From Mytilus trossulus (Eukaryota): 64,000 nt of DNA. Positions 1 to 64,000 of the stretch are shown here, piece after piece. Location of the stretch: the NCBI RefSeq assembly GCF_036588685.1, contig NC_086386.1, positions 57,908,001-57,972,000 on the forward strand, written 5' to 3'. The notes beneath the pieces were generated by a model, which was given only the letters and a program-made list of their open reading frames with translations, did no database searches and was not told where the DNA came from. Position numbers and translations under genes: made by a program. Positions within the stretch are counted from its first letter, which is position 1. Each line of letters opens with the position of its first letter.

Positions 1-351
1 TTTCATTTGTTCTTTCATTTCGCCCATTTCTTTCATCATCATGTCCTTCATTGCGTCCTTGTTGTCGGCCATTTTACCAGACAGACCGGAAACCATGGAA
101 GACACGTCGAAATCCTCTGGCATATTTTTGACGGCGTTCTTTATTTGGTCTTCGGTGATTCCCATACTTCTAGCCATGTCTCTCATTTCTGGTGACATGT
201 GTTTGATGGCGTTTTTGATGTCGGCTGGTTTAAGGTCTTTGAGCATGTCCATGGCACCACTTGGGAGCTGCCCACCAAATCCTCCCATTAATCCAGGGAA
301 TTGAGCCATGGCGCCGACAGCCAAAAGACCGAAAAGAACTATCTTAATCAT
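1..351 (-). CDS. 5' part of a secreted, methionine-rich protein of unknown function (truncated by window edge)
   Basis: Manual translation from ATG at 351: MIKIVLFGLLAVGAMAQFPGLMGGFGGQLPSGAMDMLKDLKPADIKNAIKHMSPEMRDMARSMGITEDQIKNAVKNMPEDFDVSSMVSGLSGKMADNKDAMKDMMMKEMGEMKEQMK, open to position 1. Signal-peptide-like N-terminus; splice acceptor tttcag|aatcATG just upstream; higher GC than the flank. Confidence 0.85.
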   Translation of the reverse strand, partial: MIKIVLFGLLAVGAMAQFPGLMGGFGGQLPSGAMDMLKDLKPADIKNAIKHMSPEMRDMARSMGITEDQIKNAVKNMPEDFDVSSMVSGLSGKMADNKDAMKDMMMKEMGEMKEQMK

Positions 352-3300
352 GATTCTGAAATAAATCAACAGATACATGTGATAGATGTGTTAATTCAGA
401 TTGGACCCAACAAAATATAGCTAAATTTCCTGCTTCCCTGTATACCTTAAATTTATCTGCATTAACATATTATTAAGGGTGCAATCATTTTACTTCAACA
501 AGGAGAATTGTGTTTCTTTGTCAGATTCAGAAATTTATTAGTTTTCGTGCAAAGCCCAACAATTTATTTCAGTTTTTCAACGATATGAATTTAGTTTCAT
601 TTTTTTTTCAAAATTTAAGACATGTATAAAGCTTAATATAGAAATCTAGATTCGGAATATTTTGTTGTTGAAAAAACCTTTACCTCCCACCTTTGAAATT
701 AGATAGTAGTTCCAATAACACAAATAAAAGATCTTTTGGTTATAAACACTGTTAAAGTCTATACTTTTTTTTGTTAATCTTCGTTCAAATCCAGAACAAA
801 TCCCTATACATAATGGATAAAGGTTAATAAAAATTTATAAATGTTTTTCTAAAAAAAATATCTACCCTATTTTTTGTCTGACAGGCGGCAAGACACAAAT
901 TAATAATATGAAAACAAGACAGCCTTCAACAATGAGAAAAAAATACAAATTCCGTATGGTCGGCTATAAAAGGTCCCGACATCAAAGAAATGAAAAATTT
1001 CAATTGAAAATACTATGGGCCTAATTTATAACAAACCAATTTACGCAAAACTTATACGGCAGATATGAATTAATCGACGACAAACACTGAACTGCAGAAT
1101 CCTGACTTATGACAGCCTCATACACAATTTTTAAATTTTTTGCCATTGCATTAATGTATACATACATGAACATTCTTGGAAATACGAACAGTAACTCTAA
1201 TTTAAATCTAAATTAAAATCGCTACGAACGAGAACCTCGGTTTTTTTTTGTCCAGATCAAAAGCATATTTTTTTCGACAAGTTCACGATGTTGTATTTTA
1301 TTCAGGACTACATATTGAAGATGAATTTTAGCATTATGGTTTGAGTATTTGTAACAACGGATTTTTTTAATATAATAAACTATGAAACATTTCGTATATA
1401 TACGTACATTGTTCAGGTTTTTTTTCTAAAATCTATATGCAGCCCTTACAACTTTTTTTACGTAAAAAACAAACTACGTTAAAAAATTACAAACTAATTT
1501 TTTTCAACTTACCACTGTGGACTGATGGATAACGACTTCAAAACAAAAGTGATTTTTTCTTACTATCGCTCATCTTTAAATAGATATTCCTGGTTGCAGA
1601 AATTTGTATAACAAATTACATAAATAATATTGTAACAAATATGTTATTAAAAATTGTGCATATGCCTTAAGGCAGGAGACGTGTATTTCACCTTCTGGTC
1701 AGCAGATTTTGAACATTAATGAAAATTGTAATATTACAGTCGGGTATGTCTGCACATGATGTTTGATTATATATTCGTAAATATACTTGTATATACATGT
1801 ATCAACTATATTAAATTGTTAGAAAATATAGCATTTATTCTTTTCGAGACGTAGCGAGTCCATAGTCAATCATAATGTTTAATTCAATTTTCCAATTTTT
1901 TATACTGCACTTTAAACTTCGCGCTAAACTTTAAGGTTATATTTTTTCTAAACTTTTGTAAAAAAAAAATGAACGTGGAAGAGGACGTACGTAAACAGTA
2001 TTCGCACAAAACAGAAGCAGAATAATAGGCAGTACTATACAAGTACAACATATACACCCGCACATTTGGTGTAGAATAAATTTAAATAATATTTGCAGAA
2101 GTATATAGTATGTCTATAATATTTGTAGACCAATATTTGACTAAACATCATATGTGTTTATAATTTTATACATTGAAGTATATGGATAGAAATCTCTTTA
2201 AATACAGATAACTTCGGAATAACTCATTATAAGAGTCCTCCTTTTTCCTTCCCATAAAAGAGACTAGAAAACGAGCGATTTTTCCGGGCTGACTTTATCT
2301 AGAATTCAGCCATTTTCAAAAGGATACATTCATATTGATATCATGAAGAGTACTCGGTAAGAAAAATGTTCACCAATGTTGGCCGTCTTTAAAGTAAGAT
2401 CGTTTTAAAAATCAACAGTTTAAGAGGTAAACTAACAAAAGAACCGAACTCAAAGGAAAGTTCAAACTGACCTGGAACAGAATCATTCTCGTTTGAAAAA
2501 AATAATTATAACAATGTATCTGTGCAAAAAGTATTAATCATATTCTTTAAATGATTTTGTTATATTATATATGTTTGAACAGTTACAATTTAGCGGGACT
2601 GTTTACCTTTAATCAACAAGTGCATAAACATGTAATTTGGTATTATAATTATATCAAATGTCAATAAGACAACTATTCGCTAAAGACCAAATCACGCAAA
2701 TACATGCAACTATAGATAAACGTAGTCTTCAACAATGACAAAACCAACACTAGAATATATTTGTTTAGGGGCCAGCTGAAGGGACACCTCCGGGTGCGGG
2801 AATTTCTCGCTACATTGAAGACCTGTTGGTGACCTTCTGCTGTTGCTTTTTACAATGTTTTTTATTTGGTCGGGTTGTTGTCTCTTTGACACATTCCCCA
2901 TTTCCATTCTCAATTTTACTGTATAGTCATCTATAAAAGATCTGCCATTAAAAAATGCAAAACAATTCAAACTAGACAGATTGATGCCCCTGCACTCCAC
3001 TCTGAAGTAACTGTATTATAACATAGTCAGTGTAGGACTTTCCTTGATATTATTATATCTGAGAGACATAATTAATGTCCTTGCAGATACAAGTGTTTTT
3101 TTAAAATAGGATTCAAACTAGGAGGAGTTAAGCAGAATAACTATTTACCCAATATGGGACAGACAGACGGATGTACAGGGGTAAAACAGTATGCCCACAA
3201 ACTTTCAGTTAGGAGGGTACAAGAAAAAGCATATGCCTGATACAAAATTAGTCTATAGATAGACAAAGCATGGACATAAAAAATGGTAAAACCATACCAC

Positions 3301-3458
3301 ATGATGTGTCTGTACAGAGTCAGGCTATGTCTTACCATGTATTGTTTGTTACTTTTTGACTCCATTGTATGTCTTTCTTGGAGAAGTCAAGTGTTGTCCG
3401 TTTTTAAGGTTGGTTGTACATGTTGTACAGTCCAATACTTTTGTTAATCACAGTGTAT

Positions 3459-3739
3459 AAAAAAAGATGTGGTATGATTGCCAATGAGACAACTATCCAC
3501 AAAAGACCAAAATGACACAAACATTACCAATTATAGGTCACCGTGCGGCCTTCAACAATGAGCAAAGCCCATACCGCATATAGTCAGCTATAAAAGGCCC
3601 CGATAAGACAAGGTAAAACAATTCAAACGAGAAAACTAACGGCCTTATTTATGTAAAAAAATGAACGAAAAACAAATATGTAACACATAAACAAACGACA
3701 ACCACTGAATTACAGGCTCCTGACTTGGAACAGGCATAC
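3459..3739 (+). repeat. Abundant interspersed repeat family A (AAGATGTGGTATGATTGCCAATGAGACAAC...), representative copy
   Basis: Related copies at about 13290-13580 (+), 26385-26700 (-), 35465-35755 (+), 36560-36700 (+), 50710-50826 (-), 52365-52478 (-) and 53110-53382 (-). Class (SINE or Helitron-derived) not determinable by eye. Confidence 0.85.
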
Positions 3740-4137
3740 CCTCTTTATGCTTAACAAATGTGTACAAGATATTTATCAGTAGATGTTTTAACATCAATTC
3801 CCAAATATCAAATGGATTTTCAGAACACCAAAATATAATTAGCTTTTACATTTGGACGAGCAGTAGTACCCATAAATAACCACTGACCTATAGCAGAAAA
3901 ATGGGCAAGCCTAATCAAATAAAATTTGGAGTAGAAACTGTAGAGCAGAACACCTCTTACTTTTAAAGATGGGAGTCTTGATATAAAGCATCTGAACCAT
4001 ATAATTATTTTAACATCATGAACATAAAACCTTAAGTTCACCCCACCTACTATTAAGTAAAGAAGCAAATATGTACCTTTTTAAGAGTGTTTTCTGAGAC
4101 TATATCAAATAAATGACCATTTGCACTAACACATGTA

Positions 4138-4500
4138 AAAAGTAAAATCACAAAAATACTGAACTTAAGAGGAAAATCAATTTGGTAAGTCCATAATCAC
4201 ATAGCAAAATCATATAACAATATGCATCAAAAACAAATGGACAAGAACTGTTACATTCCTGACTTGGTACAGACATTTTCAAATGTAGAAAATTGTGGAT
4301 TAAACCTGGTTTTATAGCGCTAACCCTCTCACTTTGATGACAGTCTCATCAAATTCCTTTATATTTACATTGATTCATTAACTAAACAGACACAATAAAT
4401 AAAATAGTGAAAATATGGGTACATCAGTCATCATCATATAACAATTTTAAAAGGAACAATTTAACAGAACACAAAAACATCTTTCTTTAAACACATTCAT
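4138..4500 (+). repeat. Interspersed repeat family B (AAAAGTAAAATCACAAAAATACTGAAC...)
   Basis: Highly similar second copy at about 24629-24960. Confidence 0.85.
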
Positions 4501-5120
4501 TGATTTGTGTGTCTGACATCAGAAAATTTTATACGTCACAGCAGTTAGTTTGTTTTGTGTTAGATTACATGGATGGCATGGTTTTTTTTTTGGAAGCATA
4601 TAAATTTGAACTCCACAAAACAAATGAAATTAATAAATTTATTTTCAAACATAAATAAATGTAAAATACCAATAAATATTAAAAAATACATTTCATACAG
4701 GTTGGATGGAATTTCATATAGATTGGACGGAATGTCATTTTCTGTTGATGGAATGATTTATTCAATATGATAAAATGTAAATTTATAAAATGAATACTTT
4801 AAAGTTTAATGCATTTATGGAAATTCCTTTTTGAGAAATAAATGTAAATGTTGAATGATTAATTGATTAATCTTTGGTGTTTGACACCACTTTTAGCATT
4901 TTTGGTTTCATCAAGGTGGTCAGTTTTCATTGATGGAGTTACCCCAGTGTCCCCTTAGAGAACCACAAGAAAACTGGCAATGCAAGTTAATAAGATTGCA
5001 GTTAAACACATGTGTGGGGATTATAATTCACCTCAGTGTTCACCAGCTAATAAATGTTTAATATACAGATATTACAGATTCATCCAAATAATCCTCTAAT
5101 TTGGAAAAAAAAAGACTTAA

Positions 5121-5393
5121 GGTGGTACCTAACACTACAGGGAGACAACTCTGTAAAATCAGCTAAACGCTTTAATTACGTTGTGTTGTGAAAAGAGTAT
5201 TTAGCTTCTCAATGATCAAAATTAGTGTTTGACAAAATGCTATATAACCAGTGTTATTTTTCTGATAAAACGGTTGGTTCAAAATTTTTAAATTTTATAT
5301 ATTTTTGTCAAAGGGTCAAAGTAAATACTTTGTCAAAATTTTATGAAAATTAAACGAGCCAAATTAATTTTTGTGAAGGTGTTGAGTACCGCC
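5121..5393. mobile_element. Short non-autonomous TIR element (Kolobok-like MITE)
   Basis: TTAA|GGTGGTACCTAACAC ... GTGTTGAGTACCGCC|TAAA: imperfect 15-bp terminal inverted repeats, TTAA-like target. Confidence 0.7.
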
Positions 5394-5530
5394 TAAAGAA
5401 AAAGAAAACATTTGATTATTTTTTTAGAATACAAGGACCCATAACACAATAACTGGTTAAAAACTTAGAGAATTAAGAGTTTCCATATAAACAGTCAATT
5501 AAGTGTACATGTATATATAATATTAGACAA

Positions 5531-5669
5531 TTACTGTCTTTTGGTGAGGTAAATGTGTGGTTTTATTGACTTTTGAAAAACTGATATTCACTGAGGCCAA
5601 CGGCCGAAGTGAATATTAGTTTTTCAAAAGTCAATAAAACCACATATTTACCGAAACAAAAGACAGTAA
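5531..5669. repeat. Long imperfect palindrome (about 60-bp arms)
   Basis: TTACTGTCTTTTG...GAAAAACTGATATTCAC / short spacer / GTGAATATTAGTTTTTC...CAAAAGACAGTAA. Confidence 0.85.
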
Positions 5670-6041
5670 ATGTTTTATTCCATATTCCGAGAGTAATTAA
5701 TGTAATGGAAAATATTTACCAAAACCAATTGTACATCAAACGTTTTTTTAACAAAAATTATACACGTAAAAGCACGCGACGTTTTGCGCGGTGAATATCC
5801 TTTTTCCGCAGGTGAATATGCTTATTTATTCAAAATCCCATTCATATAGAAAAACCTACTAATATTTTATCAATATGGAATAATTTCAATTATCAAAATT
5901 AGATAATTCTAATAATTTTTCTTCAATAACAAATCAAAGAATTTCAAAAAATACATATTACATATGCACCAGAAAAAAACCACATGAAATTGCCTTTAAA
6001 ATATAATGCATGCTTTAACAATAACAAGCTTAAACAATTAA

Positions 6042-9000
6042 GGTAACACGATACCGAATGGCATATCTCCCGATTTCAAAACTTTTTTGCATACGCGTTC
6101 TTTGCACCGAGTTACATCGAAATATGTAATAAAAAATGGGGGTCACCATTTTTGTTTTCTTGGTATTTTCGTTGGAAAACGTCGATTTGGGCGACAAATT
6201 TACTTAGGTATATAGGGGAAATGCCTGTTTTTCGGCTAACCTTTTTAGATTTTCCAATGGATGGCTATGTTCTTATATACGGAGAACAACAAAAAACTAA
6301 CATAATATTCAGAATTACAAACTGAATTCATACATGTATAGAAAATCATATGTCACCATCCTTGTTTTTGAGATAAATGGCTTCAAAATTGATTGATACC
6401 CTTAGAATTTGACCGAAAACGTGTGACGTTATTGAATACGGAATGTAACGTTATTCTCCTCAGACATATGAGAAATGGAAAAAAACAAAATGTGTCGGGA
6501 TCTGAAGGGTGTTTATTTTATTTTCGTTTCCCCTGTCAGGTTTCCGTAAATTTCCTAGTGATAGGAGATTATACCGATATAATTTATTTCGTCCTGCACA
6601 TAGAAATTTCACTAACATGCATGCATTTAACATTAATCTCGTCTGATTTTTACACCTAACGAGCATACTACATATTTTTGTAAAATTCGAGTTAAAATAA
6701 TTTGAAATGTTTTACGTGTGATTCATTTGAATTACTGAGTTTTTAACTCCATCCTTTATGACAATGGTGGTGTCATTGCTTCATCCATGCAGAAAAATAG
6801 TACTTTAAAAATTTGATTCAGTTAACAGTGATATAATTGCTCTGTTTTTGATTGTTGTTAACGTTCAGTGGCAAATAGATCATGCATGATAAATAAAATA
6901 ACAAAACTCAAAGAAAAATTCAAAACTTATATTCTTGACTTGCTACGTACATTTGTACGTTAGTATAGTGTACTTTGCGTGGTGTAAACGTGTGAGTTGC
7001 TTGCTCAGCATGTCGGACAAAAATTGCAAACTGTATGCAAAATTTCACTATTTGTGCAACAGTCTGTCATTTGTGGAAAATTATTTTATAAAACAAATCT
7101 TGAGATCATATATGCATTCTTTATTAGTAAAACAAACTGCGAAACATAACAACTCAAGCTTGAAATTCCACATGTAGGAGATGTTACCCGGAGTCTGTAC
7201 TCTGCGGGCCATTATAATTTATCAAAATGCCTATGCAAGCAACCTGTCATGAACAAAAAAAATAAGAAAATACAGACGATATGCGCACCTTTAAAAAACA
7301 GGTACAAAAATTAAACCTGAAGCAAAAAGACTATCAAGTGTGGGAATGACGGTCGAATTTACACGGATGAAACAATATGATGTTGTGTGCTCTATATTAG
7401 TTTCAAGTGGCGATTTTGAATTGTAGGATTGATTGCTGGTATTTTTACGTCCAGTGGCAAATATTTTATGCATGTTCAAGACGCAGTTAACAATAAATAA
7501 TACATCCCGCACAGCCAAATGGACGCCTCACTTTGGAAGCATTTTACTGCCGGTCGGAAGAAGACCAAGTGACCATATTTTATTTATCCCTATTCACCCT
7601 AGGCCTTAGGGAGTAAATTGTAGGATATCAAGAAAATATAAAACTTTTATGCGCAATAGACATTGTCAGAATTATAAAAGGTTTTTGCACTCGCTACGAA
7701 ATAAGTGGAAAGCTCGGCGAGTCTCGCCTTCCATCTTGTTTCTAAAGCTCATGCTAATACATTTTATACTATAGTATTACAAAATTACATACATGTATAT
7801 GAATTTTTTTTATATCATATATTTATGGATTTTTTTGTTTCCAGTTTTTGGAGAAAAAAAATAATTTGTTTTTGACCCTGAGAAAAGTTTTCGTCTTGTC
7901 GCCAAAAAAATAGATTGTCTTTCGCGGAACAAAAGTTTGTCCAGAAAAAAATCTATAGCCCCCCCCCCCCCCCCCCCCCCGAAAATCAAATGGATGCGCC
8001 CTAAGTATGTGGGCAATATTTCCCTCAGGGGCTAAAAAGGCAACTATGTTAATTCTCTTTCAGTCGTGTTGTCTCCGAACTTGTACATGTACATTATTTC
8101 CACCTCAAATCATACAACAAAAAACACACTACCACCAAATACCCATGCAAGCGTAGTTAACACGAAAATAAAATCTTAAGGATTTCAAGATCTTGCTATT
8201 TCAGTCTCTTTTTATCCGTTTGAATAATAATTAGTCAGTCGTTTGATTGTAAATTTGGAGAGAAAAATTTGTAACGAAACCAGTCTGACTATAGCCAGTC
8301 CCGACTATCAACTTGCATTTATATGCGCAAGTGGCAACTTGGGGATGGCTTTAGTCAGACTGTAACGGGACCTGCTTTTTCCTTTTATTGTTGCCGAATC
8401 AAGTTCCCATGTATTTCTCAGCCTACGTCAACTTTTTCAGGCTTCATTCCGATGTTTCTGTCTATCCCGTGTAGACTTTGTCTATATGATTACAAATCTA
8501 GCACTTTATTTTCAAAATATTTCCGAAACTATATCGGATTTACTCTGTGCAGAACAATGAATTTCGAAGACTTTTGATACTGGAACATAGAGAAAGATAT
8601 TCGGCAAAATAACCGAGTAAACCACTTTCTTAAAATTCCATACAAACAAACTATTGTGTATGAGTTGCAAAGTCTGCTTGTATTGTGCATTATCGCCTAA
8701 TTCTATCCGTATTCTCATCCAGATAAGTTTCCTTTTTCCATTTTGCCCGAGTTGTGTTTTTGACGACCATTTTAACACGAATTAAAAGATGTACCAACAA
8801 TTCCCCGTGTTTTTTACACATCATTCTAAGTTTCTATAGATTAGATTTCTACTTTCAAAACAAAATTTCATGGGAATACGGCGTTCATCATTAAAAAGTA
8901 TTTATTGCAAACATATACCAACAATAAAGACTTGTGATAAAACTTAGTCTATTATATGTAATTAAATCGGTCAGATGCTTAAATTTTAAAGAAACAGAAT

Positions 9001-9860
9001 ATTTAAAAGTAAAGTAATTCATTTTTAAAGATTAACAATGAGCAATAACAAAAAAAGTTATTAACATTTTCTTCATCGGTCAGGCCATAAGTCTGGGCAG
9101 AGGCGATGTTGGTAAGGTCAAGTTTTCTAACTCTTTAATTAACACTTTTTAAATGATCCGATTCTTATATCTCTATATTTTATGTCAGAATCTTCCTTGA
9201 CATCAAATTTGAAGTCGATCCTTCAAAGAAAAAAAAGTTATAAACAATTTACATCGGTCAGGACATTAGTCACGGGAAAGATGTAGATGGTCAGGTCAAG
9301 TTTTCTTTTTTTTCCCTTGTATTATTGTATTAAATGTTTTAATCTGCCATGGTATTGAGTTTGTCTATCCTGTTAATAATAAAACAAAATCGCTGGTTCA
9401 TTGCTGTCAGGATATAAGATCATATAAGAAGTTTCAAAGTTAATTTGGTCAGGGCAAGTTTTCTAACTCTTATAAATATGTTTTTCATTTTTTCCTTTTA
9501 TTTATTAAAATATAAGTTCTCATCTTGCTTGGTTCCAAATTTCAAGTTAATCCTTCCAATAATAAAAAAAAAAAGTATTTAGCATTTTCATTTCTGTCAG
9601 AACATTGTCAGGTTGTCAGGACATTCGTCAAACTCCGTACAGTAAATAATCGATTCCGTTCCGGAACTATTTTCCTTTACTCCATCAAGTATCCAGAAAA
9701 AGTTACTATAAAAATGTAACCTTAAAACCCAATATTTTTTGTTATAATTGTATCACTTTGTGATTGCAAAACCTGATGCATTGGCTTGAATATGTGAACG
9801 TTATTCGATAACGTCAGGAACGATAACTCGTGGCGTAACGTCATTCGGTATCGTGTTACC
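6042..9860. mobile_element. 3.8-kb non-autonomous DNA transposon with TTAA target duplication (Kolobok-like)
   Basis: Perfect 19-bp TIRs GGTAACACGATACCGAATG (6042-6060) and CATTCGGTATCGTGTTACC (9842-9860), each flanked by TTAA. GG...CC termini fit Kolobok rather than piggyBac (CC...GG). No intact transposase ORF; degenerate subrepeats at about 9050-9620. Confidence 0.85.
8281..8362. mobile_element. 82-bp miniature inverted-repeat element, Academ-like ends
   Basis: CAGTCTGACTATAGCCAGTCCC ... GGGATGGCTTTAGTCAGACTG. Flanks TAACGAAAC and TAACGGGAC match 7/9 (putative 9-bp TSD). Confidence 0.6.
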
Positions 9861-10221
9861 TTAACATTGAAATATTCCATTAACTACTGGTGGATGATTG
9901 ATTGAGAAACCTACAATATCTGAAATAGTCAATTCATTTAAAAACAAAAACTTGATAAAAATAAAACCTGCCATTTATCAAATTTCATTGATGGAGTCTT
10001 TTTATTTTCATCATTCGATTTTAATATTTCATCAATGAGATGATTTACTAAGAACCTAGAATATCAAAAATTCTGTGATAAAACAAAAACTTGACATTAT
10101 TCAAATGTCAGACTTAATTTTTTTAATCCAATGTAGGCTTTGTCCTCTTTTTTAAAAAGAGGAAAACACTAAACCTCTGATTTATATTTAACAAAATAAA
10201 ACATTTTAAAACAAAACAAGA

Positions 10222-13200
10222 TCAGAAATTAAAATCATCATAATCTCTGACCATCCGTAATGTAACTGTTAATACATGTTTGTCAGCATCCCACTGTGCT
10301 TTCCCTGCCTTGTGGTCAACAGGATGTGGAAGATGTAGTCCTAGTTTACTGGAAAAAATAAATAAAGTATTAACATTTTATTATGGAACCATCTTAAATA
10401 AAAAAATTAAGGATTATATCTGCATACACCTAATTGATATTTATTCCATTTTGGATAAGTTCTAAAATTACACAACTTTTTCATCCACTTGAGACTATCT
10501 GGGATCCTGTTTAAAAAATTCACCGTGCATGCTACTTTTTAAATGAGACCTGTTTAAACTACCGTTAATACTTCAAACAAAATATTTTTTTACTTCAATT
10601 TTAATTTCGAAAAAGTGGATCATACTCTATTAAAGTTTCTCAATGGTCTCTTTCTAAAGTTTTTCCTCCCACAGCTCACTACTGATGACCTCTATTTTCA
10701 GGGATCTGACCCAAACAGGAAGTTGTATAAATGACTGTTTTTTCTGGTTCTAACTAAATAGTGATAAGGTGTATTAGGCAAAGATCTGATTCAGTGTCTG
10801 TACCTGTTGGTTAATTATTTTTCGTGGGATACCAATTTTTGTGGAATTTTTGTAAATACAGATAAACCATGAATTTATATGTTCAACAAATTACAAAATT
10901 CTATAAGGTTGTATGCAGAAATTGGTAAAACCAAGATTTCAAATATCCACGAAAATTGGTACATGTACCAATGAAATTTAATGATTCCACAGTAGCCAAA
11001 CATTTGATTTTGACCATTTAAAAATTTCCACAGTTTGGTGTAGTGATACTATCAAGATTTTGGACACCTGAATCAAAATTATGGAACAAGTTTCGTTTTA
11101 ATTACTAGATTGTTGTTTGCTTTTAAGATCTCATGCTTTTTACTTGATATTGAATCTTTCAAAACAAATTAGGCCCAACTGTGTAAAATAAAATTACAAA
11201 CTATACCTTCTGGGTGTTCTACAATCTAAAAATTTAGATTTGACATCTAATTCTATATCTGAGCCTTTGGTGCCTGGTAATTCTATTTTCACCTGAAAGT
11301 AGAAGCGTCTAAATATAACAAGTATTTTTAAAAGAATGCTTACTTATAGTTAGAACAATGAAAGTAGACATCAATAGTTTCAAATTTTGAAAAGTGACGG
11401 GGAAAAATTTAATCTTAGTCTATGGGAGATAACTCAAATATTTTATCTGTGAAGGAAATAATATATTTTGCTCATTCCTTCCAACCAATCACCTTCAAGC
11501 TGCTGATCAAATATGAATGTGTTCTGTTGAGTAGTTTTAGAGAAAAGTGTAATGAAAAATGCATGATTCATTCAACATATTGAAAAATTGTAGTCAATAT
11601 ATTGAGATGTTTAAGGGAAAAGTGTGATGAAAAATGTATGCTCCATTCAACATTGAAAAATTCAAAGTATCTTCTGACAGAAACTAGATGTCCCACAGAT
11701 GCAAAACATAATAACTGATCATGGTCAAGCTGATGACCAAATATGAATAATTTAAGTTTAGCATATACCAGGAGAATGTCTGACAATAAAAATCAAGATC
11801 AATCTATATACTGAAATATTCAAAGAACAAGCAAACAGGAAGAAGATGTCTGACATATCATACAATAAAACAAAACAATCGATTATTTATTCCTGCCAAT
11901 TCAGATGGTAGTTTGAGAAAAGTGTCAAGAAATGGTTTGTTTGGCAATGGCTGGACAAACTCATAGGGTGATTGCAACATAGCTCTCATTTCTAGAATGT
12001 AGGTAAAAGACATGTTTTTTTTAAATTTATTTCATGAAAATATAAATGTTTTAAGCATTTCTTTTTTACGCTTACCACCATATCTTCACAGCTAGCAGTG
12101 GCATTATTTTTATTTCCCATCTGTAGAAACATGTCTTCTGAGGTTATTGCTTGTTTGTAAATAATATCATAACTGTAAAAAAACAAAATTTGATAATGAA
12201 TTATCTTCCTAGATAAAATTACTAATATTAACAATAATTATCTACCTTCGTTAAATTACTAATATTAACAATAATTATCTCCCTTCGTTAAATTACTAAT
12301 AATAACAATAATCATCTCCCTTCGTTAAATTACTAATAATAACAATAATCATCTCCCTTGGTTAAATTGCTAATATTTACAATAAGTACCACCCTTGGTT
12401 TAATTTCTTATATTCTACAATAACTTTCTACTTTGGTTGAATTACTAACATTTACAATAATTATCTCCCTTGGTAAAATTACTTATATTCACAATAGTTA
12501 TCTCCCTTTGTTAAATTACTGATATTCATAATAATTATTTTTCTAGTTTCAATTACTGATTTTTACAATCTGGTCAATAAAATTCATATTAGGTGAGGTG
12601 ATTTATTATTGCAATGTTGGGACAATAAGTGATTGTCTAGATTATTCAAATTTCATTTTATTTATCATGTTTATTGTAAAAGTAAAAGTCTCAGCAAATG
12701 TTTTAAAAGTTAGCTTTCTTACATTTGACTCAAATGTATAGTAGGATTCCAAAAGTTGGTTAAAAGTTACATGAAATAATAACATGATAATGAGATCTAT
12801 ATAATGTGGATTCAGATTTTTTTTTTTTTTACAATTCTACAAGGTTAAGGTTGCATTAATTTAAAGTTGCAATTTATATGAATTAAACAGGATTTTTCTT
12901 AATATCGCGAAAGTTAAAGTTGCATTTAAGTCCGAAATGACAAAGTCGCAATAATAAATGCACACAATAATTTCTAAATTTACAGTAATGTGTTTTGTGC
13001 AAGTTATCATTTCCGATTGTATATTTTTCATTCCTTACTCTGGTTGAGGCCGTGGGTCATATATTGTGTCATACTCTGATCCCTCCACCACTTCATCATC
13101 GTCCCAAATATCTTTTGTTTTTTTCTTCTGTGTCTTCTCTGGAATAGAAAGTTTACAACAATATAACATCAGCAGTAAAAGCCATCTTATTTATTCTGGT

Positions 13201-15030
13201 TTCAAAATTTGTTATGTTTAAGACAGACAATGAAAGAAAAAACTGACTAGAAAATCTTAACTATATATATAAACAATGATAAATAGATATAGGAAGATGT
13301 GGTGTGAGTGCCAATGAGACAACTCTCCATCCAAATAACAATTTAAAAAGTAAACCATTATAGGTTAAAGTACGGCCTTCAACAAAGAGCCTTGGCTCAC
13401 ACAGAACAACAAGCTATAAAGGGCCCCAAAATTACTAGTGTAAAACCATTCAAACGGGAAAACCAACGGTCTAATCTATATAAACAAAACGAAAAACGAG
13501 AAACACATATATATTACATAAACAAATGACAACTACTGTACATCAGATTCCTGACTTAGGACAGGTGCAAACATTTGCACCAATCATAGTTTACTAATCT
13601 GAATTATGTCTAATCATCATTTTTTAAGACTTATACTACATGTTACTATGATGTAGTTTAGTGAAAAGAATTATTATCAATATCTTGTGCTTTTTTTTTA
13701 TTTCATATAAGTGTCCCCCCCTAATTAAATGATAAACCAGCTGATATTTAACATTCAAGATTTTATTTTTTAGGAAGATGCATTGCTTTGTTGTCAAACA
13801 AACATACTGACATAAATAAAACAAATAATATAAAGGTGTTGTTTTAAATGCAGTTGTCCATGAGTGAGAAATAATGGGACAAACGGAGAATGAGTCTTCA
13901 ATGAGAGAGAGCAACCCAATAACAAAAAAAACCAAATCATATAGAATTAAAATATAGGCAGGGATCCCTACACAATATACAAAGCTTTAAAATTGCTATA
14001 ATTCTTTATACCATTATGCAGAGACCATCGTAAGTCTAAATTTAACTTATAACATTTGCAGAGACCATCATAAGTCTAAATTCAACTTATAACATTATGC
14101 AGAGACCATCATAAGTCTAAATTCAACTTATAACATTATGCAGAGACCACCATAAGTCTAAATTCAACTTATAACATTATGCAGAGACCACCATAAGTCT
14201 AAATTCAACTTATAACATTATGCAGAGACCATCATAAGTCTAAATTCAACTTATAACATTATGCAGAGACCATCATAAGTCTAAATTCAACTTATAACAT
14301 TATGCAGAGACCACCATAAGTCTAAATTCAACTTATAACATTATGCAGAGACCATCATAAGTCTAAATTCAACTTATAACATTATGCAGAGACCATCATA
14401 AGTCTAAATTCAACTTATAACATTATGCAGAGACCAACATAAGTCTAATTTCAACTTTAATAAAATAAACATTTTTAGTTAATGACTTGTACCTATTCCT
14501 TTTGGTGCTGCTTCTTTCTTCTGTGGGCCAAGGTCTCCTGGGCCTAATTTGTTCACTCCACCTATTGGCTAAAAAAAAAAGAAAGATGAAATTACAATGT
14601 ATAATAGGCATTCACTTGGTGATATTGGAAAATATTGGTTAAAATTCACTAGAAATTAACATTTAAGTGAGCTAACTCCGTGTTTAGAGATTGTTCTAAC
14701 CAATAGTTAGCTACCTTGAAGATTTCTCGCATGACCAGACACCTAGAAATGAAAGACCTGTTGGTCATTTAAAACTCAGGATAAAGGTACATGTAAATTC
14801 AAAATAGAATGGTTAGCTTACAGTGGGTTTTTTTATGATTTCAAATTCTTTAAATTGCCAGATTATTACAAAAACTGCCTACTGGCATTTAACTTAGTAA
14901 ATGTAATTTCAATTTTATTTTCCATTCTTACTGAATCATCAATGTCACTGTCAGAATCATCTCCTTGGTCCGGTGGCACAAACATATCACGGAGCTGGAA
15001 CAAAGAATCTCTCGGCATAATACCATCCAT
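10222..15030 (-). CDS. DNAAF6: Dynein axonemal assembly factor 6 (PIH1D3), 6 coding exons, 194 aa
   Basis: Exons 15030-14932, 14568-14493, 13138-13039, 12172-12076, 11292-11207, 10348-10222. All GT-AG, phases consistent, 585 nt. Peptides DIWDDDEV..YDPRPQPDYDIIYKQAITSEDMFLQMGNKNNATASCEDMVVKIELPG...FLDCRTPR.KLGLHLPHPVD..AGKAQWD..KHVLTVTLRMVRDYDDFNF* match the PIH1D3/DNAAF6 pattern. Confidence 0.92.
12200..12570. repeat. 37-bp minisatellite, about 10 progressively degenerate copies, DNAAF6 intron
   Basis: Unit ATTATCTCCCTTCGTTAAATTACTAATATTAACAATA. Confidence 0.9.
14012..14458. repeat. 41-bp minisatellite, about 11 near-identical copies, DNAAF6 intron
   Basis: Unit CATTATGCAGAGACCA(T/C)CATAAGTCTAAATTCAACTTATAA, head-to-tail with no spacers. 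Confidence 0.95.
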
Positions 15031-16769
15031 TCTGAAATGTGCTTTATCACTTCAAATAAATCAGTTATGGTTCTGAAAATAAAAGAAAAATGTTTCTGTT
15101 TATAGTTATATATTTCAAACAATTTTTTTACCATGAATTTACCCTATAAACTCTAATATATATACATTGTAATTCATACAAAAACTTATGTTTCTAAAAA
15201 AAACAGCAATTTTGATATTGTTTAAAACTTTATACTTCAGGTCTGATTTTAATAAAAAAAAAATGTTAGTTTTTAAACCTAAGAAGGGGGGAATATTTTT
15301 TATTAATTTTCTTTATTGAGAATTAACTTTCATTACAAAAGTTAAAAGCAGCACCCTTAAATTACCTAGATGATAATCTTAACTTCATGTTTGACAAATG
15401 TATGATATAGGGATGAAACAAGAATAAATTCTTATCAGGACAATCAACTCCTTTTAGACATTAAGTTTCTCTTGACATTTAGAAAACAATGCCATCAACA
15501 TAAAGGAATTCAATAATCCTCAACTACATTCAATTATTTCATTAGAATTAATCCTGAACTTCATCATTAAGCTCTTAGGAATTCTGGTTAGCCATGCTAG
15601 CCTTGGAATGAATGTTGGTCATTCTATAAATAATGAAATCAATAAATTCCCAAAAAAATTGTTCTATGTCATTACAAAATTAAAAACATTTTATAGCAAG
15701 ATATTTTGTAGATAACTTTTGTCCAATCAAATAGGAAGTTACATCAAATTTTGGGTAAGTTAACAATGATAAAATTTATTTAATATAGTTTTTTTTAGTA
15801 AAAAATGCTCATTAAAATTATTTTTTTCAAATCACTTTAACATGATTAACAGAATTAAATTTACAAGTTAGAGATTTCTTCCTTCCGTCAGAGGTTATAC
15901 ACATAAAACATGTAAAAATCAATTGTATTTACTTTTTGAAAGTATTGTACTTACTTATATATTTGTAAATTTGTAAGATTTTTATTTTATCTTCTACATG
16001 CAGTATGATAATAATAATATCCCCTTAATCTTATTAATCAATTTTTTTCTTTTCTTAAACACCTTAAATTCCCAGGTTTTGGGAGATAAAAACTGGTTGT
16101 ATTAAAAATTTTTGTGACAGCATGGCCTGACCAGTGTGAGATGAAAAAGACCAACATTGCTTAATCATTTGTGTACACTGAATTTTGGAAGTTCAGAAGC
16201 ACAAAACAGACATGCACTTACACATGGTACACTGATGATTTTAGAAACAGAAAAAATATACATCTTCTTATTTTTATAAAATATATTTTTCTATCATGTC
16301 TATTTCAATTTCATGAATACTTTTTATTTTTATTTTTAATAATTATTTTTGTTTATCAGTTTGTTATTTGTATGAATTTTTCTTTCTTTACAATCCTATA
16401 CAAAACTATATTAGTACATCATGTATAGTTATTTGAACTAAAACGAATCATTATGTGTTTTATTTAAATTTTATAACAGTATTAATTTTTATCATGTTTT
16501 TCTTTTACACGGACAGTACAGTTTAATTTTCCATCATTGTGCACTTAATTTTGCAATGTTTATTATCATGATTATGTATCATTATTTAATTAAAACAATT
16601 TGAAAATAATTTTTCATACTCCTCACTCGTTCTACAGGAAATCCCCATGTTATCAATCATTTCCATATATATTTTATGTTTCATTACTGATCCGATGGCA
16701 TTTTAGTAGAATTCCGGATGTGGGTACGCGTAGCCTATGAATGGCAATTTGACTATTCGTACCTGAATG

Positions 16770-17856
16770 TGTAACGGTTTATTTCTTCCTCTGTGATATT
16801 TTATCCTGAGGATAATTTGTCACGGTAATTTATTTCCAGGCATGGTATTTCACAGGTAGAATTTTTTATGCGGATAGTATGTACCGGTATATATTTGCCG
16901 TATCATATTTCACAGAACCTTGTGAAATATACTCCCATTAACTAGTATGGAAGTTAATCGCAATCAATATATACCTGACTTTAATTGTAAAATGTTTTAC
17001 AATTGTAGAACAAATTTGCATAATTTATCAAAGGGAGGTAATTATATATGAGCAATTTATATCTTAAAGATATTAATATAATATATTCCTGAATCCATTT
17101 CATAGTGAAATTTTTCCTTGAATGTTATTTTTGATATATTCATTTATATAACAAGATGACTTACAACATAAATATTTAATAAGACAGATATTATTTCACA
17201 GGTAAATACTATCCAGCTGTTAAAATTGCTTTTGTTCCAATATATTGTTTAGCTATAATTTATCTGATTTCCATATAATCAACAACAACATATTTGTCCC
17301 CAGACTATTTATATAGTTAAAAATATTATCATAATCAAATTTTTCCATTACTGTTATTAAATAGTAGTAATGCAACTATATTTCTACCTTTACGTTTTAA
17401 TCTATATTTGTACTGAGATCTGAAAACAACTCACTTTTACATGTATTTCACTTACCTTATTTAATCATGATATTATTTCACAATTATGATCTTTGAAATT
17501 ATTTCTGGTTTTCTTTCCTATGTTTAATGATAATTTTCTTTTAAAAGAATGATATTTACTGAAAATTTTTTAGGAAATTTTTTCAATGATAATTTGTGAA
17601 ATAATTCCCATTAAAATATGGTGTTTTTTTTTACAAAATAGGTTTAATTCAAATACATTTTTATTATTTCATAGTATTTGTAAAGGATAAGTTTTTTCTA
17701 ATAACTATTCAATATGTTAACTACCCAGATAGAATTTCACGGCAAAGGAACAAATATCCCAGGGAAATATTTTCCTCCGGATAAAAAAATAACAACAACT
17801 ACTGTGACATCTTTTCCTCCAAAACAAATTTCACCCGGATATAATTTTGCTTTACA
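16770..17856. mobile_element. Non-autonomous TGT...ACA element with 4-bp TSD (Ginger-like)
   Basis: AATG|TGTAACGG ... GCTTTACA|AATG. It splits another repeat whose uninterrupted copy is at about 41911-42025 (...GTACCCGAATGCGGGTACGC...), which confirms the breakpoints. Confidence 0.75.
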
Positions 17857-18285
17857 AATGCAGGTACGCACAACACTGCCTTTTGTTTTATGACCTCTAA
17901 ATTTTTTGAGAACCTGTGTGATGTCCAGTGATGGCAGACAAATAGCAATAAATCAGATAAGGTGTATAATATGGGGGCAAAAAAAAGGGGGATGATAAAT
18001 ATGAATACAGTATATATATATAAAAAAACGGAAAATTAATATTTTTGTCAGTCAGTACAAAATCAAGGATTATTTTACAACAGTTTGGTAAACTAACGGG
18101 CAGGCAAACTCGTGAAAAATTATGTGGTAAAGTCTAGAGTAGTCGATTAAACTTTTGCCATTTTAGTACAAGTAGTTTTTGTCGATTATACCTCATATCA
18201 GATTCACCAATTTTTGGAAGTTACTTACCAAATTGTATTTAATATGTTCAACTAGCCTGTCTAGCGTTTATCTCCACCTATTGCA

Positions 18286-18348
18286 TTAGATAGCAACCAA
18301 ATAAATTTTTAACAGGTTTTCGCATGCCGAGTTTGTTTACTTCCGGTG
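18286..18348 (-). promoter_or_regulatory. Candidate DNAAF6 promoter: RFX X-box-like site, forkhead site, ETS site
   Basis: GTTGCTATCTAA (- strand, 18297-18286), TGTTTAC (18334-18340), ACTTCCGG (18339-18346). Possible non-coding first-exon donor GTAAGT near 18228. Confidence 0.45.
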
Positions 18349-21348
18349 TAATTTTGGAGTTATGTCCCCTCGTCAAACTTGGCGGGAAAACTTGAAAACA
18401 CTTATGAAAACTGTTAAATATAAAACTATTCTGTCAGAAAAGAAAAAAGAAACCTGCACACCACAACAATGTGTGTCTTTTCAATAGGGAGCTAATCTTT
18501 GATTTTTGTTGGGGTGGGGCAGGAACATATTAACTTTAGATATACTGTTCCCAGGGTGGGGCTAGGATGATAACTTAACCCCCCCCCCCCCCCCCCCCCC
18601 CCCAAAATCAATGTTGTCACCTGCATTTTATTTCAATTGTAATCTTGGTCCTGCCTTTTTATTTTCACTCAATTAGGTCCTGCCTTTTTTTATTTAGTTT
18701 ATCCTGACTTCTATTTTACCCTAAATTGTCAATCGGCTTTTTGTTTTGTCAAAGCCGTCGTCTCAACTTGCCATGCAGTCATTTTCTGTTTTCGCTGCCT
18801 TGCCTTACACATGCATACCTCTAACACTAATCATGTAATTTGAAAAATCTATGCGTGCATTTAATCAAATAAGTTAAAATTTTAAATTATATTATTTAGT
18901 CACAGTGATTAATCAAACGATTGATTCATTTATAGATACTTATCGTACTCAGTTATTTTGGCTTTTTTCACTTTTTGATTCGAGTGTCACTGCCGATGAG
19001 TTTTTTTATAGACTAAACGCGCATATATATGATGCCTAAATAATTTCAATCCTGGTATCTATGGTGAATGTATTGTTATTGTTTCTTTGTCATTTTTAAG
19101 TGCAGAGTTGGTCGTGGATAACCTGTCAGTGATCTGTCCGTAAATTTTATATACCGAAAAGAGGGACAAAAGATACCAGAGGGTCGACATTCAAACGAAT
19201 AGAACAATTTCCTGTTTTATTTCGCCAGGATAGGAGAAGGGGCGAATATACTTGCCTGGTGAGGTAAAATTAAGAATGAAAATTGGGAATGTGTCAAAGA
19301 GACAACAACCCGACCAAAAAGTAGAAAACAGTCGAAATCAACCAATGTGTCTTCAACACAGCGAGAAAATCCCACACCCAGAGGCGTGCCTCAGCGGGCC
19401 CCTAAACAAAATGTGAATTATAGTTCAGTGATAATAGACGTCATTCTAACTTCTGGAATATACCAAGGAACTAATGTGAAGAGTTGTGACGTCTCATTGG
19501 CAATCATAACACATCTTCTTTTTTATATATATAGAATTAAAAAAAAAGTACAAGAATTTTAGTGAAAGCCCGAACTGGACGAAAATAATCAACCCCACAT
19601 GATGCTGGAAACTAAATTTAAAATTATTTTCGCTCAAAATAGATAAACTGACTTAAATCAACAGTTGGAAATTAATATTTTCATAGCACGTCGCCCCTTA
19701 ACCCCCTCCCCCGGCCCGACCCGGAAATGGTCACCCTTCAAGTGCAACCACAAGTGTTAATCTATGATCAGACATTGAATTTTAAATGGCATTTTTCATC
19801 GCAGTGTAATATGTATTATATTGAGCAACAATAGGCTAATTACAATCCTCCTCCGCAGTAACAAGTTTTGGCGTTATGCCGAAATGTATACTACAAATAA
19901 TTACAACTTAGAGATGCTATTCACTACAATGGAATGCAATCGACATTATTTTACTTTCACGAAAATGTACTTCTCGCCAAAAAGCAAACTAATAAATATT
20001 GATTGCTGACAACTTAATGGTAAATGCATGATATTTAAAATATGTTTGAAAAGCGCAATACGTGTTTAAGATTACACTTTGTTTAAATGCCCAGCAGCAA
20101 CTATTACATGGATACTAAGATGTGAACATGTCAATGAGATAAGAATGCACGAAAAAAGGGGTTTGGGTTGGGGGGTGGGGTGGGGGGGGGGGGGGGGGTG
20201 TTACGAGAACTATGCTGGTACCTCCCTATAATCTCTACTAAGTTTATCTGATACTGTATGAATAGATAGTCATTGAAGTAAGAAATTCGTCCCTTTTTGC
20301 GAATAATTGGAAATGCAATTCACCAGTCTTCGCTATTTAAATTTCGTTACAAGAACCATGTTTTAACAAGATGAGGAGTTAGAAATATTACAATTTATAC
20401 ATAATTAAATCTGTCCACTTTTCATCCGTAAATTTTAAAGCCCGGTATATTTGCTTCTGTATGTTTGCTAAGAACCATTGGTTATTTGTGGAGGTTCTTT
20501 TTATATAGTTTTCTGATTTTGTTTATATTAGCTGGACGTCTCATAACATTCATTAACCTCACAGTTTTACATATATGCGTATACAGTCAATTAGAGAAGA
20601 CATAGGCCATAACGGCAGTCTTCTATAAACTCGAAGACATATTCGTATCGCGCCATATGAAAGTCAAGATATAGTGTCAAATGAATGAGGAGCACTAAGA
20701 GAGGATTTCATACGCAAAAACTTGTTGAAAACCTTTTTTTTTTTCTAATTTTCGGTATATTTTTTCATCAAATTCGGTCATAAACTAGCAGATTGTTCTA
20801 TGTACAATGTATGTGGGTTGATCCAGCTTTTCTGCACCTTTGGATAAAAGCCTTAAAGTGACCCATTGTTTCAAACCACTCTGTCGTTTGGTCGCTGCTA
20901 CATGAATTGTTTTCTCATATAGGAAATCATACCACATATATATATCGTTATTGTCGGTATTGTATATGCAAGGCTACGCTAAAACCCGGCTGGTACACTT
21001 ACGGTGTATGTTGAAAAAAACTCTCAAAGAAGTATGACGATTTTTTTTTTGTCTGTCATTTTATGTTTGTCTAGTTTATCTAATACTGAAATCTAAAGAA
21101 AATTTCCCTTGTATAACCTTTACGCTTGACATTTAAGAATAGACCTCTTCAATTGTCAATGCCCCCTTTCGCCATCCAACCTTTGTATTTAAATTTCTTT
21201 TACTAGCCGCAATTCTATACCATTTTAAAATCACGCACCATAAAAAATTTAACTGAGCCTTTTTGAATATAACAATGAACAAATAAAATGTTCATGAATA
21301 ATATTGTATAAGTTTAACTGACAAAGTTAAATTTAAATAAAATAAAAA

Positions 21349-21354
21349 TTTATT
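21349..21354 (-). terminator. Candidate polyadenylation signal of HSP70
   Basis: AATAAA on the - strand about 150 nt after the stop codon. AT-rich context lowers specificity. Confidence 0.45.
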
Positions 21355-21505
21355 TTGAAACATGAAGCGATACATCATATATACAATGACAATATTTGCC
21401 AAGCGCCAAACAGCAAACCAAACTTATCATTTAACACTTATGCATAATATGAAAAAATACAGATATATTATCTATGAATACATGTCATATTCCTTTGTCA
21501 ATTCA

Positions 21506-23407
21506 TTAATCTACTTCCTCGACTGTTGGTCCCTGTGTTGAGCCTCCGTGTGATTCGCCTCCGGATTTGGCACCGCCTCCATGTAGTTTTGTCATTACAG
21601 GCGAAGCGACCTGTTGTAAATCTTTCATGTGATAGTCGTATTCATCTTTATCGGCTAACGTATTTGCTTCTAGCCATTTCAGTGTTTCTTCACATTTTTT
21701 CAACACTTTGTCTTTTTCATCTTGTGACAGCTTGTCGCCAGCGTCATTTATCGCCATCCGAACAGTAAAAGCATAATTCTCAAGTTGATTTTTCGAAGTT
21801 ACCCTTTCTCGCTGTTTATCATCTTCATCTTTGTATTTCTCTGCTTCATTAACCATTCGGTCTATCTCGGCTTTGCTCAATCGTCCTTTATCGTTTGTAA
21901 TTGTGATTTTATTCGATTTACCCGTACTTTTATCCTCGGCATGTACGTTTAAGATTCCGTTAGCATCAATGTCAAATGTCACTTCAATTTGAGGAACACC
22001 ACGCGGTGCGGGTGGTATACCATTTAAATCAAAATTTCCTAATAGATTATTGTCTTTGGTCATAGCTCTCTCACCTTCATACACCTGTATATGAACACCA
22101 GGTTGGTTGTCTGCGTAAGTTGTAAATGTTTTTGCCATTTTGCAAGGTATCCTGCTGTTCCGGTCGATCAGATTTGTCATAACACCACCTGCTGTTTCAA
22201 TTCCTAATGATAACGGCGCAACGTCAACTAAGAGAACATCTTTGATTGCTTCGCTGGTGTCGCCTGTTAGAACGGCGGCTTGTATTGCAGCGCCATAGGC
22301 GACAGCTTCATCCGGATTGATCGATTTATTTAGCTCTCTTCCTGCCATGAATTCTTGTAATAGCTTTTGAATTTTTGGAATTCTAGTAGATCCACCGACG
22401 AGGACAACGTCATGGATTTTAGATTTATCAAGTTTTGCATCTCGAAGTGCACGTTCGACCGGTTCAAGTGTCCCTCTAAATAGATCTGCATTGAGCTCTT
22501 CGAATCTAGCCCGCGATATTTTAGTATAATAATCAACACCGTCAAATAGTGAATCTATTTCTATACTTGCCTCGGCACTGCTGGACAAAGTTCGCTTCGC
22601 CCTTTCGCATGCCGTTCTTAGTCTCCTTACAGCTCTGTTATTGCCGCTCATATCCTTGTGGTGCTTTCGTTTGAATTCCTGCATGAAAAAATCCACCATT
22701 CTAATATCAAAATCCTCTCCACCAAGATGAGTATCTCCCGCTGTGGACCTCACTTCGAACATCGAACCTTCGTCGATCGTAAGAATCGATACATCGAATG
22801 TACCGCCTCCAAGATCGTAAATTAAAACATTCTTTTCACCTTTCAAGTTTTTATCAAGACCATAAGCAAGAGCCGCAGCGGTTGGCTCGTTGATAATCCT
22901 CAATACATTCAATCCAGCAATTGATCCGGAATCTTTCGTTGCTTGTCTTTGGGAATCGTTGAAATATGCTGGTACCGTTACGACGACATCTTTTATTTTC
23001 TTTCCAAGATATGCACTTGCCGTCTCCGCCATTTTTGTTAGTATCATTGAACTGATTTCTTCGGCACTGAATTTTTTCGTTTCTCCTTTAAACTCCACTT
23101 GAATCATTGGTTTATTATTGACGTTTACGACTTTAAACGACCAATGTTTCATATCGTTCTGCACCGAAATGTCATCAAATTTTCGACCGATCAGACGTTT
23201 TGCGTCAAATACCGAGTTCGTGGCATTCATCGCAACTTGGCTTTTAGCTGCATCTCCAATCAAACGCTCGGTGTCCGTAAACGCTACGTAACTCGGCGTT
23301 GTCCTGTTCCCTTGGTCATTGGCTATAATTTCTACTTTGCCATTCTGGAAAGCTCCAACACAAGAATAAGTTGTTCCAAGATCTATTCCAACCGCCTTTG
23401 CAGTCAT
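21506..23407 (-). CDS. HSP70: Heat shock protein 70, cytosolic, intronless (inducible type)
   Basis: 633 aa. Signatures [36 protein letters not shown]; C-terminal GPTVEEVD; no introns in the CDS. Confidence 0.98.
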
Positions 23408-23702
23408 TTTAAAATTAATCTGTCAAATAAAATATTAAGACAAGTCTTTAACAAAAACGAATCAGTCTCTTTCGGTTTCTATAATTATTAGTCCCAAAAA
23501 CGTCTAACTATATCCGAAGTCAAAACACGGAAGTTCTATACGAACTCAGAGAAACATCAAATAATATAAAGTCAGCTATTATCTTGCCAAAATACAAACA
23601 ATGTTAGACGTGAAATAAGTGCAGCTTCATACAGGTTGATATATGTAGTATATTTACGCCTCGTGAAACTGACTAAGTTAATAAATATTCATTTGATGTT
23701 TT

Positions 23703-23911
23703 TTCTATAGATACTTCTAGATTTTACCTGTATGTGTTTATATATACAAAATATATAATCATGCATATACACGTCTAGAAATTTCTAGTTATTGCTATCT
23801 ATTTTCAATAATTTGTGAAATGCAATTATGATACGAAGGCCAACACATTTTCGTATCTATTTTAATATTTTATAACATGTTAAGGATGTTTTGTAAATAA
23901 CTAGAACGTTC
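23703..23911. promoter_or_regulatory. Heat-shock elements upstream of HSP70
   Basis: nGAAnnTTCn units: gTCtaGAAatTTCta (23773-23787) and taGAAcgTTC (23902-23911); degenerate TTCtaGAt near 23715. They lie 300-500 bp upstream of the ATG. Confidence 0.7.
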
Positions 23912-24326
23912 AATTGATAGTTATACCAGGGTTATACGAGGTTTAAGATCTATATATATATTTTAGATGGTCGAATAAAATTACAGAATTTAACTTCTTT
24001 AATAGGTTATATACCGGATTCATTTACCCATGTTACATAAACTATTTATTTATAATCATTTTAGATTTGAAAACCAGTTTTAAACATGAATTGATTAAAT
24101 AATGTTTTATATTTCTGCGGCATCATCATTCACACTTGATTGATAGATAGAATGGTTGTTTGTGTTTTACGTCAATTTCAGTTCTCTTTGCTGTATCTTG
24201 ACATCCATGGCGTCCAGGACTTGTGGCCTGGTGCTTACTGTACCTAATATGTGGATATTAACACGATACATTCTATATCAGTCTAACTTTTTTGTATAAA
24301 GGGACTCAAGTATAGTCTCGATCAAC

Positions 24327-24446
24327 AATTTAAAATTTATTAAACACGATTTCCGCCCTTAATATATAATATAAAGGGTCATATATATATAAAGTATATA
24401 TATTTTTAAACTAAGGGCGATAATCGTGTTTAATAAATTTTAAATT
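24327..24446. repeat. 35-bp near-perfect inverted repeat around an AT/TA-rich spacer
   Basis: AATTTAAAATTTATTAAACACGATTTCCGCCCTTA ... TAAGGGCGATAATCGTGTTTAATAAATTTTAAATT. Confidence 0.85.
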
Positions 24447-26113
24447 ATAATTACTATTGACTATACAAACAGCAGATACAATGTCACATGAACAGTAATT
24501 ATTTGTACTGATTGATTGACTATTGTTTGCTTTTACGTCCAGTTGCATATACTTCATGCATATTCAAGACATGAACAGTAAAATTGCAAAGCAAAAATGC
24601 ATCGACATATAAATACCAATTGAACGAAAAAAGTAAAATCACAAAAATACTGAACTCAGAGGAAAATCAATTTGGAAAGTCCATAATCACATGGCAAAAT
24701 CAAAAAACAAAACGCATCAAAAACGAATGGACAAGAACTGTCATATTCCTGACTTGGTACAGGCATTTTCAAATGTAGAAAATGGTGGATTAAACCTGGT
24801 TCTATAGCGCTAACCCTCTCACTTTAATAACAGTCTCATCAAATTCCGTTACATTTACATGATGCGTTAAATAAACAGTCACAATCAATAAAATAGTCAA
24901 AATATGGGAACATCAGTCATCATCGTATAACAATTTAACAGGACACAACAACATCTACTATCTACGAACACATGGAGTACTACTAGTATTGAATTCGCAG
25001 TTGACATGTTGTAGGTAATGTACATCAAATCGTCACATGCGTAAGGAGCCAGGCACCCGTCTTCACAAGAAAAATCCCTAAAACTACACGCAATATAAAA
25101 AATTGAGCTAGTGCTAAAAATATATACTAGTGATTGATTAATGGTCATGACCACGTTAGGGTTAGGGTAAGGATTATGCCACAATTTCTTAAAATGTCAT
25201 ATGTGGTCATAGTACATTGACCTATAATGGTTTACTTTTATAAATTGTTATTTGGATGGAGAGTTGTCTCATTGGCACTCACACCACATCTTCCTATATC
25301 TATATACACAAACAAACTAAAGATATATACATATGAGTTTATGGGTGAATTTTTGGGTGAAATGACTATGTCAGTCGACATTTTCTAAATAATACAGATA
25401 TAAATGTATCCCTCTCAGAAATGTTTAACCCCGCAACATCATTTGTGTCTGTGTCATGTGTGTGATTTTCATTATTCAGTAGAACAAGACAAAATTAGCA
25501 GAATGCACTATCAATAACGGATTACTGACTGAAAGAATTTATACGTGTACTTAGACAACAAATAGCATCGATTTCAATTATAAGTAACTATAAGTAAATA
25601 ATATGCGAGTGCCAACACATTCCAGATATTTTATAGACTAACTCATTGTGTATCCTGTCATGTGCAAATTACATACATGCATGCACTTCACCATTAAAAT
25701 AATTGGGTTTTTGTCTGACATCAAGTTAATTTCGTTGGATTCCTATGTAGGATTTAAAGTATCCCACCCCCTTACACTTGACCCAAAAGGAAATATAGTA
25801 TCGGAATGACATTTTGTAAAGGTACTTTACTTTTGGAGGTAGCAATTGTTTATTTTTGGGTTAAGTTTTAGGTATTTAAATTGTCAGCTAGTTAATAATT
25901 ACTAGATGTACAAATGTATGTTCAATATAATACGTTATTCTGATTGGCTTACTGCACATCACATGTTATTCCGTAAGCAATTGCATTTGACAATAACATG
26001 TTTCATTCATGATGACAGGAGGTCCCACAATAAAGTGCACAGGTGAATTAAATAAAACTTGATCAAAATCGTGTTAATTTTCATGATCCTAGCTAAAAAA
26101 TGTTATTATAAAT

Positions 26114-26262
26114 ATTGAATGCTTCTTTTTGTAACTTTATAGGGATGTAAAAGCGTTGACCGTGCGTACATTTTTTGAATGAAGCGCTTCAGCGCTTCAT
26201 ACAAAATGTACTTCGGTCAACGCCTTTACACCCCAATATATTTACAAAAAGAAGCATTCAAT
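26114..26262. repeat. Long imperfect palindrome (about 70-bp arms) within a repeat element
   Basis: ATTGAATGCTTCTTTTTGTAA...ATGAAGCGCT tc AGCGCTTCAT...TTACAAAAAGAAGCATTCAAT. Confidence 0.85.
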
Positions 26263-27309
26263 TCTTAAATATATTCTTTATATTGCTATTTTTTATGCTG
26301 ATTAACTGTTTGATGCCCACGACGACTTCCAACATCATGTTTGAAGCGTAAATGGCGATGATAACATTAGCATTAATCCCGCTAACACTTTAAATCTCGT
26401 CACATTCTGTATGTATGTGCCTGTCCAAAGTCAGGAGCCTATAATACAGTGGTTGTCGTTTGTCTTTATGTTACATAATTGTTTTTCGTTCATTTTATAC
26501 ATAAATAAGCCGTTAGTTTTCTCGTTTAATGGTTTTACATTGTCATGTCGGGGCCATTTATAGCTGACTAATGCGGTATGGGCTTTGGTCATTGTTGAAG
26601 GCCGTATGGTGACCTTTTGTTGTTAATTTCTATGTCATTCTGGTTCCTTGTGGAGAGTTTTCTCATTGGCAATCATATCACATCTCCTTTTTTTTGTATA
26701 TAATGTCTTTAATACATGAATTAAGGGGAACAAAATACGAAGGAGTTTGAAATAACGTTATCGCAAAACTAAAGTTGAAATTCACCATTCATGTTAAAAT
26801 ACACAAAATAGCGATTACATGAAAAGACCAGTTAAAGTGAGTAAGTTATAACAGAAAAACAATAAAAAATGTATCAATGTTACAACTACGGTGCGTATTG
26901 CAATGTGTTTCTTTATTCTTCATTGGCTAGAGGTATAGGGGGAGGATTAAGATCTCACGAAACATGTTCAACCCGTCGCATGTTTGCGCCTATTACAAGC
27001 CAGGAGCCTTTGGCCTTTGTTAGTCTTGTATGTTTTTTTTAATTTAAGTTCATTTATATGTTTTGGAGTTTTATAGTGTGATGTCCATTTTTACTGAACT
27101 AGTACACAATTTTGTTTAGGGGCCAGCTGAGGACCACTTCCGGGTATGCGGGATTTTATTGTTGCGTTAAAGACAAAATGGTGTCCTTCAGCTGATGTCT
27201 ACTATTTGGTCGGGTTGCTGTCTCTTTGACATATTCTCCATTTCCATTCTCAATTTTACATGTACTTTGTAATTGTTTTGCGGTAATCAGTATTCTATTT
27301 TACAGATTA

Positions 27310-30300
27310 ATGAATGATCGAACGAAACGACACATATCTGTTTTCAAGAAGTGCCCCAGCAAAGTCTACTTGAGAAGTGATACGGTTTTCTTGAAACATT
27401 TCAGAGAAAAACAAAAGTCAAGGCAACACGAATTAACAGAAGGTATGGTTTATTTAATTGTTTACCCGTGAAAAGCACACGAAAGACCGCCGGGTTTAAG
27501 TGGAATGTATGTGCTCGTCTCTATATTTTGTACTCGGTTATTTTTTTTCGATCATCGTTTTTGTTAATTGCCAAGGCATTGTCAGTTTCCGACGTATGGG
27601 TGTGGATATTCTTTTGGTATCGTTGCCTCTCTTTTGCAAAAATCAGCAGGATTTTATACTTAACTTAAAATAAACGACAGTCATTCCATGGTTATTTATA
27701 AATAATACTCAGGTTTCATTTATTAAAAAGTCAATAACACTGCTGAAAATGTAATCCCTATACATGTAAGTGTAAAAGCATCAACAACTCAATATTTGTT
27801 ACTTTTATAGCAATCTAATTGTTTGAATAATTTTGTTCTTGTTCCATTTTTTTGGCCAGTTTGTTTTGTCTTGTTTAAATAAAATCAAGTACCCTTATGC
27901 ATAGCGTTACATGTATTCATCGAAAGAAGGATATAGAAAGATACTGCACCATTCCTTACAAATACAAAATTCAAAACCATTTAAAGTTTTGGCTGTTATT
28001 TAGATAATGACAGAAAAAGACAATACATGTCTGAATCTGGATTGAACATACATTTTTGTAATTGTCCAGATGCAATATTAGTTTAAACATATTTATTTAT
28101 AGTGGATTGGGAAACAAGTTTTACAACTTATATTAATCCCTTTCCACTTTGCGGTATTGGCGCGAAATCGAAATCTTCGGGCTGCAATACAACAACTGTG
28201 TATACGTGGATAATACAACTATGTGTGTCATTTATTTCAGAACAAAGAAAAATATTAGAAAAGAAGAAATATATTTTCAGAAAAACTGCTTTTCTTCATC
28301 AAAATCTTCAACAGAAACTTCTGGTACCACTTCGTTGTTTGTTTTCACAGATTGGAAATGATAAGTTTGAGTTACACATGCTACCAGATTATGTGGAAAG
28401 CGTCTTGACAATACTCAAGGTGATTACAGGAATTTCTTGTTTTAGTCAAGTATTTGTTTTGTTATGAAATTTGATTATCAAATATTACCTGTAGCAAAGA
28501 ATTTCTGAAATTCAAATTAAATATATACCAAGGTCGACTTTATATGTAGGCGGTGTTCCCTGCTCCAAAAACCCTAAAGAATAGGCTGAAGTAAAAGAAG
28601 AGAAATTGAGAGGGATTGAGCCAACACCATTTCAAGGGTTTTTCCCCATTGAATCATTACAAGGAAAACAACAAGTATCATAGAATTGCTGGGTCCTTAG
28701 CGGTCCCAGACCCCCTGCATATTTTTCACATTCATACCAACGCAAAATATAAGATATGCATCTTTATATATTCAAAACCGGGAATACTATTTGAACAGAG
28801 CTTGTTGACTTGTCCGTTGTTTATTTGATTTAAATATTTTAAGACAACTTGCAGGTTTAATTTATTAAGAAATACTGTCACGATTAACTGAAGTGCAAGG
28901 AATTTTTTTTTAACAAGAATGTGTCCACAGTACACGGATGCCCCACTCACACTATCATTTTCTATGTTTACTGGACCGTGAAATTGGAATAAATTCTCTA
29001 ATTTGGCATTAAAATTATAATGATCTTATCAAAGGGAACATGTTTACTAAGTTTCAAGCTGATTGGACTTCAATTTCATCAAAAACTACCTTGACCAAAA
29101 ACTTTTACCTGAAGTGTAACAGACGGACGAACGGACAGACGGGCGGACGAACGAACGGACGAATGGACGCACAGACCAGAAAACATAACGCCCCTCTACT
29201 ATCGTAGGTGGGGCATACAAATGCGTGACAGCAATTTTACATGTAACCCGGAGGAAAACAGTATTTATCCGAAAACTATTTAGAAATTATATTATTCAAT
29301 ACATGTATTTAGATCTTCTGGGTGCTTATTTCATATATGAATATCTATATTCAATTTTCCTCATATGATGGTTGATTGCTTGTGTTCAGGATGACCAATA
29401 CGTACATCAACTTGATTTGTCAAATACCAAGATTGATACAACAGGAAGTCGTCTGCTGTCAGAGTTACTTACCACAAACAAGAATATAACAACCTTGGTA
29501 AGAATATAAATATGTGCAATGAAAGAGGAGAGAAAGGTTCTAGAGGGACATTCCAACTCGTAAATCGAAAATATACTGAGTGCCAACTCCATGGCTAAAA
29601 AAGAAGAAAAAAAGACAAAAGACAAACAGACAAACAATAGTACACAAAATACAACATAGCAAAACAAATACTAAAAATACACCTCCCCACCACAAACTGG
29701 GGGTGATACACCAGTCGAAGTATGATCAAACTGTTAAGTCGCCGATCGCGTGATGGTATAATCTCAACAGAAGTATTTCTGTCCTAATATTACTACTTAC
29801 ATTGCTTATTTTTTACATTTAAAAGAATCCTTTTAATTAAAAAGATTTTCTAACATCTCTACAAGTGTTTTGCTTGAAGCATGATGACTCGTTCCATTTG
29901 ATTTCTGAAATTAAATTCTCAGGGTTTTTGCGGTCTGTGCTTTTCTCGAAGCTGCTATATAATTAAAACTTCACATTGAAATACAGCCATCGATATTAGA
30001 GTGTTTTATGTAACTTTTTTCATAATTAAAGTCTTGATGGCAAATCTCTGATATATTTCTGTCATTTTTTTTCTTCTTCAATTTTTTAAGGCTCCTTTGA
30101 TTTTAAGCACGATACACTTCATTGGTGAAATTTTACACTGTGCTTAGTGTCCATTACAATAGTCTTTCTGTTATTTGTGCCGCGATGTTACTGTTGTAAA
30201 AACGTTTAGCCCACAGTGACACCTCAATTGAATTGGTAAAACAGTTTTCACTACATCTACATTCTACGTTAATCTTTCAAAGACAGAAGACTACAAATTG

Positions 30301-33300
30301 TATACACTTTTCAATACTCTTGTTGGGTTTCATCAATTTTCGAATTTTATTCTTTCAAAAAAAACCAGTTTGTGAATTTGTTCATTTGTTTACCTATTAT
30401 TTATTCTGAACAGGTCCTTAACAAGTCCGGTATGTGTGGAAAACGGTTGAAAATTTTAGTTAGGAATGGCCAGTTTGAACAGTTGGAAACAGTTGTACTA
30501 TCAGGTATGTCAACTATTTGTCCGAAAATTGATCTGAAGTTTGACGGCTTCGCCCATGTTATGACTCGCTGTGGCACATGTCTAAAACAATAATCATATA
30601 AAGGTATATAGGATTTTTTTTCTGATACAAGTGCAGGTCTTCTTGTCCAATTTCCATGCATATCATACATATGCGTTGAGACGTAGGAGCAATCTCTGAC
30701 TTGTTGACCCTTTTATGCTGCGTATAAGTACCAAACGTTGTGGTAAGTTATAAGAGTTACTTATATGAGGCTTATACAATCTAACGACATCGGAAAGTAT
30801 TTGTCGGTCAGTTTTAAAAGCAACTTGTAGCAATATTTGGCGGGAACACTTGCAACTTTGTTTCCATACCCATTAAATAAGTTATGTGCCTTTCTATAAC
30901 TTTTGAAACTACTTTAAATGTCGAGAAAAGTTGATTTATAATAAGATTTTAAAAGAAAGAAAATAAAACATCTTCTAACTTGAGGGACTTCCGGACGGGA
31001 ATCTTTTTATACAAGTTAATTTGTTCAGCACATCTAAATAAAACAAATCGATTTATTGAAATGAATATATGCAAAGAGAGAGGGAAAATATTTATATAGC
31101 AGATGTAGCAAAAATCCCGAAAAATAACATGCATGTCTTTAACTTGTACCTTAAACTATGTAGTGTTTTCTAGGAAACACCATTAACGAACATGACTGTG
31201 GTACAGTAGCTGTGATGCTAAGGGTAAGGATGATTTAATAGAGCACTTAATTATCGTTTTGAAGATGTTATTAAATTTGGGAAATCATTTGACATCAAGG
31301 AATGTATATCATTGATGCATAGCTGATTCTTCGTACGGCTTTGCTCTACTTTTGACACGGCTTTGTCAACCTTTGAACGTTTGTTTAGGTTATGGATGTT
31401 ATTGAAAAACCTTTCATGTTACTGATGGGTTTTTGTGTTATTTGTTGTTTTTCTTTTCTTTTAATTAGAAGTCAAAGAATTTGAAACGCTTCTCACTCAG
31501 GGCAAACAATATTGAAGAAAATGGATGCCAGGAATTGGCGGTAGAATTAGGTAAGTTTTAAAACAGAAATAGTCTTGAATGACGCATTTATATCTTATAT
31601 TTTCGGATATTTTATAGATACTCATTCCTCATAATATTTAAGATCAAACATTTGAGTTTTTTGATTCACATAATATATAAAATATGTAGAAGCAACATTT
31701 CTATGGTGTGTGCGTTCGCCTGTAAGTTTGTTTGTTTGCCTTACCAACCATCATATATAGATATTAAATTAAAAGATTTATTTGTTTACATTTAGAATAA
31801 CGTTGATTACAATATTAAACCACATTGATTCAGTGAAATAATTGAAGTCAATCATAACAAATATTTTCTAGGCCAACACAAAAATTTGCGAGAGCTTGAT
31901 ATGAGTTGGAACCACATTAGAAGACATGGAGCAATTAACATATCTAGAGCAATCAAGGTAAATATTTTTCAATAAGATTAGAAGATATTTGTCTTTGATA
32001 ACATAAAAGGGTGTCAAAAGTATCTATAATACTGTCTTTGTAAAAATAAGATGTTGTATGCATGATTGTCAATGATAATACAATTCGCCACCAGAGATCA
32101 AATGACAAAGAAGTTTTGCAATAGTGCTTTATAAATGAGCAAACCCATGCACACCACATTTAGCAAGCAACAAAAGGCTACAAATCGGCAAATGTAAAAC
32201 AATTCCAAAGACTGAACTAAGGGCATGATTTATGTACTTGTCAATACAAAACAATTGACGAAAAACAAACAACCACTGAATTACAGGTTCCTGGCTTGCG
32301 ACAGTCAGAGTTGCGGGTCGCCTGTCCTCCCACTAACTATCTGGAACAATGATGTAGCAATACAACATATGAATAAAGGCCACCAATGGATATCAACACC
32401 GTGAGAAAATCCAGCTTTAGGAGGCCCGCTTCAGCTAGCCCCAATACTAAAATGTGTACTAGTTCAGTGAAAACGACGATGCGTTTTTGCTTATTAAAAT
32501 GATCTAATGATGACTCTCTTTCCGATGAGACATAGTAAATGTAAAATTAAAGAGTAGTATATCATTATTTTAATGTACAACTTTAAAAGTTAGTTGCTGT
32601 ATCTATAATAAAAAAAAAATTAATAAAAAAAAAATGAAACTGTGTTGCGATTTTGTTTTTTTCTTGTATTTGTTTCGTTATTTGCTTTTTTCGGGGATGT
32701 CAGTAAGCATTGTCTTTGACGTCAAAATAGTTAAACAAATTATAGAATTGTGGCAATAATCACGTATACCACATTATTGTGTTTTAGAATAATCTCTCAT
32801 TGACACATGTTAATGTGTCTTGGAATGGTTTTGCGTTTGAAGGATGTTCTGCACTGTCGGAGGCTTTGGAGAACAACAAAAATCTAATAGAACTTGATTT
32901 AAGTTGGAATAGAGTTCACCCACCTGCATTGCTAGAGCTAATGAAGGGATTATGCAGGAATGCAACGCTTCAAAACCTCAATGTATGTATGCATTGGAAT
33001 ATTAGAGAGCAGATATAAAGGGGCCAATAACAATACGAAATATAAAAAGAATTCTTATAACATCATACAGAACACTAACATTGACATGATTGAAGAAAAC
33101 AGACTTTATAGATGATTTAATTTGTGTTTAAAATCTGTTACTAGTATATGAAGGTTTAACTACAAGTCTCACATAAACTTAACATTATGAAATATACATG
33201 AAAATGAGGTCACGGTCATACGAACCAGGTCAGACAGAGCACATGTACAACGTACAATCATTTCATACACCAAATATATTGGTCTTATCGCTCATAGTCC

Positions 33301-36300
33301 AAAAAGCAGTTAAACTATAAAATTTATCAAACAACAATGAAAATGAGGTCAAGATCACATGAATCCAGTCAGATTGACATGTACGCTTTAAAATTATTCC
33401 ATACATCAAATATAACTGACCCATAGCTTTATGGTATCTGGTAAATTGACAAAACCACGAAAATTTGACTAATGAACCATGAAAGTTAGGTCAAGGTCAG
33501 ATGAAATCTGCCAGTCAGACATGTAGATCTTGCAATCAAAAACTAATATGGCGACGTTGGTCCTATTGCTTATACCATCTGAGATATGGTGATTTGCATG
33601 ATCAAAATAATCTCAGAAAATCCTAAAATTGTAATGTTGAACATCTTTTGTAGTTGAGCCACAATCCGATTACGCCACCTTTCACATCTATTTTCCTTCA
33701 AGCTTTATTTGATACTAACTTTACTGGATTAACAGAAATAATAATGGAGGTAAAGTTTGTACAACTCATATTAGTTCAAATATAATTTCAAACTTGGCAA
33801 TATAAATCAATTTAAAATCTTGTGGAATGAATAAACGTGTTCAACCAAGGAGGTTATATAACCTCATTGATTCAACTTACTGAAAAATCGAACTGTTAAT
33901 GATATTTTAGTGCTGCATAGACAATTTACGAGTGTGAGATACCTAAACCGAAGAACAAGGATAATTCAATTATGTCAGCACAGAAGCTACTGCATGGGCT
34001 TGTGAAAACCCTCGGAAAAAACCAGCAGTGGCATCGATACGGCATTTAACATTATGATTCAAAAACACAAATAAAATCATTGAAACAAAAACAAAAAATT
34101 CTACACTAAAAACTTTTTAAAAACTTTTAACAGCTTTAAATTATATTTTATGTAGAAAATAGTTGTTGACCACGATTTTCCAGAAATATTGCAAAAGATA
34201 CAAGAACATCAAGAACTTAAAGTTATATTTGAAAAAGCCTTGCCATTACGTGTTAGACCCGATAAACTCCGAATGGAGGTACAAGGATCTGCAGTGTTCA
34301 ACATGGATCCTTTGAAACTATTGTATTTGCTGAAGGAAAAGAACCGAGCTCAAGATTTCTTCAATAAAATAAACAAAGACAATAATGATGTATTGACCAT
34401 TGACGAAATACAGACACTTTTTACAGTGAGTTTGAATATAATCATTTACTTCTTTTAAATAAATATATATAGATAAGATGTTGTGTGAGTTCCAATGACC
34501 TTTAATGGTTTTCTTTTATAAATTGTGACTTGGATGGAGTTGTCTCATTGGAACGCATACTACATCTTCCTATATCTTATTCTATAAAGGGCTCACAAAT
34601 TACTAGTGTAAAAGAATTGGAACAGTAAAACCAACGATTTAATCTTATCTATATAAAAAAACGAGAAACACCTTTGAACCACATGTGCACCAAGAAGTGA
34701 CAATCACTGAATAACAGGCTCCGGACTTTTGAACAAGTTAAATGACGCCAAACCACCCTCCTAACGGCAAACCAGGGCAAGTGGTGTAACAGCATGCACA
34801 AAACTAGATCACACTATACAAACCAATGAACGAAGCACAATTATGATAAAGTGTAACAAACAACAACAATTGTTTACTAAACAATGTATTCACAGGTCAA
34901 ACTGTGAATAAAAGTGTAGTCCCGAGGGTTGGGCGATGTTTCGTGTCTCGTATAATTTATGTACTAGTATACTGGTTTATGAAAAATAATAATAATAACT
35001 AACTAAAAGTATAAAATATACTAGCTCTTAACAATGGTAAATAAACGTGTTTTTATAAAATGATTACAAGATATACGTTTTTGGTTAATTTGTGTTAAAT
35101 CCCTGTAGTTGAACAAAAACTGAGAACCCCTTTATTAATAAATGAACAGAGTTCCGCTTTCATCCGAGTTGCACATATTTTATTTATTAAGGTACAATGG
35201 TTATAACTTATAAAAGCAACCTGTTTTTATTTTTTATTAATATCTTAGAGAAATCAAGGCATGACAGCAAATGCAATATGATTTCTATTATAACTTGTAT
35301 TCCCAAGGGGCATAACTCTGTAAAAATATATTATCAGCACATAAAAAGTGTCAAATACATTGCTGATAAAAACCTATGATAAACGTTTTTTTAAATTCTG
35401 GGATAATTGTACACATGATATCAACAATATACGACGAAATTTTTTTCAAAATTTGCGGTCGTATAAAAAGAAGATGTGGTATGATTACCAATGAGACAAC
35501 TCTCCACAAGAGACTAGACTGACACAGAAATTAACATTTATAGGTCACCATACGACCTTCAACAATGAACAATTTGCCAAAGCCCATACCGCATAGTCAG
35601 CTATAAAAGTTCCCTGTAATGACAATGTAAAACAATTAAAAACAAGAAAAACTAACGGCCTTATATAAAAAAAAAACTGAAACACAAATTTGTAACACAT
35701 AAACAAACGACAACCACTGAATTACAGGAACCTGACTTGGTACTGACACATACATGAGAACGCTGACAATGCCACTTTTAATAAAATCAATATTTCAAGG
35801 GGGAATAAATCTTTTGAAAATAACATTCGGCACTGATTTTTGACCATGTCAAAGACATTGCTTATAAGAACCTATGATATAATTTTCAAAACAATCTGAC
35901 GAGACTTGTACACGTGAGAGCGCTAACAAGCCCGGGCCTATTGACGCACAGACGGGCGGATAAACGCACAGATAAGCGAACAGACGCCGGGTGTCTCTAT
36001 ATCCCCGCAACGCATTGCATAGGGAACAATAAACATAAATGGGGTTAGGTCCATCCTGTGTTTTTCCAATATTTTGATTAGAAACTTTCCGTTTTGAATT
36101 TTCATCGAAGTTCAGTATTTCTTGTGATTTTACTTTTCACTTCCTAAATATCATCTGGTATTCTGAGCTATTCTGCTATGCAATGATCACATCATTTGTG
36201 CATACAAAATCCATCTTTGCTTTATACTTGTGCGACGCAGTTTAATTAGTATATATACTAAAGCAGATTATTATATATTACAGGATATGGGCGTGTCCGT

Positions 36301-37063
36301 GACTAGAAGTGTTGTCGAGAAAATAATGGACTTCATGGATACTGATAACAGCGGTTCCATAGATTTAGGGTAGTATTTATTTTTGATGAAAACATGTTAT
36401 TTTCGATTACACGGTTTATATGGTGACAAAAAAAGTGACATAGAAGATAAAATACATAATTTTAGTATTTGTGTCCAAAAGGAAAAGCAAAAAAAAAAAA
36501 AAAAAAAGAAGTTTAGAATTTATTACGACTTATTAGCGTGTTTTGTGTCTATAATATGATTAAGAAGATGTGGCATGAGTGTCAATGAGACAACACTCCA
36601 TCCATGCAAGTCATAATGTATAAAAAGATAACAATTATACACCAAAGAACTGCCTCTAACACGAAGGATCGGCTCACACCGAACAAAAAGCAATAAAGAA
36701 CCATTTATAGTCTATAAGCCTGTCCGGATCAATACAATTACCTGATAAAAAAACAACAAAAAAACCCAACTAGCTTAGGATCGAGTTTTGTTTGTGAAGC
36801 ATACATGTATTTGTAAAAATATCTTCATTTGTACTTGTTATTACAGAGAATTCTTGGAAGGCGACAGAAGAATCAGAAAAATGTCCCGAGATTTTGCTCG
36901 TTCTTCTCGCCAACAAATTAAACAGGAATACAACAAATACTCGAGGTCCTTTACTAGAGCACACATAGATCCTATGACATTTCAGTTGAAGATACAAGAA
37001 CCAAAACAACTACTCCCGCCAATTCAGTCAAGGGAGCCATCCATTTCTCCAGTAATGCGTTAA
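27310..37063 (+). CDS. Leucine-rich repeat (RI-like) protein with C-terminal EF-hand pair, LRRC74-like; 12 coding exons, about 530 aa
   Basis: Exons 27310-27442, 28241-28419, 29390-29497, 30414-30504, 31174-31223, 31469-31550, 31872-31957, 32788-32982, 33654-33749, 34156-34425, 36284-36369, 36847-37063. All GT-AG with consistent phases (1593 nt). LRRs LDLSNTKI, LRELDMSWNHI, LTHVNVSWNGF, LIELDLSWNRV, LNLSHNPI; EF-hand loops NKDNNDVLTIDE and DTDNSGSIDLGE. Start codon tentative. Confidence 0.88.
28912..29218 (+). mobile_element. Non-autonomous Helentron/DINE-like element
   Basis: Starts AACAAGAATGTGTCC after a T-run; (GACG/AACG)n microsatellite at 29120-29170; 3' stem-loop GCCCC...GGGGC. Related partial copy at about 38173-38420. 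Confidence 0.6.
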
Positions 37064-37313
37064 GATGCATCAAACAAAATTAATCTTCAAGTATCTCAGA
37101 CTCAAACACTAGACGATACAGCAATCAAAAAAAGCGTCACATCGATCCTATGACATTTCAGTTGAAGATTCAAGAACCAATACAACTACTTCCGCCAATT
37201 CAGTCAAGAGAGCCATCCATTTCTCCAGTAATGCGTTAACAAATTGTCAAGGATCACACAAATCTTAACGTGTCTCAGTCTCAAACATCAGATAATACAG
37301 CGATGAAAGCATC
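36962..37313 (+). repeat. 176-bp tandem duplication spanning the stop codon of the LRR gene
   Basis: 36962-37137 versus 37138-about 37313; both copies contain ...CCAGTAATGCGTTAA. Confidence 0.92.
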
Positions 37314-38217
37314 ACAACGAGGCTACAGACGATACTTGTATAGGAAGTTGAAAATGAAATCATAGAAACCAAAAGACCTATGTCGTTAGAAAGGATGATT
37401 AACAATTTTCTTCTGTCATCTTCTTGACTAATATCCTATCATTTCCCAATCAATGCGGCTTTTGCCAACCTGTTTGCTCTGTGGTGTCATGTACATGTAT
37501 GAGGGAGCATTCGATGATTTCTAACGTGATGACTTTTCTGTAAATCTTATAAATAGTGCTGAACATATTTGCTGTTTACGATTTGTTTTTATTTGCCATA
37601 GTTTCTGGAAAAAGCTAAATATGTCTTTTAATAACTCAAATAAGGGATCCACTGACTATCAAGCCGAAAGGTTTGCCTAAAATTGCTTACATCAACTTCA
37701 TTTTGAACTTTGTAGGATAATTGTCTCATCATGCTCATTGGCAAACATAACACAAAATCTGTATTTTCATTGGTATTGGAATCAGCAATATCAGTGTTGA
37801 CAACTGTCACTGCCTTTATTAAATGTTATACACAACAGCTCACATGGATTTTGCTTTTTCCACCTGCCCACCGTGGGCAGTCCACCCGTGCCCACTCTAC
37901 CTATAATCTCTTTTTTTGTAAAAATATGTATTGCAAATGCTAATCTGCTTTTTTCAAGTGATTGTACTTGAAAGTCTTCAGATAAAACAAAAGAAATTGC
38001 ATGCCCACTCCTATGAGTGTGCAGAGTGGACAAGGAAGAAATTTTGCCAACCCTGTGCCCACTCAACCGTTGACTGAAAACATCTGACCATAATTACGTT
38101 GAACAGTTGATAATCCTCCCTTGCATCCCTGTCAGGTATGCTCTAATTGGTTTAGTTTTTGAGATATAAAACAACAAGAATATGTCCATAGTACATAGAT
38201 GCACCATTCAAACTATT

Positions 38218-38334
38218 ATTTTCTATGTTCATTGGACCTTGAAATTGTTTTCTATGTTCATTGGACCTTGAAATTGTTTTCTATGTTCATTGGACCTTGA
38301 AATTGTTTTCTATGTTCACTGGACCTTGAAATTG
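38218..38334. repeat. 29-30-bp tandem repeat, 4 copies, inside a DINE-like fragment
   Basis: Unit TTTTCTATGTTCATTGGACCTTGAAATTG. Confidence 0.9.
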
Positions 38335-41300
38335 GGGCAAACACTTTATAATGGCCTTAAAATTAGAAAGATCATATCATAGGGACTAATTAGGTTCAAT
38401 TTGATTAGACTTTAACTTCATCAACCTTAAAAAAGAAGCCCAGTAATAATACATTCTAAACAAATTCAATGTTAACCAATTTATTTTGATTCTACTGGCA
38501 TGATTTTGTAATGCATGTACAATAAACTTATAAAATTGAGATATGTTCCTCCATAAATAAAACATTTAATAAATCTAGTAGTACCATACCTTTTGTGTTA
38601 CATAGTTTTGTCAAAAATAAATTTCAATTGTTAATAACAATCAATTTTGTCTAATTAGTTTTCATTTTAAAACTGATGTTTTCTAAAACCTGTTGAAAAA
38701 AAATTGTCATACAAAAAATGAAAATGGGAGACAACTCTAGGTTCTTGTTTTCCATTTTATCAGAAAATAACTAATTCAAATCTCTGATCATCCCATGATC
38801 ATACTGATATTCTCTGATAATCAAGATTTAATTTTAGATTTAGCAAGGGAAATTACTAGACATGCTAGATAGCATTGTGGAAAAAGTAACTGAAGCAAAT
38901 TTTGTTAATGTTGTACAATGATTTTTCCTGACTTTTTCTGTGTTAAAACATCATTTAACTATAAAAAATTCACAGAGGGCTGTTCCTGAATGGAAAGCAA
39001 ATTATCAAAAAAATAGTACCTCCGATCCCCTCCAATTCCTTCAACTTTGCACAAAAATAACAGTATCATTCTAGGTTACTAAAAATTAAATTCAGCCTTC
39101 AAGTTTTCCTTTGTTGGAGCAGCTATCATGTTCTTAACAGAAAATATATAAACATGATCAATCTGAATCTATTTATAAACTTTTCATTCTGATTCCAAAG
39201 TCTTCATTATCTGCATTGATAGGAATTTTCTCTTCAACAGTGCCACTTTATAGTCCATCCAGTTTCATCCTGATATAAATATTCTCCTTTTGGCAAATTT
39301 CCAGTAACATCATTTCGGTAATTTTCTAGAAAACTACCAACTCGGGGAAAAAAATTTTGCTTTACAATTTTTCATTGAATCAGTAATTCCTGTACAAAAG
39401 ATATCATAGTTCAAGGTCAGCCAAAGAATTACTATAGTATCATAACATATTGTTGATTTATATCTGAACAAATCTAATTCTGTTGTTCCAAGAAGCACAT
39501 CTTCTTCGCTATCATAAAAATATATGACGATCTTCTTTTTTGAGATCCCGATAGTACAAAAATGTACATGTAGTAGGAACCAAACAATGTCTAAGATTAT
39601 TTCTGTTTTCCTTGCGCTGGAGAAATGAGAAAAACAATTGATTGAGCTAGAACTTGTTCCTGATGACTAGATGTCTTTGTTTCTGGAGAGGACTCTGATG
39701 AAGATACTGTAGATGAGCCGACTTTAAAGTTATCATCTTCAACATTGGCCAAATGCACAGAAACATTGTTTATCAATATATCAGATTTTCCATGCCACCC
39801 ATCTATCCAACCTATAAAATAAAATTCAAATCAATAGACCACTTTTTGCATGTTTTAGGTATATGCTGCACCAGGAAAGTTCATTAATAATGCACCCTTT
39901 ATGAGGTTAGAAGGGTTCGTCTTGTATCTCTGCACTATTAAAATCTTCAATTGTCTTTGTGATCAAGATCATCATTATCATGATTATTCTGCATAATCAT
40001 GATAATGATGATCTTGATAATCTTGATAAACTAGAAATCGTGTTTTATCTAGTAGGTTTATAACAATTCCCTAATAACTGTAGTGCTGATTATCAATTCA
40101 GATAAATTAGTTTGCTGAATAATTAAAATGGAAATGTTAGAATGCAAATTTTATTAGATTTGGGCCAGAAGTGACCCAGTAGTATAAGACGAGAAGATTT
40201 TTGTATAAGTTAAGATGACATGGTACACACAGAAATGAGAAAGCTCAAAAGGGAAGGTCATGAAAGTACTGGTATATTTTTTGCTGTGTAAATTTGGAGA
40301 CATGTTTTATAAAGATTCACTGTCAAAAGGGCAACAAAACTTAAGGAAGGCTTTTCAAGGCATTAAAGATACGACAGGTACATGAAGGACAAATAAATCC
40401 ATATATTAATACACAAGTTTTGTTGTTGTTGACCTGTTATAATAAATCTTACCAAATGATGTAGCATCAAAATCACCATCTGCACTGTCACCATGTTCAC
40501 CAGTTTTGCATGGACAACTTAATGAATTTGGTTGGAATCTTAGATTATGATATGAATCATCAATTTTGTAACTTCCATCTACAGTCAGAGGTGATAACAA
40601 ATGCAGTGACACAATAACTGCCCACTCTGCGTCATCACAAGTTTCCTCCTCTAATGCAATATCATGATCTGCAAAAGAATTACACACAAATGTGACAATA
40701 TATACATTTGTACCCCATATCATCATGATTATCATGTTCATCAATATGACATGTATAAGAAATTGTGGTTTAATCATGAATATCTATTTATAATGGATTG
40801 GGAAACAAGTTATTGCAACGTATAAAATACATGTTATTGTCCCTTTCCACTTCCCCTTTAAGAAATAAAGGGTGTCTTTTACATTTTTAGGCAGTTAAGC
40901 TGCCTTATGCGAGCACCCTAGATTTGTGTTCTACTCAATAAATGCTGAAATACGTGCCATTGTCATTATTTAGCTGGATATTATATTTGTTATTTATAAC
41001 TAATAGTTGACAGTTATTTCATACTTTTTATTCTGGATAACAAAAAATATGACCAGAAAAACCTTAAATGGTTGTCGAATAACCCCAAACTTTTGAAGTT
41101 GTACATAAGAAGTAGAGCACATAACATGCATAAGGAATCCTTATATATATATAAATGTAGTTTATTATCCCCTGAGCTTTTGGCTAAGATGCCAAAGAAC
41201 AAATGTATGAAATATTTAACCGCAGAAAATCTCTAAAGATAGTTTAGACTTCCCAAATTGCAAAAAGTCGTAGGAATATTTTTTTGTCGTCAATACGCAA

Positions 41301-42219
41301 ACAACGTTAACTACGCCAGTAATCTATTTTAAACAAGTTTACATGTTTATGCTGTTGGTAGCAATTTTAAAGAATCCGGGTTTGTTCGCGCCCATTCACA
41401 TTCGCACCCACTCATGTTTGTCCCCTTTCACCTTTGCACTAAAAGTCTGTTCGCACCTTACATGTTCGCGCCCAATTTCAATTGGTTTTGTGTTTAATAA
41501 CTATAGCTTTGTAATCAAGTTTTGGCAAGTGTATTCTTCATGTTCTTATATTTGTTGTCATTGTCACAAAATAAAGTGAGACAGCATTTGTTTTTGTGTT
41601 GAATAAATCTTAATCATGTTTTGGATACGCACCAACCTCAGCGAGGGGTTCTATAGCCTCAATTGGACCCAGGTTGTAACATCTTTTAGTAGTGGGTTTG
41701 AAAGGTGTCATGAAAAACTTATCAATAGCAAATTAAAATACCTACATGTAATAGACTTTTTTTTTTATCTTTTATCTTTAATATATTCATTGTGTTGTTT
41801 TGAAATCTAATGGTCAATGGTGTTGCAGAAAATATCCAAACCAGTTACTTTAAAATATCTTTTTAAAAGGAACCCTGTTCTGTATATATATTTCAAGTTT
41901 AATTCCCAATCCGATGGCATTTTATTATAAAACAGGATGTGGGTACGCGTAGCCTACGAATGTCAATTTGACTATTTGTACCCGAATGCGGGTACGCCCA
42001 GACACTGCCTTACTTTTTTGACAACCTTGAATCTGACATGATAATTATGATAATATGTGAACAAGTTTATTATACCACTATATATCCGTGATATCATTTC
42101 TTTTAAAAGTAGTGCATGTAGGGAGAACATACTCTTTGAATTAGGACCAACCCTCTTACATTATTGTACTAGTCCAAATAATTATGACTCTTATGAAGGA
42201 TATATATATATAAATTTTC

Positions 42220-43114
42220 GGAAGCAGGACAAATCGCCCCACTGGCAAATCGCCCCACTTTTAAAAAATCACCCTAAACTGGTTTATCAACTCGCCCCAC
42301 TTGTATAAAGGGTTAAATCCCGTTAATTTTTCTCCTGCCAACTCGCCCCACTTAATGAAATAATATTATCCTAGATGAATATGAAAAATTCAGGTCTGCC
42401 AACTCGCCCCACATAACTAAAAAAAAAAATATACACAGAATACAAAAAAACGAAAATTTACTCAATCATTATTATTGATGTGGCATGACTCAACTTAATT
42501 CATCAGGTATTTTTTACTTTTCATAAGTGGGTCGAGTTAGCGCTAGCATTGCTCAATTTATCAGGATTTTTCTATTTTTCACTGGTTGGGCTAGTTGGCA
42601 TTCATGTCATAGAGAATACTGATACTCACTTCTTTATGCTTTATTTCAACAAAAAGAAAAGAACTACCATTATGTCATGTATGTATAGGTCAAAGAACTG
42701 TCTTCAACATGGAGCCTTTTTCACATCGAACAGTAAGCTACATGTATAAAGGGTCTCACGAATGACTAGTGTAAAACCATTCAAACGGGGAAAAAATGTG
42801 TATTGTTTTTTTAAAAGTGAGACAGGAACATACAGGACAAGTGGGGCAAGTTGGCATTACTAAATTCATCAGGATTTATCTATTTTTCAGAAGTGGGGCG
42901 AGATGGTAGACCATATAATATATCAGAGGGATTCTCTTTTTATAAATGAAGCAATATATCCAACCTATTTCCAATGGGATTTTATCCTTTTCATAAGTAA
43001 GGCGAGTTGGTAAACAAAAGTGGAGGGATTTTTTAGAAAGTGGGGCGAGTTGGTGAAAAAGTGGGGCGAGTAGGTGTGGGTAGATTTGCCAGTGGGGAGA
43101 TTTGTCATGGATTC
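42220..43114. mobile_element. Non-autonomous TIR element with repeated subterminal motif
   Basis: Left GGACAAATCGCCCCACTGGCAAAT..., right ...ATTTGCCAGTGGGGAGATTTGTCATGGATTC. Multiple CAACTCGCCCCAC on the left, inverted GTGGGGCGAGTTG on the right. No convincing TSD. Confidence 0.75.
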
Positions 43115-43348
43115 ATTTTTTCCAGGAAGGTGCTAAAGCAAAATTCTAATATAGCCTTCCAAGATGTACTAATTGAACATACAATGCAATGTATGCCTTA
43201 CCCTTGAGAAGATAATTTAGTAATTTTTCTAAAGCTTCCATTTGTTTCTCATCTTCTGGGACCTGTGGGTGCGGATCAAGGAACCTCTTCAAAATAAAAA
43301 CTCCATTTTGAAAAATTGACCCAGCTGCATAAATGCGGGCAAGAGGTT

Positions 43349-43653
43349 TGTAGTGTAATTGCCCCTTAGTTCTAGGGGTTTCCCCAACCTATCACAAGGG
43401 TACTGGTACATCACGGAGGGATCCGAAGGGACACATGACATGACGTAACAGTTGGGTACTTCCAGCCTCGTCCTCGATGACATCTCTCTTACCACGGAAC
43501 GAGCAAGGCAATGCGCCTGATATCTGGGGCTAGACGAGGTTAGCTGGGACTGACACCTTGTAGAAAGGTAAGGGCACTCTAACACTAAGCATAGCTTGTA
43601 TCAACCCCTCGGGTAACCATAGAGCTCAGCGAGACAGGCCAAATAACACTTTA
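43349..43653 (+). repeat. 5' LTR
   Basis: TGTAGTGTAATT...AATAACACTTTA; about 3 mismatches to the 3' LTR by eye. Confidence 0.96.
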
Positions 43654-43654
43654 C

Positions 43655-43673
43655 TGGTAGTTGCGGGTGGTTT
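43655..43673 (+). promoter_or_regulatory. Primer-binding site, imperfect match to the initiator tRNA-Met 3' end
   Basis: TGGTAGTTGCGGGTGGTTT, one base after the LTR; the metazoan tRNA-iMet complement is TGGTAGCAGAGGATGGTTT (15/19). Confidence 0.6.
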
Positions 43674-44133
43674 AAATTTTGGTCCTGTAGGGGATTGGAC
43701 GCCATTTTGGCATCACTCCAAAATTTTGAGTGCCTTCAGTCAAATCTAAAAATAAGTATTTTGTCTAAGGGAGACAAACTGGGTCCGGTGGTATACTTTC
43801 TAGGTGAAAGTCAGTCGTATTTGTATAGTTTTTGGGCTGAGCAAGGATTCGATAGTTACAAATCCTTGGGCTGAGGAAAAACTTTTTGAAAAGTTTGCTT
43901 TAGTGATAGCGAGATTTGGTCGCCATCTTGGATTATGTTTACAGATGTAAACAAACGGATGTAAACAAACACAAGAGCAGTTTGCTTTTATAGTGTTCCG
44001 TGTATATTTTATTTTTGACTTGAGTTTTTGTTGAATAAAAAAATATTGTTGATCCGTGTATAAATATAATTTTGTGAATTATATTGAATAAAGTGAAATA
44101 AATTTTTATAACTTTGTAAAGTACAAAGTCACT

Positions 44134-44831
44134 ATGCAGGGGTACATGATCAATATTAACACCTGTCCTAAGGTAATACTTACCTGCATACCTGGCATAG
44201 GGGAGGCCATAGCAGGAAGGATCATGGATATTAGGGCAAAAGGTATCCACATTGATAGAGATGTTTTGTTCCAAATTCCACACTTGAGAGTGACAGAAGG
44301 TATTCTGGGTATAATTGATTTTTCACGAAGACCAAGAGCTGAGCTCAGGGAAGCTGTCCGTGACGGAGCCTGTTCTGTGAGTATGTTGCCTCCAAAGCCT
44401 GATCATGTGATTGTTGATTGTGATTGTTGGAACCAGAGGAGTATCCTTGTTCAAGTTTTAAGGATACAGGTACTCAAGATGAGGTAGAATCATCTTGCTC
44501 AGAGGATGGAGCCTGCTCCAGTCTTGAATGGGACAAACATCGCCTGGAACAAATACAAAGTCGTTCTGAACATTTAACTATGTTAGACTAGTTACATTGT
44601 GAACCATCACAGGAGAGCCTTTCTTCAGAGAGTTTGAACTCAGACCTGAGTGTTTGTAGCAATGAGTATCATACTCAACCACCAAGGATCAACATGGTTG
44701 CGCACCCTCAACCAGACAGTCAACAGGACGGTGATGTCCCATATGACAGAATGTTCATACCGCTTAGCTAGAACTGGCATATTCAAAACCCTGTAGTCGA
44801 TCAACAGGAAGATTGCAACCATCAACAAGAG
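44134..44831 (+). pseudogene. Disrupted N-terminus of the Gag polyprotein with a helix-hairpin-helix (ComEA-like) domain
   Basis: ININTCPKVILTCIPGIGEAIAGRIMDIR is an HhH pattern. After a frameshift at the TGATTGT microduplication (about 44408-44430), the frame runs into ORF 44832 with only two TAG stops (44589, 44769). Confidence 0.75.
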
Positions 44832-47348
44832 GTGCAACAGACTCCGCCTAGATATAATAGCTCTGATTATGACCAACAACCAAGGTTCTTACATACACCT
44901 ACATCTGACCATGTTCACTTTTCACCAAGTGTACAACATGAGCACCACTATGTCGACCAATATCAACATGGCTTCAATAGTCTTCACCGACTGGAAGTCA
45001 ACAAGAGTCAACAAAGAGTGGAAATGCAACATAAAGTACAATGCCTACAACAACGGCTAGACCAGCTTCAACAAGGGGTCATTAACTATGCACAGCCTGT
45101 GCAACAACAACATCTAGCTGCAGCGCCGGCTTCTATACCTCTACAGCAGCTACAACAACAGGTTAGTGAAGTTGTTCATCAACAACCAAATTATCCAGAA
45201 CCAAGGTTTCAACCACCAAGTTCTGTACCAGAAGTTCAACAACATAAGATGATTGGTCACCCAACTTCTATGTATCAACCTCCTAGAGGTGAACCACCGC
45301 CACAAGCACCAACAAATTTAATGCCTTACAACCATCAATACATACCTGGTTTAACGTACCCAAGTTTGGGTCAGTCACAACCATTACACGTGCCTCAGTT
45401 ACCTATGCCTGGCACACAGCAGCAACCTCCACCATCAGGAGCACCTCAGCTGCATTACAACCAACCTTCAGCAAGACAGAAGGAATATAATAGTGATTAC
45501 TATGGGAGACAAGAAAGAAGTGATCCTAGACATAAATATATAGGTGATTCTGACATGTCAAATGTTTCAGCATACCGCCAGTCCAGAACAAAGCGAAGGT
45601 CAGAACCTGAGTACAACAGACCTCATAAGAATCAACAGCGTGATTTCTCACCTTTAAGAAGTGTAAGGAGTTTTCCATTACACCATAGTCGTTCAAATCC
45701 TAGAATGTCTAGAATGTCTAGTGACTCCCGATCAGAATCTGACACAGATGGTCAAAGTTCTGAAAGCAGTCAGGAAAGTAGACAAAAGGAGAAAATAGAG
45801 AAAAGACAATTTCTGTCCTCGATCCCGAAAACGCTCCGCTATAATGGGAAGGGCAACTGGAAAGCCTTTTATACCAAGTTTTCTAGTTATGCTAAAATGG
45901 CCGAGTGGACAGATAAACAAAAAAGGGAACAGCTCTGCTGGTGCCTAGATGATGCAGCCAGTGAGTATTACACCTTAATCCTAGAAAATAACAAAACAGC
46001 AAGTTTTTCTGATATTGTATCCAATATGAATAAGAGATTTGGTCATCAAGAATTGCCAGAAACCTCACAGGTTCAGTTCCAGACAAGTGCCCAAGGAGAA
46101 AAGGAGACCTTAGAGGAGTGGTCGGAAAGAGTGTTGACTCTCGCCACTAGAGCCTATAGCAGGTACAGTGAACAACTAATGACTGAACAGGCAATCATGA
46201 GGTTTTGTCAGGGTTGTAATGATACAGTTGCTGGAACAGAAGCTTGTATCTCTAAACCAAAGTCCATGGATGCAGCCTTGGATATGATTAGATGGTGTCA
46301 GCACACTAGGAAGGCTGTCAGTGCCATTCAGAAAACTAGCAAGGAGGAGTCTCTTTCAGAGAAGTCAGTTAACTCACCAGTAGTTCTTGGTGTAGGTAGC
46401 ACCAAGTCTAGTATGGATAATCGTCTCTCTCGCATAGAAGAACATATAAAGAAAATGATGTCAATAGTAACCAGTTTGGTTCAGGAACAATCAGCCAAAC
46501 ATGGAACCAGTCCTAGTTCTAGGTCACCTAATCAAGACAACATGTATTCTGATTATTCGCCTACTCGTAATTATGGTCGAGGGCGAGGGAATAACTCTGG
46601 CGACAGAAGATATACCAGACAGGGTTATTATAATAATGAATGCTTTAATTGTCACCAGCAAGGTCATTATATCAAAGACTGTCCAGAACTTTATGTACAA
46701 GAAACAGAAAGACAGACAGTACAGAAAGAGCCAACATCTCAACAAGTATCTTTTGATGAGAATAACATAGACAATTCTCATGAATCTGAAGGAGTAGTAT
46801 CTGGAATCAGTACAGTTAGATCACTAGGACCAGCCAAACTCTTTAGAGTTGAAGTATATATTGCGGGAAAGAAAGTACTCGCTCTAGTTGATTCAGGTTC
46901 TGAAGTAAGTATTCTTAAGGACACAATTTTTGACACTTCGGAGCCTAAGCCCTATGTTATCAGGGAGACTACCATGCATGGTGCTGGTACCAACATGACA
47001 ATGCCATGCAGGCTTTCTAGTCCTATAAAGTTTAAGATTGGAGAGATACAGTTCAATCAACAACTGTATGTAGCTCCAGTGTCATGTGATATGATACTGG
47101 GATGTGTCTTTTTCATGTATAATAGAGTTGTAATGAATGTAAGAGAACTAACATTAACTGTACAGAATAGGAACATGCCATTTATACTAGGAGATGAAAA
47201 CATGAACCTAATGTCAACGTTGTTCATGGAAAGAACACTTCAGATTCATCTTCAGATGAGAAACCCAGAACAGAAGGGTCAACACAAAGGTTCCCAGCCA
47301 GCAGGCAAAATGCTGAATTTCATCTTGAAACAGTCGTTCCTCAAGTAG
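44832..47348 (+). CDS. gag: Retrotransposon Gag (Q/P-rich, capsid-like, CCHC zinc knuckle) plus retropepsin-like aspartic protease
   Basis: YNGKGNWKAFYTKF...WTDKQKREQLCWCLDDAA (retrotransposon gag pattern), CFNCHQQGHYIKDC, VLALVDSGSEVSIL...DMILGC. Confidence 0.92.
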   Translation: MQQTPPRYNSSDYDQQPRFLHTPTSDHVHFSPSVQHEHHYVDQYQHGFNSLHRLEVNKSQQRVEMQHKVQCLQQRLDQLQQGVINYAQPVQQQHLAAAPASIPLQQLQQQVSEVVHQQPNYPEPRFQPPSSVPEVQQHKMIGHPTSMYQPPRGEPPPQAPTNLMPYNHQYIPGLTYPSLGQSQPLHVPQLPMPGTQQQPPPSGAPQLHYNQPSARQKEYNSDYYGRQERSDPRHKYIGDSDMSNVSAYRQSRTKRRSEPEYNRPHKNQQRDFSPLRSVRSFPLHHSRSNPRMSRMSSDSRSESDTDGQSSESSQESRQKEKIEKRQFLSSIPKTLRYNGKGNWKAFYTKFSSYAKMAEWTDKQKREQLCWCLDDAASEYYTLILENNKTASFSDIVSNMNKRFGHQELPETSQVQFQTSAQGEKETLEEWSERVLTLATRAYSRYSEQLMTEQAIMRFCQGCNDTVAGTEACISKPKSMDAALDMIRWCQHTRKAVSAIQKTSKEESLSEKSVNSPVVLGVGSTKSSMDNRLSRIEEHIKKMMSIVTSLVQEQSAKHGTSPSSRSPNQDNMYSDYSPTRNYGRGRGNNSGDRRYTRQGYYNNECFNCHQQGHYIKDCPELYVQETERQTVQKEPTSQQVSFDENNIDNSHESEGVVSGISTVRSLGPAKLFRVEVYIAGKKVLALVDSGSEVSILKDTIFDTSEPKPYVIRETTMHGAGTNMTMPCRLSSPIKFKIGEIQFNQQLYVAPVSCDMILGCVFFMYNRVVMNVRELTLTVQNRNMPFILGDENMNLMSTLFMERTLQIHLQMRNPEQKGQHKGSQPAGKMLNFILKQSFLK

Positions 47349-47362
47349 AGTCTAACCTAGCT

Positions 47363-48538
47363 ATGAGGGCCTCAACATCTACACAGGGATCTGAGCCTGA
47401 TCAATGTAGAGACAGTAGGGTTGACAAGGTAGAATCAAGAGAGAGCCTTGGGTTTTATACTTGTCCCAAAAGTGGAAAAAGGGAGAGGACTTGTGTTCAA
47501 AGTCCAACAGACCGTAAATGTCCTGTAAAGAACTGCCCAGTAGTGGTAGATAGAAGAGACGTAAAACGACATTGTTTTGAAGAACATCTTTCTGAAATTT
47601 TTCAGACATATCATTCCAAAAGACTGATGGAGGACAGAAGATTTCACCAACATAGAGCTTATGTGGTTATGCTCATAGCAAAATGGTTAACCGGGCAGGA
47701 AACAGGTACTGCCAAAGACTTGGTGAATTTCCTCAATGAGAAGTCTTTTGTGCCCCGTTCTACACATGTTTCAGGGATACAGATGCAAGTCCATCGTACA
47801 GTGTGTAAAGAGATGGGATGGACAGATTATTTTAGGTATAGTTTGAGACCGGTAAACAGCCCTGCTTGTTTACTCAATTGGAGAGTTCTTTCTTCAGTTC
47901 TACACTTTTTCAGCCCTGAACAACAAGATATGGTGGCCGAAGGATTTAGCTACAATCCTAGAAATCCTCCAGAACCTGAGGAACTTGCTGAGATGAATGC
48001 CAGTTTCTGGCCAGTGTTTGTTAACAAAGCTCAAGATGAGTCAGCAATTCCTCAAAAAGAAGGGGAGGAAGACAATGTTCAGTCTGAACAAGAAGGACGT
48101 ACCATAGTAATGGACGAAATAGAAGAAATTCACTATGAGAGTGAAAGTTTGAACACTGAAACATCTAGCAAAAAGAGAAAATTGCAGTCCAATATTGCTG
48201 ACAATGAAACAAATGCACACCATACTCTGAAGAATGAAACCGTACTTCTCCTAGGACGCCAAGTTTCACAACTAGCTGAATCCCAGGTAGAGCATTCTTC
48301 TTCACACCTCAAGTCGAGACAGAGTCCTCAAGTTCCAACAATTGTACTTATACAGTATGAGGGTTTGCAGTGTATGGCAAGGGTTAGTTCTATGGCAGAA
48401 CTGTACAATGTGGTTACTGAACGATTCCCTGAAAGTGGGAATGTTTCACTGATCTGTGAAGGAAGAGTTTTAGATGATAGTGTATGTTTTGACCTGTTAG
48501 GTCACCGTCCTCACATTGAAGTGAGGCGCCTTCAGTAA
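47363..48538 (+). CDS. Unknown retroelement protein in the pol position: C2H2-like motif, helical core, acidic linker, possible ubiquitin/PB1-like C-terminus
   Basis: 391 aa; CPVKNC..x8..VKRHCFEEH, PVNSPACLLNWR. No YxDD, RNase H or HHCC/DDE motifs. This frame is open from 47198. Confidence 0.8.
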   Translation: MRASTSTQGSEPDQCRDSRVDKVESRESLGFYTCPKSGKRERTCVQSPTDRKCPVKNCPVVVDRRDVKRHCFEEHLSEIFQTYHSKRLMEDRRFHQHRAYVVMLIAKWLTGQETGTAKDLVNFLNEKSFVPRSTHVSGIQMQVHRTVCKEMGWTDYFRYSLRPVNSPACLLNWRVLSSVLHFFSPEQQDMVAEGFSYNPRNPPEPEELAEMNASFWPVFVNKAQDESAIPQKEGEEDNVQSEQEGRTIVMDEIEEIHYESESLNTETSSKKRKLQSNIADNETNAHHTLKNETVLLLGRQVSQLAESQVEHSSSHLKSRQSPQVPTIVLIQYEGLQCMARVSSMAELYNVVTERFPESGNVSLICEGRVLDDSVCFDLLGHRPHIEVRRLQ

Positions 48539-49485
48539 CAGTTTTCCCAGTTTGGGATTTAACACCTTTGAAATTGTGTTGAGTGTGAGCCATTGTTGTA
48601 CTTTCTGTGATTTTTATTAGTTTTTTTTTGCTTGACCCTGTTTTTATTTAGATTTTGGTGATACTAACTATTAAAGTAGTAAAATAGTTAAATGCATCCT
48701 TATATAGAGGCACTATATATGTGGGATTTTTGACAAGAGTCAAATTATTTATGGTCATGTACATCCTTCCTAGTTTTGGGGTTATAGACCTATAGTATTT
48801 AGTCGGTTGTAAACTATGTACAAAGTTATACATGTACATGTTAGTTAGTTTCATTTGGAAATTCAGGGTGGTATTAATGAACTTGTCATTTAGACATTGA
48901 GATAGTTTTATATTTTGAAGCATGATTTTTGTCAGTTAAGGTCTGAACAGTTGATACATGTATATGTATGTGAACATTACACAGAGTCAGGGTTTTTAGA
49001 CGTGTTGAGCACGCAGTTTATTGTCTTGTAATGAGACCCATGTCCAGGACTGTATAAGTTGGAATAGCATATGGCTATGGTCGACCTGGAGTTCGGCTGT
49101 TATTTGTCCTGAAGAACCTGTTGAGGTTGGCACCTAGACTTGCTACATGTCCCTTCCTAATTATGTTTTTATTTCTTTTTTTCAATTTTGCCCCTTTAAT
49201 AGTTTTACTGCTATAACTAGGAGATTACAATTATACTGACATCTGCAGGAGGAAGGGACTTGTAAAGTTTGTCTGAGGCTTGACCAAACTGTTAATCTTA
49301 GAGTAATTAAGATTGACATTTATTGATAAGAATTTCAGATAACAGTTGGGAAGTGAAACTTGATATTCCAGTGTTGTGCAAATACTGTTATTTATTTTCA
49401 TTGTATAACTTACTAGAAAGATAAGGTCACTGAACTTATACATATGATCAAACATCACATCATTGTCAGAGTTTATGTTGTTCCA

Positions 49486-52400
49486 ATGGCAGAAAGTTCT
49501 ACTCCAAAAAAGTTTTTCAGATTTATAAAATTTACTCCGACAACTAAAAAAACTCTGTGTGTAATTTGTGGAAACAGAATTGAAAAAAGTGATTACAGGA
49601 GAAAATTATTTCATGGCAGCATCAAATCTGAATACTGTCTTCTTATTGAAAAACATCTGGAAATAAATATTACAGAAGAGACACATGCAGATACTGCATG
49701 TAGAAAATGTGTTAGAGAACTGCAAAAAATTGACAATGTTTTCACAACATTTAAATCGTCTTATCAGAATACTTTGGCAAAACTACGTGAAACACATGGA
49801 CATAACTCGGTTTCATTCAAAAGACAATTTTCCGAGGATGGTAGTGCAACTGTTAATAGTAGGAAATCATTGTTTCCTAGAGATGAGGAACAAGAAGATG
49901 ACTCCGAATTCAATATTGACACTGAAACTGACACAGAACTGAAGGTATGTTTGTAAAGTACATTATTGTAAAAAAAAATAAGAAAGGAATGACCTTTCAT
50001 AAGAAACATGTATCATCATCCTATAACCAACAGAAACGAGCAAAGAAATTGTACAATCTCATTTTGATTTTTTTATATATTTTTTTTCCTCCAGTGGCAA
50101 ATATTTCATGTGTTTCTAGATTAAAACTATGATTCAAGCATAGTTATTTTCAGTTTTGAATACAAAATTTTTAAAAAGCATAATTCTTGAGTAGCATATT
50201 CATATATAAAGACTATTAATTATATCTTTATGTATATGTATTTTTGTTTAATTTATTTTTTTATACACTTATTCATACATAAAATATTGAAATTGAACAT
50301 GAAACAGTAACTAATAAAAACATTAGTTTAATGAGGAAACAATCATTTTTGAGAGGGGAAATAGTGGGTATAATTATTCAAGTTTCTGAAGAACAAATAA
50401 TTTTTTTATGAAAACTTTTGCATGGGAACAATTACTTAATTTTAGCTTACAGTAAATTTTTTTTTGGGGAAAACAAAGTGTCAAATTTGTGTTTGTCCCA
50501 ATTCTTAGTGGAAACAAACTGGTTTTTATTTTACGACCCCTATCGATTAAAGATGATTTTCTCTCTGGAAAACTAGAATCTGGCAAATTTTACCCCCCCC
50601 CCCCTCCCCAGAAAAAAAAGAAACACACACACAAAATCAACAGTTTATACCAATGCTATTATTAAATTAAATAAAACATTACTTGTATGTCAAAGTTTTA
50701 GACATGATAATCTTTGCTCATTGTTGAAGGCGGTATGGTAACCTGAAATTATTAATTTCTGTGTCATTTTGGTCTCTTGATAAAAGTTGTCTCATCTGCA
50801 ATCATAACACATCTCTCTTTTTTTGTTTTTAACAAAGACATTCTTTAGGTTATAATATGCCGTGGATTAAAAAATGAAATACGGTGCATGCCTGCGAAGC
50901 ACTTTCCAATTCTTGATGCCTTAACCTCTGGTGATATGCCTACAGTTGGTTCGTTAATTTAAAAAAATCCAGATTTGCAAGATGTTTTCCAAGAGACAGT
51001 GTTTGATACCATCAAAGGAGAAATTAAAACTTTGGCACTAAGAGAGAATAACTCAATTTTACGTAACCATGACAAGATAAAGTCTCTTACATTTGCCAGA
51101 GTTATAGATGAATGGAGACAGAAAGCTCCTACTTTCTTAAAATCACTTGAAGCAGCGGTAGCAAACCCAGCACATCAGTTTAATAAGTATAAAAAGGGCG
51201 AAGCTTTAATACCAGGTATAGTGACTGCTGGCTGTAAACTTTTGACCCTGTACAGCAAAGATTTAAATGCTTTTCAACATTTTAATAGCTATATTTTGTG
51301 GAAAGGTGGTTGCAAAAAGTCTGCATTTTCTCGACTGAATGCCACATACGACTGCTTAAGCTACCAATCAACGCTAAGTTTGGCAGACAAGTTAGGGATT
51401 GACTGGGACAATGATCTTGTTGCCATGCAAGAACTAGTAACAACTGAAACGTCACATGAATTGGTGTTACTTCAGAACATACAGATGATCAAAGAGTCTA
51501 TTGATTTGGTGAACGGAGATGCTGATACAATGGTACAACGAATTCTTGAACTTTCTAATGCGGAAAATGATTTGCATCAGTACAGAGATTTAATGCACCC
51601 TGGCTTTTACTTTGTAGGAGATAATGTAGATATGCGTACAAAAGTCAGGAATATGACAATCTATAACCAACACAAAGACCATCATATGTACCAAATATGT
51701 GCCTATGAAAACAGGATTTCAGGGAACCACCTAGACAACACTGTTGCCAAAGGAGATGCAAATACAGTGCCCTTCACTACTTTCATACCGAGTCAGTTAG
51801 AATTGGACAGTATAGCTAGTGACTTCACTTTCTTAGTAGCGAAAATATGGAGTCAGCATATTCCACACTTCAACATATTTGCACCAGTCCTTCCCGAGTA
51901 TATTGAGCATCAGTACATGAAAGAAATGAAGCAAAAAACAGCAAGAGTAAGTTGATATTGTATGTGTTATTAATGTGATCCATTATTATTAAAAATAGTC
52001 AGTGGCAAATATTCCATGCATTTTACAAACAAGGACAAGGATGTAACATAAACATTTATATAACTTTGATCAATCTTTGACTTTGGTTCACAAAGGAAAA
52101 AGGCTACCCTATATGTATGTGTTTAAAAATGGCTACTTTCAAATCCTGCATCTTAATTAAGTCTTCGAAAATTACTGTTTGTTATGGTGTCCTTCATTTT
52201 CATGATTTTATCTTGATATTTAGCAAAAAACCTATTTATACAACATATTTCAATAAACCCACTATAAGTTTAAGTTTTGTTGACATATGTTAAAAATCAA
52301 GCAATAGCATATATAAAAATTAGTCGAAAAGATTATAACCCTAAAAAGTAATAATATGCTTAACTGGGCTCATTGTTGAAGGCCGTAGAGTAACCTATAG

Positions 52401-54670
52401 TTGTTAATTTCTAAGTCATTTGGTCTCTTGTGGAGTGTTGTTTCATTGACAATCATAACCGTATCTTTTTTTTTTATATTAAAAAGTATTAATACTTAAG
52501 TACAAAACATATAACTTTTTACTATACATGCATATAAGAATTATATTTGATTGTGTTTAATTTCATGTACCTCATTTTGCTTTTAATAGATAAATATGGG
52601 AGTTTTGATGAAAAGTGAGCAATACAATGAAGATATGACAGACATTTGTGAATTTATGCACAAGTATGTACCTGGACACAATGAAACAGATGACTGGACA
52701 AAACAGCCACAAAAAGTCTTGAGTGGAGGAGACTATTTAACTTTTGAGAGACACAAACAGGCACAGTCATCCAAACGAAATGGTCGAACTCCAACAAAAA
52801 GATTAGAGGGACTGGTACCTAAAATGGAAGAATTTCACAACCAGGGAGAGTTGCTAAAGGTAATGTCTACAATACTCTAAGATGCATGATTTTTTATTAG
52901 TTGCAAGTGGCTTTGAACTAGCTGTCAGATAACTGAGAGTACTCCCAGAAATGTTTCTAGTGTCTTTTTGTTGTCTAGATGTAGAAGTACCTGGCCACGT
53001 CCAATTGTATTTTTGTCCATCTGATGAGTTAAGCCTTTTTTAACTGATTTTTATAGTTCGTTCTTATCTTGTACTGTTATACCACTGTCCCAGGTTAGGA
53101 GGAGGGTTGGGATCCGCTTTAACCCTGCCATATTATTTATGCATGTGCCTGTCCCAAGTCAGGAGCCTGTAATTTAGTGGTTGTCGTTTGTTTATGTGTT
53201 ACATATGTGTTTTGTTTTACATTGTCATATCGGGGCCTTTTATAGCTGACTATGCGGTATGGGCTTTGCATGCTCATTGTTGAAGGCTGTACAGTGACCT
53301 ATAGTTGTTAATGTCTGTGTCATTTTGGTCTCTTGTGGACAGTTGTCTCATTGGTAATCATACCACATCTTTTTTTTTTATATCTACATAAGAAAGATAA
53401 TTTGAAACAGATTATGTCGTATGTTGATATTTATTTTTAAATATATTTTTTCAGAAAAAACACTTTTATTTTTTGAGAAATGCATATTTTTTCATTGTTA
53501 AACCCGTAATCTGTCTGATTGCTTCAATTTCAGGTCATTTGGAAGTTGTTGTACTCAACCTCGTCAGCTAGAGACCAGGGAACTCTGTATGCAGCACGCA
53601 ATACCATAAATGCAAGAAATGTTACCCAAGATCCAGCCGATGATTTTTATGCAGCTTCTGATCTTGTTGAGAAAGTTACCACAGCATATATTATAACAGG
53701 TGGTCTTACTCACTTTGGAATGGAAAGCATAGACTCTTTACCCTGTAAAAATGTGTATGAGGGTGCAGTTGGGAATACAAATGAAATGAAGGAATATATT
53801 TTTGATCAGGCACGCTCGTTTGTTAAGACATTCACATTGCCAGAGATACCTAAACTTCCAAAATATGGGCCAAATTGCAATACATATCATTGTAGATACT
53901 GTGGAAAAAAGTACAAACAACCACATTCCCTCAGAAAACATGAATCCTCCATTCATGATCATTATGATCCTCTTTTTGCTAAGGAAAAAGTTTCGAGTGG
54001 CAAGGATAACGAAAACGAATCTGATGGAGTTAGTGCGTACACAAAGTTGGTTTTAACATTGGGTTTATTAAGAATGGATCACAACGATGCAATTCATATG
54101 GGTGATGGAACAAGGATGTTAAGAATTGACCAGTTCCTGGTTTTGTACTATAAATATTGTCATTGTACAAAATACGCCTTTGGTACCTTGGAAACTATAG
54201 CCCAAACTGAAGTTTTGTTAACAGAACGCCAGGCACACAGACTGATATGGAACAGAACTGTAAACCATAAGGGGGACGCAAATACAAATCATCCAAATGA
54301 TTTAGATGTTGAACATTGTAATAAGGTGTTTAAAGATTCTGCCCATAGATACAGAGGTGTTTTTACTGAGAAAGTGGTTTCGAGAGTCAGTAAGAGTGCT
54401 ATGAAAGTCCACGAAATTATCAAACAGTTTGACAAAATGTGTAAAGTGCATGTTCAATCAGGACGACATAAAACATGTGACAAGGAAATAGACATTTTAA
54501 CTTTGGTCAGACAATTCCAGGCATGTAATTTATTCGATTTCATTCCTGGCCGATCACATTATGCCTATCCAAACATGAAGGAAAATCCCCTTACAGAGCT
54601 AGACATGGAGTTTGTTGGAGACTGGATTGGTGCTAGTTTAAAAAAGTTTCATAACAAACATTTCTATTAG
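49486..54670 (+). pseudogene. Academ-type (DUF6589-like) transposase, 4 exons, about 987 codons, one in-frame stop
   Basis: Exons 49486-49944, 50849-51946, 52590-52859, 53534-54670, all phase 0 GT-AG. N-terminal CxxC...CxxC; motifs GDNVD, GGDYLTFER, EEFH, C2H2 finger CRYCGKKY...LRKHESSIH, GDGTR, KYA, NRTVN..G....N.P.DLDVEHCN. TAA at 50960-50962. Confidence 0.85.
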
Positions 54671-54688
54671 CAGAACAATTTTATTGTT

Positions 54689-56786
54689 TCAAAACATTTC
54701 ATCATCTGAACTGTAAATGACTTGTGGTTTTCTTGTTGACGATTCTAAAACATCACTGTCACTATCACTTGAAAACATATCATCGAGTTCTGTGATGTCA
54801 TTGTCATCGTTATCATCACTATCATCATTGTCCTCATTTGACATAATAGCTGTGTTTATTTTAGGGAGAACTTGATTGCAAGTGTTTGTACATACACATT
54901 CATCTTCACAACTGCATGCACATTTGCACGAGAGACGACAAATATCACAACAAAAGTGAGGTATATGTGCATGTTCAACAATTGTTTTAAATATATTTAG
55001 AATAAATGCCCATCTGCAGGTTTTAGATTTAACATATTCTTTCATAGATGGGAATATATTTTGACTTCCTAAACATCTTTTGTAAGTTAGTAGAATAGCA
55101 TTGCATTGTTGCGAAAGCTCCCTACCATCACGACCAGATTCTTGTACATAGTCATCAATATCATTAGCTGGACCATAATGTATAACTGTATCCACACCTT
55201 TTACATCTAGACCCATGCTAAAAGATGTTGAACATAGAACAACTCTAATATTACCATTTGGATTCATGTAGGATGTACAAATAAAATCTTTTACGTCATC
55301 ATCGGTTTTCATGTGGAACATGTCAAAAAGGCGATTTCTGTTATCATTTGGTCCTCCCTCTATGAAGTCTATGTAAGCATCATGCTTAAGGGATGTTTCA
55401 AGATATTCGTATACGTCTGCAATGTGTTTGATTTGCCTAAAGAATATAATCATCCTTGAAGTGGCCTGCTTATATCCTCTTAATAAATTTACTAACCATC
55501 TAAAATTGGTGCAAATATCATCTGAAGGTAAATTATGTACCCAGTATGTCACATTCTTTTTGTCAGGATTTACCATAATCTCAGAGCAGTTATCCATACA
55601 AAGTTGCTTTTTAATGACAGCTTTGGTTTCCTCTGTAGCTGTTGCTGTTAGAGCCACTACTGGTACATGACCCCCAACAAGTGAACGAATTTCGTCAAGT
55701 CGGCCATAACAGGGTCTATATGCCAATTTCTTCTTCTTTTTATCTGGAAGCCCACTGAAAAAAAATAAAATTAATTAATCATATTGCAATATAAATCTGC
55801 ATAGGTCTCATAAAAATGCTTTAGCTTTACAAAGAAGTATTTCATAAGAAAAATTATGTAAGCACCATAGAAAACATATTTATATAATCTTAATTATTGT
55901 AGATATCCAACTGTCCAGTAGCAAATATTTCATACATCTTTCAAAACATCACAATATGAATTGAAAGTTTTTAATTTGACACCATTGGCAGAATAATCTT
56001 TCATAATAGTAACAGAAATATTCAATTAAAAGGGTGATTAATATTAAAAGTAAAATTAAATGAGAATGTTTTGAATAAATAAACATTAAATAGTTAGTGC
56101 ATGTACAGATATATATTATATATACATTTATAAATATATGATGTTCTTTTGTATGCATGTACTATTTTCAAGATATACATATTTATTCTTATGTATGTCA
56201 TGTATGTTATATCTTATGTTAGAGCGATTCAGATTATTATTATTAGTATTATACTTTTTTTGTTTGTTATATGTACAAAAATAAATACTTACAACTTTTT
56301 TATGCAGTGAGCTTCATCTACAAATACTGTCTTGATAAAATTTTTCTTTGCCAAATCCAACAGTAATTTTCTTTCGTGTCCAATAAGTGACTCTGGACTG
56401 GAGAAAATAATGTCAATTTTTCCTTCCTTCACATCTCCTAAGGAAAGATTTGTTAGGCTGTCTTCAAAATTAGATGGTGAGGTAATGTCCTTCAAATATA
56501 CTGCTTTAATCCCTTTTCTATTCAATGCTTGAGTCTGTGTTCGCATTAAAGATGTTAGAGGCGAAATAACAAGTACAATGCACATATCATTCTTCTGTAA
56601 ATATTTAAATACAAAAGGTGCTATTTCAAAAGTTAGTGATTTGCCACTTCCAGTTGGTGAACAAAAAAATACATCTTTGCCTGCCAAAAAGCTTTCTACA
56701 ACTTTTCTCTGGTTAATTTTGATTTCAGTAAATGATAACTTTTGTAATCCAAAATCTATTGCAGCAGATATGACATCTGTATCCAT
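54689..56786 (-). CDS. RecQ-like SF2 helicase of AcademH, 2 exons, 519 aa
   Basis: Exons 56786-56293 and 55754-54689 join as VDEAHCIKKF|GLP. Motifs PTGSGKS, VISPLTSLM, DEAH, ALTATA, STSFSMGLD, QESGRDGR; Cys-rich CCDIC...CxCxC; acidic tail. Confidence 0.92.
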
Positions 56787-57353
56787 TTTGATGTTGAAAT
56801 CATAAGAAAAGTAAAATTGTAATCTACTTGAGATAAAATATGGGAGAACAGCATGGGATATATACACATGACAGCTTAATTATCTATTATCAACAGATGT
56901 GAAATTATAACCTCTTACCGACCAGTATCTGGTCGGTAAAAAATGTTATTATACAAGTCCCTTTCTCCAAGGGCAATCAGTAGGCTAGCACTTATCAGTA
57001 AACATATAAATTAGTGAGAGAAAAATAATAGAAAGGGAATTGAAGCAAGTCTAGTTGGCACCCTGTGGCAACTCTGGTGTGTAAATTGTTGGGAATTTGG
57101 TACTCTATAGATAAGATAGCTGTTCAGAGCTCGATTTTCATATGTTTATTTTTACATGGGTAATTAAATTTTTTTTTTCCTTGGGAAATATTAAGTTTTG
57201 TCAATTTTCCCCTTATCCAGGATTAAGGGGGGTGGATACTTAGGATACCCTGTGTCATGGTTTAATTAGTAAAAGACGTTGCCAGTTTTCTCCTTGGGAT
57301 TTTTTTGTAAGATTATACAGTCGTTTTTGTCGGAACTGTAGTTCCTCCTTTTT

Positions 57354-57367
57354 AAGATGGAGGGGGG
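57354..57367 (+). promoter_or_regulatory. Polypurine tract
   Basis: AAGATGGAGGGGGG directly abutting the TG of the 3' LTR. Confidence 0.85.
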
Positions 57368-57672
57368 TGTAGTGTAATTGCCCCTTAGTTCTAGGGGTTT
57401 CCCCAACCTATCACAAGGGTACTGGTACATCACAAAGGGATCCGAAGGGACACATGACATGACGTAACAGTTGGGTACTTCCAGCCTCGTCCTCGATGAC
57501 ATCTCTCTTACCACGGAACGAGCAAGGCAATGCGCCTGATATCTGGGGCTAGACGAGGTTAGCTGGGACTGACACCTTGTAGGAAGGTAAGGGCACTCTA
57601 ACACTAAGCATAGCTTGTATCAACCCCTCGGGTAACCATAGAGCTCAGCGAGACAGGCCAAATAACACTTTA
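57368..57672 (+). repeat. 3' LTR
   Basis: Direct repeat of 43349-43653. Confidence 0.96.
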
Positions 57673-58899
57673 GGTTTTTCATAATTCCTGTATTTTTCAA
57701 ACAATTGCACCTCACAAGATGCACGGGAGAATTCCTCACTCAGAAGGGCATTTGTCTGCAGTATTTTTAATGTACGAAATACCATATCTGACGATCCACG
57801 ACATAACGATATGTATGCTTCTTCCAATAAATCTTTTTCAATTTTCTTTTTTAAAAAATCTTTAAAGAATGACCCATAGTCATATGTCTTTTGTCGTTTT
57901 GCACTGGTGTGTGCTCCTTCTGCCGACATTTTTAAATGTTTGAGCGAGCTGTCACTAAAAGTATTCAGCTAACTCAGTAACTGCTATAAAGACACTTGAA
58001 GTTCATTAGTTGAGGGATCACTTAAATAATCTTCGAGGTTCAGGCTCTCGTTTTGGCAGGGGAATGTAAGTAAGGGGGAGGGAAACCAATGATGTCTGGT
58101 TTCTGGATACATCAACGTACTTCCGGTCACTCGAACCAGTGGTCTCGGCCCAAAGATTACGCTCGTACCTTTTGGTGTATACATGCGTAAAGCAAATATA
58201 TATCCAGATGAAATATCATTCGGTGGCAAAAGGTTACAGAATGTTTTGCCAGATTTTTTTTCCGCAGGAAAAAATGTTATTGGGAAATATTTTCCATTGC
58301 CATGAAAATTAAAAAAAATCCGGGAAGTTAAAATATAAATTGTTAAAAAAAAAAAATCTTTGCTATAAATACCAAGGATTTGTATAGTAAGATCTTAAAA
58401 AAACTTGCTAATATTATACTAAGGACTAATATTAGTGTATTTGTATATCAATATTTTAGAGTATAATATATATATATATTATAGTCGGAAAAAATATTCA
58501 CAGATTATGATTAAAAATAATATTCTGAATCATGACTTTTTAAAGAAATATCATAGTTTAAAAGACAATTATAATGAAACAGATGAAACAACACCAGAAG
58601 TAATTTCGCATATATTAATTGTGAAATAATATCTTAATCAATAAAAAATAAGGAAAGTGAAATACAGCTAAGAAAAAGAGTTGTTTTCCGAGGGCCTGCT
58701 AAGAAATTTCAGAACTCAGTACTAATAAATTAGTAATTTTTTAAAAAAAACAAAGGTTTTTAAAAGAGTTATATGATGTACATATACAATTGTTCAGTGA
58801 AATTTAAGTTGAGGATTAAAAAGATTGAGACATCTTTACTTTGAATTCCAGCTTTTAAACGTTGTGAATCATCTTAATGACGAGGTCAAGTATATCAGA

Positions 58900-60460
58900 C
58901 CACACTTCCTAGAAGATTAGACAGAGGACCTTGAAAAATACGCATTAGTGATATCCGCGGGTAGTTGGGCTGACATCCAGATCACTACATGCTACAGGGT
59001 TATATTATTTTGTTTATATCGATTTTGTAAACGATATCCGGAACTCATTACTTTCCCACGAAATGCAGACCATTGTCACATCCACTAATGTATGGACGAA
59101 AGGAAGAGAAGCTAAACGAGGACCAAACGCACTTAATATGTTATGTACAGGAAATCATCGAAAGTATTTATTTCTTCAAAAACTTATCTATAATTTGACC
59201 ACACCTTATCTTGTTGCAATTCATAATACAACTGTATCTGTGTCAGTACCACTTAAAATTACTTTCTACAACCATTTTCAGCAACATGCTTAACATGGAC
59301 AAATATTCGTGTATTTACTTCGTCATGGTTACAAGGGATAGCTGGGAAGTATCCGTATTGAAATTTCAAAGAACATTTTCACCTTGAGTAACATAAGCAT
59401 TTTTAGTAGTTTACAAAAAAGCAATTCTGTCGGCGAGAAAATTGTACAATTTCGGTTTATTTTCATCTTCACTAAGAAAAGTACTCCAAACCCTTGGCGT
59501 TCTACCAGAACCAACAACTTTCCGTCTACCACCAACACCTTGCCTTTAAAATATTCATTTAGTACCATCAAATACAATTTCTTCTCTTGAATACTTATCG
59601 GTGCAATATTTTATATAAGGCAGTATGACATCTTTTGTATATCCATCAAATATTTTTTGCTCTATGTGGTTGCCTGGAATTAACCATTGCTACCCCACCA
59701 ATGATAAATGCGTCGAAATTTGGATCAGTTGGAGGCAAATCGCAGAATGTTTCAAGTAAACCTATACACTGTGATTTAATACCACTATTTAATGTCACAT
59801 CCTGAGACAAAGACAGAGGAGCCGTTTTGTTTTCATGGCTAAATAAATCTTCCAAGTCAAACTGTCTACGTTGACAAGAAATGAATAGTATAGAAAAGAA
59901 GGGTGCAACTCCTTTTTAGGTTCTTCACATTTGTTTTTGCCAAAGACGTTTCCAGATTCATTCTACGACTATAATAGGAAATTATTCAAAGGAATCCTTT
60001 TGTTATTTTCGTATAGTCTTCATCGTTCATCTGATGTAGAATATGACTCAAACCACTAGATCTTTCAAATTTATTTATCAGTATACTGACTTCTTATAGT
60101 GCTACCATCCAACGTCTCAAAGGGATCTTTGATTAAACATATGGCACCAACACCCTTCACAATTTCATAATTTTGTGTTTGTGCCTGATCAATTGTGCTA
60201 TTAGAAAACAACTTGCTGGTCTTACATACCGTGAAATTACCATTTGCAAATTCAATTGCCACCTGTGTGTGACGTTCGTAAATGGAAGCCATGTCACGGA
60301 GATGGATCGTAACCATCGAGCATAATTTACACGATTTAGAACAAAACAATACAGTATCATGCTTGATTAGAACTGTTTGAAACGTCCGATATCTGAATCA
60401 TGAAATGAGCGTACTACCGAGAGCACAAGAAGTTCTATATCAAATCATAGGCAGGTGGAA
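58900..60460 (-). pseudogene. Heavily decayed transposase with PIN/XPG-like nuclease remnants (AcademX-like)
   Basis: Fragments across several frames: NYARWL, VAIEFANGNFTVCKTSKLFS..IDQAQTQN..VKG, LFSHENKTAPLSLS....NSGIKS, PCNHDEVNTRIFVH, GTDTDTVV. Boundaries approximate; termini not found. Confidence 0.65.
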
Positions 60461-60754
60461 GATAGGTCCGCTGCTGTATGCCCTGAGGTAGTCGGTGCTC
60501 TCAGGTAATTGATGCCCTCAGGTAATCGTGGTAATGTGTCATTGATTAAATTCGCACGAAATAATAGTTCTTATTTAGATAGATCTTAATACCAAATTTT
60601 AATGTGACTAAATACCAAAGATGTCAACAAACTCGCAAGGTGATTTTATTATTTGTATTCACCGATCATTCATTTCGTATGTACGTGTATGGTGGGGATG
60701 GCTGGTGAAATTATAAACATTTTTTTTTTTTATAAAAGTTCAATTAATGATCTG

Positions 60755-62190
60755 AAGTATTCATTCATGACAGGGTTACCCGAGGTAACCCCAATAATAA
60801 CAACAAATACAAACATTTAACTCAAGTCAACTGAGGTAACTTTATATATACATCACATAAACAATACAAATCTATGAAGTCCTACATTTTAAATTAAGAA
60901 ATTGTGTAATTAAAATATAAATGTATACACTACCAAAGTATCTACTTAGAATTATCTCATAACAGGGTAACCTGAGATAACCTAAACAATAACAGCAAAT
61001 ACAACCTATTTTACTCAAGTTAATTCAGATCACCTTTACAAATACATCACATACACAATATAATTTCAATGAATTCCTACATTAAAAAAGAAGAAGTCGG
61101 TTTATTACAGCATAAATGCATATACTAGCAAAATATCTACTAAGTATTCTGTCACGACAGGGTTACCTCTGGTAACCCATAAAATAGCAACAAGTATTAT
61201 CCATTCATTTCAAGTTAACTTATGTCACTTATCCGATATATCACATAAACATATGAAGTCCTACATGTAAAATAAAGATTTTTTTTGATTACAACATAAA
61301 TGTTTACACTAGCAAACCATCTAATAAGCATTCTCCATAACATGGGTACCTGAGGTAACCCCAGACATAATTACAAATATAACCCACTTAGCTCAAGTAA
61401 ACTGAGGTCACCTTTACATGTACATCACGTAAACAATACAACTTTCATGAAGTCCTACATTTAAAATAAAGAAGTTTGTTTATTACAATAAATGTAAACA
61501 CTAGCAAGGTATCTACGAAGTATTCATTCATGACAGGGTTACCTGAGGTAACCCCAGTAATATCAATAAATTTAACCCATTTAACTCAAGTTAACTCAGG
61601 TAACATTTATATATATATACCTCGCATAAACAATACAAATCTATGAAGTCCTACATTTTAAATTAAGAAATTGTGTAATTACAGCATAAATGCATATACC
61701 AGCAAAGTATCTACGAAGTACTCTTTCATAACACGATTACCTCAAGTAACCCTAAAAATAACAACAAGTATTATCCATTCAAATTAAGTTAACTTAAGTC
61801 GCCTTTCCCAAATATCATATAAACAATACACATCTATAAAGTCCAACATTAAAAGGTAAATGGTTTATTACAACTTAAATGTATACACTAGCAAGATATC
61901 TACGACGTATTCTTACATGACAGGGTTACCTTAGGTAACCATAACAATAACAATAAAGATAACCCTTTTAACTCAAGTTAACTAAGGTCACCTTTAAACA
62001 TATATACATCACTTAAACAATACAAATCTATGAAGTCTTACATTTTAAATTAAGAAATTGTGTTATTAAAATATAAATGTATACACTAGCAAAGTATCTA
62101 CTAAGAATTCTTTCATAACAGGGTTACATGAGGTAACCCAAACAATAACAGCAAATACAACCTATTTAACTCAAGTTAATTCAGATCACC
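60755..62190. repeat. Satellite-like array, about 190-bp unit, 7-8 diverged copies with an internal palindrome
   Basis: Anchor CATGACAGGGTTACCTGAGGTAACCC recurs at about 60766, 60958, 61154, 61336, 61529, 61727, 61916 and 62114. Confidence 0.9.
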
Positions 62191-64000
62191 GAAGATGTCG
62201 ATGCCATATAGTTTAACCCTTGTCCGAAATTCCGAAATTCCGTAATTCCAAAATTCATGACTGATCAGTTGTACTTTATAAGTTTCTTAATAATTCTAAC
62301 AGAACAGAGTCTTGAGTTTTTATAACATCATTCCGTAATTCCGTCATCCCGTCATTCTGCAACAAACCATTATACGGAGTTTTTTTTCTTAACGCCTTCA
62401 GATATTGGTCTGATTTTTGGTATGTAAGTTTACCATAATGAGTTACAGATCAAGTTTAAGTTTCATTCCACTCCTTAAATTTTTGCAGAAATTACGGGCT
62501 TGGGACTTTGATAAAATGTTGAAAATCATAGTTATACAGATTTTTTTTTCTAAACTCTTTCAGATATTGGGCTGATTTTTGGTATGTGAATTAACCATGA
62601 TGAGTTACAGATAAAGTTTAAAGAACGGAACGAAACTTAAACTTTAATCATTCAAAATCATTTTTACTCATAAAATAAAATCGTAGTAAATGATTCAAAA
62701 ACAAAAATAAAAATAAAGAGTAGTTCTTTATTAAAATCATATATTTCCTATATCTTAATATACACATATTTATATCTGCGTCTTATTAATCTCTGATTCA
62801 ATGCCCAGATTTGGTTATATTGTGTTACTCTTTCTGGTTTATATCTTTTTATCTTTTAAATAAGCTTTGGATTTTCAAATATTTTGTCAATATGCAAACC
62901 TTGTGATAGGCAGAATTTGTGATTATAATCACTCTTAGAGACATAATTCCCAAAATAATCTTATCTACAGTAAATCAAAATTACAAATACATATCTTTTA
63001 AATAAGCTTTGGATTTTCAAATATTTTGGCTTGTTAATATGCGCACCTGGTGCAGTAGATAGGTAGAATTCTTAGATTATCAACTTCGATACAATTAGAT
63101 GGTTGTTTTCAATTTAAATGAAAAATATCTGGAATGTACATGACTAATAAGAGGTAACTCTCGTTTGCCTTTTCTGCTTTTTCTCACAATGATGAGAAAA
63201 TACAAGAACTAGTACGCCTATTATACAAATATTGTTTTGCCAAGAAAATGTACGTTCTATTCATACTTTCCCAGTTAAAGAATTAAACTATGGTGTGTAA
63301 CTGAGTTTGTGCGTGTGTATGTATATACATATAAACATATATGTGTGTGACGATTGACCAAGGACATACATGCTAATTACTTTGAGAAATCAAATTTATA
63401 TAATTAAGAAATTCTGTGTGCTTCTTGATTTTCTGAAACATTGTTATCAGAAAAACAATGTTTGCTTTAACACAAAACAAACTTAATGCTACTAGCAGGT
63501 TGGCGAAAGTTAGGTGGTAATGCAAAAACATTAAGCATTGTATTACTGACCAACAGAATGAATTCTCATAGAAAAATATAATATGCATAACCTCACATTA
63601 ATAAAAATATCATAAGATGCAAACACTAGACAAGATTTGTATATTGCTACAAAACTTCGCCAGTAACATATCAACGAATCATACGATTTGTTTGTTGCAA
63701 ATGTCCTTTTCTTAAGTAAGTTTTAAGTAAGGCGTTTAATTAGACGTAAGTTAGCATGACGATTATCGACCTTGCCATTGTATCAAAATAATCAAGTTTG
63801 AACTTGTAATTGTTTAAGACCTGGTTTTCTTAAAGAAACTACCATAGCAAGTCTTTTAAATAGCCTGGCAAAACGTGGATTCAAATTTAGTTTCAAAGCC
63901 TCGCAGAATGCTGTTCTGGCTGATTTATTATGTCCCTTTAAGTGTAAAGCAGTACCAAGAAAATAGTAAGATTTTGAAAGAACTCCTAAATCATTTCCGA

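What the first reader, a model, noticed from the sequence alone, without database searches (positions are those of the whole stretch)
43202..57929. Three-level nest: AcademH inside an LTR element inside a host exon that rejoins in frame
Seen: deleting 43349-57672 and one GGTT joins ...TAT GAA AAA CC|T CTT GCC CGC..., giving YRNYEKPLARIYAAG...LLK. This splices in phase 1 to exon 40668 and on to exon 39811. Both TSDs (4 bp and 9 bp) are intact, so the structure is fully resolvable and explains several orphan ORFs (57645-57929, 40406-40777).
Basis: seen in the sequence. Interest (0 to 1): 0.7.

Follow-up and report, generated by a model that had tools for sequence, protein, structure and literature searches.

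The report
Nested transposons in dead mussel gene
A helicase-type DNA transposon sits inside a retrotransposon that lacks its copying enzymes, and that sits in the first exon of a mussel gene that is also broken elsewhere and was likely already decaying; the nesting is ordinary, but the middle element belongs to an old family that likely borrows its enzymes from relatives.

Summary
The nest is real. A 7.9-kb AcademH (49135-57053, 9-bp duplication) lies in the 3' non-coding part of a Gypsy-type LTR element (43349-57672, 4-bp duplication), which lies in exon 1 of a Mytilus gene. All 12 of 12 informative sister LTR copies hold the Academ site empty. Mytilus orthologs run straight through the EKP|LAR junction, and a spliced contig from another animal confirms both introns. 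Its last exon has four frameshifts, and the allele carries 19-20 derived amino-acid changes against about 4 expected since the LTR landed, so it was probably decaying first. The host protein is predicted to have a PD-(D/E)XK nuclease fold and belongs to an unnamed mollusc family. The middle element is not a decayed single copy: it belongs to a uniform 6.5-kb family lacking RT, RNase H and integrase in 16 of 16 copies. The family shares its ends, PBS, PPT and a 94%-identical Gag core with RT-bearing relatives. The scan noted another AcademH in an already broken gene elsewhere in this genome (unchecked note). Ordinary nesting; modest interest.

The parts
57673..57929 (-). Host exon 1, 5' part (ATG to ...YRNYEKP), including one copy of the 4-bp duplication GGTT (57673-57676)
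   Evidence: 91-93% identical to residues 1-85 of Mytilus proteins P0001 etc.
43202..43348 (-). Host exon 1, 3' part (LARIYAAG...LLK), with the other GGTT copy (43345-43348); GT donor, phase 1
   Evidence: X10 contig 11 covers 43202-43349 joined to exon 2
40453..40668 (-). Host exon 2; in-frame loss of 1-2 codons near 40642
39173..39811 (-). Host exon 3 (nuclease-fold core), broken by four frameshifting insertions: 1 bp near 39632, 19 bp near 39556-39574, 1 bp near 39345, 1 bp near 39248
   Evidence: contigs of runs X10 and X11 are shorter by the matching 1-2 letters (table 8)
43349..43653 (+). 5' LTR (305 bp, TG...TA), followed by a PBS-like tract
44092..48538 (+). Coding region of the pol-less Gypsy-type element, here in three open stretches: HhH (44092-44487), Gag + CCHC + aspartic protease (44772-47348), accessory ORF2-like domain (47198-48538); no RT, RNase H or integrase
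49126..49134 (+). 9-bp target duplication of the AcademH, left copy
   Evidence: a single copy in 12 of 12 informative sister LTR elements
49135..57053 (.). AcademH DNA transposon, 7,919 bp, short TAG-starting inverted ends
49486..54670 (+). AcademH transposase gene, four exons (49486-49944, 50849-51946, 52590-52859, 53534-54670), 987 codons with one premature stop at 50960-50962
   Evidence: (DUF6589 E 7e-24; zf-AD)
54689..56786 (-). AcademH superfamily-2 helicase gene, two exons, about 520 codons open, convergent with the transposase
   Evidence: (DEAD, Helicase_C)
57054..57062 (+). 9-bp target duplication, right copy
57368..57672 (+). 3' LTR, preceded by a polypurine tract

Best explanation
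An AcademH DNA transposon lies inside a pol-less Gypsy-type LTR element, which lies in exon 1 of a Mytilus gene predicted to encode a PD-(D/E)XK-fold nuclease, and this allele was likely already a decaying pseudogene when the LTR element landed. Order of events: (0, inferred) the allele lost function and gathered frameshifts and amino-acid changes. (1; insertion shown, mechanism inferred) a copy of the 6.5-kb family integrated with a 4-bp duplication. The family encodes its own HhH-Gag-CCHC-protease-ORF2 protein and would be reverse-transcribed and integrated by the Pol of RT-bearing relatives that share its LTR ends, PBS and PPT. (2, shown) an AcademH cut-and-pasted as DNA into that copy's 3' non-coding region with a 9-bp duplication. 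The exon rejoins in frame simply because removing an integrase insertion plus one duplication restores the target; that has no biological meaning of its own. A dead gene is a neutral landing site, which lets insertions pile up there.
For: Empty Academ site in 12 of 12 informative sister copies; those with both LTRs measure 6,447-6,538 bp, against 6,396 bp here once the Academ's length is subtracted. Six full-length M. edulis/galloprovincialis proteins and one M. californianus protein cross the junction; 384 of 411 residues are identical to P0001. X10 contig 11 joins 39609-39809 | 40451-40668 | 43202-43349 and has 432 more letters off the laid stretch. Four frameshifts. Derived residues, with M. 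californianus as outgroup: 19-20 in this allele against 3, 5, 8, 5, 6 and 12 in six orthologs, p 0.0004-0.034 in 5 of 6. Age of the LTR copy: 3 of 305 LTR mismatches and 24 private changes in 5,105 columns, 0.47%. That predicts about 4.4 amino-acid changes and 1.7 indels if the gene had died at insertion; P(5 or more indels) = 0.03. The transposase keeps three introns on the LTR's transcribed strand, as expected for a DNA-level insertion after integration. RT, RNase H and integrase are absent in 16 of 16 family copies and present in 7 of 8 other Gag-matching places checked; shared ends, PBS and PPT.
Against: One ortholog (P0010) has 12 derived residues, p 0.21, and the six comparisons are not independent. 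Two of the four frameshifts lie in homopolymer runs and could be assembly errors; counting only four indels gives P = 0.09. The window's species within Mytilus was not fixed, so some changes may be species divergence. No raw reads of this individual were seen. Helper use is inferred from shared signals, not shown. The nuclease call rests on a predicted fold: no Foldseek hit at E <= 0.001, and the best structural match is a mitoribosomal protein, Z 9.7, not an enzyme.
Confidence: 0.78

Rival explanations
1. Same nest, but the LTR insertion itself knocked out a working gene, and the exon-3 frameshifts arose afterwards or are partly assembly errors.
For: An insertion at codon 86 is enough to kill the gene. 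The upper bound of the LTR-pair age (1.4% per lineage) could hold 2-3 indels. Two frameshifts lie in homopolymers. P0010 shows that orthologs can carry 12 derived residues.
Against: The tighter age from 5,105 columns (0.30-0.70%) predicts about 4 amino-acid changes, not an excess of about 14. The 19-bp insertion and the insertion near 39248 are not homopolymer slips.
Confidence: 0.17
2. The 'host' gene is itself selfish cargo: a nuclease family moved about by large mobile segments, so the nest would have four mobile levels.
For: Predicted restriction-endonuclease fold with conserved D218, E251-x-K253 and Q260. Three of three paralog pairs checked sit in multi-kb blocks of 95-99.9% identity, two pairs on different contigs. 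Five diverged Mercenaria paralogs among 8 family members looked up.
Against: No termini, target duplication or transposase were found at the one block end examined. This locus has orthologs of 88-93% identity in three other Mytilus species, lies beside an ordinary LRR/EF-hand gene (read from the sequence), and shares only common repeats with those blocks. Segmental duplication and hemizygous dispensable genes are common in mussels (PMC7653742, abstract).
Confidence: 0.08
3. The structure is an assembly artefact: a collapse or chimera of repeats placed into the gene.
For: No read-level support from this individual was obtained, and the repeats are multi-copy.
Against: Two independent target duplications of the family-typical lengths, complete termini, and unique host sequence continuing in frame on both sides. 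A misassembly would not create these.
Confidence: 0.02

Closest known systems
AcademH lineage of Academ DNA transposons (Kojima 2020, Mob DNA 11:15: not held; seen only as cited in PMC10045372, passages)
   Same: Transposase (DUF6589) plus superfamily-2 helicase; 9-bp duplication (that passage gives 9 or 10 bp for AcademH); many short non-autonomous derivatives. Academ is reported as amplified in bivalves (PMC10294476, passages).
   Different: Nothing of kind. This copy has a premature stop in the transposase; the only other transposase-bearing copy found is rearranged.
TR-GAG non-autonomous LTR retrotransposons of plants (Chaparro et al. 2015, PMC4350172: abstract and Discussion read)
   Same: LTRs, PBS, PPT and target duplication, a Gag frame but no RT or integrase, many uniform young copies; mobility presumably in trans.
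   Different: Animal host; 6.5 kb rather than under 4 kb; 4-bp rather than 5-bp duplication; keeps the protease and an accessory ORF2 domain in the same frame; the likely helper is present in the same genome, whereas none was found for TR-GAG1.
Ty3/Gypsy LTR retrotransposons of molluscs (Thomas-Bulle et al. 2018, PMC6238403, passages)
   Same: The RT-bearing relatives have the order Gag-PR-RT-RH-IN, and their RT/RNase H is closest to Ty3 among solved structures (E 1e-74).
   Different: Clade not assigned (no tree against reference elements). The relatives carry an N-terminal HhH, a C-terminal PHD and a second ORF; in two more distant families that ORF is followed by TatD.
Helenus TRIMs of bivalves (Kojima 2024, PMC10886601, passages)
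   Same: Long-lived non-autonomous LTR elements in Mytilus with 4-bp duplications.
   Different: Helenus is short and non-coding with tRNA-derived LTRs; this family is 6.5 kb and coding.
PD-(D/E)XK restriction-endonuclease-like fold (DrdV, BpuSI nuclease domains; human mitoribosomal large-subunit chain 5)
   Same: Predicted fold of the host protein: Z 9.7 (rmsd 3.6, 186 aligned), 7.8 (2.7, 129) and 7.4 (3.6, 146); most other top-50 rows are nucleases of this fold.
   Different: No Pfam family; the nearest Atlas clusters are unnamed mollusc proteins; activity untested.

Membership tests
AcademH | Academ-type transposase | tested here: met
   DUF6589 E 7e-24 and 1.5e-5; four-exon model. That DUF6589 marks Academ transposases is recalled.
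AcademH | Helicase gene (not nuclease) as second gene | tested here: met
   DEAD E 6e-18, Helicase_C E 2e-13
AcademH | 9-10 bp target duplication | tested here: met
   9 bp here; 15 of 16 family places exact at 9 or 10 bp; criterion from PMC10045372
AcademH | Placement in the AcademH clade by transposase phylogeny | not tested
   No reference set held; paper not available
Ty3/Gypsy (autonomous) | LTRs, PBS, PPT, short target duplication | tested here: met
   the LTRs end TG...TA, not TG...CA, in the family and in its RT-bearing relatives
Ty3/Gypsy (autonomous) | Own RT, RNase H and integrase after the protease | tested here: not met
   Absent in 16 of 16 copies, so it is filed as a non-autonomous derivative of a Gypsy lineage
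Ty3/Gypsy (autonomous) | Gypsy domain order and RT affinity in the RT-bearing relatives | tested here: met
TR-GAG | LTR element with Gag but no RT/integrase, multi-copy and uniform | tested here: met
TR-GAG | Under 4 kb, a single ORF coding only for Gag, plant host | tested here: not met
   6.5 kb, protease and ORF2 kept, mussel. It works like a TR-GAG but is not filed as one.
TR-GAG | Transcribed and mobile | tested here: inconclusive
   3 of 10 sister copies have identical LTRs; transcription not shown
PD-(D/E)XK nuclease fold (host) | Restriction-endonuclease-like alpha/beta core | tested here: met
   Model pLDDT 85; VIA matches; Foldseek alone found nothing at E <= 0.001
PD-(D/E)XK nuclease fold (host) | Catalytic D ... 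(D/E)xK motif | tested here: inconclusive
   D218 in 79 of 83, E251 in 56 of 84, K253 in 50 of 84, Q260 in 72 of 88 aligned sequences; E251/K253 follow a low-confidence loop (240-249) and active-site geometry was not checked
PD-(D/E)XK nuclease fold (host) | Metal-dependent nucleic-acid cleavage | not testable with these tools
   Needs an assay on an intact ortholog

The most novel reading that the evidence does not exclude
The middle layer is an animal counterpart of TR-GAG: a genus-wide, long-lived satellite of a mussel Gypsy lineage. It lost RT, RNase H and integrase as long ago as its autonomous sister families split from each other, yet keeps building its own capsid under purifying selection. 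Its protease, freed from processing Pol, drifted to 50% identity and fused with an accessory zinc-finger/helical ORF2 domain of unmatched fold. It would co-assemble with helper Gag-Pol and has more full-length copies than its helper in this genome.
Probability: 0.55. Interest if true: 0.45.

Novelty: new member of a known kind. Interest (0 to 1): 0.3.

Why it matters
As a nest it is a clean teaching example but changes nothing: transposons inside transposons inside dead genes are common (general knowledge). It gives a datable null allele of an unstudied, mollusc-expanded nuclease-fold family in a genus known for dispensable genes (PMC7653742, abstract). It also shows that insertion-in-exon findings need a check for earlier lesions before the insertion is blamed. 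The by-product has more value: a coding but pol-less LTR family whose likely helper is identifiable in the same genome. That gives a natural comparison of which parts of Gag, protease and ORF2 stay constrained when Pol is borrowed.

Tried and rejected
Chance duplication or misassembly: rejected. A 5-bp LTR duplication (AGGTT fits the window equally): rejected, because the LTR ends in A in all 10 sister copies with both ends, and 8 of these have exact 4-bp duplications. 'Gag is specially held to match the helper': not supported. Another RT-bearing family is equally close in the Gag core (86-99% at pS 0.58-0.74, against 94% at pS 0.67); only the protease differs (79% against 50%). A fourth insertion level inside the AcademH: about 180 bp at 50421-50601 are missing in the C10 copy but unique in the genome and without termini, so it is unpolarised; the common repeats in its introns are shared with the C10 copy. 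Host gene as transposon cargo: no termini found. Pfam finds nothing for the host; Foldseek nothing at E <= 0.001. The ORF2 domain model (pLDDT 88.5) has no match above Z 3.7 and none in BFVD; the Atlas gave only a 0.75 hit. This does not show a new fold. No RNA holder on record was listed. Whether runs X1 or X2 carry the insertions could not be read, and a read test spanning both LTR junctions in one stretch was not obtained. The Kojima 2020 AcademH paper is not held. Literature searches for a Gag-protease-only Gypsy family in bivalves, or for TatD/HhH-bearing Gypsy elements, listed no such paper, but Repbase and subscription journals were not searchable. No supplements were read; those of PMC10294476 and PMC6238403 may list these families. 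Look-ups in earlier scan notes by sequence and by nearby place were empty.
Full report
OBSERVATION. The window is G000:C14:57908001-57972000; homologous proteins place it in the mussel genus Mytilus. Two 305-bp direct repeats at 43349-43653 and 57368-57672 differ at 3 positions and are flanked by GGTT on both sides. Inside them, 49135-57053 has inverted ends (17 of 20 matching) and is flanked by GTTGGCACC on both sides. The minus-strand stretches 57929-57673 and 43344-43202 read in one frame across the LTR site. They end at a GT donor in phase 1, and AG acceptors precede 40668 and 39811.

INNER LEVEL: AcademH. Pfam finds DUF6589 and zf-AD on the plus strand and DEAD plus Helicase_C on the minus strand. 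A four-exon transposase model has 987 codons with one premature stop at 50960-50962; the C10 copy has a sense codon there. The helicase is open over about 520 codons. Searches of the own genome with the two ends gave 222 and 243 candidates, of which 40 each were scored; most are short derivatives of 200-290 bp with ends up to 100% identical. Among 28 loci examined, 16 distinct places had both ends: 14 have exact 9-bp duplications, 1 a 10-bp one and 1 a 9-bp one with a mismatch. PMC10045372 (passage) gives 9 or 10 bp for AcademH. Only one other copy of transposase exon 2 was found (98.5% identical; its helicase end is inverted), plus a 3.9-kb internally deleted copy. The family is recently active; this copy's transposase is dead.

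MIDDLE LEVEL: a pol-less Gypsy-type family. The LTR has 41 matches among 53 candidates (40 scored). Of 13 sister copies fetched, 12 covered both flanks of the Academ site and all 12 hold a single GTTGGCACC. The 10 with both LTRs are 6,447-6,538 bp long and have 0-6 LTR mismatches; 8 have exact 4-bp duplications. The window's copy less the Academ's length is 6,396 bp. The coding region here is in three open stretches. In some sisters HhH, Gag, CCHC, protease and the ORF2-like domain lie in one frame of about 1,500 codons. RT, RNase H and integrase probes hit 0 of 16 family copies (window, L024-L036, L099, L100) and 7 of 8 other Gag-matching places. The RT-bearing relatives encode HhH-Gag-PR-RT-RH-IN-PHD plus a second ORF, and their RT is closest to Ty3. 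They share the LTR termini, the PBS-like tract and the polypurine tract with the short family while the LTR interiors differ; their ORF2 is 32% identical to the short family's C-terminal domain. Against one such relative the Gag core is 94% identical at pS 0.67 and pN 0.031; the protease is 50% identical at pS 0.73 and pN 0.305. A second RT-bearing family is as close in Gag (86-99%, pS 0.58-0.74) but 79% identical in protease. So the short family is about as old as the split between autonomous sisters, has kept Gag under purifying selection, and has let its protease diverge faster while keeping the D-S-G motif in 13 of 13 family stretches scanned. Predicted proteins of M. galloprovincialis, M. 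edulis and M. coruscus show the same protease-to-ORF2 junction without RT (4 of the 11 hits were read); these are gene models, not genomic checks. In two of five more distant loci scanned, the ORF2 domain is followed by TatD. The domain folds confidently but matches nothing. Mobilisation by the RT-bearing relatives is inferred, not shown.

ORDER OF THE TWO INSERTIONS. No sister carries the Academ. The transposase keeps three GT-AG introns on the strand the LTR element transcribes, which passage through RNA would likely have removed. The Academ therefore entered this copy after it integrated (inference).

OUTER LEVEL: the host gene. The exon-1 fragment found 4 proteins among 52 candidates, all Mytilus. 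Six full-length M. edulis/galloprovincialis proteins (410-411 aa) and one of M. californianus read K-P-L-A-R-I-Y across the junction. In run X10 (RNA by guess) one 1,004-nt contig lies on 39609-39809, 40451-40668 and 43202-43349 in succession and has 432 letters left over, as an empty, spliced allele would. Two X11 contigs join exons 2 and 3. In G000 this is the only locus at ortholog-level identity among 22 matches (47 candidates); the nearest paralog is 71-73% identical and lies in pieces on two small contigs. The family is large (409 representatives at E <= 0.001), molluscan in the Atlas clusters, and has no Pfam name. The AlphaFold model of an intact ortholog (pLDDT 85, 88 sequences) matches the restriction-endonuclease-like fold. 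The best rows are a mitoribosomal chain (Z 9.7), DrdV (7.8) and BpuSI (7.4), with nucleases filling most of the top 50; Foldseek found nothing significant. D218, E251, K253 and Q260 are conserved in 79 of 83, 56 of 84, 50 of 84 and 72 of 88 sequences. A nuclease is the most likely function; it is untested.

A frameshift-aware alignment gives 384 of 411 identities to P0001 but four frameshifting insertions in exon 3 (near 39632, 39556-39574, 39345, 39248) and an in-frame loss near 40642. The rejoined frame stops after 276 residues, before the invariant P285 and the near-invariant Y299, D300 and D304. Contigs of X10 and X11 are shorter by the matching 1-2 letters over three of these places. With M. 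californianus as outgroup the allele has 19-20 derived residues against 3, 5, 8, 5, 6 and 12 in six orthologs; this is significant in 5 of 6 non-independent tests. The LTR copy has 24 private substitutions in 5,105 columns (0.47%, CI 0.30-0.70%) and 7 private indels. Had the gene died at insertion, about 4.4 amino-acid changes and 1.7 indels would be expected; P(5 or more indels) = 0.03 and P(4 or more) = 0.09. I put 'dead before the LTR landed' at about 80%. Against it: P0010's 12 changes, possible homopolymer errors at two sites, and unknown species divergence.

COMPARISON AND VERDICT. The inner element is an AcademH on every feature tested. The middle element works like plant TR-GAG (PMC4350172, abstract and Discussion) but fails its size and Gag-only criteria, so it is filed as a non-autonomous Gypsy derivative. 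I saw no paper describing it in five searches, but Repbase was not searchable; that Gag-retaining non-autonomous LTR elements occur in animals (for example MaLR) is recalled. An unchecked scan note (e1-9876373) describes another AcademH in an already broken gene of this genome, which fits but is not independent support. Note e1-9158259 led me to PMC10886601 (passages). The in-frame rejoining is the expected arithmetic of an integrase insertion. Verdict: observation confirmed, interpretation supported with corrections, new member of known kinds, interest 0.3.

Noticed in passing
G000:C6:55077069-55083808 vs C1:37773580-37780472; C6:50773521-50791328 vs C11:36434000-36453899; two places on C13 (L115-L118): Paralogs of the host nuclease-fold family lie in multi-kb blocks of 95-99.9% identity, two pairs on different contigs, rich in tandem repeats. 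Either segmental duplication or a large mobile element; ends unresolved.
   Followed up: partly
L144:739-3258, L145:1833-3065: More distant Gypsy families carry TatD DNase downstream of the same ORF2 domain (Pfam E 4e-37 and 3e-36). No paper on this was listed in one search.
   Followed up: partly
L085:1029-8474: RT-bearing Gypsy relatives have an N-terminal helix-hairpin-helix and a C-terminal PHD finger on one polyprotein; their LTRs end TG...TA.
   Followed up: partly
window 39556-39574: The 19-bp insertion in host exon 3 looks like 16 bp with palindromic ends flanked by a 3-bp repeat, possibly a transposon footprint.
   Followed up: no
window 42228-43106: Element with inverted ends and many subterminal repeats in host intron 1.
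   Followed up: no
window 50421-50601: About 180 bp present in this AcademH's first intron, absent from the C10 copy and found once in the genome.
   Followed up: yes
L105 (G000:C14:58049060-58049233): An 85%-identical copy of the host gene's 5' region up to the ATG lies about 83 kb away with no coding sequence after it: a possible relic of a deleted tandem copy.
   Followed up: partly
G000:C140 and C168 (L095, L096): The nearest host paralog (98.6-100% identical to P0012) is split over two small contigs: exon 1 on one, exon 3 on the other; exon 2 was not found.
   Followed up: partly
window 21506-23422 (-): Intronless, intact HSP70.
   Followed up: no
window ~31470-37060 (+): Multi-exon gene with LRR-like and EF-hand-like exons, convergent with the host gene (read from the sequence; not scanned).
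   Followed up: no
window 60754-62212; 13975-14539; 12157-12606: Tandem arrays of about 193-bp, 41-bp and 37-bp units.
   Followed up: no

Follow-up and report, generated by a model that had tools for sequence, protein, structure and literature searches.

The retroelement at positions 43349-57672 of the window, by which we mean the whole 64,000-nt stretch of Mytilus trossulus DNA analysed here, is probably a copy of a non-autonomous, pol-less Mytilus LTR family of the Ty3/gypsy type, whose pol was lost from a lineage that carried an HhH-Gag and a C-terminal module. The kind of element is already known, namely the non-autonomous LTR retrotransposon.

With its LTRs, target-site duplication, primer-binding site and polypurine tract, the element is structurally an LTR retrotransposon. 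All features of the retroelement lie on the plus strand. The two LTRs at 43349-43653 and 57368-57672, found by blastn self-comparison of the window, are each 305 bp long, the 5' copy starting with TGTAGTG and ending with CACTTTA. They are identical at 302 of 305 positions (99.0%) and differ only at 43415, 43416 and 43564. A duplication of 4-5 bp flanks the element on both sides. It reads AGGTT at 43344-43348 on the left, or GGTT (43345-43348) if the last A is counted to the LTR, and on the right AGGTT at 57672-57676, overlapping the final LTR base, or GGTT at 57673-57676. One base past the 5' LTR, a 16-mer resembling a primer-binding site begins with TGG (TGGTAGTTGCGGGTGG, 43655-43670). ARAGORN finds no tRNA genes in the window, and an Rfam scan of the window returned no matches. 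The polypurine tract AAGATGGAGGGGGG (57354-57367; 13 purines among 14 nt) adjoins the 3' LTR. Both the self-comparison and direct reading therefore bear out the initial annotation, which had described LTRs of about 99% identity and an intact primer-binding site, polypurine tract and target-site duplication. Placement among the Troyka elements was rejected, as those have CG..CG termini and 3-bp duplications (PMC12440569), in contrast to the TG-initiated LTRs and the 4-5 bp duplication found here.

The size originally given, about 6.4 kb with a remainder of about 0.9 kb, holds once a nested TIR transposon is removed and does not hold for the LTR spacing as it stands (14,019 bp). The whole element is 14.3 kb long including this insert and 6.4 kb without it. 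With its duplications the insert occupies 49126-57061 and separates the two pieces of the 3' untranslated part, 48539-49125, which contains no ORF of note and no pol similarity, and 57062-57353. The transposon itself (49135-57052, 7.9 kb) has imperfect TIRs beginning TAGACTTGCT and is bordered by a perfect 9-bp duplication, GTTGGCACC, at 49126-49134 and 57053-57061. These ends replace a previous placement at 49124 and 57064 based on a 36-nt inverted repeat. Its cargo comprises a zf-AD-like ORF, a DUF6589 + C2H2 protein and a RecQ-family helicase. AcademH DNA transposons, to which it may belong, have TIRs, a helicase gene, an Academ transposase and a 9-10 bp duplication, the last as given second-hand in PMC10045372. 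The insert has TIRs, a perfect 9-bp duplication and a RecQ-family helicase; its DUF6589 protein is at most a putative Academ transposase. The transposon is an insertion into the 3' untranslated region and lies outside the retroelement's own design.

The sole gene of the element encodes, in this order, a helix-hairpin-helix (HhH), Q/P-rich and S/R-rich linkers, a capsid, a CCHC knuckle, a DSG protease, a zinc-finger/NSPA domain, an acidic linker and a ubiquitin-like tail. Its reading begins in frame 1, at position 44134. The first ORF piece (44134-44487) contains the N-terminal HhH at about 44146-44280, which is matched by Pfam HHH_3 with E 6.9e-6, relatives reaching E 7e-9. The frame changes at 44424-44427, where the second piece (44427-47348) takes over, delineated with Pfam and with tblastn using P0149, P0193, P0194 and P0201. 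After the linkers it carries the capsid-like domain (about 45888-46217; Pfam PNMA / Retrotrans_gag, about 1e-6), the CCHC knuckle (about 46638-46688; zf-CCHC) and the aspartic protease (about 46839-47111; RVP), whose active site is D-S-G. Two in-frame TAGs, at 44589-44591 and 44769-44771, interrupt it in the frame of 44832. The third piece (47198-48538) is entered past a frame break at about 47197-47204. It begins with a linker and contains the zinc-finger/NSPA domain (about 47450-48007), followed by the acidic linker and by the tail (about 48335-48535) up to the stop codon at 48536-48538. The earlier reading of one frame of about 1470 codons, restored by mending two TAGs and two frameshifts, is confirmed with the four breaks as named, and Pfam, AlphaFold2 and Foldseek agree with the domain order proposed, in which the last two domains had been called C2H2-like/NSPA and beta-grasp tail. 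In tblastn, the close M. edulis sisters P0193 and P0194 (94-97% identity) have an open frame through each of the four break sites. The window copy itself is dead, with two stops and two frame changes. The C-terminal frame is -1 relative to Gag-protease, and a programmed -1 frameshift at this junction was considered and rejected, since every sister continues across it in a single frame. Among the gene models examined, no complete unbroken sister of about 1470 codons was seen.

Reverse transcriptase (RT), RNase H and integrase are absent. With segments of pol-bearing relatives as queries, tblastn gives nothing below E of about 1 for any of the three in the whole window, and no window ORF has a Pfam RT or integrase match, which confirms that the element holds no trace of RT or integrase. 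Its non-coding stretches measure only 480, 587 and 292 bp, so there is no room for pol. By the definition that requires RT, RNase H and integrase, the element is not an autonomous LTR retrotransposon. The intact duplication and near-identical LTRs are those of an integrase-type insertion of an element that has no integrase, which implies help in trans and supports the earlier proposal that RT and integrase are borrowed from a helper.

The junction between the protease and the C-terminal part, which is contiguous DNA in the window, is shared by 13 gene models (P0001, P0002, P0011, P0012, P0017, P0019, P0150, P0157, P0172, P0194, P0196, P0198 and P0201) from M. edulis, M. galloprovincialis and M. 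coruscus. P0201 is a RefSeq model of 1239 aa and runs from the Q/P-S/R linker through the ubiquitin-like domain in one piece. Several copies with this pol-less structure, part of what the initial annotation asked for, are thus found at the protein level. Since many Mytilus gene models join the protease to the C part in the same way as the window DNA, we conclude that the window copy belongs to a pol-less family. It is highly improbable that a single ordinary Ty3/gypsy copy merely suffered an internal deletion here, or that the assembly is chimeric. Pol-bearing relatives do exist, but the same junction recurs in more than 10 gene models of three species at 60-97% identity, and the duplication that matches at its two ends speaks against a chimeric origin of the 14.3-kb unit. 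Among the sisters, conservation is 90.6% for the zinc-finger/NSPA domain, 87.5% for the capsid (CA), 87% for the ubiquitin-like domain, 81% for the protease and 73-79% for the linkers, and the folded domains are thus better conserved than the linkers. This domain-wise conservation, together with the Pfam PNMA and Retrotrans_gag matches and the many annotated gene models, one of them from RefSeq, is also consistent with a family of domesticated host genes for Gag and protease, of the PEG10, RTL or PNMA kind, instead of a mobile element. PEG10, RTL1 and the PNMA family are domesticated Gag-protease genes at fixed loci that have lost their LTRs, and they share with the window element a capsid-like Gag followed by an aspartic protease and the lack of RT and integrase. 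However, the window copy has fresh LTRs, a duplication, a primer-binding site and a polypurine tract, its gene is disrupted at four sites, and the copies of its family are many, dispersed, diverged and fragmentary on different contigs. Domestication is therefore very unlikely.

In Pfam, a weak match to DUF4729 is all that the C-terminal part yields. AlphaFold2 modelling of this part, as initially suggested, gives a confident zinc-finger/helical domain and a ubiquitin-like tail. Residues 85-270 are confidently predicted as a beta-beta-alpha zinc finger joined to a helical domain, with pLDDT 94 in a model of this segment by itself, and contain the conserved motifs C-x4-C ... H-x4-H and N-S-P ... 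W-R. Residues 380-446 are predicted fairly confidently (pLDDT about 80-88) and match ubiquitin, SUMO, ISG15 and ubiquilin UBL folds in Foldseek with probability 1.00; the target-normalised TM is 0.55-0.73 against ubiquilin UBL, SUMO and ISG15. The models thus assign a ubiquitin-like (beta-grasp) fold to the tail, which has no C-terminal Gly-Gly. For the zinc-finger/NSPA domain, no match came from Foldseek (PDB and BFVD) or from searching PDB sequences with a profile. Its homologues form 135 representative clusters, and those outside the family reach phmmer E values down to 1e-52. Of the 45 longer homologues scanned, 30 have a TatD_DNase domain behind it, as do 21 of the 126 members of a broader set; other partners are CIDE-N (two cases) and PHD (one). 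The domain thus makes up the N-terminal module in many TatD-nuclease proteins of invertebrates. The likeness to these proteins consists of the homologous domain at residues 85-270 and the weak DUF4729 link, whereas in the window protein this domain precedes the acidic linker and the ubiquitin-like domain and not a TatD nuclease. No match to the TatD_DNase catalytic domain (PF01026) is found in the window protein, and with only the N-terminal companion domain in common we rejected an identity as a TatD-family nuclease. The stand-alone ORFs P0023, P0026, P0027, P0028 and L001 also have zinc-finger/NSPA followed by the acidic linker and UBL. L001 is the one 1.7-kb contig found in a metagenome scan; a scan of viral contigs found nothing.

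Assignment to a Ty3/gypsy-type lineage would follow from relatives that share Gag and protease and bear RVT_1, RT_RNaseH(_2) and Integrase_H2C2. P0182 and P0183 carry RVT_1 and RT_RNaseH, and P0181 carries RNase H and Integrase_H2C2. In P0204 (1909 aa), HhH, Gag and protease are followed by an RT N-terminus, an RNase H end, Integrase_H2C2, about 110 aa and the zinc-finger/NSPA domain. A similar arrangement is present in P0206, P0205, P0214, P0178, P0180 and P0186, and in all of these Mytilus subfamilies zinc-finger/NSPA (and UBL) lies downstream of pol segments (post-protease, RT-N-terminal, RNase H-end and Integrase_H2C2). These pol-remnant architectures are those of gene models, which leave out or break up sequence at frame changes peculiar to single copies, as the comparison of P0193 and P0194 with the window shows. 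Loci of the P0204 type may accordingly have complete RT and integrase cores, as candidate helpers, or may be deletion forms in their own right. Since models skip disrupted stretches, we do not claim a graded deletion series from them.

The initial annotation regarded the element as more than a simple deletion derivative, with an unknown domain in place of RT, RNase H and integrase. Neither claim is supported. Because related subfamilies have the same module behind segments of RT, RNase H and the integrase zinc finger, it was not acquired in place of pol in this family, and because pol-bearing relatives also exist, the simplest history is that RT, RNase H and integrase were lost. An alternative is a purpose-built satellite that was never a plain deletion product and gained nucleic-acid-binding and effector modules in place of pol, for propagation or against the host. 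The family is indeed pol-less, multi-copy and diverged, the zinc-finger/NSPA domain is its best-conserved part, and the module has homologues among host-type proteins, TatD-linked ones as well as the stand-alone zinc-finger/NSPA-UBL ORFs, so that its capture from a host gene is possible. The position of the module behind pol segments in related subfamilies speaks against this alternative, as does the lack of catalytic motifs or a structural match that would indicate effector activity, and we consider it unlikely. The window CA is 92% identical to that of P0180 and 94-100% identical to P0204 fragments, whereas in the same comparison the protease is only 36-43% and the zinc finger 42-48% identical. 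This points to a capsid mosaic, in which a near-identical capsid is combined with a protease and zinc finger that have diverged from the pol-linked subfamily.

The general type of helper dependence is that of LARD, TRIM, BARE-2 and ETn/MusD elements. Some Ty3/gypsy (Metaviridae) elements bear an extra domain after integrase, for example the chromodomain of chromoviruses. The window element shares with Ty3/gypsy elements the Gag CCHC knuckle and the D-S/T-G protease, and in its related subfamilies the accessory domain likewise follows the integrase zinc finger. In contrast to them it lacks RT, RNase H and integrase, which makes classification by RT impossible, and its accessory domain, for which solved structures offer no match, is not the chromodomain of chromoviruses. 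Plant TR-GAG elements are shorter than 4 kb, with a single ORF that encodes Gag only (PMC4350172). As in these, LTRs, primer-binding site, polypurine tract, duplication and Gag are kept, RT and integrase are missing and a related autonomous mobiliser is presumed. Membership in TR-GAG was rejected, since the window element comes from an animal, is 6.4 kb long without the insert and also encodes the protease, HhH, zinc-finger/NSPA and UBL. A full-text literature search found no description of this architecture, of an HhH at the Gag N-terminus or of the confidently folded zinc-finger/helical domain.

We propose that RT, RNase H and integrase were most likely lost from a pol-bearing lineage that already had the HhH-Gag and the C-terminal module, and that the pol-less family would then have amplified. 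Element RNA may be packaged by the element's own Gag, co-assembling with Gag-Pol from an autonomous relative, whose RT would work from the element's primer-binding site and polypurine tract and whose integrase would act on its LTR ends. For co-assembly we point to the capsid shared at 92-100% identity with a pol-linked subfamily, although the proteases are only 36-43% identical. Since homologues precede TatD DNase domains and the module follows the integrase zinc finger in relatives, the zinc-finger/NSPA and UBL module is probably, judged from its domain neighbours, an accessory or targeting part directed at nucleic acid or chromatin. A bolder reading, which we hold to be unlikely, is that the module is a host-derived, nuclease-less decoy or tether that counters a DNA-degrading defence or steers integration, and that the family is a capsid-making satellite stealing helper Gag-Pol. 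The module would then derive from the family whose members form the front part of TatD and CIDE-N nucleases in invertebrates, and the capsid would be kept matched to that of the helper (92-100% identity) for this theft.

For annotation, dozens of Mytilus gene models labelled 'CCHC-type' or 'uncharacterized' are explained as pieces of one element family. Two features are defined, the HhH at the Gag N-terminus and the zinc-finger/helical domain common to many invertebrate TatD nucleases. Most documented non-autonomous LTR elements that still make their own capsid and protease come from plants, and the Mytilus family is a diverged, multi-copy example from an animal. With a capsid near-identical to that of a pol-linked relative, it offers a tractable case of retroelement hyper-parasitism.

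The stretch from 43349 to 57672 is assigned to an LTR retrotransposon because it carries LTRs, a target-site duplication, a primer-binding site and a polypurine tract, all of which the initial annotation had recorded as present. Self-comparison of the window yields one direct-repeat pair of 305 bp (43349-43653 and 57368-57672) that differs at 3 positions (43415, 43416 and 43564), and no further LTR copies are found elsewhere in the window. The pair is bordered on both sides by AGGTT, or by GGTT if the last A is assigned to the LTR. The putative primer-binding site TGGTAGTTGCGGGTGG lies one base downstream of the 5' LTR, and the polypurine tract AAGATGGAGGGGGG abuts the 3' LTR on its upstream side. 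The annotated size of 6.4 kb with a remainder of 0.9 kb holds only once a nested insertion is subtracted; as the sequence stands, the LTRs are about 14 kb apart because a DNA transposon is nested in the element. Without this insert and one copy of its duplication the element measures 6397 bp, with a 3' untranslated part of 587 + 292 bp. Adjoining the insertion site upstream, a 48-nt motif occurs in four copies (42491-43008) that are 69-77% alike to the reference copy.

The nested transposon spans 49135-57052 (7918 bp; 49126-57061 including the duplication) within the 3' untranslated part. It is flanked by the perfect 9-bp direct repeat GTTGGCACC at 49126-49134 and 57053-57061, and its ends are imperfect inverted repeats starting with TAGACTTGCT. 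The cargo consists of a zf-AD-like ORF, three ORF pieces of a protein with DUF6589 and C2H2 and, on the opposite (minus) strand, a RecQ-family helicase. TIRs, duplications of 9-10 bp and a helicase are described for the AcademH lineage of Academ DNA transposons (PMC10045372), and the TIRs, 9-bp duplication and helicase observed here fit this lineage. If the assignment is correct, DUF6589 may be a candidate Academ transposase domain. A repeat of about 120 bp is dispersed over four sites, 26586-26694, 50715-50837, 52368-52486 and 53272-53383. Three of the copies are within the transposon, where each ORF piece of the DUF6589 gene is preceded by one copy in an intron-like gap (about 0.6-1.0 kb). 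They represent either a small interspersed element that inserted on three occasions or an intronic element that recurs. The window further contains an unbroken HSP70 gene of 633 codons on the minus strand (21506-23407; Pfam HSP70, E 5e-251) and tandem repeat arrays at 12157-12606 (period about 37 bp), 13975-14539 (about 41 bp), 38215-38359 (about 29 bp) and 60844-62190 (about 190 bp).

The coding region of the element opens in frame 1 at 44134 and ends with the stop at 48536-48538. The frame changes between 44424 and 44427 and again at about 47197-47204, and TAG codons interrupt it at 44589 and 44769, in agreement with the two TAGs and two frameshifts annotated initially. For analysis, the broken gene was translated piecewise or with an X at the break. 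The close sister models P0193 and P0194 are open at all four sites, and the breaks are therefore lesions of the window copy. A programmed -1 frameshift at the boundary of protease and C-terminal part, where the downstream frame is indeed -1, was rejected since every sister reads from the protease into the C-terminal part in a single frame. Pfam bears out the proposed domain order. HHH_3 is matched at the N-terminus with E 6.9e-6 and in relatives with up to E 7e-9, above the curated cut-off, followed by a PNMA/Retrotrans_gag capsid, a CCHC knuckle and a retroviral-type aspartic protease with D-S-G motif. The C-terminal part (446 codons, from 47198) matches no Pfam family except for a weak match to DUF4729. 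The annotated lack of RT and integrase is upheld as well: no RT, RNase H or integrase match is found in any ORF between the LTRs, the genes of the nested transposon excepted, and the non-coding stretches left in the element itself offer too little room for pol and contain no ORFs of note. As tblastn queries against the window, the post-protease, RT, RNase H and integrase segments from the nearest relatives with pol gave no match below E about 1.

The proteins of the window share 92-100% identity with M. edulis gene models, which places the window in a Mytilus genome. Many Mytilus gene models with parts of the element were detected by word-indexed search and by a full HMMER scan. The protease-to-C junction, which is contiguous DNA in the window, is common to thirteen models from M. 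edulis, M. galloprovincialis and M. coruscus with 60-97% identity (P0001, P0002, P0011, P0012, P0017, P0019, P0150, P0157, P0172, P0194, P0196, P0198 and P0201). At the protein level, these models show that the window element is a member of a pol-less family and not an accident. The RefSeq model P0201 (1239 aa) contains in one piece and without pol the Q/P-S/R linker, capsid, CCHC, protease, zinc-finger/NSPA domain, acidic linker and ubiquitin-like (UBL) end. Among sisters, protein identity is 90.6% for the zinc-finger/NSPA domain, 87.5% for the capsid, 87% for the UBL and 81% for the protease, and decreases to 73-79% for the less conserved linkers. Seen at the protein level, such uneven conservation is expected from selection on the protein and not from uniform decay. 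Two pairs of adjacent or gapped models, P0193/P0198 and P0194/P0196, each split one element copy near the capsid start, and the split falls at a copy-specific frame change.

Relatives with pol parts were reached by a search from the more distant member P0164. P0182 and P0183 contain CCHC, PR, RVT_1 and RT_RNaseH, and P0181 contains RNase H and Integrase_H2C2. In several long models of other subfamilies, the zinc-finger/NSPA module lies downstream of pol-derived segments. P0204 (1909 aa) starts with HhH, linkers, capsid pieces, CCHC-PR and the post-protease/RT N-terminus and continues with the RNase H end, Integrase_H2C2, about 110 residues and the zinc-finger/NSPA domain. This layout is repeated in P0206, P0205 and P0214 and is similar in P0178 (1799 aa), P0180 and P0186, with P0178 and P0186 ending in a UBL. 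These seven models weigh against the view that the element is not a deletion derivative. Because related subfamilies hold the module behind pol-derived segments, it was most likely already attached to the retroelement lineage, behind the integrase zinc finger, when the window's subfamily lost pol. The seven models are devoid of the RT core, of most of RNase H and of the catalytic core of integrase. Since comparison of P0193 and P0194 with the window shows that such gene models break up at copy-specific frame changes or pass over them, the P0204-type loci may represent autonomous helpers or, alternatively, additional deletion forms. At the capsid (45807-46331), the window shares 92% identity with P0180 and 94-100% with the fragments of this domain in P0204, P0206 and P0214, compared to 36-43% for the protease, 42-48% for the zinc-finger/NSPA domain and 70-76% for HhH. 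This mosaic suggests that the capsid is constrained far more than the rest or was swapped between subfamilies by recombination. Both readings would be compatible with a Gag obliged to co-assemble with the Gag-Pol of a relative.

AlphaFold2 models based on the family alignment substantiate the annotated C2H2-like/NSPA.L.NWR domain and beta-grasp-like tail. Residues 85-270 of the C-terminal part reach pLDDT >90 (94.4 when folded alone) and form a zinc finger of beta-beta-alpha type, in which C-x4-C ... H-x4-H is conserved, and behind it a helical domain with the conserved N-S-P...W-R motif. For this stretch, Foldseek against PDB and BFVD and a profile search among PDB sequences return no relative. 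The last 67 residues adopt a ubiquitin-like beta-grasp (pLDDT about 80-88) that matches the ubiquilin UBL, SUMO and ISG15 with Foldseek probability 1.00 and target-normalised TM of 0.55-0.73; a terminal Gly-Gly is absent. The zinc-finger/NSPA domain is found in 135 representative clusters at E <= 1e-3. It is followed by TatD_DNase in 30 of the 45 longer homologues scanned (21 of 126 in a broader set), by CIDE-N in two and by PHD in one. The nearest non-retroelement relatives, P0023, P0026, P0027 and P0028, are stand-alone proteins, 425-578 aa in length, that combine zinc-finger/NSPA and UBL. The same combination is found in a stand-alone ORF on the 1743-bp metagenome contig L001 (ENA ERZ887851), about 80% like the C-terminal part of the Mytilus model P0162. 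An in-frame stop lies upstream of this ORF, which starts just past a polypyrimidine run with AG and so resembles a downstream exon, either in a cellular gene or in a spliced transcript. From these stand-alone proteins and L001, the module is common to host-type genes and the retroelement lineage, and may have been transferred in either direction.

Among described classes, plant TR-GAG (PMC4350172) comes nearest, and the element lies outside its definition by size, content and host. PEG10- and PNMA-type genes likewise encode Gag and protease without pol; unlike these, the window element is still a mobile-element copy. Searches of full-text papers gave no account of the family, of HhH-Gag or of the zinc-finger/NSPA domain. 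The target-site duplication and near-identical LTRs show that integrase-type insertion took place. Beyond this event, we infer a helper-dependent cycle. Transcription from the 5' LTR would give an RNA coding for the polyprotein, and the element's protease would free the Gag parts that package this RNA. A related autonomous element would supply RT, RNase H and integrase in the same particle, and these enzymes would act on the element's primer-binding site, polypurine tract and LTR ends. HhH and zinc-finger/NSPA domains are plausible as putative nucleic-acid or chromatin binders and the UBL tail as a putative protein-interaction handle. Targeting domains are known from other Ty3/gypsy integrases. 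As it follows the integrase zinc finger in relatives, the zinc-finger/NSPA-UBL module may by analogy be such a domain, which is the weakest part of our account. For Mytilus, dozens of "CCHC-type domain-containing" and "uncharacterized" proteins are pieces of this element's family.
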